From a virus (Duplodnaviria; Caudoviricetes), in the IMG/VR virus record IMGVR_UViG_3300021185_001467, positions 1 through 44,200 of that record: DNA of 44,200 nucleotides, one strand, 5' to 3'. A model generated the notes under the pieces. It had not been told where the DNA came from. It did not search any database and saw only the letters and a program-made list of their open reading frames with translations. A program made the position numbers and the translations under genes. Of the stretch, positions 1-44,200 are shown piece by piece; position 1 is the stretch's first letter; each line of letters begins with the position of its first letter.

Positions 1-1
1 A

Positions 2-3000
2 ATCACCTGTAGGTGCCGGATATCCATCTGAAGTTAAACCTTGTATTTGCTCTGCAAAACTTTTTAACTCAGGCTTACTATCAATATATTTATTTATTGC
101 TTCAATATCTTTTTTAGCAACATTATCAGGTAGCATACCTTGCTTATCCCATAAATATAATCTTATAGCTTCTTCATTAGTAAAATCTCTTACGGCATCT
201 TTACCTAATTTAGCAGGAGAATTCTTAATTTGTTTTTTAAGCTCAGCCCATTGATTCATAGATTGCTGCTTAGCTATTTCAAAATCACGAATTCCTCTTG
301 CGTAAACATCAGTAATATTTTCTTTATACCATTTGAGATTCGCATCGCCTTCTTTACCTTTGCCAAGTGTAGGATATACTAATCCCATGTAATCCTCGGC
401 TGAATAAGGAACAAAAAACTTAAAAGGATTATTTTTCTTTCCAAGTTTTATAGCTCTAGCTTCAGAATATGTAGCATCAGCAGCAACACCTTTAACTCTT
501 TCAAGCATTTTATTAAAATCTTGATCAAGAGATTTAGATGATTTTATTTGAACTAATGGTTGCCCTACAGCATCAATACCGTAAACTTCACCAAATGTGT
601 TGCCATTTAAATCAACTAAACTTTCAGGGTTTAATCCTCCGTCAAACGAGGCTACTTCAGGATTAAAATATCTTTCAATCCAACTGTTTGAAAATACTTT
701 CCAACCATTAGGCATACCTGTGCCTAAACCAGCCATCCCTAATTTATAATTTAAAGCTTTGTCTAAAGCTATTACTTTATAGTTATTTTTAACAGCTTTA
801 AAATCTTGATAAAAATTTCTATTAGAAAGTATACTGTCTAATAAATATAAATAAGCACCGGTAGCTGGCATTGCGTGTTCAAATTCAAACAGTCTTTGGC
901 CATCGCCTTTTACGCCTAATGATCTACCTATAACCTCAGCTCCCAATCTATGCGGATGGTTTTTCACATTACCTACTAATTTAAAATAATTACCAAATAC
1001 AATAGCTGCATTCTTATCTTTTTTAATAGCATCATGGATTCTTTTCCACATTTCATCAAAAACTAAACCATTTTGTTCATTAAACTTAGCGGTTGTGCCG
1101 TTTTCAAAGTTTTCTTTTTGTTGGGCTTCGGTTTTACCTACAGCTTTACCATTTTCATACAATCTTCTTGTATAATCAGTAACACCTGGTATATCTTCAC
1201 CCCAATTTTTAAAACTATTATATGATTTAGTTAATTTAGATCTATAATAATCGTATACTTCATCTCTTTCTTGCTCAGTAAAAGACTTAGACTTACCACC
1301 TATAACTCTTTTACTATGAGTGAACATCCCTGTTCCTTCACCTGTAAATAAAAACTTTTTAGGAAATATAGGAAACACATATTTTTCTAAGTCAGATATA
1401 TATTTGTCTATATCTTCTTTTTTTCTAAGATCATATACACCTCTTCCTAAATATTTATTCAAAAGCTTATTAACATCACCCGTTTCTAATCTAAACTCTC
1501 GGTCTAAACTAGATGCTGGTTTATCATATTGGCTTTTACTAGCTAAAACAACTCCATGCTTCTTTTTAAATATCTCGGCCGTAGCAGGATCTTTTTTAGC
1601 AAATTCAATTCTAGCTTCATTTGCTACTTGTCTTGCTATAGCGTTATTTAATGACTTTTTACGGTCAGCTCTTGTAGAAGGTTTTTCGTTAGTAGCCTCA
1701 TAGTAATCTATAAACTCTTCTTTTGTAGGAGGATTTGTGTTCCAGTCTGCAGAAATACCACCTCCTTTTTGAAAGTCTATATTGTTTAAAGCCGCATCTA
1801 ATAAAGTATTGTAATTTTTATTTAAATATTTAGAAAAATCATTAGAGTTTTTAGTATTTTTACCTAATAATTCTTTTATATCATTAAATAATTGTTTGCT
1901 AAATATTTCATTAAAAACCTTATTTCTTGCAGTAAGCTTTTTCAAATCAGAAACATCTTTTCCTTCTAATTCTTTATCCGCTTTTATAGCAGCAAATTCA
2001 GCAAGTTTATTTATTTTTTCAATAACACCAGCTGGTATATTTAAAGCTTCAATTATAGATTTTTTAGTTGAAACTTCATCCGGGGCTTTTTCTTCTGTTG
2101 TAATAGCCTTAGCTTCTGTAACATCCGTAGTAATACCAGCCCCACCTTCTTCAACCATAGACTCAATACCAAGCTCTTTAGCCAATCTATTAGATCTTTG
2201 AAAAGCTCTTATACTAACAAACTTGTCTAAATCCTGTTTAGCAGGATCATACTCATTTGCTACAATAGTTGCTAAATTAGAAATCATACCATTTTTGTAG
2301 TCGTTTCTACTAACATCTCTTTTAGCATCTAAAGGTATTGGATCATAAAGTTTTTTAGTTACAGCTTCAACTATAGCCCCGACCTCTTGTCCAAACTCAG
2401 ATTTTGTAAAATCAAAAGTTTCTTGTCCCTGAGGTGTTTTAAGCAAACTTTGCTGTACTAAATTTTCTTTTGTTTTATATTTGTCTAATAAGCTTTTTAA
2501 ATTTGAACGAGAATCTTTTCTAGCTTGAGCAGCTTCTTTTTCAATGTTAGCAGCTTTAATAAGCTTACCTTTAAATCCTTTTTTAGCGCCCTCTAATAAA
2601 GCTTGTCTTAGCCCACCTTTAGATATATCTTTATTATAATCTTTTATAAAATTATAAACATCTTTGCCGGAATCAAATTTTCTTTCAATACCTACTGCGT
2701 CAAATACCTTTCTAAATTGATCACCTATTTTTGTAAACAAGTTTTCGTTAAACTTTAGATCACCAGTAGCAGTCGCATCTGAAAACAAGGATAAAACTTC
2801 TTCACCTTTTACAGCGTCTTTTTCGTTTTCATACAGCTCTAATCTATCTTTAAAAACAGAATCTTTTACTTCTTTACTGTTTAATTTATCAATTTCAGTT
2901 TTTAATGCGTTACCTAATGAAATAGCCGTTTCAGGATTATCTTGCAAAGTTTTAAATAGTACTCCATGTAAAAATTCGTGAGACCCTACGTTTATAGCTC

Positions 3001-4870
3001 CTGTTTTTTTAGAAACCTCTTCGTTTATTATTATCTCCTGGCTTCCATCAGCATTTTGTATTATAGTTCCGTCATTGCCCTCAGCTAGTACTTTTGATTG
3101 TTTAGTTTTTCTTTTATCTTTAGATAGTAAATAGTCTTGAACTTCTTGAGAAGTTTCAAACCTTTTAAACGTAAGGTTTTCTATTTTACTAGATAAGCCT
3201 TCAATTGTTTCAAGATTTTTTTCTAAATTAGCATCTGATCTATTTATAGCGTCAGATTTAATTTTAGTTAATTTTTCTTTACTAACATTAATATTAGATT
3301 GAATATCATCTAATAGTATATTTTTTTCTTCTTCAGTTATTTCTTTGTTTACGTATCTCTGGTCAGCTTTTTTCTTTTTTAACTCTTGTTTTTTTACTTT
3401 ATCAAACTCTTTTGAAGAACGATAAATTTCATTTTCCGTCATTGACGCAAACATTTTATTTTCTTCAAGAATAGTTTCTGCAAGTAAATTATTTTTTTCT
3501 TTTATTTGCTTATCAATACTATTTTTAACTTCTGCGTCTTTTGTTTTTGCTCTTTGCTTTCTTAAAGCATCCACCTCAGCCATAGTGCTATTTATAATAT
3601 CATAACCAAGAGAGGATCTCATTACAGAAGCCGCTTTAAATTTATCTTTTTTATCAATTAATAAATTTCTTTTACCCCCACTCATGGCGCCTCCACCAAC
3701 AAAACCTTGTAAATAAGCTTCTAAGCCTTCTTGTGAAAACATAGCGTCTTGCATCGCTTGTAGCTTATCTTCATCTTTTGCAGAAGCTACATTTAAAGCT
3801 TCTAAACCGGTTTGAACCCATTCGGTTAATCCTTCTTTGTTACCGGACAATAAAATATTAGAAAAAGTTTTGTTCATACCGGATTTAACAAGACCATTCA
3901 TCATCATCTTACCAGCGCCTTTTAAACCGGCTCTTTCTAATAAACCACCTCCAACACCAACTGCAATGGCGGTCCAAGTATTTTCACCTCCATCACTATC
4001 TTGCATGTACTGATCTAAAGATTTACCTTCTTTTTCAGCTAAGGCTTTATTGTAATCAACAAAAGCTCTACCTGTCATTTCAGGTATTAGCGAGGTTCCT
4101 CCAGTTAAAGCACTTGTAACGGCAGTTGATCCGATAGATGTAATACCATTAACTACCCCAGCCGCAAGTTCTCCTAAATCAAAATTCTTAACACCTTCTG
4201 TTATGCTGCCAGTTTCCTTCATTTCTGCCTCTTGTAGCTGAAATTGTTGCAAAGCTTCATCAGTTTCGCTGGCGGTCATTGTTCCAAAATCTTTAAAAAA
4301 TTGAGGCACATCTTCATTAGCTAAAAAATTATCTATAGTTTCGTCGCCAAATAATTTTCTAACTACACTATTTACACCTATAGATGCTCCAGGTATTGCT
4401 TGTTGAATTTGATCAACCATATTACCAAGACTATTTGACATTTTTTCAAAAGAAGATGATTCCTTTAAAGCAGGCTCTCCTGTTTCTTTATCTAAAACAA
4501 TTTGATTTGCATTATCATAAACATAGCGGTCCCTTAATGCCTCTTGTCTTTTTGCAATTAACTCAGCCTCTTGCCGAACCTCTCTTTCTTCGTTCGTTTC
4601 ATCTAAATTTCTTCTTCCTTGGCTCCATAAATTTACAGGGTCTTCACTTTGTAATTCCAAAGAACCACTTTCCAACTGCGATCCCGTATCGGGTGTTAAC
4701 CCTGCTGCAGGTGCAGTTGTCTCCACAACAGGTGCTTGCTTTTCCACTTTTGGTTCTTCTATTTTTTGCTCTTCCTGCAATACTGCATCAGGGAATTTTT
4801 TAAGAAAATCGGATTCTCTATGAGGAGCCACATTGTATTGTACTCCATCCACAATATAAATTTTATTCAT
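2..4870 (-). CDS. Giant virion/ejected polyvalent-type protein, 3'-truncated (>1620 aa), with zincin metallopeptidase motif
   Basis: Absent from the ORF track, presumably because no stop falls in the window. ATG at 4870 gives MNKIYIVDGVQYNVAPHRESDFLKKFP. In-frame spot checks: TWTAIAVG (~3970), GSHEFLHG (2963-2986), FEFEHAMP (~870-890), DGYPAPTGD at the edge. Not every codon was checked for stops. Confidence 0.85.
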   Translation of the reverse strand, partial: MNKIYIVDGVQYNVAPHRESDFLKKFPDAVLQEEQKIEEPKVEKQAPVVETTAPAAGLTPDTGSQLESGSLELQSEDPVNLWSQGRRNLDETNEEREVRQEAELIAKRQEALRDRYVYDNANQIVLDKETGEPALKESSSFEKMSNSLGNMVDQIQQAIPGASIGVNSVVRKLFGDETIDNFLANEDVPQFFKDFGTMTASETDEALQQFQLQEAEMKETGSITEGVKNFDLGELAAGVVNGITSIGSTAVTSALTGGTSLIPEMTGRAFVDYNKALAEKEGKSLDQYMQDSDGGENTWTAIAVGVGGGLLERAGLKGAGKMMMNGLVKSGMNKTFSNILLSGNKEGLTEWVQTGLEALNVASAKDEDKLQAMQDAMFSQEGLEAYLQGFVGGGAMSGGKRNLLIDKKDKFKAASVMRSSLGYDIINSTMAEVDALRKQRAKTKDAEVKNSIDKQIKEKNNLLAETILEENKMFASMTENEIYRSSKEFDKVKKQELKKKKADQRYVNKEITEEEKNILLDDIQSNINVSKEKLTKIKSDAINRSDANLEKNLETIEGLSSKIENLTFKRFETSQEVQDYLLSKDKRKTKQSKVLAEGNDGTIIQNADGSQEIIINEEVSKKTGAINVGSHEFLHGVLFKTLQDNPETAISLGNALKTEIDKLNSKEVKDSVFKDRLELYENEKDAVKGEEVLSLFSDATATGDLKFNENLFTKIGDQFRKVFDAVGIERKFDSGKDVYNFIKDYNKDISKGGLRQALLEGAKKGFKGKLIKAANIEKEAAQARKDSRSNLKSLLDKYKTKENLVQQSLLKTPQGQETFDFTKSEFGQEVGAIVEAVTKKLYDPIPLDAKRDVSRNDYKNGMISNLATIVANEYDPAKQDLDKFVSIRAFQRSNRLAKELGIESMVEEGGAGITTDVTEAKAITTEEKAPDEVSTKKSIIEALNIPAGVIEKINKLAEFAAIKADKELEGKDVSDLKKLTARNKVFNEIFSKQLFNDIKELLGKNTKNSNDFSKYLNKNYNTLLDAALNNIDFQKGGGISADWNTNPPTKEEFIDYYEATNEKPSTRADRKKSLNNAIARQVANEARIEFAKKDPATAEIFKKKHGVVLASKSQYDKPASSLDREFRLETGDVNKLLNKYLGRGVYDLRKKEDIDKYISDLEKYVFPIFPKKFLFTGEGTGMFTHSKRVIGGKSKSFTEQERDEVYDYYRSKLTKSYNSFKNWGEDIPGVTDYTRRLYENGKAVGKTEAQQKENFENGTTAKFNEQNGLVFDEMWKRIHDAIKKDKNAAIVFGNYFKLVGNVKNHPHRLGAEVIGRSLGVKGDGQRLFEFEHAMPATGAYLYLLDSILSNRNFYQDFKAVKNNYKVIALDKALNYKLGMAGLGTGMPNGWKVFSNSWIERYFNPEVASFDGGLNPESLVDLNGNTFGEVYGIDAVGQPLVQIKSSKSLDQDFNKMLERVKGVAADATYSEARAIKLGKKNNPFKFFVPYSAEDYMGLVYPTLGKGKEGDANLKWYKENITDVYARGIRDFEIAKQQSMNQWAELKKQIKNSPAKLGKDAVRDFTNEEAIRLYLWDKQGMLPDNVAKKDIEAINKYIDSKPELKSFAEQIQGLTSDGYPAPTGD

Positions 4871-4874
4871 ATTA

Positions 4875-6416
4875 TTAATTTGCAAAATCGTTATTTATTT
4901 GAGCTTGCCCTATACCCTGCATTTCTGTTAAAGGGTCATTTGTACCTGTTTTCATACCAGCAGGGATTGCTTCTCTGCTAAATGATTCCATGCCTGTGGC
5001 AGCATACATTTTCTTATAAACGTTGTCCATGTTGTTAAAGTCCTCAAGCAAAAGCCTCACCGGAGTTCTTCTTGACTGTGGTAGTTTTTCGTTAACAATA
5101 TCAAAACCTAAAAATCTTGAAGGTATTACATTACCAGCGGCATCAATTGTTGGTTCAGAATAAATAGGTTTAGGGTTGTTAAATCCTTTTTCAATAAGGC
5201 TGGTTTGTACATTACTAAAAAACTTACCAGGGTTATTAACCATATCCTCTTTGAACATGTACTGCTGAGATAACGGATCGTTTTCGTCTTTATTATTAAT
5301 AGTAGCGTCCGGCATATTGCTAATAGTACTCTCAACGTCTTTTCTATTATCTATTCTATCTTTATACGTTTCAAACTGCGTTTGTTGCGCTCTTTTTTCT
5401 ACGTTAACAGCTTTTTGGTTAATACCATACATTCCTCTAGCTTTATCAAGCCACTTTTGTTGTAGAAGTCTATCCCCTTCTGTGATAACACCGTCAGCTT
5501 TTTCTTGCGGTGTTAATCGGTCTTCATCTATTACCTGTAAAAACAATTCTTTAGCAGAGTCACGCGGTATACCAAAGTGATCAACTAATAATGCAGCGCT
5601 TTTTCTTTCTTTATTGCCAGGGCCTGCTTGATTTATAATGTCCGTTAAAGAATTATAAGCTAAATCAGCACCGCTTAAACCTTGCCCTCCAAAACCAGCA
5701 GGATCGGCGTCAAAGCCTATTATGTTACCATTCGCGCCCTTGTTTAAGTTTATTGATGTTTTTAATATGGTATCAACATCATCTTTTGATTGTATCTTTT
5801 TACCTAGTTCTCCAAACTCACTAGCAGCAATAGAATAAGGTTTTCCATCAACAGTTTCTGAAACCCACGTGGTTAAACCATTTACATTTTCAAAGTGACC
5901 TTTGGGTGAACCTCTACGCATGTCCTCGGCTATACCTAAGAGATTAGCTGAATTATAATCAGAAAAAGTGCCGTTTTCCATAGCGGTATTAACTAGGCCT
6001 AGAAACTCAGCGGCTCCCTTATCCATGTTTTTAACATTCGTAACGTCTGATTTTAACCTAGCCATTGCTTGTGAGTATGAATCATAATCACCTGTTCTTT
6101 TTAATTCTGAATTTAAATAAGCGGCTTGATCAGCAATTTGTCTGCCTGCGGCTGTCATTATTTCATCCATACCTCTAACACCTGTGGTTGGAACGATATT
6201 TAGATCGTCCATCTCGCTGGCCATTTTTTGGGCATAGTTGTAATTAAGTATGTTTCTTTTAAGCTCTCTGTCCTTACGCTGAGCAGCTCTATCCTCCATC
6301 AGCCTGCGTTCGGCAAGTGTTGAATCAACACTTTTTCCGACCATTCTTTGCACATTAGCACCTCCTGGGGCGTATTCGTATTCTTTAGACCAAAAGTCGT
6401 AATTATAGTTTGCCAT
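4875..6416 (-). CDS. Putative internal virion/ejection protein (513 aa)
   Basis: Long ORF between the pilot-like protein and the giant protein, with a helical N-half. Function inferred from position. Confidence 0.6.
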   Translation of the reverse strand: MANYNYDFWSKEYEYAPGGANVQRMVGKSVDSTLAERRLMEDRAAQRKDRELKRNILNYNYAQKMASEMDDLNIVPTTGVRGMDEIMTAAGRQIADQAAYLNSELKRTGDYDSYSQAMARLKSDVTNVKNMDKGAAEFLGLVNTAMENGTFSDYNSANLLGIAEDMRRGSPKGHFENVNGLTTWVSETVDGKPYSIAASEFGELGKKIQSKDDVDTILKTSINLNKGANGNIIGFDADPAGFGGQGLSGADLAYNSLTDIINQAGPGNKERKSAALLVDHFGIPRDSAKELFLQVIDEDRLTPQEKADGVITEGDRLLQQKWLDKARGMYGINQKAVNVEKRAQQTQFETYKDRIDNRKDVESTISNMPDATINNKDENDPLSQQYMFKEDMVNNPGKFFSNVQTSLIEKGFNNPKPIYSEPTIDAAGNVIPSRFLGFDIVNEKLPQSRRTPVRLLLEDFNNMDNVYKKMYAATGMESFSREAIPAGMKTGTNDPLTEMQGIGQAQINNDFAN

Positions 6417-6420
6417 ATTT

Positions 6421-7599
6421 TTATCCTGGATTTTTACCTAATAAATTTGATACACCTACACCACCTGTAAACGCGCTTACGGCCGCATCAGCAACACCAG
6501 CTATACCGCCTATAAGATCGGCTTTAGCTTGAGCTCTTGCTTCATCAGCTGCATTTTTACGCGCCATAGCTCTTCCTGTTTGATCCTGTAGCTTGTCAAA
6601 CTCAAATTGCTGTACAGCCGCATCTCCTTGACGAGACATTACATCTGATTTAAATTCATAATCTGCAGCAGCTATAGAAGCTTGGTTTGCTGCTGAAGCT
6701 CCAAATCTTGCAGACTGATTTTGCGCTTGTTGATTTGCTAAAGCAAATTGATTTTCTGCTCCAAATTGAGATTGAGCAAACTGGTTTTGATTACGAGCAT
6801 TAAATTGAGACATTTGATTTGCTGCCCCAAATTTTGAAAGAGCAAATTGATTTTCAGCCTGTGCTCCAAACCTTGCGGCTTGATTTTGTGCTTGTGCGCC
6901 AAATTGCGCAGCTTGGTTAGCCGCTTGTGCACCAAATTGCGCAGCTTGGTTTTCCTGGCCTATATTAAATTGTTGCTGGCCAAGATCAAATTTAGAAGCT
7001 AAATTTTGTTGTGAAAGTTGTGATCTTTGCAACTCGCTTTCTCCTTGGGCTCTTAATCTTTCGTTTTGTTTTACCTGCTGATCAATTGATGCTGCTACAC
7101 CGGCCTTAGATTTTGCAGCTTGAGCAGCCAATGCTGTGGCTCCACCTCCGCCTGTTCCCGCTTGTGCAGCTAGATCTTGTGACGCAGCTAATGCTTGATC
7201 AGCCTCTCTAGCTTGCATATCTGCAGCAGCAGTAGAAACTTGCAAATTGGCCATTGTATTAGTAAGACCCGTATTGGCACCTCTTAAAAGACCCCCCACG
7301 TTTGTTGTTCCAGCGTCATATCCCTGTGACTCATATCCTTGAGCAGAATATCCTTGAGCCGGTCCCAGAGCAGCCAGTTGTGCCCCCGCAGCCGGTCCTA
7401 GCTCTCCAACTTGTGCCATTGAAGGGTCATATCCTGCTGCTCCAATTTCTGGCCCTTGCATACCTTGGTATGTATTTGACATTTTAAAAGCATCTTGATT
7501 CCTTCTTGCTGCATCTAATGCAGCCCCCGCGTTTTTCTGTTCTCTTCTTCTTTTTTTACCTCCAAAAGCGGAGGCCACTCCTTTTACTATAGATCCCAT
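6421..7599 (-). CDS. Ala/Gln/Gly-rich DNA pilot/ejection-type protein with 11-aa repeats (392 aa)
   Basis: Gly/Ala hydrophobic ends (MGSIVKGVASAFGG; LIGGIAGVADAAVSAFTGG) and AAQFGAQAANQ-type repeats. Follows the GNAT gene, as in podovirus ejection modules. Confidence 0.65.
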   Translation of the reverse strand: MGSIVKGVASAFGGKKRRREQKNAGAALDAARRNQDAFKMSNTYQGMQGPEIGAAGYDPSMAQVGELGPAAGAQLAALGPAQGYSAQGYESQGYDAGTTNVGGLLRGANTGLTNTMANLQVSTAAADMQAREADQALAASQDLAAQAGTGGGGATALAAQAAKSKAGVAASIDQQVKQNERLRAQGESELQRSQLSQQNLASKFDLGQQQFNIGQENQAAQFGAQAANQAAQFGAQAQNQAARFGAQAENQFALSKFGAANQMSQFNARNQNQFAQSQFGAENQFALANQQAQNQSARFGASAANQASIAAADYEFKSDVMSRQGDAAVQQFEFDKLQDQTGRAMARKNAADEARAQAKADLIGGIAGVADAAVSAFTGGVGVSNLLGKNPG

Positions 7600-8039
7600 T
7601 AGTATCTCATTATTAATTCGTATGATGGAGTATCATCGCAATAATACTCCGCCTTTTTATATTTGTCTAATAACATGCCTTCTTTTGCCCAAGCAAATGC
7701 GTATTTGTAACCCATGTCCTTGGCAAAATCCGTTGTAAAATCTACTAAGAGTTGCAATGCTTCACTTCTGTCGGTGTCTCGATAAGCTATATCACTCACT
7801 ACTACAGCTGGAATCGCAGTCTTACTATTTGTCATCCAAAGCCACATAGCTGCAATAGGATCATCTCCTTTGCAGACCATAAAGCCGCCTAGTCCTTTTC
7901 TTTTTTCTTCTTGTTCATCCCCTATTTGAAATGCTCCAGGAAGAAAGTCTCTTGGAAAGCCCTCGGATCCGTAAGCTTCCCACCATTTAGGTAAAAAGTT
8001 CCAATCCGATTCTTGTAATTTTCGTACTTGTAATTGCAT
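7599..8039 (-). CDS. GNAT-fold acetyltransferase-like protein (146 aa)
   Basis: QVRKLQESDW start and RSEALQLLVDFTTDFAKDMGYKYAFAW...DKYKKAEY pattern. Sits between nozzle and ejection genes, like T7 gp13. Confidence 0.7.
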   Translation of the reverse strand: MQLQVRKLQESDWNFLPKWWEAYGSEGFPRDFLPGAFQIGDEQEEKRKGLGGFMVCKGDDPIAAMWLWMTNSKTAIPAVVVSDIAYRDTDRSEALQLLVDFTTDFAKDMGYKYAFAWAKEGMLLDKYKKAEYYCDDTPSYELIMRY

Positions 8040-8044
8040 ATAAT

Positions 8045-8281
8045 TTAATTAGATGAATAAACTGCTTCTGAGTTTATCGCATAAAGCTCGTGATAACTAC
8101 CAGATTTGCTGGCTGGTAATGTTAATCTTACTTTATTATAAACGCCCTTCACGCCGTTAACGAGGGTTGTTGAGTCTGTTACAACAACCCCGTTTTCAAC
8201 TTTATAAGTTGTTTTTTCAGAAACTATAGGCGAAAAGTATTTGCCTTCTTTTTTTTCAAAAGGAAAATTTATTATTGCCAT
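8045..8281 (-). CDS. Small protein resembling the C-terminal segment of crAss-like muzzle/stabilisation proteins (78 aa)
   Basis: FEKKEGKYFSPI...GVKGVYNKVRL...ELYAINSEAVYSS. ATG lies 1 nt after the muzzle stop codon. Confidence 0.65.
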   Translation of the reverse strand: MAIINFPFEKKEGKYFSPIVSEKTTYKVENGVVVTDSTTLVNGVKGVYNKVRLTLPASKSGSYHELYAINSEAVYSSN

Positions 8282-8282
8282 A

Positions 8283-11200
8283 TTAACCGTTTTGTGTTAT
8301 ATTAATAGTTACGTCAGATAAAGCTGGGCTTATTCTTGTGTTTTGATTTGATAATGTTATAGTTCCTGTTCTAGCACTTCCCGTTGTATTCTCAGTTGTA
8401 TTTATGAAAAACGAAGTTGAAGCTGGAATTGTAGCTGGCCCTGTAGAACCACCTATTAAAATCCAACTATCTGAAGGTGTAGCTAAAGATGTTACATTTG
8501 TACTTGAAACTATTAACGTATCGCTACCCGGAACAGCTGGTAGTGTTTGAGCACTATAGCTTCCCATTGTTGCATCTACAACACCGCCTGTTATTGTTAT
8601 TACAGCTGTTATATCCGAGCTAGGCTCTATTAGCTGCACGTTATATGCTGCATTAAAATTAATATCAGCATTTATATTAAGCGTAGTTGTTGATGGCACT
8701 AAATTACCTGTTGTTTGATCTGTTACTACAAAATTAACACTACCTGTCGTCATGGTTTTGTCAGCAGGTATATTTGTATATGTTAATGTAGCTGTCGCGT
8801 TTTCAACATCAAATTTAGATATTTTATAATTATTGCCCGGCGTTGTAAAGGCCATATACTGCGCTGTTGGTGTTACCCATGCTAAATTTGTTTTAGCAAT
8901 TGCCGTACCACTAACAGCTATAGAACCTACAGAAACGGTATTAGGTACCGTAATAGGTATGCTATATTGAGCATTATCTCTATTATTAGCCTTGGCAGGA
9001 GAAGCTGCTTCTAATCTGCTTACTACAGCACTACCTGGGTTGAAAGAACTAGAACCACTTGTATCAATAGTTATACTAGCTGGATCTATATAATAGTCTT
9101 CATTAGCTAATAAACTAAATATAACGTTGGAACTTCCTTCTGTGTTAAACACTTGAGAGGCTGGTGTTAAATCCGCTAGCGCAACTGCGTCAGTAGTGTT
9201 AATAGTTAATAAAGCCGGAAGATTAGCTAAAACAGCTCCAACACCACTTACATTCAACGTTTGTATTGTTTCTGAGTTTGTTACAACATAAGAAACCCTA
9301 AAAACTATATTCCCATCAGCCGTTATTGAAGTTGGATTTACTATAGTTAAACCCGTGTCTGATAAAACAACATCTGAAACAGAATTAAACCTATAAGCAC
9401 TACTTATGGGGCTTGCTGTTATAATCCATGTTATCGTATCACCCTCGTTAGCTATTATTGTTTGTTGACCTGATATACCAGCATTAGGTATATTTCCTGA
9501 AGTTTGCAAAGTTGTTGCTATTGTAGAACTTGTAGTTGGCAAAGTACCTATACTTTCAATATCTGTTTGTATAAAAGTAATCTCCCAATCCTCATTCCCT
9601 TCATAGCCTATTGTGTTAAATTGCTTAACCGTTGAAGGGCTGTCATTCATTATAGCGTCTACATAGGATTCTACCGAGCCTAGCCCGTAAAAGTTATTAC
9701 GTGTACCAGGCAGGATATTGTTATGCTCCCATAAGCTACCCCCGGAAAAAGTATAATAAGTATTATTAAGGCTAATACCTGATTCTGGTTTAAAAGAAAC
9801 AAAGCTAGTCCATCCTTGAGACGCTGGATCATAAGAAACAGTAAGATAATCGTTAGAAGCAGTAGCAACGTTAGTGTCTTTGTTGCCATCAAAACCTGTG
9901 CTTGTTAACGATAAATTATATACGCCAGAGTATTCATCATAAGATCCTATAACATCTGTTGACATTTTTAAAGCGTCTCTAAAAAAGTCAGACATACCTG
10001 CATCTGATATTTTTGCTAAAGCCCCGTTTTGTGTCATCATTAAAACTACACCTTTGTTTTTATCAGTAAAAAACTTATTAAAACCAAAAGAAGCGTATGA
10101 TAATGGATTTTTAGCAATACCAAATTCACCAGGGAATGGAGCTATAGTCCCTAAAAACTGCGTGTTGCTTGTAACAGGTACTGCTCCGCCTTCTGCAGAG
10201 TATATAAAATCCTTGTCAATTGGAGACCTAGATACTTTATCCTCTTGAAATATAAGAACTTGTGTGTCGTCAGCGTCTAGCTTCTGTATAGATCCGTTTT
10301 GTGGATCAACAGATATAGTTAAACCTCCTTCAGACTCGTTAAATTGGTTCACATAGTTTATACCAGTTCTAGAGTTAAACAAGCCGCTAGAGTGGATTAA
10401 AGTGTTAAACCTTCTTTCTTCAGCAAAGTTTTCTTGAACAACATAGGCTCTAACACCTACGTCAAAAGCTTGTTGGTTAAACCCAACTCTTAATCTATTG
10501 GTTTCTATGTGTGTACCTGCTGTAAAATCTAATAAACAGCAATTAAAAAAGTTTATATCTTTAGCTGTTGTTGTTAAAGCTGATACTAATCCACCTGTTG
10601 AAGTCTCATAAAATATATCTAAATCAGATTCAAAAGGCTTTGTTTCAAATACAGATAATCCGCTTGTAGAAGAGCCTGTTGATACAGTAGCATCTCCTGA
10701 AGGATTAGAAATAGATCTAACTTTAGTTAATGTATTTGAAGTGTTATTTGATCCACCTAGTATTTTAGGAAAAACAAAAACATTAGTCGGCGATATAGAC
10801 GAGCTGGTACTAGGCGGTATTACTGCTGTTTGATCTCTAGGTATTTTATTTATACTATCCCCTAGCCTTGCTACGGAATCTTGAGAGTTAATAACAGATA
10901 TCCAATTGTAATACTCCTGTTCTCTTTGTTTTACAACTACTCTATATGAGTAAGCCCATCCTAAGGATTGTAATTTATTTATTGTAGCCTGTGAGAAAGA
11001 TATACGCAAAGCGTTAAAAGCTGTTGTAGATGAAGCACTACCGGTGCCTCCTTCTACAAAAACAGTATCACCTCCAGAGTTTGACAATATAACAGGTGTT
11101 TGTCTTCCAAACTTATCGGCTAAAACAATACCAACCTGGTAAGTCCTTCTTGATTTAACGGATAGGTTTTCTAATTGGCTATGCCTTGCAGATGTTTCTC

Positions 11201-12275
11201 CAGTTCTTACTACAGAAAAATCGATAGAAGGTACATCATAGTTTTGTAAAAAATTACCATAAACTAATCTACCACCCGCTAACTGTTGAGAAACAGCTAA
11301 TCTAGGAACAGCGTCATAAACCCGTGTTAATTGATCAGCTGGTAAAGTTTTAAATGGATCTTGAGATACGTAAAAAAAGTTTATAAATGATTCACCACCT
11401 ACGGGTTTATCTTCTACAACGTATAAAGCACTTGATCCTGTTTCTTTATATATAAGTTCAACCTCTGTTATACCAAAGTCTGTAGGCGTTGGCACTTGTA
11501 ATTGAACCGATTTTATTGCGTTAACAAATGTTTCAACCTCCCCAAAATTGCTAATAGACGAACTTACAGTGTCTATCTGGTTTAATCTTGAAAAACATAT
11601 TGGTGTAAACGGCGCTAAAGTGCTATACTCGCCATCCTCAAATTTCCATCTATAAGAAAACCTTACTAGTTTATTTTCTAAAAAGTTTGATGTTATAGTT
11701 GCTCCTGATTCGTCAGTTGTACCAACGTTTAAAACCACCGGTGATAAAAAAGGTGCAAGTTTAGCAACAGAAGCTAAATCATCAAAATCACTGTTTGTAG
11801 TGTAATAGGAGCTGTCATTAGCTGCTCTTACAACATTAATCTTTCTTGGTGCATTTCTGTTGTCTGTCCAAAAAAGCAAATCATCAACAAGGTTTATTCC
11901 TGTTATCGGAAAGTTTTGATGGAAGTTTAATGAAGCGCCTGATACTAAAGTTCTTAGTTGTTTTGCTTTTTGATCATAAGAATAGATAGCGTGCGTACCG
12001 CTATTGCTATTATCATATGAATCATTCGTGGTAGTGTAAAAGTATATTTTTTCAGAACCATTATCTCTGTAAGAGCCAATACACTTATTGTTTGCGGTTG
12101 CGGTATCACCTACTAATTTATTGCCTAATAAATTTTCAATAGCTCCCATGTCAGAACTCTCAGACTTACCAACGCTTATATTTAAAGCTTCTCGATAAGT
12201 TCCGGCTGGTACTAATCTATCATCTAGATCACGGTTCATTATACCGCGATTAAATGTTCTTTTAATTTCTGGCAT
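8283..12275 (-). CDS. Tail muzzle/stabilisation protein (P22 gp10-like) with C-terminal Ig-like/BACON-like extension (1330 aa)
   Basis: MNRDLDDRLVP..YREALN, LLFWTDNRNAPRKINV, RLVYGNF, SVKSRRTYQVGIVLADKFGRQTPV and NDSPSTVKQFNTIGYEG motifs. Ends W..ENTTGSARTGTITL..VTINITQ. Confidence 0.85.
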   Translation of the reverse strand: MPEIKRTFNRGIMNRDLDDRLVPAGTYREALNISVGKSESSDMGAIENLLGNKLVGDTATANNKCIGSYRDNGSEKIYFYTTTNDSYDNSNSGTHAIYSYDQKAKQLRTLVSGASLNFHQNFPITGINLVDDLLFWTDNRNAPRKINVVRAANDSSYYTTNSDFDDLASVAKLAPFLSPVVLNVGTTDESGATITSNFLENKLVRFSYRWKFEDGEYSTLAPFTPICFSRLNQIDTVSSSISNFGEVETFVNAIKSVQLQVPTPTDFGITEVELIYKETGSSALYVVEDKPVGGESFINFFYVSQDPFKTLPADQLTRVYDAVPRLAVSQQLAGGRLVYGNFLQNYDVPSIDFSVVRTGETSARHSQLENLSVKSRRTYQVGIVLADKFGRQTPVILSNSGGDTVFVEGGTGSASSTTAFNALRISFSQATINKLQSLGWAYSYRVVVKQREQEYYNWISVINSQDSVARLGDSINKIPRDQTAVIPPSTSSSISPTNVFVFPKILGGSNNTSNTLTKVRSISNPSGDATVSTGSSTSGLSVFETKPFESDLDIFYETSTGGLVSALTTTAKDINFFNCCLLDFTAGTHIETNRLRVGFNQQAFDVGVRAYVVQENFAEERRFNTLIHSSGLFNSRTGINYVNQFNESEGGLTISVDPQNGSIQKLDADDTQVLIFQEDKVSRSPIDKDFIYSAEGGAVPVTSNTQFLGTIAPFPGEFGIAKNPLSYASFGFNKFFTDKNKGVVLMMTQNGALAKISDAGMSDFFRDALKMSTDVIGSYDEYSGVYNLSLTSTGFDGNKDTNVATASNDYLTVSYDPASQGWTSFVSFKPESGISLNNTYYTFSGGSLWEHNNILPGTRNNFYGLGSVESYVDAIMNDSPSTVKQFNTIGYEGNEDWEITFIQTDIESIGTLPTTSSTIATTLQTSGNIPNAGISGQQTIIANEGDTITWIITASPISSAYRFNSVSDVVLSDTGLTIVNPTSITADGNIVFRVSYVVTNSETIQTLNVSGVGAVLANLPALLTINTTDAVALADLTPASQVFNTEGSSNVIFSLLANEDYYIDPASITIDTSGSSSFNPGSAVVSRLEAASPAKANNRDNAQYSIPITVPNTVSVGSIAVSGTAIAKTNLAWVTPTAQYMAFTTPGNNYKISKFDVENATATLTYTNIPADKTMTTGSVNFVVTDQTTGNLVPSTTTLNINADINFNAAYNVQLIEPSSDITAVITITGGVVDATMGSYSAQTLPAVPGSDTLIVSSTNVTSLATPSDSWILIGGSTGPATIPASTSFFINTTENTTGSARTGTITLSNQNTRISPALSDVTINITQNG

Positions 12276-12283
12276 AAAATTTA

Positions 12284-13207
12284 TTAGTGTTTAATCCATT
12301 TTGATTTATTACGCATTATTTGTGTCATTTCTGTAAGTTTCATGTTTGACAACCTTATTTTTGCGTTTCTCATTTTAGAAGAAGCTTCTTTTTTGTATAA
12401 CGCCGCTGCTCCTGCTGCGGAACCTCGTAGTTTTGATAAATTGTACAATATAGAAGCATAAACAGCATCTTCAGCAAGCTTGGGAACGTAGACATTATCA
12501 AAGTCTCCATTATCGCCCAGTCCGTCGGATATGTAAGTAAATGTTATATAGCTTCCCTCTTTAAATGCTGAGTCAAAGTAAATAATGCCTGCTTCTGTAT
12601 CAAGAACAAAAGTACCATTTATATTTTGAAATTCAGGCGTGGACCCATACCTTTGCCCATAATAAAGATAATTATCGTTATCGAAGTAGCCGTTATAATA
12701 ATCTCTAGTTTGATCTATATCTAAGGGTTTTACATCGGACTGGTATTTATCTATAGTTTCAGATCTTTCTTCAAATACTATATTACCATCTTGATCATAA
12801 AGATATTTATACTCTTGATCCTGAGCTATAGCTTTATTAGCTGTTGTAGTTCTGCTAGGTAAAATTGGACGCATTACGCCGTTAGAATCTGTATATTCTA
12901 CACGAACGTAATTAACGTAGTCAGAAGGTAAAGATATACTTTTTGTAGGGCTAAGTTCTATTTCAATAGACTTTTCTGAATGTAAAACATCATAGCTAAA
13001 TTCCTGCACGGAACGCTGCGCCCAGAAAGCTACTTCATACCTAGGCACTTTAGTAAGAACTTTACCGTCACCAATATAAGCAACCATGAAGTTGTTAATT
13101 ATATCATTTAGATTTGTTCTTCTGTAATAACCCGGTATAGCTAATCCTGTGCCTCCGTCTAAAGCAGAGTAATTGTTTACGTCTAAAGGTCTTCTTGATA
13201 TTGCCAT
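12284..13207 (-). CDS. Tail ring/tubular protein (307 aa)
   Basis: LPSDYVNYVRV and YISDGLG...VPKLAEDAVYASI motifs; directly upstream of the muzzle gene. Confidence 0.75.
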   Translation of the reverse strand: MAISRRPLDVNNYSALDGGTGLAIPGYYRRTNLNDIINNFMVAYIGDGKVLTKVPRYEVAFWAQRSVQEFSYDVLHSEKSIEIELSPTKSISLPSDYVNYVRVEYTDSNGVMRPILPSRTTTANKAIAQDQEYKYLYDQDGNIVFEERSETIDKYQSDVKPLDIDQTRDYYNGYFDNDNYLYYGQRYGSTPEFQNINGTFVLDTEAGIIYFDSAFKEGSYITFTYISDGLGDNGDFDNVYVPKLAEDAVYASILYNLSKLRGSAAGAAALYKKEASSKMRNAKIRLSNMKLTEMTQIMRNKSKWIKH

Positions 13208-13950
13208 TATTGTTCAGTTGCTATAATTTGTTGTTCTCTGCCTTGTGCAAAACCTGCGACATCGGCTTGTTTTATTACCACTCCGGCATATGTTAAAATT
13301 CTTACTACTAAATCATACTCTTCAGAAGAGTGCAATTCAAAGTTATAAGATTTTGCAGGCGTGTTGTAGTTATCTGTATTGGGGTCAAAAATGGTTGAAT
13401 CATAAATAGGCTTATTAGGCACCCCCGCGCTAACTTGAGCAGGTGTTGGCATTACGTATCCCCATTTAGGTTTATTAGGTTTTTTCAAATAATCCACACT
13501 AACGCCAGTCTGTATACTGCTGGGAAATACTTTAATGCCTCCATTAGCAAGAGTATATACCGCTTGACTTTTAACAGGCGCGGTTAATGGTGATTGGTTA
13601 ATATATTTTATATCGGAATGATGAGCAAAGTCTGCTATTTTATTGTCAACAGCCACCACTCCTAGTCTATAAAAATCAGAGGGGTATTCAAAAACACCAT
13701 TATTAAGCGTTAAGTCTGAAGTGTTATAAAACTCGTTAATTTTCTCAGACGTATTTAATACAGGATCAGCAAAGTCGCTGGTTATATTAGCGTTTAATTC
13801 ATAACCTGATTGCTTTCTAAAATAGCTTTCAAATATTTCATTTTGAGCTTGATTGGCTAATCTGTTAAACTCCTCTGGTGTTATATATCCGCGATTGTCT
13901 TTATTAGTTATAACTAATACAGTGTTATAGACATTATCTATATTTACCAT
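13207..13950 (-). CDS. Head-tail adaptor/ring protein (247 aa)
   Basis: NKDNRGYITPEEFNRLANQAQNEIF, YPSDFYRL, YLKKPNKPKW and FELHSSEEYDLV motifs; position in the head-tail block. Confidence 0.75.
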   Translation of the reverse strand: MVNIDNVYNTVLVITNKDNRGYITPEEFNRLANQAQNEIFESYFRKQSGYELNANITSDFADPVLNTSEKINEFYNTSDLTLNNGVFEYPSDFYRLGVVAVDNKIADFAHHSDIKYINQSPLTAPVKSQAVYTLANGGIKVFPSSIQTGVSVDYLKKPNKPKWGYVMPTPAQVSAGVPNKPIYDSTIFDPNTDNYNTPAKSYNFELHSSEEYDLVVRILTYAGVVIKQADVAGFAQGREQQIIATEQ

Positions 13951-13971
13951 TTATATTTGTTTTTGTTAGAT

Positions 13972-14000
13972 GGTATAGAGCTGATTTCTCGCTCTACACC
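13972..14000 (-). other. Intergenic RNA hairpin without a U-tract
   Basis: Minus strand GGTGTAGAGC-GA-GAAA-TC-A-GCTCTATACC: 10-bp stem (one G-U), bulged A, GNRA loop. Confidence 0.65.
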
Positions 14001-14006
14001 TGGTAT

Positions 14007-14777
14007 TTATGAAAGCTTTTTAGTAATAGACTTCATTAAGTCTACGCCTTCATCAGTTTTAAAGTATTGAGCTAAAGCAGCATAAGGATGTTGCTCAAAC
14101 GGTACTGTTAAAACTTTTTTGCCATTAGCAAATTTAAAAACAGTATTATCGTCTGTTAATTGCAATATACCTACTTCAACAGCTCGGTTAGCTAAATTTC
14201 TTAATTTTATATCTTCATCTTGAGTTAGTTCTAAAAATAAAATAGGATTATGCTTTGCAAATCTATAAGCATCCCGTTTTAATTCTTTAGAAGATAACTT
14301 AGAAACCGTAGATCCCATTTCTGTTCTCATGATAGCTTCTAAATGTTCAATATCAATTTCGTTACACATGTTTAAAGCTTCTAGCTCTAATTCTAGCATA
14401 TCAATCTCATCTTCTGCTTCTTGAACTTCGTCAACTTCCATCCATAACGAATTACGCTCAGGATGATATAAAGATAATAACTTTTGCAAATTTTGTTGTT
14501 CTTTAGGAGCATATAATACCCCGTCAAGAAAAACAATATGAGCAAGTGTTGCCGCGCCGTCTTGATCTTCAACAAATAAAGAGCGTTGATTTGTAGCGTA
14601 ACGTATTTCTTTATTAATACCAGATTCTTCGTCGAAGTATAATAAAGGTTTTCTTGCTGTATGCTTTGTTTGAATTGTCCATGATATAGGCGCCCTATTG
14701 TTAGTTAGCATATATGTCCGGTCTTTTATTTCCCAGCCGTTTTCTGCAACTGGAGATTTTTGTGCTTTTGTAGCCAT
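14007..14777 (-). CDS. Conserved crAss-like protein encoded immediately downstream of the MCP (256 aa)
   Basis: EIRYATNQRSLFVEDQD, IVFLDGVL..P and LSSKELKRD motifs; position next to the MCP. Confidence 0.65.
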   Translation of the reverse strand: MATKAQKSPVAENGWEIKDRTYMLTNNRAPISWTIQTKHTARKPLLYFDEESGINKEIRYATNQRSLFVEDQDGAATLAHIVFLDGVLYAPKEQQNLQKLLSLYHPERNSLWMEVDEVQEAEDEIDMLELELEALNMCNEIDIEHLEAIMRTEMGSTVSKLSSKELKRDAYRFAKHNPILFLELTQDEDIKLRNLANRAVEVGILQLTDDNTVFKFANGKKVLTVPFEQHPYAALAQYFKTDEGVDLMKSITKKLS

Positions 14778-14789
14778 AATTAAATAATA

Positions 14790-14826
14790 TAAAATAAGAA
14801 TAACGAGCCCCGAAGGGCCCGCATTC
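14790..14826 (-). terminator. Probable intrinsic terminator/attenuator after the major capsid gene
   Basis: Minus strand GCGGGCCC-TTCG-GGGCTCGT (C-UUCG-G tetraloop) followed by TATTCTTATTTT. Confidence 0.75.
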
Positions 14827-14844
14827 TATGATTAAAAACTGCTA

Positions 14845-16377
14845 TTATGCTTTGAATAATACAAAGTTATTGGCAGCTTGAGTAATAAGACATCTTTCAG
14901 TAAGATAGTGCATTCTCATTTCATCAACATCAGTTGTTTGAGCTCCACCTACAGATCCTGTTACCCAAGATTTCATCTTGCGGTTATCCGCTTCAGAAGA
15001 ACGGTAACGAACGTGTAAGAAAGGACGCTTAATGTTTGTTCCTAATTGTTGATCATATACTGTAGAAGTACCCGCTGGCACTAGTACACCTTCGATATCT
15101 CCAAAACCTCCACGAGTTGACCAGTCGTTTAAGTATTTCCAGTCAGTTTTGTAAAAGTCATAAGATCCACGACGGTATCCAGTAAACCCAAGAGTTAGAG
15201 CCATATCTTCGCTGTTATTAAATACTCCGTAAGAAGTACCTCCAGCGTAGCCACCATTTTGTTGAGCAAGAATATCATCAATTTCTAATGATAGATCACG
15301 ATTTAAGAAAAGCATGTTTTCTTCAATTGCTCCTTGCTTGTCTAGTTGCTTAAGTACAGCGTCAAAATCAGTAAGTGCTCCACCACCTGCAGCTTGCGCT
15401 CCAAATCCTGAATATACATTACCTCTTTCTTCAATTGCATCAAAGAAACCTTGAGTACCACGAGCATTTTGCGCAGCTAAGCTACCTCCAAATGTTCCGA
15501 GTGCAATATTAGCACCTCCTGCAGTTTTCTCAACACCTTCAACCATAGCCATTTCTACGTAGTCTTCCCAGCGTAGACGATTTTCGTGCTCTGATTTTAG
15601 GTACCATAGGTATCCATCAGCTCCATTTTCTGAAGTCACTTCAATCCACCCAATCTGAGCAGTGTCAGATCCGTTAATTGAATAGTGCTCTTTCATAATG
15701 ATAGGAGCGTTAGTAAATGTAGCGTAGCTAGGATCTAGCTTTTCAGTAAAGTTTCCAGTACCTTTAGCAAATTCAGATCCATATACTAATGCAGTTACTC
15801 GTTGAGCAGCTGTTACACCAGCATGAGCTTTGTATGCTTTAATTTGAAAACGAGTATCTTCAACTAATGTTACTACACCTTTAATAACGGCAGCGGTTCC
15901 ACCAACGGCAGAAGTAGCATTTGTTTGAACTTGGATCATAGCTGTTTGACCAACTTTGAAGTTACAATTACCGGTTGTAGCAGAAGTAAGACCAACACTT
16001 GTTGGCTGAGCTGGAATAGTAAAGTTAAGACGACCACCGGCGTTAGCATCAGCTGCAATAACAGCAGCAGCACCAACAGCAGGTAAAGCAGCAGCAGTAC
16101 CTTGTGGAAGTACATTCGCGTAGCGAGTATGTAAACGTCCTTGCTCAGTCCAAATAATCTGATCTGAAGTTGAAGGCATCTCTGCAGATACCATACGTAA
16201 AAATGATCCGATTGAACGATTTCCGTAGCGCTCTACTTCTTTTTCGTATACATCGGGTAAAAATTGTTGTGTCCATTGATCGTGTGCAGCAGCAGTGAAG
16301 TCAATGTAGTTCCCAGCATATAGTGTTTTAGACTGGGTTGGTTGTAAGGCGGCAGGAATGCCACTAGTAAAAGCCAT
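14845..16377 (-). CDS. Major capsid protein (crAss-like, HK97 fold; 510 aa)
   Basis: QQFLPDVYEKEVERYGNR, WTEQGRLH, GSEFAKGT, GFTGYRRGSYDFYKTDWKYLND and RPFLHVRYR motifs. Follows portal and scaffold; followed by a terminator. Confidence 0.9.
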   Translation of the reverse strand: MAFTSGIPAALQPTQSKTLYAGNYIDFTAAAHDQWTQQFLPDVYEKEVERYGNRSIGSFLRMVSAEMPSTSDQIIWTEQGRLHTRYANVLPQGTAAALPAVGAAAVIAADANAGGRLNFTIPAQPTSVGLTSATTGNCNFKVGQTAMIQVQTNATSAVGGTAAVIKGVVTLVEDTRFQIKAYKAHAGVTAAQRVTALVYGSEFAKGTGNFTEKLDPSYATFTNAPIIMKEHYSINGSDTAQIGWIEVTSENGADGYLWYLKSEHENRLRWEDYVEMAMVEGVEKTAGGANIALGTFGGSLAAQNARGTQGFFDAIEERGNVYSGFGAQAAGGGALTDFDAVLKQLDKQGAIEENMLFLNRDLSLEIDDILAQQNGGYAGGTSYGVFNNSEDMALTLGFTGYRRGSYDFYKTDWKYLNDWSTRGGFGDIEGVLVPAGTSTVYDQQLGTNIKRPFLHVRYRSSEADNRKMKSWVTGSVGGAQTTDVDEMRMHYLTERCLITQAANNFVLFKA

Positions 16378-16398
16378 TTGTTTTGATTTTAAGTTGTG

Positions 16399-17646
16399 TT
16401 ATTTATTCCATTTAATGCGCAACTTGTCAGACGAATTGCCTGATACTACTCTAATTTTGTCTCCCTGGTTTGTTTTAATTGTAGAGTTATCTGCCCTAGG
16501 ATCCATATTAATGTTTTTAGATTTTTTAGCAGCGTCTTTTATAGCGTCGGCACGGCCTTGCTCGTAAAAGTGATTAGCAATCTTATCTGCGTTTTTAGCG
16601 GTGAATAAAGCTTTGTGATAGCTTGCAGCATCAGAAATGCTACCATCATCGCCAATAAAGTCATTAATAAAATTAGTAATATCAGATTGATACGTTTTTA
16701 CTTTTTCAGAGTTATCAACTTTAAAACGATATTTGTTTTCTCCAACATTAAAATCAAAACCTTTGAAATTGTTGTTAAAAACTTTATTTGTTTTTTCAAT
16801 AAACTCTTTTTGAAGATCATTATATTCTTCTGATTGTTGCTTAGAACTTTTGTAGTACTCCATAGCTTCAACATACTCCGGGGCAACACTTTCTTGCTTC
16901 CTTAACTTAAGATCAGCATAATATTGCTTCTTTGCATCATTAAAATAGTTTTGGGCACTATATAGTTCTTCTTTAAAAGCTAATTGTTTAGCCTTAATTT
17001 CTGACGGATCGTCAGAGTCTTCATCATAGGCAAAGTTTTTGTTGAATAAAAAATCAACATCATCTGAGTCTAAATGAGGTTTTGTTTTTTTATAATATTC
17101 TCTTAACAAAGCGGTGTTGTCCATTGCGGAAACATCTCTGTTCAGACTTACGTAGTCTTCAACAGAACCGCCTGTTTCTTCCATGAATTTAACAAGTTTT
17201 TCAATGTTCTCAGGTAGCTCCACTTGAGGTGCTAATTCTTGAACTTCTTGTTGTTTTTCAATAGCCGGTTGTTCTTCTTCAGTATCTAATTTTTCATCAT
17301 TATCGGTTACTAACTCTAACGGTGAATTATCAACTACTACTTCTTCTTCTTCTTTTTCGGCTTGCTCTTCTGTATCTTGCTCCCGTACTTGTTTGTCCAT
17401 TTCCGGGCTATCTTCGGCTCCATCGCCCATAGATACGCTCTCTGTTTCTTGCTCTTGAACGGCATCTTCTTCTTTTGTTGGTGGTTTATCTAAATTAACT
17501 TTGTATACTCCATCAGACTGAAGCCCGTAGGATTCATCTACAGAGCCATTTTCAATTGCTTGCTCTAATACAGCAGCTTCTTTTTCTTGGGTCGTAGGAG
17601 CTGGCGTATTGTCTTCAACAGCGTTTACTTTAATTGTTTCTTCCAT
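16399..17646 (-). CDS. Acidic scaffold-like protein (415 aa)
   Basis: Very Glu-rich N-half and IANHFYEQGRADA near the C-terminus; lies between portal and MCP. Confidence 0.7.
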   Translation of the reverse strand: MEETIKVNAVEDNTPAPTTQEKEAAVLEQAIENGSVDESYGLQSDGVYKVNLDKPPTKEEDAVQEQETESVSMGDGAEDSPEMDKQVREQDTEEQAEKEEEEVVVDNSPLELVTDNDEKLDTEEEQPAIEKQQEVQELAPQVELPENIEKLVKFMEETGGSVEDYVSLNRDVSAMDNTALLREYYKKTKPHLDSDDVDFLFNKNFAYDEDSDDPSEIKAKQLAFKEELYSAQNYFNDAKKQYYADLKLRKQESVAPEYVEAMEYYKSSKQQSEEYNDLQKEFIEKTNKVFNNNFKGFDFNVGENKYRFKVDNSEKVKTYQSDITNFINDFIGDDGSISDAASYHKALFTAKNADKIANHFYEQGRADAIKDAAKKSKNINMDPRADNSTIKTNQGDKIRVVSGNSSDKLRIKWNK

Positions 17647-17676
17647 AATTATATATAATAAAATAGTTTAAATAAT

Positions 17677-20094
17677 CTATCTAGGCTCAAATCTTGATAA
17701 GTCAAAACCGCCTAAAACATCATTCCCTTTTGATTCAAAAGATTTTTTAGGTTTACCTGTATCAGGTGGCCCCTCAATTTTTGAAGGATTAATTTTAGTT
17801 CTTGCTATTTCTTTTTGAGTTTCTGTTTGAGTTTGCACTAATTCTTTTTGAGCTTGTAATTCTAATTCTTTTAATTGCACATTCAAATCATATTCAAACT
17901 GCATCAACTCTTTTTTTGTTCTAGCCTCAACTTCCATCTTTTTAATGGATAATTCATTTTCTGCATTAGAAACTTGAATTTTAGACTCTGTTTTAATCTG
18001 TTCAGCTTGAGCTTTCGCTTGTTCTACAACAACCTGCGCTTGGCCTTGCGCTTCTGCTTGAGCAACTGAAGCAGCTTGTGCCTGTGCTTGGTCTGTTTGT
18101 TGCTTTTTAATTCGTCTAAACTTAAGAAGTTGGTTTGCCAGCTTAGTATTGTTTACCTCTCTAATATCAATAGCATCTTCTAAAAATATACTTTTTTGTG
18201 CTAAAGCCGTTTGAATATTAGCCTCCAATAATTGCTTCTCTTCTTGATCAGGCTCTAATTCTAAAAATATGCCAAAATCGTGCATGTGCAAGTTCTTAAG
18301 CTCTTCTAGCGACCCTACCGTAAATTTGCCTAAAGCCCCTATAAAAGCCTCTTTTGTTGGGTGAAACTCTAACACGTCTTTAAATCTTAAAGAAATCGCT
18401 TCGGCTAAGCTGGTTGTAATAAACATGCTGCTGCCTAGTATGTGTCTTGTAGCTGTATTGCTATTTGCCGCTGCTAGTTTTTGTACCCCAACTAAAGCTT
18501 TTGGATCTGGATCAGAACCGTCACGCGCTTCGTTTAAACCCGTAACATCGCGCATCATTTGTATATATTGGTTATAAGCTCCAATTAATATTTGCACTTG
18601 GTTCCCACCTCCTCCTGGCAGTTCTTGAATAGGAACTTTACCTGGATTCATTTCACCATCAACAGTTTGTGATCTACCTATAATAGAACCTGTTTGGAAA
18701 TACATATTTAATGCCTCCTGCGGGTTATAACTTGTACCGTTACCAAGATCAATTTCAGCCAACCCATCAGCGTCTAAATAAACTCCCGACGGAGTCATTC
18801 GTTGTATTGCTTGCTGTAATTTTAAATGAGTTAACTGTACTAAATCAGCATAAGGTGCCATTTTAGAAACTAAAGAATTTATATTTCCTTTATATAACCT
18901 TGGTGCGCTTGCTATATAATTCATCATTACCTTATTGGTATTAGATAATGGGCGAATCATATTAGTAGCTTTATTCCATTTAAGCAGTTCTTTTGTGCCT
19001 AATATAAAAGCTCCTTCATATATAACCTCTCTTGCTTGCGCTACTTTTTGAAATCTAGTTCTTTTGTCCTTTGGCGGATCAAAAGAGTCGTCTTTCTCAA
19101 TAGCTTTTTCAGCTCCAGTAGAAGTCTCTTTTATTTTGTATACATTATTTTCCCAAGACTTCCAATTGAAGTACAACACAGTAACAACATTGTTATCATC
19201 TATAACGTTGTTGTCTTTACCTATGTTATTGTAATCTACATAATTAGATCCCTTCTTTGTATATTCTTCCATCTTTTCATCAGAAAGATCTGGGAATTGC
19301 TTCTTTAGTTCGTTTAGTTTTATTTTTTTAACTTCACCAAAATAATAACAATCTTGAAAGTTAGGGTCTTCTGTATAAGACCAAACTAAATTAGCAGGAT
19401 CTACGTAATCTAATTTTATACCGTCTGTATTGTTAAAAGAGTGCTTTGCGCAACCTATACCTATAACAGCTAAATCATAATCAATTCTGCTTTTAATTTC
19501 GTCATATTTATTTGAAAGAAAAACATTATCAATAGCCTGTTCTTGCGCTATCTCAACGCCTTGCTTATAATTAAGTTGCATAAACAACTCAAGTTCTTCC
19601 GTGTTCGCGGGCAAATCTTCTTCTGGAACATTCCTAGCGTTAACGCCAAGCTCAGCTTCAATATCAGCTAATATTTTTTTAGCCGCTAAATCCCTTTGAA
19701 TATTATTAACAAACTTTGTGCGTTTGCCCGTAGATATAGGGTCTTGTGCAAAAGCTTTTATGCTAAACAACCTGTCTTGCATACCGTTAACAACAATATC
19801 CACAAACTTAGGGACTATTGGTACTGGTTTCCAATCTAAATTTAAATACGATAAGTCCCCATTAATGGCAAACTCATCTTTATATTTACGTATAGATTGT
19901 TCGCCTCTAGCATACAACCTTAATCTATGATACTCATCACGTGTTTGATAATACCTTCCGGACCCATTATCTCTGTTAAACCAGTCTTGCTCTATCGCTC
20001 TAGCTACAGATAAACCATAATCTTTTGATTTTTTTACTGCATCTGAGACTGCTTGACTCGGAAACTGCGTTATTTGTCCTTTATTTTTTGCCAT
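17677..20094 (-). CDS. Portal protein (805 aa)
   Basis: RLRLYARGEQS, LDWKPVPIVPKFVDIVVNG and MMRDVTGLNEARDGS motifs, C-terminal coiled coil; directly after TerL. Confidence 0.9.
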   Translation of the reverse strand: MAKNKGQITQFPSQAVSDAVKKSKDYGLSVARAIEQDWFNRDNGSGRYYQTRDEYHRLRLYARGEQSIRKYKDEFAINGDLSYLNLDWKPVPIVPKFVDIVVNGMQDRLFSIKAFAQDPISTGKRTKFVNNIQRDLAAKKILADIEAELGVNARNVPEEDLPANTEELELFMQLNYKQGVEIAQEQAIDNVFLSNKYDEIKSRIDYDLAVIGIGCAKHSFNNTDGIKLDYVDPANLVWSYTEDPNFQDCYYFGEVKKIKLNELKKQFPDLSDEKMEEYTKKGSNYVDYNNIGKDNNVIDDNNVVTVLYFNWKSWENNVYKIKETSTGAEKAIEKDDSFDPPKDKRTRFQKVAQAREVIYEGAFILGTKELLKWNKATNMIRPLSNTNKVMMNYIASAPRLYKGNINSLVSKMAPYADLVQLTHLKLQQAIQRMTPSGVYLDADGLAEIDLGNGTSYNPQEALNMYFQTGSIIGRSQTVDGEMNPGKVPIQELPGGGGNQVQILIGAYNQYIQMMRDVTGLNEARDGSDPDPKALVGVQKLAAANSNTATRHILGSSMFITTSLAEAISLRFKDVLEFHPTKEAFIGALGKFTVGSLEELKNLHMHDFGIFLELEPDQEEKQLLEANIQTALAQKSIFLEDAIDIREVNNTKLANQLLKFRRIKKQQTDQAQAQAASVAQAEAQGQAQVVVEQAKAQAEQIKTESKIQVSNAENELSIKKMEVEARTKKELMQFEYDLNVQLKELELQAQKELVQTQTETQKEIARTKINPSKIEGPPDTGKPKKSFESKGNDVLGGFDLSRFEPR

Positions 20095-20096
20095 AT

Positions 20097-22328
20097 TTAC
20101 TTTATTATCTGACTTCTTGAACCTGAATTTGTATATTTAGAAAACCCAAAGTCAAGTTTTTTTATTTTTCTTTCTGATGTAGATCGATATAAATGTTTTT
20201 GGCAAGCCATTATAGCTAGACCACTACTTATTGAAGCATCGTGCGCTGTTCGTTTTGATATGTCAAACTTTGCCCAATCTTCTAGGGTTCTTTGAAAATA
20301 CATATTTCCGTGCCCTTCGTCGTCTAGATTACCAACGTGCTGCTCTATATAAGATTCTATTGCAGCCGCATGAGCCTGTCTAATATCTTCAGAAGAGTTT
20401 GGTATACCACCTAACTCTAATTCTGTTTTAGATAATTTTATTTTACTTTTATCAGGGCGATTCATAGAGAAACCTCTATATCCCCTTCTCTTTAAATGGT
20501 ATAACAGCCTAGGCTTATTATTTTCCGCTAGTATAGGCATGCCGTAAAACACACAAGCCATTAATACATCTTCAAAAAATATCTCAGCTGTTTGTGGTCG
20601 AGCTATATATTCTAAAAAGAATTTACTATTAGGCACGTCGCTCGTCATGGTCCAAGTTGTTAATCCGTGAAGAGCGCCATTAGACCCGCCACCACCAACA
20701 GTACCACTAATGTCATAACTATCGCAGCCGAAGGCTCCAAGCCCGTCGTTACCAGCAAATTTAATACCATTGCTTGTTATTGTGTTATTTTGTAAAGAAA
20801 CAGGAGGTATCCAAGATATTCTAAATCTACCTGTTTTATTTGGCGTCCATAAAACTTCTGTATCTTTTATTCCATTCTTCCACGAGAAAGAACCGCGAGA
20901 CACGTAGCCGTTCATGGTCATTTCTTCGTTGTGATCAATTTGCTCATATATTTTAGTCAAATTGAATAACGAGTTTACTGTTTCATCTCTGAACGCGTGC
21001 TTTTCAGACCTTGGAAATTGCCTGTAGTATTCATTTAAAGCATCGCTATCATTTTTAAGACCTTCTACTTCATTGTTCCAATGATCGATAACTCCACCAA
21101 AAATCTGTTCGCCATCAATTCCCTCAATCGCTTCTGGTGGGGTGTCGAATACAGGATACCCGTACTTATCGATAAATCCTTCGTATCCCCATTCCATAGG
21201 TATGAACAAAGAATATAATCCACTTGCAGTCTGGCCATTGCGGTTTCTATTGTTGACATCTGAATTATAGTATAATTTTTTAAAGTTATCTCCTCCTTTG
21301 TCCAAAGCGTTTGATGTTGATCCCATCATACACTTGCCAACTATTTTTGATCCGAGTCGTAAACACGTTTTCGTAACCCTCCAGTTGTTGAGTATGTTGT
21401 CTGGTTTCTCCCATTTACCGGATTCATCGTGGACGAGTAATTGTAGTTTCTCCCCATCGTATGAGTTGTCCCCGGTATTCTTCCAGTCGATTGTTGTATC
21501 CAGCCCCTTCCCAAATTCCTCTGAGCTTGTTTTTTGTAATGAGTTTCTTGTAAGTCTTCTTGACGGTATCTTATAGGATAGCTCCGTCTTGGGACGTTCC
21601 ATTCCGTCTTGTATTGGTTTGAAAAAGAATGGGTAATTAATGGATATTGGTACCACCTTGTCTGTAAACATCTTTTTAGCATCGCTACCGCTTTTGGATA
21701 GTATACCAAATCTTGAGTCCTTTGATGTTGTTGCCTGGTTAACAGTTTCAGATGATGCCATGAATGAAAAACCTGAACGTCTGTTCTTAAGGTAGCACAT
21801 CCCGTAGGATCGTTTATCAGCCTTGCAGGCTTCCCAAAAGTAATAAAATATTCTGTTGGCCTGTCTAAAATCAGGTGCTCCAACATCAATCTTTGTCCAG
21901 TTGAGGTATATATAGTGCGACCCTGTAATGTAACACGGTTCCCCGTTGCACATGAACCAAAAGCCGTTGCTACGAGAATCAAACTCATTTTCAATATAAG
22001 CGTAGTATTGTTCTTTAACATCTTCGTCGTAATCTTTAAAATCAATTATATTTTTTATCTTTGTTAAAGATGCTGGCTTAGATATTTGATTAAATACTTG
22101 ATCCTCTTTTTTAAGGTCTTCACCTTGTATTTTTTTAGGAGTTTTAGGTATTCCTACCTTTAGACCTTGAATCTCGTATATATCACCCAATGTTCCATCT
22201 TTGCTTATTATAACGCAATCTAAGTTTTCGTTATACCCGTATTCAAACTTTTTATATTTGTTTAAATTCTTTATCTTTTTGTCAGATAAGTGATCCCTGT
22301 GTATTGTATATAAAGTTTGCTCGTACAT
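20097..22328 (-). CDS. terL: Terminase large subunit (743 aa)
   Basis: Walker A-like LKNRRSGFS, Walker B LLVHDESGKW, coupling motif MGSTSN, nuclease motifs FGCDSYD and HDASISSGLA. Confidence 0.92.
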   Translation of the reverse strand: MYEQTLYTIHRDHLSDKKIKNLNKYKKFEYGYNENLDCVIISKDGTLGDIYEIQGLKVGIPKTPKKIQGEDLKKEDQVFNQISKPASLTKIKNIIDFKDYDEDVKEQYYAYIENEFDSRSNGFWFMCNGEPCYITGSHYIYLNWTKIDVGAPDFRQANRIFYYFWEACKADKRSYGMCYLKNRRSGFSFMASSETVNQATTSKDSRFGILSKSGSDAKKMFTDKVVPISINYPFFFKPIQDGMERPKTELSYKIPSRRLTRNSLQKTSSEEFGKGLDTTIDWKNTGDNSYDGEKLQLLVHDESGKWEKPDNILNNWRVTKTCLRLGSKIVGKCMMGSTSNALDKGGDNFKKLYYNSDVNNRNRNGQTASGLYSLFIPMEWGYEGFIDKYGYPVFDTPPEAIEGIDGEQIFGGVIDHWNNEVEGLKNDSDALNEYYRQFPRSEKHAFRDETVNSLFNLTKIYEQIDHNEEMTMNGYVSRGSFSWKNGIKDTEVLWTPNKTGRFRISWIPPVSLQNNTITSNGIKFAGNDGLGAFGCDSYDISGTVGGGGSNGALHGLTTWTMTSDVPNSKFFLEYIARPQTAEIFFEDVLMACVFYGMPILAENNKPRLLYHLKRRGYRGFSMNRPDKSKIKLSKTELELGGIPNSSEDIRQAHAAAIESYIEQHVGNLDDEGHGNMYFQRTLEDWAKFDISKRTAHDASISSGLAIMACQKHLYRSTSERKIKKLDFGFSKYTNSGSRSQIIK
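21341..22021 (-). CDS. Candidate overprinted lipoprotein in the +1 frame of terL
   Basis: Frame open for 234 codons from TTG 22045. From ATG 22021 it reads MLKNNTTLILKMSLILVATAFGS-C, a signal peptide II-like sequence. Confidence 0.4.
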   Translation of the reverse strand: MLKNNTTLILKMSLILVATAFGSCATGNRVTLQGRTIYTSTGQRLMLEHLILDRPTEYFITFGKPARLINDPTGCATLRTDVQVFHSWHHLKLLTRQQHQRTQDLVYYPKAVAMLKRCLQTRWYQYPLITHSFSNQYKTEWNVPRRSYPIRYRQEDLQETHYKKQAQRNLGRGWIQQSTGRIPGTTHTMGRNYNYSSTMNPVNGRNQTTYSTTGGLRKRVYDSDQK

Positions 22329-22573
22329 TATTTAAGCCTGTCTTCTACGCCTATAAAAGCTTCTGATTTTACATTCGTGTTTTTCTTTTCATTTATCTCC
22401 TCTATTTTTTCAATTATCTTTAAGGAGTCCTCTATTGCAACCCATTTAGCTTGAGCTGCTGTTTTTGCTTTTTCAGGATCTAGTTCAACTAAATCTATTT
22501 TTTGTCTTATTACTTTATCTAGTTCAACCAAAGCTTGCTCAGCTGCTTGAACTACTCTTTTTCTCCGATCCAT
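22328..22573 (-). CDS. Small helical protein, possible terminase small subunit (81 aa)
   Basis: All-helical and charged; its stop overlaps the terL start. Confidence 0.45.
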   Translation of the reverse strand: MDRRKRVVQAAEQALVELDKVIRQKIDLVELDPEKAKTAAQAKWVAIEDSLKIIEKIEEINEKKNTNVKSEAFIGVEDRLK

Positions 22574-23132
22574 AGTTTATTGTAACTTGATTTGATAAAA
22601 TTCTATATAATTTTTGACCGTCTATTTCAAACTCGTATTCAGAATCCGGTGTGAAGCCCACTGTGTCGCCTTTGGCTAGCCCTAACGCAACCAATTCGTC
22701 GTTGCTATACACAAGCTCACCTTTTAATTTTTGCTCAATATCTGAGCTCCATTCATCGCTTTTAGCAATAGGCTTTACAAAACAATAATCATTTGGGCAA
22801 TGCCACTTACCATTTCTTTTGTAAGCAAAAATTTGATCTGAAGCTACAAAAAATTCGTTTTCTTTTAAAAAACTAGAACTATTCTTTTCATCGCCTCTTA
22901 TATCAATCCATCGCCTAAAAACGTTGTGATGTACTATTACTGCGTCACCTTTTTTAGGTGTTTTACTGGTCACTCCGTATGCAGGCTCACTTAATACTGT
23001 ACCGAGACGGTTAACAAACATGTAATCACGCTCAGTTGTTTCTGTATTAAGTATTAATTCTTTTTCGTTAATACTCTTTTTATTATTATAACGCGATTCA
23101 GTAGATATGATATAATTAAATAATGATTTCAT
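22539..23132 (-). CDS. Tandem double GroES-like protein (197 aa)
   Basis: Two GroES-type units: NYIIS..RLGTVLSEP..KKGDAVIVHH and DYCFVKP..KGELVY..AKGDTVGF..EFEIDGQKLYRILSNQV. Confidence 0.65.
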   Translation of the reverse strand: MKSLFNYIISTESRYNNKKSINEKELILNTETTERDYMFVNRLGTVLSEPAYGVTSKTPKKGDAVIVHHNVFRRWIDIRGDEKNSSSFLKENEFFVASDQIFAYKRNGKWHCPNDYCFVKPIAKSDEWSSDIEQKLKGELVYSNDELVALGLAKGDTVGFTPDSEYEFEIDGQKLYRILSNQVTINYGSEKKSSSSS

Positions 23133-23133
23133 T

Positions 23134-23355
23134 TTAGTAATCTAAATTGTATTCTAATGATACTGCCATGTTAGAGTTAAAAAACTTCCAAGGCAACACT
23201 TCTTTGTTTTTTGTAATATAAATTTTATAACCGCCCTCATCTTCTAGTATATCGCATATTTTATGACCGCCATATACTTCTTGACCAACGGAGTAGTGCA
23301 TTGCTTCGTTTTTATAATCCGTTCCAACGCTAATCTTTCTAATTAATTTTGCCAT
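23134..23355 (-). CDS. Hypothetical protein (73 aa)
   Basis: Coupled ORF with A-rich start; LIRKISVG.DYK..AMHY.VGQ. Confidence 0.7.
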   Translation of the reverse strand: MAKLIRKISVGTDYKNEAMHYSVGQEVYGGHKICDILEDEGGYKIYITKNKEVLPWKFFNSNMAVSLEYNLDY

Positions 23356-23365
23356 TTAATTTTAT

Positions 23366-23698
23366 TTAATATGTCCAAATTGAAGTAACGCGAGTTAAGT
23401 CTAATCCAAGATGTACAAAATTTGATTTTCTTGATATACCAATTCTTTTACAACCTAAGTTTATTGCTGCTTCTACTATTTCATAAACAGGTGTGCCACC
23501 AACAGCTACAACGTCAATAGCTAAACCTGTTGTATGTTCACCTGGACTTTTTTTCTTTGCTTCAATAGGATGATCTGGTGATCTATATCCAGAAGTAATT
23601 ATAAGCTCCGCACCAATAGCTTCTTCAAGACTATTTGCAAACTCTATCATTCTAGGATTTAAATCTTCTAAATTTACATTTGATTGCGATTTTTTCAT
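23366..23698 (-). CDS. Peptidase M15A-type endolysin (110 aa)
   Basis: ITSGYRS, H-TTGLAI-D and FV-H-L zinc-ligand pattern; adjacent to holin-like genes. Confidence 0.85.
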   Translation of the reverse strand: MKKSQSNVNLEDLNPRMIEFANSLEEAIGAELIITSGYRSPDHPIEAKKKSPGEHTTGLAIDVVAVGGTPVYEIVEAAINLGCKRIGISRKSNFVHLGLDLTRVTSIWTY

Positions 23699-23845
23699 TT
23701 ACTCTTTAAATTTTTTTATTATCATTAAAGTTGTATATATAATCGTAAGTACTAATACGATAGTCTGCAACGCCGGATTTAGGTTAGGCATTGTTGAAAA
23801 TAATAAAGCCCCTACATTAAGGCCAAATATCTTTAGGTCTTCCAT
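23699..23845 (-). CDS. Small membrane protein, holin-like (48 aa)
   Basis: Likely start is ATG 23845 (MEDLKIFG), 1 nt after the upstream stop. Two hydrophobic segments and a basic C-terminus. Confidence 0.55.
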   Translation of the reverse strand: MEDLKIFGLNVGALLFSTMPNLNPALQTIVLVLTIIYTTLMIIKKFKE

Positions 23846-23846
23846 G

Positions 23847-24260
23847 TTATTTATGTTTGCTGTTTCCAAATACTTTCTCAACACCACGAGATCCAAAATA
23901 ACCACCAATAACAATTGTTAGCAGTCCTGTAATAGAATCTAGCGGCAGCCCTAGGTACCACCCGGTAACATAGGATACAGTTAGGAAAACCAATACTAAA
24001 GGACGAACATTAGAAGCGAGCCAGGATCCTGACCTAGCATCTGCTACCCATCTTTTAGTTGTGCCATCAATTTCAGCACGTTCCATTTTTAATTTCTCAA
24101 GTGCTATTTCTTTATCGGCTTCGCTCATATCAGAACCGCCAATTATAGCCTGTATTACAGAGCCAACAGGAGTATCACCTGCTATAGCTCCAACGACGCT
24201 AGGAATTTTATCTAATAAAAACTTCCCAACGCCGGTATCTTTAAATTTTTTCTTACTCAT
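23847..24260 (-). CDS. Holin-like protein (3TM-holin type; 137 aa)
   Basis: RWVAD..SWLASNVRPLVLVFL...GGYFGSRGVEK with two C-terminal TM segments. Confidence 0.7.
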   Translation of the reverse strand: MSKKKFKDTGVGKFLLDKIPSVVGAIAGDTPVGSVIQAIIGGSDMSEADKEIALEKLKMERAEIDGTTKRWVADARSGSWLASNVRPLVLVFLTVSYVTGWYLGLPLDSITGLLTIVIGGYFGSRGVEKVFGNSKHK

Positions 24261-24263
24261 TAT

Positions 24264-26615
24264 TTATGCTATTGCTAGATATACGTATGTTCCTCCACTC
24301 GCATTTATTGAACTACCAACAACCGAAGTACCCATACTAAATCCTGTGTCTGAGAAACTTATATTTGTGGAAGACCCCCCCTCCGCTTCTGAATCGGGTA
24401 CATTTGCCCATAATATTTTAGAGTATGGGTCAGTAGTGTCCCTCTTTGAGTCAATAATTACCCAGTAATTACTAACATCTGTCCTTTTTATCATAACCCA
24501 ACTTGGTCTAAATCCTGTAGTAACAGTTTTACCTGAGCTGCCTCCTCCAGTATAACCACCCACCTTCTGGTAACCTGCAACAGAGTGGAAGCAGTATGCG
24601 ATTATACTCTGGCCGCTTGATCCAGATGATTCCCCTGTCGTTACAGACGCTGCTAGCCCAAAATTAGTTGACGACACGGATGGCCAAAATGAAAAAGCAA
24701 CTTCAGCACTGCTTAATGCCAAAGAGTTGTTTGGAGATGGAATGCCACTGTGGTATACTCTCCAGGCCGCCGTTGCTGAAGCGTTTTTTAATATAATCAT
24801 TTCAGGAGTGGAACTCAATCCGTGCCCAACAGTTTTGGCGCTAGCACCACTACCTGTACTTGTCCATTTAACAATACTAAAACCAGCATCTTGATTTGCA
24901 CTAACTTGACTTGTTATATTTCCGTCTGTATTGTTTACTGCATCTCCTCCACCTTTCCAACACCAAGCAACGTAATCCACATTGTTGCCATTATAAGCTG
25001 ATGCAGTTCCATCCAGTATAAACCCATTGCCTTCAAAACCTCTCATTTGAGATGTAACACCCGACTGTGCAGTAGAATTTGATTCCATCACTTCAGTGTC
25101 GCCTCTAACGGTGTCAAATAATTTATGACTAGCACTTACACCCCTGCTCTTTAACCAAACTAAATCTGGATAAAACCCTACACTTGAAACATAATTGCCG
25201 CTCGAACCTGTACCTGTGTACAATACAGTCTCAAAATTAGATGTATTAACCTCAGGCTTCTCATTGTATAAATTCTCTACCGCAGTAGCATCTAGTGCTG
25301 AATTAAATATTCTGACTTGGTCTATTGTGCCATCCCAAAATAATGCACCTGTTTCAGTGTATCTCCCTATATGTAAATTAAAGTTGTGAGATGTGTGGGG
25401 ATTTGTCATCGTTGTTGGAGCAATAACTTCTGTTCCATCAATATACATTGTAAACACATCTGTTGTACCACTTCTTGTCATTACAACATTGTGCCAATTA
25501 CCATCATCATAAGAGGCGGGGGTTGTTAGTTGTTGTGAATTAGAAGATGTATTTCCCTCATAATATCGTAGTTGCCCACCGCTTATTATAAACAAAAAGA
25601 AACCTGGTTGATTAGAACTCCCCTTAGTTGCAACTAAAGTTCTTGACGCGTTAACTGAACCATCTGTTTTAAACCATAAAGAAATTGACCATAAATTTGC
25701 AACTCCATCACCAGTCCCAAACATACTCTTGTTGGCTGTTATATAACTACTACTACCGTTAAATACCGCAGCTTGACCAAACCTACCAAACTCATAATTT
25801 ACATTTGTAGCTGTTCCGTCATAATTACCTTTTGCATCCTCTGCGTTATTATCTAACTTGTAGTATGCTGCATTAGTTACGGGATAATCATTATTATCTG
25901 TTGTAGATGTATAAACACAAGCAGTTTCTGCGTACAAAGTCGAAACTTCTGTAGAAGATAGTTCCTTAGTAAACATTCTTACTTGGTCTATTGAGCCTGT
26001 AAAATTAGTTGATTGCCCTGCTTGATAACCTATATACAAAGGTTCTGTTGAGGTTTTTAAACTTCTGTTTTGTGTAGAAAAAGTATTAGTTGCAACACCG
26101 TTTATATATTGCACTAAATTACCACCTTGAGCTCTTGTAATTGCAATATGTGTCCAAGCATTAATGGGAATTGTAGTTGTTCCTAACATTAAGGTGTCCC
26201 CTGCGGTCGTACCTTCAACCACGTACAAAACCCCATTTGTTGTAATAGTTGCTATCCAATTTCGTAAAGACGCTGATGTTCCCCACTTGTATATTAATTT
26301 ATTGTTATTTGTTAAATTGGAGGGGTTAACCCACATTGAAATAGAAAAATTACCAGAAGAAAAATTAAGAGGTGCGGTGGCGGTAGATGCTATTTGTATT
26401 CTACTACTATTACCATTAAACCCCGCGCCATAGTTTATCTGTCCATCTACTCCGAAAGTTACATCAGTAGGTACACCATCATAATTGCCGCTAGCATCTG
26501 AAGCATCGTAGTCTAATGAATAAAGAGCAACACCGCTACTGTCTGCAAATTTATCCGCTGTATCAGTTTTACAAGCGGGTGTTCCACCTATAAATAATTT
26601 TTTACCTAAACTCAT
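24264..26615 (-). CDS. Fibre/receptor-binding protein with two LamG (ConA-like) domains and C-terminal beta repeats (783 aa)
   Basis: FSISMWV..WTHIAIT..FTGSIDQVRMF and WSISLWFK..WHNVV..WDGTIDQVRIFN; then PDLVWLKSR, PEMIILKN and PSWVMIKR repeats. Confidence 0.85.
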   Translation of the reverse strand: MSLGKKLFIGGTPACKTDTADKFADSSGVALYSLDYDASDASGNYDGVPTDVTFGVDGQINYGAGFNGNSSRIQIASTATAPLNFSSGNFSISMWVNPSNLTNNNKLIYKWGTSASLRNWIATITTNGVLYVVEGTTAGDTLMLGTTTIPINAWTHIAITRAQGGNLVQYINGVATNTFSTQNRSLKTSTEPLYIGYQAGQSTNFTGSIDQVRMFTKELSSTEVSTLYAETACVYTSTTDNNDYPVTNAAYYKLDNNAEDAKGNYDGTATNVNYEFGRFGQAAVFNGSSSYITANKSMFGTGDGVANLWSISLWFKTDGSVNASRTLVATKGSSNQPGFFLFIISGGQLRYYEGNTSSNSQQLTTPASYDDGNWHNVVMTRSGTTDVFTMYIDGTEVIAPTTMTNPHTSHNFNLHIGRYTETGALFWDGTIDQVRIFNSALDATAVENLYNEKPEVNTSNFETVLYTGTGSSGNYVSSVGFYPDLVWLKSRGVSASHKLFDTVRGDTEVMESNSTAQSGVTSQMRGFEGNGFILDGTASAYNGNNVDYVAWCWKGGGDAVNNTDGNITSQVSANQDAGFSIVKWTSTGSGASAKTVGHGLSSTPEMIILKNASATAAWRVYHSGIPSPNNSLALSSAEVAFSFWPSVSSTNFGLAASVTTGESSGSSGQSIIAYCFHSVAGYQKVGGYTGGGSSGKTVTTGFRPSWVMIKRTDVSNYWVIIDSKRDTTDPYSKILWANVPDSEAEGGSSTNISFSDTGFSMGTSVVGSSINASGGTYVYLAIA

Positions 26616-27169
26616 ACTATTTCTTCGTCAGATGGAAAAAACTGTATGTTGTATTGTAAAACCTCTGCATAAGATTCAAAAGCGTTTACTTCAGCCTTCA
26701 ATCTATCAGCTTCTGTTATAATACCAGCTCTTTCTGTTACTACCTCTGTGTCAATGTCTATATTTCTTTCAGACTTTCTAATAACCTGCCAATCTGTAGG
26801 GCTTAGCATTTTTCCTGCTTGGCTATTAATATCTGCAATCTTGTTTGCTTTTATATCGGCAATCTTATATCTTTTTTCAGTTTCGCCAGTAGGCTCACCG
26901 TCTTCACCAATAACATCTATATCTTGATCAAAATCAATATCAGCAACGTCATAAGTTACAATACTATTTTCTGCGTCAAAATACAAGCCGCCTTTAGTTT
27001 GCGTTGATGAATTAAAACTAGGCTTAACAACATTATAGAAACCTATTGACTGTAAAGTTTCTTCACTTGCTTTTTTTAAGTTAAGTATCACACTGCCGTC
27101 ATCTTTTACAAATATAGATGGTAGCGTTTTGTATACGACAACTTGATTATTTTTTACCAGTGCTTTCAT
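26612..27169 (-). CDS. Fibre-associated/assembly chaperone-like protein (185 aa)
   Basis: LSPTDWQVIRKSE...ERAGI motif; overlaps the start of the LamG gene. Confidence 0.55.
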   Translation of the reverse strand: MKALVKNNQVVVYKTLPSIFVKDDGSVILNLKKASEETLQSIGFYNVVKPSFNSSTQTKGGLYFDAENSIVTYDVADIDFDQDIDVIGEDGEPTGETEKRYKIADIKANKIADINSQAGKMLSPTDWQVIRKSERNIDIDTEVVTERAGIITEADRLKAEVNAFESYAEVLQYNIQFFPSDEEIV

Positions 27170-27180
27170 AAATATTAATT

Positions 27181-27546
27181 TTAACTTGGTGTTGGATCTG
27201 AAACGTAAGTTCCAACCATATAATGATATACTTTAGCACCAGCTGTCTCGTCAGTGCACGCTATTTGAATTAAGTTTGTTGTTGACCCATCATAATCAAC
27301 CCCACCTATTTTATTAAAGGTAGAACCAGTTTCGCTAAATGTTATGGTAAAGTTTCCTGATATAATTACATCAACAGACTGACCCTGCTTTGCGTTGCTT
27401 AATGTTAAAGTAGCATTAGCGTTAGCAACGGCTTTGTATGTGCTTGCTGTAGAAAAGTTTATAGCAAACGCAGATCCCGTCCCAAGATCGGTTAAGCCTG
27501 TAAATTCAGCACTTAAATTTGAGTTTTTTATTGTTGTTCTAGCCAT
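27181..27546 (-). CDS. Small beta-rich structural protein (121 aa)
   Basis: Thr/Ser-rich beta pattern (ANATLTLSNAKQGQSVDVII) within the fibre cluster. Confidence 0.55.
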   Translation of the reverse strand: MARTTIKNSNLSAEFTGLTDLGTGSAFAINFSTASTYKAVANANATLTLSNAKQGQSVDVIISGNFTITFSETGSTFNKIGGVDYDGSTTNLIQIACTDETAGAKVYHYMVGTYVSDPTPS

Positions 27547-27556
27547 TGCTATTTTT

Positions 27557-27874
27557 TTATGGTTGTGTAGGTTTTATGTCTGGAAAATCATCTGTTGACG
27601 GCCAATCTCTTAGCTGCTGTCTATATGTAATCCAAGAGCTATAATTAGGAAAATCAGTTAAGGGCACAATATAATCTGTACTAGTTAGTTCAATGTTTCT
27701 CCATTCTTTAGCATTCATTTCTACAATTTCACTTTCAGAAGGCACTAAAGCTTCTTCTTCTTTTGGATGATATTGTTTTTTAACAAAAGAACCGTCGCTA
27801 TAAGTTTCTTTTATAATATCTCCTTCTTGCGGGGTTTGACCTGGATTTGAAATATTTGTGATTGTATAACTCAT
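27557..27874 (-). CDS. Tail fibre assembly chaperone-like protein (105 aa)
   Basis: WRNIELTSTDY...YRQQLRDWP...FP..KP motif. Confidence 0.7.
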   Translation of the reverse strand: MSYTITNISNPGQTPQEGDIIKETYSDGSFVKKQYHPKEEEALVPSESEIVEMNAKEWRNIELTSTDYIVPLTDFPNYSSWITYRQQLRDWPSTDDFPDIKPTQP

Positions 27875-27883
27875 AACTATTGA

Positions 27884-28573
27884 TTAAAATAATTTATATC
27901 CAACACCTGAGTATTGACCTAATCTTGTTGTAGCGTACCGCGCTTTTGTTTCCACCTTTAAGGTTTGATTAAATTTAACAGATGGAAATAATATTTGTTC
28001 TTCGGGGCTAGGCAAAGTGCCATAAAAATAAATATTTGAAGACTGGAAGCCTTTAGTCATTGCGGCATTTGCGTTTTGAGCAAAATTATAATACCCTCCA
28101 ACCGATTGGTTCGGTTGCGTAGTGCCAATTTGAGCATTAGTTGGCGATAAATAGCCTAAAAAAGCTCTATTTGAACCCAATGAGCTAGCTGTAATAGTGT
28201 CAATATCATCTATTTCATAAACAGTACCGTCCATTGTTATTTTAATACCTATAGCATTGTTATTTGTACCACTATACCAGCCAGTCCCACTTATCACATG
28301 ATGCAACAAACCTCCATTTGTATTATTAATGTCAACAACAGTCACATATTCTCCATAAGTGCCAGTAGACAAGTTGACGTAAGAATAATTATCGTCATAA
28401 AGATTCCAAAAAGCGGTAGCAGATGCAGCCTGTGTTGCCGTGTTGGAGGTTTTTAAATAAAGTCTCGCGCTTTCAATAGAAAGCCTGGGTAGTTCTAGCG
28501 GGCTAGTTAAAAAACCCCCACCTCCAGCTGCTCCGCCGGTGCTTAATTCGTTTGCTCCTAAATATATTCCCAT
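27884..28573 (-). CDS. Putative fibre tip/receptor-binding protein (229 aa)
   Basis: MGIYLG N-terminal peptide, GGAAGGGG linker, aromatic-rich beta domain; followed by a chaperone-like gene. Confidence 0.5.
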   Translation of the reverse strand: MGIYLGANELSTGGAAGGGGFLTSPLELPRLSIESARLYLKTSNTATQAASATAFWNLYDDNYSYVNLSTGTYGEYVTVVDINNTNGGLLHHVISGTGWYSGTNNNAIGIKITMDGTVYEIDDIDTITASSLGSNRAFLGYLSPTNAQIGTTQPNQSVGGYYNFAQNANAAMTKGFQSSNIYFYGTLPSPEEQILFPSVKFNQTLKVETKARYATTRLGQYSGVGYKLF

Positions 28574-28577
28574 GTTA

Positions 28578-28793
28578 CTAAGTTGTTATATAAAGTGTAG
28601 ACGCGTCATATGAGCTTAAAGCATCATATTCAGCTTGTGTTAATGTAACGACTTTAGCAATACTACTGTCTGTATTAGCATGGGTTACTGTTCCGCTAGC
28701 TATATTTGCGCCTGTTACTGTTCCACTAGCTATATTTGCGCTCGTTATTGTAGCACTTTTTATTATTGCTGATGTTACTTTTGTTAATGCCAT
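28578..28793 (-). CDS. Small fibre connector protein with 10-aa repeats (71 aa)
   Basis: MALTKV start, IASGTVTGAN/IASGTVTHAN repeats (30-bp DNA repeat at ~28684-28740), C-terminal LTQAEYDAL..YDASTLYIT. Confidence 0.65.
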   Translation of the reverse strand: MALTKVTSAIIKSATITSANIASGTVTGANIASGTVTHANTDSSIAKVVTLTQAEYDALSSYDASTLYITT

Positions 28794-28805
28794 AATTTAT
28801 TGTAA

Positions 28806-29120
28806 TTAATTATTCCAAGGCAAAGCTGTGTCTTCTGTTTGCTGCTGATCCCATAGTTTAAATTCTAAATTGCCAATTTTAGCTACAAATTCAGGACTCA
28901 TTTTAATCCAAGATATTATTTGATCTTCTGTTATATTATCGTATGGGGTGAAATCATTACCTTCTATTAAATAAGGGCTCGCTAATAAAATATCAAAATC
29001 ATCGCTCACTGTATTTCCGTCTTTTTCTAAAGACAGTGTAAATTTAACTTTAGTTGCAATATTCGCGTTGGTATCATCACTGCTTCTGCTTATTGATAAA
29101 ATATTTATTGTTTCTGTCAT
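28806..29120 (-). CDS. Fibre-associated small protein (104 aa)
   Basis: FTPYDNITEDQIISWIK motif and C-terminal LPW. Confidence 0.6.
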   Translation of the reverse strand: MTETINILSISRSSDDTNANIATKVKFTLSLEKDGNTVSDDFDILLASPYLIEGNDFTPYDNITEDQIISWIKMSPEFVAKIGNLEFKLWDQQQTEDTALPWNN

Positions 29121-29121
29121 T

Positions 29122-29625
29122 TTATTGTTTTATTTCTGTTGCTGATAACCAAACAGGCATATGTTGATGCCCTAAATATGCTACAGAGCTACTTGTGTTT
29201 TCAGCATACTCTATTTCATATTTTATTTCACTTGTAGTGTTATGGGTTTTATCCATATGATAATATTCCGCTGGTCTCCAAAAACTTCTACCGCAGTATG
29301 CCCAGCCATATTTATAAGGCTGAGTGTCGTTGCTAGTTTTATTAACTGGATAATCAACAGTTCCATTTATGGTTCTTTTTAACCTTGTTACTAGCCTTGT
29401 TGTATTTAATCCGTAGCTCATTGATGTATTAAACTGAACCATTATATTATTTGACGAACTATCCGGTGTAATTAATAAATGAAAAGGGGCTGCTATAAAA
29501 GTTGTATTTACAGTGGCTAAAGTCTGCGAGCTGTTATTTAAATATTTTACATACTTATGTTGCACTATCTGATCGTTTTGCTTTACAGGACCGCCTCCAA
29601 CTATTAAGTTTGAATAACTACTCAT
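29122..29625 (-). CDS. Tandem paralog 3, beta-sandwich fibre tip-like (167 aa)
   Basis: MSSYSN..GG, QIVQ, ITP.SS.NI, YKYGW, ends EIKQ. Confidence 0.7.
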   Translation of the reverse strand: MSSYSNLIVGGGPVKQNDQIVQHKYVKYLNNSSQTLATVNTTFIAAPFHLLITPDSSSNNIMVQFNTSMSYGLNTTRLVTRLKRTINGTVDYPVNKTSNDTQPYKYGWAYCGRSFWRPAEYYHMDKTHNTTSEIKYEIEYAENTSSSVAYLGHQHMPVWLSATEIKQ

Positions 29626-30113
29626 GCTTTTATTTCTGATAATTGTAAAAACGCGGGCATATTATAATAAAGAAAATATGACAACGATTGGCCACCGGTA
29701 TATACATTAAAATATGGCTCGTAAGTTAACTGATTTGTAGTATTTGGTTGGTCATACCAAATAGCACTATCTCCGCCCCAAGCATCCTGATTATTGTAAG
29801 TCCATCCATATTTATTTTCGCCACTTCTAGTGTCATATACTACATATCCTGAAGTTCCTCCTGATTCCATTCTGTATAACGAGCACATCAGTTTACCAGC
29901 GGATCGCCCGTAAGCCATGTTGCTTATAAATCTTATTCTTATTGTACTGTCTGAAAATCTTGGTGTTATACTAACTTGAATTGCACCACTCGTTTTTGAT
30001 GTAGAATTAGTGCTTAAATGAGTGTTTTGTGTATATTCACCGACAGCCATTTGAACTATGTCCCCTGAAACGGGTTCAGAACCTCCTTGTTTATAATTCG
30101 TATAATCGCTCAT
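29622..30113 (-). CDS. Tandem paralog 2 (163 aa)
   Basis: MSDYTN..GG, DIVQ, ITPRFSDSTI, KYGW, ends EIKA. Confidence 0.7.
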   Translation of the reverse strand: MSDYTNYKQGGSEPVSGDIVQMAVGEYTQNTHLSTNSTSKTSGAIQVSITPRFSDSTIRIRFISNMAYGRSAGKLMCSLYRMESGGTSGYVVYDTRSGENKYGWTYNNQDAWGGDSAIWYDQPNTTNQLTYEPYFNVYTGGQSLSYFLYYNMPAFLQLSEIKA

Positions 30114-30619
30114 GCTTTTATTTCGTAAATTCTATGCAAAATCTGGTTACCTTGATGCGCGTAGTATCCCGCAACAGAGTATGATGACCACGCTCTCACC
30201 CTAGGCGTGTATGTTAACGCTTGAGTATTGTTATAGGTTGTGTCTAACCAAGACACTGTATTTTGTGTCCATTGGTTATTTCCGTCGCTCATATATGATA
30301 TTCCGTAATAATATTTATATGATGTATTAGTAGTGCCACGAACACTAAATAAAGTTGAATCAGTAACCCCCGGACCCGTTCTTCTTAGTTCAATACATGA
30401 CCCGTATCCTTGACTCATAGGCAAATGTATTTCTCCAAATATTTTACTGTTAGCATACTGGGGGGTTATTGTTATAGATAAATCCGTTAAATCTAAAGTA
30501 GACGTATTTTGCCTAGTAACATGCTGCGCATACTGATGTTCAACTTCTTTTACCTGCAGCACATCCCCTGCTTGAACAGAAACTGGTGCCCCGCCTATGA
30601 AACTTGTGTAATTGCTCAT
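30110..30619 (-). CDS. Tandem paralog 1 (169 aa)
   Basis: MSNYTSFIGG, DVLQ, ITPQYANSKI, ends EIKA. Confidence 0.7.
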   Translation of the reverse strand: MSNYTSFIGGAPVSVQAGDVLQVKEVEHQYAQHVTRQNTSTLDLTDLSITITPQYANSKIFGEIHLPMSQGYGSCIELRRTGPGVTDSTLFSVRGTTNTSYKYYYGISYMSDGNNQWTQNTVSWLDTTYNNTQALTYTPRVRAWSSYSVAGYYAHQGNQILHRIYEIKA

Positions 30620-32421
30620 TAGTTACCTATTAAAACCCAACCTTTAGTAGCTCCACTGTATACCATTTCAAATCCAGCATTAAGAGCGTCTATGGTCAAA
30701 TCTGATGAAGCACCCATTATGTTATTACCATTCGCTGCAACAACAGGTGTTAGTGTGCCTGACATATTTGAAACTTTAATCCATTGCCCAACTTCTGGTG
30801 AAGCGGGTAACGTTAGCGTAGCAGTAGCTGTAAATACGTAAGTGTAAAACGCTTGCGCATTTGTATTAGTAGATATTACACTAACGTCATATTTTGATGA
30901 AGCAACAGTAACATCACCTGTCTGACCATTAACACTTGAAACCCCGTTTAAAGGAGGTGCTACAAGACCTTCTAATGATACTACTTCTACTTCATCACCA
31001 GCATCAGCTCCAGTGCTAAGCACAATTGCTCCACTCGTTAATGAATAAGTAGATTTATTTTGGTATACACCATTTATATATACTAATGTTTGACTTTTAG
31101 CTGTTGGAGTGCCATTAACTAAAGTAAAAGAAGTTTGTGCAGCTGTTGCTGTAAACAAGTCAGAATCTAAATTAGAAAAAGTAAGACCTGTAGGAAGCAA
31201 TGTTTTTCTACTTTCAACTTCTATTGAATCCCCAGTGTCGGGAGCTTCTGAAAGCGTTAATGTTGATCCTGATACAGAGTATGTTGATTTCTCCTGGTAT
31301 ACACCGTTTATGTAAACAAGTGTGTGCGCTTCGTTTGTAGGCGCAATGCTTAACGTAAACGTGGTAGTTGTTCCGTCTCCTGAAAAAGTATTATTTTGTA
31401 CCTGGCCTATATCAACTACAGCGGGCGCAGAAGCGTAGCTTATGATTTCAAGTGTAGTCCCATTTGGAGGCTCATTGCCTGTTCCAAACGTCAGCGTAGA
31501 ACCACTTACACTAAATGTGCTTTTTTCTTGATATACACCATCAATATACACAAACACATTATTTTCGTCGCTAATAGACTGCCCTATAGCAAATGCTAAC
31601 GTGCTACCATTGGGACTGTATGTAGCCCTAGCGGCAGTTGCTCCACCACCACCTCCTGCAATAGCACCCCAAGCGCCGTCAGCGTACCCCTCAAACTGAT
31701 TATCCGTAGAGTTGTATCTGAACATTCCGTTTGCGCCAGTAGGTCTTTGCACTGTTGTGCCGGCTGGCATTTGAACCGCATCTGTTGCGGAAATATCCAA
31801 ACTAACACTGGGTGAGTGATATCCATTAGGTTTAATACCTACTTTTTGGTTTGCAACATTTACAAACAAAGGTGCAGGCACTTGATTTGTCCGAAGTATT
31901 GAAGAGACTACTATTGAGCCAGATGCTGTAGAGCTCACTCTAGCAACTTTACCTATGTTCTGAATATAGTTTGCCCCCGAAGGAGGTTGCGCAGATAAAC
32001 CGCCTCCTACTGCTACATATAGTGTATCGTTTACGCTTGTGTAGTCTAATCCGATTGGAGTGGTTATTAGATTTTTTAATATACCACCTGTTATTACATA
32101 GCCTTCTCCATTATTAATTAAGTCGGCTTCTAATACACCTACCGCTGGCATTTTTGCAACATTGCTTGCGTCTGCAGGCGCTATCTGTATTCTAAAAGAA
32201 CTGCCTACGGTACCTGATATGTATACAGGTGTGCCTTTAGTTATAGTTGATCCTGAGGTATTTTTACACTCAATCTTAACGACTTCACCATCACCGCCGG
32301 GGTCACCGAAAGTAATATTACCGGATCCATCGGTTGTCATCACCTGGCCCGTTGTACCATCACCTGTTGGCAACGTATACGAGTCGTTTATATTTATGGT
32401 GTCTTTAAACTTTACGGCCAT
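30619..32421 (-). CDS. Multidomain fibre protein with three internal repeats (600 aa)
   Basis: NTSGSTITKGTPVY domain, GTTVQRP..FRYNST..FEGY motif, three VY(I)(D/N)GVYQ.KST repeats, C-terminal TLTLP..G..GW domain. Confidence 0.75.
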   Translation of the reverse strand: MAVKFKDTININDSYTLPTGDGTTGQVMTTDGSGNITFGDPGGDGEVVKIECKNTSGSTITKGTPVYISGTVGSSFRIQIAPADASNVAKMPAVGVLEADLINNGEGYVITGGILKNLITTPIGLDYTSVNDTLYVAVGGGLSAQPPSGANYIQNIGKVARVSSTASGSIVVSSILRTNQVPAPLFVNVANQKVGIKPNGYHSPSVSLDISATDAVQMPAGTTVQRPTGANGMFRYNSTDNQFEGYADGAWGAIAGGGGGATAARATYSPNGSTLAFAIGQSISDENNVFVYIDGVYQEKSTFSVSGSTLTFGTGNEPPNGTTLEIISYASAPAVVDIGQVQNNTFSGDGTTTTFTLSIAPTNEAHTLVYINGVYQEKSTYSVSGSTLTLSEAPDTGDSIEVESRKTLLPTGLTFSNLDSDLFTATAAQTSFTLVNGTPTAKSQTLVYINGVYQNKSTYSLTSGAIVLSTGADAGDEVEVVSLEGLVAPPLNGVSSVNGQTGDVTVASSKYDVSVISTNTNAQAFYTYVFTATATLTLPASPEVGQWIKVSNMSGTLTPVVAANGNNIMGASSDLTIDALNAGFEMVYSGATKGWVLIGN

Positions 32422-32430
32422 AGTGATTTA

Positions 32431-33435
32431 TTATATTTCTTGAATTAATACTCTTATATCATTTGTAGTAGGAGGGCTAGAAAAAGACACAGTTACTACA
32501 TTTGCAGATGTTCTTACTATATCTGCGTATACGGTATCGTATGATGATAAATCATACAGCTGAACAACAACGTCCAAGCTATTCAAGTTATGAGTTACGG
32601 TGTATGATGTAGCAACACCATCACCAATTGTTGTCTTAAATGACTTTGTAGCCAACTGAACAAATCCAGTTGCGTCTACTGTAAAATCTGCCGAGCTATA
32701 ACCAGATATACCTTTTACGGCTGCACCTGAGTTTGCTCCAGCAGTAGCTAAATCAATATTACTTTGAACAACAGTCCATTTAGTAATATCACTTCCGCCG
32801 TTAGCAGCCATGTCTTCTTCAGCTATAAGGAAATCCCCTATCCGAACCTGCTCTGTAAAGAACAGACCATCTGCTGTTACGGTATACGTGTCACCTATAG
32901 AAACGGCTATATTAGAAGAGGTGTCTAGATCAGGCGTATTTGTAGAGGCGTTATATCCTCCTTTGTATGTTAGTCCTCCAACTATAGAAGCATCAACATA
33001 TGCTTTTGTAGCTGCGTCTTGTGAAGCAACGGGATCGCTTAAATTAATTATCCCGTTTGAGTTCATGTTTACATCCGATGTAGCCTGTGATAAATCACTA
33101 ATAGGAGTTCCATATACAAAATCATATATTTGGTCTCCCGTAGCTAAGGCTGTTCCGGAGTTTGCTACAGTTCCTGTTGTTATGGCTAGACTAGGTATTG
33201 GGCCCGTGCCATTAGTTATCGCTAACTGGTTAGCTGTAGTGGTTTGTATTTCCGTTATATCTCCGGCACCATCAACCCAAATAGACCCATTCCAATAATA
33301 TATTTTATTATCTGTTGAATTGTAATATATCTGGCCTGTTACAGGGCTCACAGGAGCTGAAGCTAATACCTGAATACGAGCATTTTGTAACTCGTTTTTA
33401 TTCAGGTCTATATTGTTTAAATAATTTATTGCCAT
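32431..33435 (-). CDS. Structural fibre protein (334 aa)
   Basis: GQIYYNS..IYYWNG, INLSDP..QDAATKAYVD, YKGGYNAS and C-terminal THNLNS domain. Confidence 0.7.
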   Translation of the reverse strand: MAINYLNNIDLNKNELQNARIQVLASAPVSPVTGQIYYNSTDNKIYYWNGSIWVDGAGDITEIQTTTANQLAITNGTGPIPSLAITTGTVANSGTALATGDQIYDFVYGTPISDLSQATSDVNMNSNGIINLSDPVASQDAATKAYVDASIVGGLTYKGGYNASTNTPDLDTSSNIAVSIGDTYTVTADGLFFTEQVRIGDFLIAEEDMAANGGSDITKWTVVQSNIDLATAGANSGAAVKGISGYSSADFTVDATGFVQLATKSFKTTIGDGVATSYTVTHNLNSLDVVVQLYDLSSYDTVYADIVRTSANVVTVSFSSPPTTNDIRVLIQEI

Positions 33436-33441
33436 TTTTTT

Positions 33442-34152
33442 TTAGTTTAAATAAGCTGTACCTGCAAATGGTGCTGTAAATGTTATTACTATTTGGTTTG
33501 AGTTGCTATACACAATATCTCCATAAACAACATTTCCAGAAGGATTAACCACGGTTACATGGGGAAACCTATCAAGGTTATGATCTATAGTCCAAACAGC
33601 AGTACTACTTGATTGCTCGAACGTATATGATTGATCTGTAAGGCCTGATGGCGATATAGTAAGAACGCTTCCTGAAGGTGTACCTGTGCTTCCTTTGTGA
33701 CTTAATGTTAATAAAAAGTCATTACCGTTATTTAAAGCGGTTTGAGAAGTTACTTTATATAAGCCATAAGATGTTGACGAAGAAGAATCTACGTCTGTAA
33801 ACTTTAAAAACTGGCTTACTAGTAAAGGTACTACTGGAGATACATCAACATTATTTCTATTATACTTACTTATAGCAATAGCAATTATATTAGCCCAGCC
33901 ATAATTAGCTGGAGATGTTGGATCTATCTGGTATCTAAAATCACCTGAAGATATTACTTGATTAGAATATAGACCAGCGTAGTTGTATTGAAAACCTGTT
34001 CTTGTTGGGTCAGCACTTCCTGTTTGAGCGAAATACTTGGCAATTTCTTCTATCTGGTAATTTTTAGTAGCATTACCGTTTATATCCGTTCCAACGAGCT
34101 TATCCCCTCCCTGTATGGAGGTGTCATTGGGATATAGTTTTATTCTTGCCAT
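33442..34152 (-). CDS. Structural fibre protein with MARI-type anchor (236 aa)
   Basis: N-terminus MARI..Y..D....DKL.GTD...TKNY is shared with 35994..38111; C-terminal WTIDHNLD domain. Confidence 0.7.
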   Translation of the reverse strand: MARIKLYPNDTSIQGGDKLVGTDINGNATKNYQIEEIAKYFAQTGSADPTRTGFQYNYAGLYSNQVISSGDFRYQIDPTSPANYGWANIIAIAISKYNRNNVDVSPVVPLLVSQFLKFTDVDSSSSTSYGLYKVTSQTALNNGNDFLLTLSHKGSTGTPSGSVLTISPSGLTDQSYTFEQSSSTAVWTIDHNLDRFPHVTVVNPSGNVVYGDIVYSNSNQIVITFTAPFAGTAYLN

Positions 34153-34155
34153 TAT

Positions 34156-35289
34156 TTATACAGTATATTGGCCTGTTCCACTTATCGGCCATGAAGAATT
34201 AGAAAAAGTCATTGCGGAATATGTACTTTGGTTTGTTTGCCCCCAGTTTGACCACATAGTAACCGTATATGATCCGCTCTGAGCTCTTCCTGGAAAGTTA
34301 CTTTGACTTGCGCTTTTGTTTATCCAGGATGGAGGCGGCGGTAGTGCCGCAGTACCTCCGCCGTTTGTATTTGGATATATAAGAGTGCTGTCAAAGGTAG
34401 CAGAGCTGCCTGTTACGTTTGAAAATTGAACAAAACCTTTTAGTCTAGGGTCTATAATTGGTGATCCAGTTAAGCCAATATACCATATTTGAGATGCCGA
34501 CTGCAAACTTCCACTAACAGGGGTTTGGTATGGAGGACCGGCAACAGCAAATGAAGGTAGCAGATAACTTAGCGGTGATTGCCCTATGCTTTGAGAAGTT
34601 AGGCTAACATTACTGTTACTAGTACCCGTGCTGGGTACCGTGCAATTAACGCTATGTCTTTTAGCCCAGTAAGGACTGTTATTAAAACTACCTGTGCATG
34701 TAACCCCGGAGTTATTTGTTAATCCCCCTGTATTATACGTAGGATTTACATATTGGCCAATAGGCAATTCAAGACTACCCGTTACGGTAGCTCCAGCTGA
34801 GCTGCCTACAAAGTTTTTAAGAGTTAGATTAGTTGTGCCGGTGCCAAAACCGTTAGATCTATTTACAGTAATCTGAACTGTTCCCCAACTCGTTTCAGCT
34901 ATAGTGCTCGTTAATGATGAGGTTAATATATCAGTATCTGTTGCGGGAAAAAGACCATTAGTTGTTGTAATAGACCAAGTGCCTGTTTGAAGCCCAAAAT
35001 CACCTGACGCAGAAAATGTAGCTGTCCATCCTGAGGGAAGACCTGTTAATGTTGCAGCTGATATTTGTGCGGACGTCCAATGCTTAGTAGATTGATTAGA
35101 AGGCGTTACTGAGTATGTTAATGGGGTTGCTATTGAATCCCCAGGCTCGCCTGTTTGTATTTGGCCACCATCTATACTTATTTGCACCTGATTAGGATAT
35201 ACCCGGGTTTCTCCAGCATAGATAGCGCTCAATGTGTTCTCGCCTAATTTTACGACGGATAAAGCTGATTCTGCTAGATTTAAAGGCAT
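34156..35289 (-). CDS. Putative receptor-binding/fibre tip protein (377 aa)
   Basis: KLGENTLSAIYAGETRVY N-terminal motif followed by Ser/Thr/Gly-rich Ig-like domains. Confidence 0.6.
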   Translation of the reverse strand: MPLNLAESALSVVKLGENTLSAIYAGETRVYPNQVQISIDGGQIQTGEPGDSIATPLTYSVTPSNQSTKHWTSAQISAATLTGLPSGWTATFSASGDFGLQTGTWSITTTNGLFPATDTDILTSSLTSTIAETSWGTVQITVNRSNGFGTGTTNLTLKNFVGSSAGATVTGSLELPIGQYVNPTYNTGGLTNNSGVTCTGSFNNSPYWAKRHSVNCTVPSTGTSNSNVSLTSQSIGQSPLSYLLPSFAVAGPPYQTPVSGSLQSASQIWYIGLTGSPIIDPRLKGFVQFSNVTGSSATFDSTLIYPNTNGGGTAALPPPPSWINKSASQSNFPGRAQSGSYTVTMWSNWGQTNQSTYSAMTFSNSSWPISGTGQYTV

Positions 35290-35290
35290 A

Positions 35291-35674
35291 CTACGTAATT
35301 AAGTATAATGTATCTGGGTCATAACAGTCTATTTGATAACCTGTTGATGATGCTGACGTGTAAGGCGATGCAAAATCAATTGTTAAAGTCGTAGCTGTTT
35401 TAGCTGATAATGTACCGGCGGTTCTAGTAGTATTACCTGGAGCTGTTCCTGTAACATACACTGTTTTATTTAAATCAAAATAAGTAGTGCTGCTTACTGT
35501 AAAAACAACTTGAGATAAACCAGAAGGATTGCTAGCTGTTGTTCCACCAGTTTGTTTTAAATAATCATATTGTACTTGGGTGCCTTTCCAAAAATTTAAT
35601 AATTTGTTTTTTGCATTGCCCGCTCCATAATCATAAAACCACTGGCCACCTTTTATTTCCGTTAAGTTTGCCAT
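35291..35674 (-). CDS. Fibre connector protein with an inserted beta domain (127 aa)
   Basis: FWKGTQVQYDYL ... YDPDTLYLIT, related to the C-terminus of 28578..28793. Confidence 0.6.
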   Translation of the reverse strand: MANLTEIKGGQWFYDYGAGNAKNKLLNFWKGTQVQYDYLKQTGGTTASNPSGLSQVVFTVSSTTYFDLNKTVYVTGTAPGNTTRTAGTLSAKTATTLTIDFASPYTSASSTGYQIDCYDPDTLYLIT

Positions 35675-35676
35675 TT

Positions 35677-35994
35677 TTATGCTTTTAAATATCCATAAGA
35701 AGCGTTTACGTAAACAAATCTTATAAACTCATTTTGTGTGTTCATCGTTACGTTACCCGCGGCTCCTTCTATATTAGCAGAAGAACCAACTGTAACCGTT
35801 CCTGTACCCGTGTTTTTAACTAGTACAGTTGCACCTTCGCTGGGTGCTGTTGGCAGTGTTAGCGTTAGGCTATTTGTGCCCTGGATTATATAAATACCAT
35901 TTTCAACCGCAGTTGTATTTCCGGTAATAATAAAACCCTGAGCACCTGTTGCACCTAATAAACCTGCTACTGGTAAATCTATCGTTAATCCCAT
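35677..35994 (-). CDS. Stand-alone TLP-G fibre domain protein (105 aa)
   Basis: LTLTLPTAPSEGATVLVKN...IRFVYVNASYGY. Confidence 0.65.
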   Translation of the reverse strand: MGLTIDLPVAGLLGATGAQGFIITGNTTAVENGIYIIQGTNSLTLTLPTAPSEGATVLVKNTGTGTVTVGSSANIEGAAGNVTMNTQNEFIRFVYVNASYGYLKA

Positions 35995-38111
35995 TAGCTA
36001 ATTCCGTTTATGATCCAACCGTTAGTAGCATCAGAATAAAACAACTCAAAAGAAGCTGTTGATTCGTCAAGAACCAAATTGGTAGATCTCATTATTTTTT
36101 CAGAACCGTTAGGTGTAATTGTCCAAGAATAAGACGAAGCTGAATAGTTCCCGGAGGAATCTAAAGAAGACATGTTAGTAAATCTAATGCTGTCCCCCGC
36201 TGTACCTGCTGGTAATGTTACTGTTCTATCTGCTGCAATCGTATCTAATATATAATGATTAAAATCCGCTACAGTCGTGTCCGCTGTTAAAGCACCTCCA
36301 AAAGCATAACCTTGTTTTAAAACAACTTGGCCATTCGCTGGAGCTGCAATTTGTAGGTTGTCAAAATCTATAGACGTAACCGGTACATCAGTATTACCAC
36401 CAAAATCGTACGTAGCTCCGTTTGCTTTAGCTAATACATTTATAGCACTATGCGATACCGCTTTAGTTGCTGTATCGTATTGCAAGAAATTAGATTTAGA
36501 AGCCTCAGGAATAGTATTCAGTTTTATTGTTTCTGAATCTATATTAAATGTACTAGTAGACACATTTAACGTTCCAAATCCTTGCTTTCCAAAAGTAGCT
36601 ATATTTGTTCCAGTATCATAAGCTACAACTAAATACATGTTAACAGACTGATCTAGTATTTGACCGCCTGCTGTTGGAAAAGCTGTAGTGTATGTGCTTT
36701 CTACAAAGTAAAGATTTTGTCCCGATGGAACATTGGAAAACAAGTTACCGAAATCAGTCCTATTGCCAGATGCAACTGTTATAGACGTTACACCTGTAGC
36801 TATGGATTCTGGCGTTGTTAATGAAGCTGGAGTCGTTGCTGATTGAAATAAAGCACCTGAAGCATTTTGTATTCCATAAAAGAATCTGCCTGTGCTGATA
36901 TTCCCAGAAGGGCCCGCTAAAGTTTCGCTTAAACCAGGCAGTGCTTGAGCTACGCCTGATGTCAAACTAGGCAACTCATACCACTTCCCGTTTATTTTAA
37001 TATTGTTCAGCTGTCCACCTGAAACTAAAGAGCCTTGAGTAGTGTTACCTTCTATCTGTTGTTGTGACAAAGCCGCTCCACCATTATCTTGCAATTCCAC
37101 GCCTTCCGCAGAAAGAACACCTCTTGTTCCTGTAGTGCTGATGGCTGTAACGGCGTTTTGCCCCATTATAGTTCTTCCGTCAGAAGATGTAGCATTAGAG
37201 TCTCTAACTACATCTTGTGTAAATCTAGTGTTATTGTTTATAACATTAGATCCGGCTCCTGAAATTGTTAAGTCAGTTCCGTCTGTGCTTATAGACACAT
37301 TGGGTGCTGCATCACCAAAAACTATAGAGCTTTCTGACGTGGGTAAATTAATAGGTCCGTAAATCGTCAATGATTTAGGATCCGTCAAAGGACTAGGTGT
37401 ACCTATAACAACATTACCCTGTGATACATTTAAATCTCTAGTTATTGTTAATGAACCTACGGTTTGCGTTTCAATTCTTTGAGCTCCTGTTAAAAAAGTA
37501 AACTCCGTGAAAGCAACCTGGCCTCCTGTGTAAGTTTCTCCAGACCCAAGCGTCACATTAAACATCCATTCGGTATAAACATTATTACCGCTTGTTGTGT
37601 ATTGACTGTAGTTAGCGTCTGGACTTGTATTACTAAAGTCCGGCTTATTAAATGATGTTACAGTTCCAGTGTGTGTAACACCTCCTATGGTACCAGTGAA
37701 AGTGGCTCCATTAGTAGCAAAATCATTTAGATCATAATCAACAGCAAACTGCCCATCGTTATAATCTCTAATTATTAAAAATACTTGACCAGTACCAAGC
37801 GTGTTTAAATAAACATCACATCCCGTGTTTACGGTTGAGCTTTTTAAAACAACGTTGGTTTCCAAAGAGCTGGCTAATGTTCTAACAAGAGCTCTTTCGT
37901 AATCAGTTCCTTCTCGGTTTACAGTTAAAGCAAAGCCTAATGGAATTTCGTCTGGTATATTTTTAGCGCTAGCACCGTTAATGTATTCTTTTAAACTATC
38001 AATAGTATAGTTTTTGGTGGCTAGCGATGAATTAGAATTTGCATCAGTACCTAAAAGCTTATCATTGCCTTCTACAGTAGAGTCAATTGCGTACGTGCTA
38101 ATTCTTGCCAT
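35994..38111 (-). CDS. Large fibre protein (705 aa)
   Basis: MARI-type N-terminal anchor; C-terminal TVTLPAGTAGD..FELFYSDATNGW domain. Confidence 0.7.
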   Translation of the reverse strand: MARISTYAIDSTVEGNDKLLGTDANSNSSLATKNYTIDSLKEYINGASAKNIPDEIPLGFALTVNREGTDYERALVRTLASSLETNVVLKSSTVNTGCDVYLNTLGTGQVFLIIRDYNDGQFAVDYDLNDFATNGATFTGTIGGVTHTGTVTSFNKPDFSNTSPDANYSQYTTSGNNVYTEWMFNVTLGSGETYTGGQVAFTEFTFLTGAQRIETQTVGSLTITRDLNVSQGNVVIGTPSPLTDPKSLTIYGPINLPTSESSIVFGDAAPNVSISTDGTDLTISGAGSNVINNNTRFTQDVVRDSNATSSDGRTIMGQNAVTAISTTGTRGVLSAEGVELQDNGGAALSQQQIEGNTTQGSLVSGGQLNNIKINGKWYELPSLTSGVAQALPGLSETLAGPSGNISTGRFFYGIQNASGALFQSATTPASLTTPESIATGVTSITVASGNRTDFGNLFSNVPSGQNLYFVESTYTTAFPTAGGQILDQSVNMYLVVAYDTGTNIATFGKQGFGTLNVSTSTFNIDSETIKLNTIPEASKSNFLQYDTATKAVSHSAINVLAKANGATYDFGGNTDVPVTSIDFDNLQIAAPANGQVVLKQGYAFGGALTADTTVADFNHYILDTIAADRTVTLPAGTAGDSIRFTNMSSLDSSGNYSASSYSWTITPNGSEKIMRSTNLVLDESTASFELFYSDATNGWIINGIS

Positions 38112-38112
38112 C

Positions 38113-38253
38113 TTAGTATTTCATTTTAGTACCTCTACTTGATTTTTTAACTTTACAAGTGATAGGTAAATTCATATTTGCGTTTTCTACTTTCGTAGGT
38201 TCTATAGTTACTCCAGGTAGAGTGTCGTATAAGCTAACTTTTCTTTTTTTCAT
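38113..38253 (-). CDS. Small basic protein (46 aa), missed by the ORF track
   Basis: Hand translation MKKRKVSLYDTLPGVTIEPTKVENANMNLPITCKVKKSSRGTKMKY. Fills the gap; its stop is 1 nt before the next ATG. Confidence 0.65.
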   Translation of the reverse strand: MKKRKVSLYDTLPGVTIEPTKVENANMNLPITCKVKKSSRGTKMKY

Positions 38254-38265
38254 CTTTGTTCTTTA

Positions 38266-38616
38266 TTATGGAGTATTAGTATCTGTAACAACTGCTTTAA
38301 CAACTGCGTTTACAGTGGCTGTTGCAGAAGGTGCCTTGATGGTTTGCGTAATTCCTGTTGGTGCACTATATAATATAAATGTATCAGAGCCAAAAGTTAT
38401 ATTAGCTAAACAATTATTAGGTTTAACTTTTACATTATACTTTAGTTCAGATGCTGTGCTATTATAGCTGCCATTAGCCAACTTATCAGGTCCATTTGTC
38501 ATGAACTCTCGCAAAACGACTCCAGTAATAGTTTCGTTTTTAGTTAATCCCTGCACGGTATTTGTAACCGCACCTGTAACTCCGTTTACAGTAGTTACAA
38601 CTGATCTTATTGCCAT
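38266..38616 (-). CDS. Small Thr/Val-rich structural protein (116 aa)
   Basis: Coupled ORF with beta-rich composition. Confidence 0.55.
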   Translation of the reverse strand: MAIRSVVTTVNGVTGAVTNTVQGLTKNETITGVVLREFMTNGPDKLANGSYNSTASELKYNVKVKPNNCLANITFGSDTFILYSAPTGITQTIKAPSATATVNAVVKAVVTDTNTP

Positions 38617-38620
38617 TTTT

Positions 38621-39067
38621 TTATTTTTTTTTGTTAAACTCTTTTATAGCTTGGCTGTACACTTTATCAATGTACGTCTCTCGTTTCATTATTTTATTCC
38701 TATTTGCTGAAGTCGGAAGATCTTCTTCATTTATAAGTATCCTATATATTCTATTTATTAATAGCTTACCTTTCTGGCTAACCTTATATTTGTTATGGTC
38801 ACCTCTGCGGCCACCACCATTATGTGATTTATTAATCCAGCCGTCTCTTTGTAGCCTGTAGAATCTTTCTTTATCCCAGGTATAAAACAACGTTCCTGTT
38901 TTAAAATCTTCTATGGTAAAATATACAATAGGGTCAAGATAGAATAATAGCTCTAAATCGGCAACAGACAGCTCGTTGTTTTTACAAGCCCATCTTGATA
39001 CTAATCTATAGTATTTAAGAAAATCAACTTTGACTTCGCCTCTTTGTGCAAAATCTGATCTTTCCAT
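38621..39067 (-). CDS. Winged-helix-like DNA-binding protein (148 aa)
   Basis: LSVADLELLFYL...RFYRLQRDGWI...YKVSQKGKLLINRIY is a MarR/wHTH-like pattern; coupled to groES. Confidence 0.55.
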   Translation of the reverse strand: MERSDFAQRGEVKVDFLKYYRLVSRWACKNNELSVADLELLFYLDPIVYFTIEDFKTGTLFYTWDKERFYRLQRDGWINKSHNGGGRRGDHNKYKVSQKGKLLINRIYRILINEEDLPTSANRNKIMKRETYIDKVYSQAIKEFNKKK

Positions 39068-39321
39068 TATAATACAGCTACTACGTCTCTTACGTTTATT
39101 ACTTTATAAATTTTATCTTCGTGCTCAACCGGATAACCAGCTACCCTATCAAAAAGAACTACCTGTCCTTGTTTTAGAATATCTGGCCCAGATGACACGA
39201 TATTTGCTTTGCGATACCTAATATCTTCCCGATGCTTTTCGGCTAGTTCTAGGCCTCCCTGTGTCTTTGTGGACGATTCCAGGATCTCTTCTAATACTAC
39301 GTAATTACCTATTGCTTCCAT
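39067..39321 (-). CDS. groS: Co-chaperonin GroES (84 aa)
   Basis: AIGNYVVLE, mobile loop KTQGGLEL, LKQGQVVLFD and YKVINVRDVVAVL; coupled to groEL. Confidence 0.85.
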   Translation of the reverse strand: MEAIGNYVVLEEILESSTKTQGGLELAEKHREDIRYRKANIVSSGPDILKQGQVVLFDRVAGYPVEHEDKIYKVINVRDVVAVL

Positions 39322-40898
39322 TATTCCCTTACGTTACTAATTACACAATCTGTTGATAAAATAGTAGTAGCTACAGATACCGCATTATTAAGTGCTGTTT
39401 TTGTAACTAGAAACGGATCGATAATTCCGTCTTCTCGCATGTTCGTCACACAACCACAAATTACATTAACCCCGTCACCCCATTTTTTAAGCTGGAATTC
39501 CTCAGGGTATAAACCTGCGTTAGATAATATTTTTGTATATGGCGCAATCAAAGCATCTTTCAAAATTTCAAAACCTAAAAATTCGTCTTGATTCATTTCT
39601 AATTGCCAATCGCTTGCTGCAGCATAAGCTAGTGCAGCTCCTCCTCCTGGCAATATACCTTCTTTACGTGCTGCCTTTACAGCATGAATTGCATCATCTA
39701 CTCTGTCTTGCTTTTCTTTAAGCTCAACTTCCGTATCAGCTCCTACGTATATAATGGATACACCACCACATAAAAGAGCTAACCTGTCGTTTAAGTGCTT
39801 TGACAATATTTTATTGTCTTCATCATCAAGAGCAGTTTTTAAATATTCGATACGTTCTAGTGCTTCTTCTGATTTTTCAGAGATAACTAAAACAGTACCC
39901 TCACTATCTGAGATGGCCTTATCGGCCGTACCTAACATGTCAGGGGAGATCGCATCAATCGAATCCCCAAGGCTTTCGTCAAAAACTTTAGCCCCGACAA
40001 GCAACGCTAGATCATCCAGTATGTCCTTACGCTTCAGTCCAAAGCTAGGCGGATCTATTACGTTGACCTTAATATTGCCCTTTACTTTATTCATAGCCAG
40101 AGCAGTCATTGGCTGTGATTCTAAAGGCGCAATAAGGAGTATGCTACGGTTGGACTTAATAGCATGCTCCAGGATGTCTTGAATTTTTCTAATATTTGGT
40201 ATTTCCGATGCACTAATAAAAACCAACGGCTTATCTAGCTCTGTTGTTTCTTTTTCTTTATTAGTGTAGAAATGCGGAGTTTTAGAAGTACTCCCTATTT
40301 TTGTTCCCTCTACGGTGTCAATATATGTTTCACTGTTTGGAGAAGTCTCCATAGCAACAATTCCGTTTTCTCCTGAACTTTCAAAAGCTTTTGCGATAAG
40401 TTCTCCAAGCTCTTTGTCGTTATTAGCAGAAATTGTAGAAACATTATATAACTCTTTATTATCAACTTTAACAGCTTTTTCAGATAAAAAATCTATTACG
40501 TGGTCTTTAAATTTATTAATACCACTTTTAACGTCTCTAAAGGAACGTGCCTGTCCTTTGTGTTTATAGTAACAGTCGATTATGGCCTGTGTTAGCACTA
40601 TGGAGGTGGTTGTACCGTCACCTGCCATACTCGCTGTTTTTTGTGCGGCTTGTTTCATCATTGAAACGCCTAGGTTCTCAACTGGATTGTTGAGTAATAT
40701 TGAATTAGCAACAGTAACCCCATCTTTGGTTACATAAGGGTTACCGAAGTCGTCTTCAATAACCACTGTTCTACCGCTAGCTCCTAATGTAGAACTAACA
40801 GCGTTTGCTATTTTGTTTATTCCATTTGTAAGTTTGCCTTTAGCTTCTCCGTCAAAGTGTAATTCTTTAACTAGCTTGGGCCCTCCGAATTGTGCCAT
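39321..40898 (-). CDS. groL: Chaperonin GroEL, phage-encoded (525 aa)
   Basis: STLGASGR, TKDGVTVA, AGDGTTT, RVDDAIHA, EGILPGGG and GIIDP motifs; no GGM tail. Confidence 0.95.
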   Translation of the reverse strand: MAQFGGPKLVKELHFDGEAKGKLTNGINKIANAVSSTLGASGRTVVIEDDFGNPYVTKDGVTVANSILLNNPVENLGVSMMKQAAQKTASMAGDGTTTSIVLTQAIIDCYYKHKGQARSFRDVKSGINKFKDHVIDFLSEKAVKVDNKELYNVSTISANNDKELGELIAKAFESSGENGIVAMETSPNSETYIDTVEGTKIGSTSKTPHFYTNKEKETTELDKPLVFISASEIPNIRKIQDILEHAIKSNRSILLIAPLESQPMTALAMNKVKGNIKVNVIDPPSFGLKRKDILDDLALLVGAKVFDESLGDSIDAISPDMLGTADKAISDSEGTVLVISEKSEEALERIEYLKTALDDEDNKILSKHLNDRLALLCGGVSIIYVGADTEVELKEKQDRVDDAIHAVKAARKEGILPGGGAALAYAAASDWQLEMNQDEFLGFEILKDALIAPYTKILSNAGLYPEEFQLKKWGDGVNVICGCVTNMREDGIIDPFLVTKTALNNAVSVATTILSTDCVISNVRE

Positions 40899-40926
40899 TT
40901 AATTTGATTTAATTTGATTTATATTT

Positions 40927-41238
40927 TTAGCAGTTCCATTTGCGTCTAGCAGCACGGCCTCTTTCTGAGGTCCAGCTTTTAGATCTAGCACAGAATGCTT
41001 TTCTTCTTTTAGCAGCTTTACTGCCTTTCTTTAATTTAGATGGTGGCGTTGTTACGGCAGTTTTCAATTTACTGCCAGGATTATCTTTTCGATATTTAGC
41101 AACGCCCTTAGCTGTCATTCCTCCACCAGCTTTTTTACCAGTCCCGCCTTTCTTATTTACTTTAGCATAATAGCCTAAAGATTTTTTCTTTGAAGGTGCA
41201 GGTGGTTTTTTGCGTCGTGTAGCTTTTTTAACAGGCAT
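40927..41238 (-). CDS. Highly basic small protein (103 aa)
   Basis: Likely start ATG 41238 (MPVKKATRRKK); GGMTAKGVAKYRKDNPGSKLK..RRKAFCARS..RRKWNC. Confidence 0.7.
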   Translation of the reverse strand: MPVKKATRRKKPPAPSKKKSLGYYAKVNKKGGTGKKAGGGMTAKGVAKYRKDNPGSKLKTAVTTPPSKLKKGSKAAKRRKAFCARSKSWTSERGRAARRKWNC

Positions 41239-41239
41239 A

Positions 41240-41446
41240 TCATTTTTTCTTTTTACGTCCAGGTTTTTTTCTCGTGAACTTTTTAACAACTTCTTTAGCG
41301 TCGTCTACGGTATCTTCAACAAAGTCTTCAACTTCATCAGGGATGCCGTCATCATCAGCGTCTTTGAATCTTCCAAATTTGGTTGCTACAACAGTTCCAA
41401 CTGTTATAACTAAAAGAATCGTGAATATAATTACAATGGTTTCCAT
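41240..41446 (-). CDS. Small membrane protein with a Ca-binding-like loop (68 aa)
   Basis: N-terminal TM segment, DADDDGIPD, basic C-terminus. Confidence 0.65.
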   Translation of the reverse strand: METIVIIFTILLVITVGTVVATKFGRFKDADDDGIPDEVEDFVEDTVDDAKEVVKKFTRKKPGRKKKK

Positions 41447-41449
41447 AAT

Positions 41450-41698
41450 CTATTTAATTAGCTTTCTTTTTTCCTTTTTAGTTCCCTTACCGTCATTACC
41501 TCTATTGGCTTTAACTGATTTGAACTTTTTATCTTTATGGTCGTAATCTAAATTTGTCAGAGAACGTCCCGCCTTCTTGGCAGCTCTACGTTTCTTTTGG
41601 CTATCTGCACGCTTCGCCTTTCTATCAGGTGAATTTGCGTATCGCAGATCTCTAGCCGCTTTAGCCGCTCGGGCTTTTAGGGAAAGTTTCTGACTCAT
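41450..41698 (-). CDS. Basic small protein with an HNH-like C-terminus (82 aa)
   Basis: DYDHKD...SVKANRG resembles a minimal beta-beta-alpha motif. Confidence 0.55.
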   Translation of the reverse strand: MSQKLSLKARAAKAARDLRYANSPDRKAKRADSQKKRRAAKKAGRSLTNLDYDHKDKKFKSVKANRGNDGKGTKKEKRKLIK

Positions 41699-41701
41699 TA
41701 G

Positions 41702-42106
41702 TTATTTCTTTGGTGGGTTGTACTTATCGTCATAATCCATGGCAGCTTTTAAAATAACCTTATCCATAACATTATCTTGATTTTCCAACATTTGTTTTTG
41801 CAACTGAATTACCATTTCTTCTAAATTATCTTTAGCAGAAACTAGAAGTTCAATTTGGTGCTCTTTTTTATCAAGGGATTGTTTAAGCGCATTTATATCA
41901 TCCGGCTTGGAACCTGTTATGGTACTTATGACAAGACCTATTGAAGCACTCAAAGTTCCTATCATCATCATGACCACTTCTTTGTTTGTTTCCAGAACTG
42001 GATATTGCATTAGCACAAACACTATACCTATAATAAGTAGGAATATAAATAATGATCCTGCGTAATGTCTTATTTCCTTGGCCACGCCGTTTGTAGGTAG
42101 TTTCAT
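41702..42106 (-). CDS. Two-TM membrane protein with C-terminal coiled coil (134 aa)
   Basis: SLFIFLLIIGIVFVLM and VVMMMIGTLSASIGLVISTI followed by a heptad pattern. Confidence 0.65.
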   Translation of the reverse strand: MKLPTNGVAKEIRHYAGSLFIFLLIIGIVFVLMQYPVLETNKEVVMMMIGTLSASIGLVISTITGSKPDDINALKQSLDKKEHQIELLVSAKDNLEEMVIQLQKQMLENQDNVMDKVILKAAMDYDDKYNPPKK

Positions 42107-42375
42107 TTCTTTTTTCTTTTGGTTGTTTTTTTCCTTATTTGGGATGTCTTACGTCCCATGCCTACACGCTTTTTCTCTGCAACAGCTTTCTTCTTTTCTG
42201 CAGGTGACATTTCACCCCAGGTCTTTACTGTTTTGCGGGATATTCTTTTAGAAGGTCTACACTTCTTAACTGATTTGTTTTTAGAAGAACCACAAGGATT
42301 ACCTTTTTCGTCGGTCCACTTTTCTTTAAACCATCTTTTAAGATTAGCACCCTTCTTAGTTTTTCTAACAGCCAC
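42103..42375 (-). CDS. Highly basic small protein (90 aa, GTG start)
   Basis: LKRWFKEKW...PCG...KCRPSKR motif; very Lys/Arg-rich. Confidence 0.7.
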   Translation of the reverse strand: MAVRKTKKGANLKRWFKEKWTDEKGNPCGSSKNKSVKKCRPSKRISRKTVKTWGEMSPAEKKKAVAEKKRVGMGRKTSQIRKKTTKRKKK

Positions 42376-42806
42376 TACTTTTTGCCGATGTACTTATTAA
42401 TAGCACTAGCAGCGTCACCTTTAAACGTGGTTGGAGAATCAACTTCTTTAGATCCTAGCTTAGCGAAAGGGCTTGCGTTCTTTTTCATAGGTGATCCACC
42501 GTATTTCTTCATAGGTGAAGTTGCACCGTACTTTTTCATTGGAGATGCAGAAGGACCTTCTGTTTCCATTTCCATAGCGCCTGTCTTCTTAGGCGGCTTA
42601 ACTTTTTTCTCAACAGCAACAGAGGTAGGGTTCGCATAGGGAGATCCACTAAAACTTACACCGCGCTCTTTAGTAGGTACAACTCTATTCCCCGCGCCCG
42701 TAGCACGTTGGCGGGTTTTCATAGTCTCTTGATCTTGTCTTCTTTGAGCAGCGGTCATCTTTCCGCGACCAACTTTTTTCTTCATGGGACTTCTTTCGTG
42801 ATCCAT
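42375..42806 (-). CDS. Basic protein with SPMKK repeats (143 aa)
   Basis: SPMKK four times, plus SPYA, SPFAK and SPTTFK. Confidence 0.7.
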   Translation of the reverse strand: MDHERSPMKKKVGRGKMTAAQRRQDQETMKTRQRATGAGNRVVPTKERGVSFSGSPYANPTSVAVEKKVKPPKKTGAMEMETEGPSASPMKKYGATSPMKKYGGSPMKKNASPFAKLGSKEVDSPTTFKGDAASAINKYIGKK

Positions 42807-42812
42807 AATATA

Positions 42813-43013
42813 TTATTTATTGTTTTTAATAGCGTTTGCAAATCCACCTTTGATCTTACCTGAATCAACAGCGGCTTCTAATTTGTCATTGAAAGCTAAA
42901 GGGCTCGCACCCGGTCCATCCAATGAATTACTAATCTTTTTTAGCGGTGATCCGCAAGGTTTGCTTTTACCAGACATTCCTGGTGCACCTAAGTTTTGTG
43001 GTCCAATTCCCAT
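42813..43013 (-). CDS. Small protein with SPL motifs (66 aa)
   Basis: Likely start ATG 43013 (MGIGPQNLGAP), since the longer call overlaps the 43018..43176 gene; contains GSPLKK and ASPLAF. Confidence 0.6.
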   Translation of the reverse strand: MGIGPQNLGAPGMSGKSKPCGSPLKKISNSLDGPGASPLAFNDKLEAAVDSGKIKGGFANAIKNNK

Positions 43014-43017
43014 AATA

Positions 43018-43176
43018 TTATTTTTTTTTGTTTTTTCTACATTTGGCAATCGCCCCCGACGCATAGGCTGAGGGGAATACATCATATGTACGTTTTGCTT
43101 TATAGTAACAGCTGTCTTTAAGTGTCAGCGGTGAAAGTCCTTTAAGCGGATGTTTACTCTTTTTATTCTTTTTCAT
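43018..43176 (-). CDS. Small basic Cys-containing protein (52 aa), missed by the ORF track
   Basis: Hand translation MKKNKKSKHPLKGLSPLTLKDSCYYKAKRTYDVFPSAYASGAIAKCRKNKKK. I recognise KDxCY..PSAYASG..KCRK as a recurrent marine-phage motif (from memory, unverified). Confidence 0.7.
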   Translation of the reverse strand: MKKNKKSKHPLKGLSPLTLKDSCYYKAKRTYDVFPSAYASGAIAKCRKNKKK

Positions 43177-43357
43177 CTCTGAATGTTTTTACAACCATCA
43201 TTTCGATGTATAAATGTTGTGCTAACAGCACTTCACTAGGGGACTCTATACAGAGATCCTTAGTTATATGTTTAAACTGGTCTATCTTTGTCTGCCGTGT
43301 CTGACCTGCCGCACACGCAGGGGTCAATAACGCCAAGGCTATTATTAGTCTCTTCAT
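43163..43357 (-). CDS. Putative lipoprotein/secreted protein (64 aa)
   Basis: From ATG 43357: MKRLIIALALLTPA-C, a signal peptide II-like start with an imperfect lipobox. Confidence 0.5.
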   Translation of the reverse strand: MKRLIIALALLTPACAAGQTRQTKIDQFKHITKDLCIESPSEVLLAQHLYIEMMVVKTFRDEKE

Positions 43358-43484
43358 AATAAGGTTTGTTTGTGTGTGCAAGATGTATCTCAATCATTGC
43401 GCTCGTTAGTTTGTCAATACTGTTACGTATCTCCTTCAATTCGTTCCTAAGCCCGTTAGACTTAATCTTAATCTCTTTGCTCAT
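43272..43484 (-). CDS. Small coiled-coil protein (70 aa)
   Basis: NGLRNELKEIRNSIDKLTSAM heptads; A-rich start context. Confidence 0.5.
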   Translation of the reverse strand: MSKEIKIKSNGLRNELKEIRNSIDKLTSAMIEIHLAHTNKPYYEETNNSLGVIDPCVCGRSDTADKDRPV

Positions 43485-43710
43485 TATATTTAATTAAATC
43501 GTGTATACTACACTGTATTATTTCTCCCCCAGCATCCGCACATATAACATGATCATTAGTAGATAAAATAACCGTGTCTACCAAACAAAAACAATCAACC
43601 TCATGCGGCCACTTAACACAAGATAATACCATACACGATAATATCAATAATAAAACGTTTCGTATATAGATATTTTGTATTACACGTACATATTTGATAA
43701 TCAAGTACAT
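43468..43710 (-). CDS. Possible Cys-rich lipoprotein (start uncertain)
   Basis: RNVLLLILSCMVLS-C followed by CxC and two more Cys. Confidence 0.35.
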   Translation of the reverse strand: MYLIIKYVRVIQNIYIRNVLLLILSCMVLSCVKWPHEVDCFCLVDTVILSTNDHVICADAGGEIIQCSIHDLIKYNEQRD

Positions 43711-44144
43711 AGGAAAGTTAGTTAATAAAGTACCCCCATATTAGTAGTAATACTATTGTTTTGTTGCTAATAATGCAGCATTTTATATAGTTTTCCGCAC
43801 ATTTTGCAATGCATTTTATTTAGAATTACATAGGTTTCATTGCCAATGTTGCAATGTTTTATAACTTTCGTTGCATTATGTGTAGATATTGTTGTGTTTT
43901 GTTGTCATATATGTAGATATATTGTGTTATCTCTACACTTAATGTAATTTATTATTAATGTAATATAGTATTTAGTTTATTGAATTATATTCAATGAATG
44001 TAGTTATTTATTACATTATTATAGTTATATATAATATTATAGTGCAATATTTTCAAAAAGGGACATTTTGTATATTTTTATAGTAAATACGTTACAAAGT
44101 ATATGTTAAAGTGATAATATAAGTGTAATTAAAATATAAGAATT
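43711..44144. promoter_or_regulatory. Very AT-rich divergent intergenic region
   Basis: No ORF of 60 aa or more; the strand switches here; short direct and inverted repeats. Confidence 0.55.
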
Positions 44145-44200
44145 ATGAACTTACAAGAACTAACAAGAACGAGTTTTGATGCGATCCATGGGATTGTGGT
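44145..44200 (+). CDS. 5' end of a divergently transcribed gene (MNLQELTRTSFDAIHGIV...)
   Basis: ATG in an A-rich context (AAGAATTATG); frame open to the window end. Confidence 0.45.
   Translation, partial: MNLQELTRTSFDAIHGIV

Follow-up and report, generated by a model that had tools for sequence, protein, structure and literature searches.

A long reading frame overprinted on the terminase gene of Elemovirus-related podophages is predicted to encode an exported, lipoprotein-like protein

Can the gene of the terminase large subunit (terL) hide a second gene in a shifted frame, and what would the product of such a gene do? The question is raised by the virus record IMGVR_UViG_3300021185_001467, a 44.2-kb stretch (44,200 nucleotides) which was analysed as a whole and is called the window here. 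It derives from a podophage related to Elemovirus, Pachyviridae and Pervagoviridae (TerL 37-45% identical to that of isolates), and from this relatedness we infer a Bacteroidetes host. Runs with sequence near-identical to the window are mostly marine. On the minus strand, the genes follow each other in the order 3TM holin-like gene, small holin-like gene, M15 endolysin, small gene, GroES-like gene, small gene, terL, portal. The positions concerned are:

20097..22328, minus strand: terL, terminase large subunit, 743 aa (phrog_6681, E=1e-168), the gene hosting the overprint
21341..22045, minus strand: overprinted ORF in the +1 frame of terL, 234 aa from TTG, terL codons 95-329 (ORF listing and relatives)
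23366-23698, minus strand: M15 peptidase endolysin, upstream of terL on the same strand
23699-23845, minus strand: small holin-like gene, upstream lysis gene
23847-24260, minus strand: PF11351-like 3TM holin, upstream lysis gene

The initial annotation had claimed that the +1 frame of terL stays open for 234 codons, and this is confirmed at 21341-22045 on the minus strand: +1-frame stops occur at terL codons 88, 91 and 94, and the next one only at codon 329. The +2 frame retains 21 stops over the same stretch. The further claim that this is the longest alternative-frame ORF agrees with a comparison of 24 long window genes, in which the runner-up stays free of +1 stops for 103 codons. Null expectations were drawn 20,000 times under each of three models (genome codon usage, synonymous permutation within terL and codon-order shuffle). 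A run of 226 codons was reached by 0/20,000 in each of them, the maxima being 155, 180 and 167, so that the proposed codon-shuffle check never yielded an open frame of such length. The stretch had also been described as GC-rich at wobble positions. GC3 is indeed raised across the ORF (0.40-0.48 at terL codons 101-350 versus 0.21-0.32 in the 23 other genes). Values of 0.40-0.42 at codons 351-400 and 451-500 show, however, that the shift is not limited to the ORF. A sharper signal than GC3 is the loss of T at terL third positions.

Concerning the relatives, a frame was called 'open' if no +1 stop is found over terL codons 113-224, where there are only 7-10 stop-able sites per sequence. The first set comprised 79 loci and the window; 68 cover the region, and 12 partial or badly extracted ones were omitted. 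Among these 68, no stop was present in 40, one stop in none and 2-8 stops in 28. Codon usage predicts 2.7-5.7 stops per open sequence, while the closed sequences fit their expectation, and control windows elsewhere in the same set gave single-peaked stop counts. A pooled set of 365 loci, which is non-random because some queries targeted the open, the closed and the u-spanin-bearing groups, yielded 305 distinct sequences: 96 stop-free, six with one stop and 203 with 2-10 stops. Genome contigs together with four isolates (n=37) comprised 11 stop-free sequences, none with one stop and 26 with more. The distribution is therefore two-peaked in two collections, the pool of 305 and the 37 contigs and isolates. 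Whether the frame stays open in related phages, as had been asked, receives a divided answer, since 96/305 are open whereas 203/305 carry scattered stops. The window's own clade is uniformly open (16 IMG/VR members). The closest cultured relatives (Elemovirus, Pachyviridae phi13:2, Pervagoviridae phi38:1 and Maribacter phage Panino; TerL 37-45% identical) share the order GroES-like gene, terL, portal with the window, but all four isolates are closed, with 7-11 stops in the region, which confines the hidden gene to an uncultured group. Contigs of one metatranscriptome cover the ORF; such contigs show neither strand, frame nor level.

Since third positions of terL codons coincide with the middle positions of +1 codons, a T there yields a hydrophobic +1 residue. 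In the 16 members of the window's clade, the fraction of third-position T is 0.73 at codons 111-123, compared to 0.36 in closed relatives, and 0.09 at codons 124-130. It reaches 0.87 in the other 80 open frames, further downstream at codons 131-137, versus 0.41 in closed ones; closed frames remain near 0.4 in the hydrophobic windows. In the tail, T is depleted in open frames (0.28 vs 0.40). At codons 274-294 it amounts to 0.43 if the frame ends at 259-273 and to 0.21 if it ends at 318-329, and the latter frames have 0.16 at codons 296-322. At the Cys, the codon bias hence turns from favouring hydrophobic residues to favouring hydrophilic ones, and it stops at the own stop codon of each ORF. 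When codons were drawn synonymously 20,000 times with the TerL protein fixed, a lipobox-like motif appeared in 688 draws, an equally hydrophobic h-region in 112, both in nine and a tail as hydrophilic as that of the window in none (0/20,000). Suppressed synonymous variation, predicted by the initial annotation, was found in one part of the ORF: in 20 open pairs, synonymous differences are 0.17-0.19 over about codons 95-139 versus 0.29-0.32 in the C-terminal half, a dip that is absent in 13 closed pairs. Beyond about codon 170 no suppression was found, and over codons 113-224 as a whole it is weak (p=0.064 for all sites, 0.006 for four-fold sites; open versus closed p=0.26 and 0.059). Due to this restriction to the signal region, the tail appears to be selected for openness and solubility and not for sequence. 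Dual coding of the terL segment, as the initial annotation had it, is strongly supported by the null models, the two-peaked stop counts and the codon bias tracking the ORF ends, and the ORF almost certainly encodes a real protein.

The elements of this protein are located as follows:

22043..22045, minus strand: likely start codon TTG in A-rich upstream context; ATG there in 12/16 clade members
22019..22021, minus strand: alternative start ATG proposed in the initial annotation; weak context, not conserved
21959..21997, minus strand: hydrophobic h-region, residues 17-29 including a single Lys (Lys19), of the predicted signal peptide (codon bias, resampling)
21950..21961, minus strand: lipobox-like F-G-S-C, Cys32 being the predicted lipidation site (pattern match in clade)
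21344..21952, minus strand: predicted mature tail, 203 aa, hydrophilic, predicted disordered, no transmembrane stretch (sequence, model)

Translation had been proposed to begin at ATG 22021, a start that is disfavoured by our analysis. In a start-context matrix built from 43 window genes, this unconserved ATG scores at the 30th percentile and TTG 22045 at the 99th. At the latter position, terL codon 95, ATG is found in 12/16 clade members and in 0/289 others, while the window has TTG. TTG 22045 is therefore the likely start, judged from sequence context, and Bacteroidetes are described to initiate without Shine-Dalgarno sequence and to favour upstream adenines (PMC6847099). For the other 80 open frames, codon 109 or 113 is the usual start; an ATG at codon 109, 113 or 114 is present in 66/80 of them vs 65/209 closed sequences. 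This enrichment of start codons in open frames speaks against entry by frameshift from terL.

Counted from TTG, a basic n-region and a hydrophobic h-region precede a Cys at residue 32 (Cys24 if counted from ATG 22021), within the lipoprotein range of about 15-35 residues. Scoring was done with the loose PROSITE-type lipobox pattern, which is matched by 16/16 members of the window's clade, 0/80 other open and 0/208 closed sequences. In genome contigs, a lipobox-like motif occurs in 3/4 further window-type frames, the fourth (L467) having G-L-C. The signal of the clade ends with (I/T/F)-G-S-C, and its Ser results from the terL Phe125 codon TTC in 16/16 members, other relatives having mostly TTT. 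Gly at -2, which is forced by a TerL Trp, and Phe at -3 place the window motif outside the strict consensus [LVI][ASTVI][GAS]C given in PMC6139136. In the other 80 open frames, the signal lies further downstream and ends with T/I-C-T-C-S-G without canonical lipobox; Cys142 (73/80 vs 70/208) and Thr141 (74/80 vs 78/208) are enriched compared to closed sequences. Two export signals, separated by about 15 codons, thus occur within the family, and the 17-residue N-terminal hydrophobicity is 2.2-2.4. The lipoprotein signal recognised by the initial annotation is accordingly supported for the window's clade (16/16, and 3/4 further window-type frames) but not for the remaining 80/96 open frames, which lack a canonical lipobox. 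The product is very probably exported or membrane-targeted. Lipidation appears likely for the window's type of signal and is probable in its clade. K-(D/E)2 or Q-A-(D/E)2, reported as surface-lipoprotein export signals of Bacteroidetes (PMC5080379), are absent from the first eight residues past the Cys in 16/16 clade members, and the protein is therefore predicted to face the periplasm.

Structure prediction with AlphaFold (58 sequences) gave a helix at 2-46 only, a mean pLDDT of 47 and no fold. The maximum 17-residue hydrophobicity of the tail is 1.36, which leaves no C-terminal transmembrane segment. Among open frames the C-terminus varies in position from codon 225 to 329, and the mature part from 83 to 203 aa, a minimum tail of about 83 residues being kept. 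The window's tail holds two further Cys and is basic (30 Lys/Arg vs 12 Asp/Glu); the net charge over codons 143-224 has a median of +5 in open and +6 in closed frames, thus without excess in the open ones. An amphipathic helix above shuffles was found in 0/96 open frames. Pfam gave no match for the window protein and single weak matches in 5/58 members; a family for the +1 product was found neither in PHROGs nor in the Atlas (best score 0.76). A profile search of 1.84 billion proteins returned 152 matches, 150 of them listed. Among the matches listed, the window's included, 111/145 rows scored fit the terL-forced bases at ~100%, and 20 examined in full, chosen from the long or divergent ones, are +1 products or TerL frameshift chimeras; no standalone homologue was found among these 150 of 152 matches. 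The predicted disorder of the tail and the missing standalone homologue make a de novo origin likely, and birth by overprinting is supported by the profile search together with the closed outgroups. The ORF is also more narrowly distributed than the TerL frame, which together with the lack of a standalone homologue marks it as the overprinted gene of the two.

Trees of terL differ in their reading of the open state. With the C-terminal half, 23 changes are required, of which well-supported branches enforce 15; with codons 100-330, 15 changes suffice and three are enforced. For A/G synonymous differences, nine open/closed sister pairs give 0.44 within the segment versus 0.21 outside (p=0.004). 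The nearest segment of the open member is another open one in 8/9 pairs (0.80-0.95 identity), and the closed member finds its nearest segment in a closed sequence, L268 excepted; with its single early stop, L268 probably belongs to the open ones. Where the C-termini of a pair are similar, segment likeness drops by 7.5 points in 45 open-closed pairs (mean -0.075), compared to +1.3 points in 96 open-open and +1.7 points in 141 closed-closed pairs, with a sample of 110 of the closed rows. The divergent tract extends from about codon 110 to 320, which is the span of the ORF:

21368..22000, minus strand: tract likely exchanged between terL backgrounds, approximate, codons 110-320 (relatives only, not the window's clade)

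Judged by these comparisons, open and closed versions of the segment have likely been exchanged by recombination; convergent codon selection contributes to the signal.

The statement of the initial annotation that no spanin is evident proved unsafe, as further candidates lie in the window:

43163..43357, minus strand: standalone lipoprotein-like gene, 64 aa, TPA-C, a separate o-spanin candidate outside the overprint; conserved
41240-42106: membrane/coiled-coil genes of the window

Homologues of the 64-aa gene are present in three other open genomes, and with these genes at hand a window spanin need not be missing. The small lipoprotein gene and the membrane/coiled-coil genes lie at 41-43.7 kb. 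Next to terL, no gene with an N-terminal TM plus coiled coil was found. The promoter element TAnnTTTG was not found as an internal promoter upstream of the ORF in 15/15 window-type loci, nor between 22045 and 23200.

In the closed genomes G012 and G016, a u-spanin-like gene (lipobox and C-terminal TM) adjoins the lysis genes. Loci reached through this gene and covering the region number 39 (33 distinct), and every one is closed; u-spanin-bearing closed loci occupy about eight tree places, counted by eye on the drawn tree. The gene is absent from three near-complete open genomes, and likewise from 5/6 near-complete closed records; in terL-queried loci its frequency is 0/31 open vs 4/67 closed (p=0.30). 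The PF11351-like gene is present in the window and in the three near-complete open genomes and in 0/50 u-spanin loci (10-kb flanks), and of 67 closed loci that extend 4 kb or more upstream, 44 carry it without u-spanin. The u-spanin exclusion is thus confounded, because two types of lysis cassette could account for it. A replacement of the standalone u-spanin by the +1 gene was considered and rejected on these grounds, the exclusion being one-way only. The family phrog_5885 matched 2/48 records, both closed. No upstream gene family complementary to the open state was found, and the holin subtype does not follow the state cleanly, subtype B occurring in closed loci only (21/21).

Several known systems resemble the ORF in part. 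Like lambda Rz1 and other embedded o-spanins, it is a predicted lipoprotein gene wholly nested in another gene in the +1 frame, and the unstructured periplasmic domain, late expression and escape from gene callers described for Rz1 are predicted for it as well (PMC6139136). However, the host gene of Rz1 is an i-spanin and that of the ORF a terminase ATPase, the mature part of Rz1 measures 40 aa (PMC6139136) against 83-203 aa, and the ORF has a variable C-terminus and is optional. With no i-spanin as host or neighbour, it falls outside the o-spanins despite its embedded architecture. A predicted N-terminal lipoprotein signal is shared with u-spanins (T1 gp11; annotated in the flavobacterial phages Ingeline and Nekkels, PMC8776804), and a phrog_5885-like standalone gene of u-spanin topology exists in some relatives, all closed. 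The C-terminal transmembrane segment of u-spanins is lacking in the ORF, for which reason a u-spanin identity was rejected; a periplasmic Cys is found in 0/58 u-spanins surveyed, while the window's tail has two further Cys. Gene E of phiX174, nested in gene D, is an overprinted lysis gene. It likewise yields a de novo membrane-targeted product from the shifted frame of a conserved gene, with a constrained N-terminal hydrophobic part, but the ORF belongs to a tailed dsDNA phage that encodes a holin and an endolysin besides, its signal is lipoprotein-like and the gene is dispensable. A possible functional analogue is Llp of T5, a phage outer-membrane lipoprotein encoded by a standalone gene of 77 aa (PMC9409062), whereas the ORF is nested, longer and without conserved fold. 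Two further identities were tried and dropped, that of a disruptin, since the short cationic amphipathic helix was not found, and that of a Bacteroidetes surface lipoprotein, since the post-Cys export signal is absent in 16/16.

We tentatively propose that the ORF encodes a de novo, exported, lipid-anchored protein with an unstructured periplasmic tail of about 200 residues, which may serve as an optional helper of outer-membrane lysis. The +1 frame is open beyond chance and its codons are under protein-level selection. Ribosomes would start at TTG 22045 on a late mRNA bearing holin, endolysin and terL, and Sec export, lipidation of Cys32 and cleavage by signal peptidase II are predicted for the product. 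The tail would act through its length and solubility rather than its sequence, like an unstructured tether of the o-spanin type. The benefit would be limited to some hosts or conditions, so that open and closed versions of the ATPase segment could both persist and be swapped by recombination. Accessory outer-membrane lysis is ranked first in view of the topology, the precedent set by Rz1, the late position of the ORF and a u-spanin exclusion that works in one direction; as an assignment of function it is possible and stays tentative. Rz1 binds Rz via its C-terminus, and against a lysis role stand the variable C-terminus of the ORF (codon 225-329), the fact that terL is no i-spanin and the window's own small lipoprotein and membrane/coiled-coil genes. 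Exclusion and a non-lipidated role in timing rank closely behind.

In the case of exclusion or receptor masking, a late envelope protein would block re-adsorption to the cell or to debris, or crowd lipoprotein export. The lipoprotein-type signal and the precedent of T5 Llp, which blocks FhuA (PMC9409062), are in line with this, as is the exchange of an optional gene with two states between backgrounds, a behaviour often seen in frequency-dependent traits. We nevertheless regard it as rather unlikely, because the Bacteroidetes surface-export motif (PMC5080379) is absent after the Cys. Neither a fold nor synonymous suppression past about codon 170 points to a conserved binding surface. Somewhat less probable is a protein without lipid, anchored in the inner membrane by its signal or exported by signal peptidase I, whose membrane segment would be active in antiholin-like timing or in the manner of single-gene lysis. 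The T/I-C-T-C-S-G ends of 80/96 open frames fit the -3/-1 rule of signal peptidase I and fail the lipobox pattern, the constraint is centred on the signal region, and the N-terminal hydrophobicity (2.2-2.4 over 17 residues) would suit a membrane segment. This reading leaves aside that the window's clade shifted its signal about 15 codons upstream and keeps G-S-C through the disfavoured TTC in 16/16 members, that Cys142 is enriched in the other signal type and that a tail of at least about 83 residues is retained.

The remaining alternatives depart further from the proposed lysis helper. Defences which sense the terminase are known. If those sensing the TerL ATPase drove the swapping, the hidden gene could hitchhike, its exported product interacting with the host as an envelope-stress decoy or in counter-defence; Rip1 and TerI are mentioned in PMC12908700. 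The exchanged tract does cover the ATPase region, but closed-closed pairs show no discordance (+0.017 in 141 pairs vs -0.075 in 45 open-closed pairs), so the swapping tracks the open/closed state, and a cytoplasmic sensor would be hard to reach for an exported protein. We consider this quite unlikely. A cationic disruptor of the outer membrane like phiKT gp28, a 56-aa amphipathic peptide (10.1101/515445), would agree with the basic tail (30 Lys/Arg vs 12 Asp/Glu); the charge of open frames, not higher than that of closed ones, and the lack of an amphipathic helix above shuffles in all 96 make it very improbable. Equally improbable is that no functional protein is made, the frame being a by-product of nucleotide bias or ancestry or being reached only by frameshift from terL. 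The few stop-able sites (7-10 per sequence, codons 113-224), the segment sharing that leaves open rows non-independent and the GC3 elevation outside the ORF would allow for this, but the +2 frame keeps 21 stops across the stretch, the codon bias flips at the Cys and ends at the stop of each ORF, and the enriched start codons contradict frameshift entry.

Among the papers listed for terminase-nested or overprinted genes and for Bacteroidetes spanins, no account of the terL ORF was found; its novelty could be affected by the spanin table in PMC6139136 and by SI file 7 of PMC8776804. We conclude that the terL ORF is a real, previously unannotated overprinted gene of putative function. It is conceivable, even if doubtful, that a widespread group of marine Bacteroidetes podophages invented an envelope protein within the TerL ATPase segment, rebuilt its signal elsewhere in one clade and keeps it as a two-state recombining cassette; such a long unstructured chain, tethered to the membrane and acting without sequence-specific partner, would represent a new class of outer-membrane lysis helpers or of proteins interacting with the host. 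Long genes nested in terL escape standard annotation, and an estimated 5,600-14,000 stored stretches have a terL match. As terL is a standard phylogenetic marker, it matters that about 210 of its codons here have a separate history and dual-coding constraints. For outer-membrane passage in Bacteroidetes phages without recognisable spanins, the ORF, the u-spanin-like genes and the PF11351-like genes form a testable set. Within the family itself, hundreds of sequences form a natural series in which the gene is born, has its signal relocated, is lost and spreads again.

Within terL, the relatives whose +1 frame is open over codons 113-224 carry a second +1-frame signal: stops are partly depleted at codons 400-419 (1.32 observed vs. 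2.61 expected) and synonymous change is reduced at codons 350-394. The corresponding features of the window are:

about 21070-21190, second terL region (terL codons 380-419), for which the partial +1-stop depletion is seen in the open-frame relatives
21065-21259, +1 ORF of 64 aa in terL

Long +1-frame products also came from far more distant terL genes (profile hits P0101 and P0105); they lack a hydrophobic signal and are possibly separate open frames. In one relative (L420, G039:16700-20500) terL has 1090 codons, with an insertion near residue 300 that is possibly an intein. The window further encodes chaperonin-like genes:

39067-40898 (-), phage GroES/GroEL-like pair
22539-23132 (-), second, longer GroES-like gene immediately upstream of terL

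The phage contigs L441-L478 are binned in MAGs of many unrelated taxa, archaea included and several of them Bacteroidota; the bin names are unreliable as host evidence.

Several genes outside terL have membrane, lipoprotein-like or coiled-coil features:

43163-43484 (-), lipoprotein-like gene (64 aa) and coiled-coil-like gene (70 aa), overlapping in different frames
43468-43710 (-), ORF of 80 aa whose product includes a hydrophobic segment and several Cys and has the motif VLS-C
41240-41446 (-), N-terminal TM protein gene whose homologues have a coiled-coil tail
41702-42106 (-), two-TM coiled-coil protein gene

The 64-aa gene, the 5' end of which overlaps the 70-aa gene, forms with it a candidate two-component spanin. 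This pair was observed in open-frame genomes only and is kept in G001, G011 and the relative's locus L024, where a TM and coiled-coil gene precedes it. No homologue of the 80-aa ORF was found in the fetched loci. The products of 41240-41446 and 41702-42106 are candidates for an i-spanin or holin.

Two closed-frame genomes, G074 and G075, encode lipoprotein-like proteins of their own, whose aromatic C-terminus recalls an outer-membrane barrel signal:

L423:240-1295 (+), lipoprotein-like gene, roughly 350 aa
L429:18802-19842 (+), lipoprotein-like gene, roughly 350 aa

A u-spanin-like family (140-177 aa, lipobox and C-terminal TM), which adjoins lysis genes and corresponds to phrog_5885 (PHROG function: unknown), was found at 50 loci. 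Two of its members and the window's holin-like gene are:

L108:1338-1826 (-), u-spanin-like gene, lipobox and C-terminal TM
L125:9955-10437 (-), u-spanin-like gene, lipobox and C-terminal TM
window 23847-24260 (-), PF11351-like 3TM 'holin'

The PF11351-like gene occurs in none of these 50 loci within the fetched flanks (10 kb), which hints that this 'holin' may itself be a spanin stand-in.
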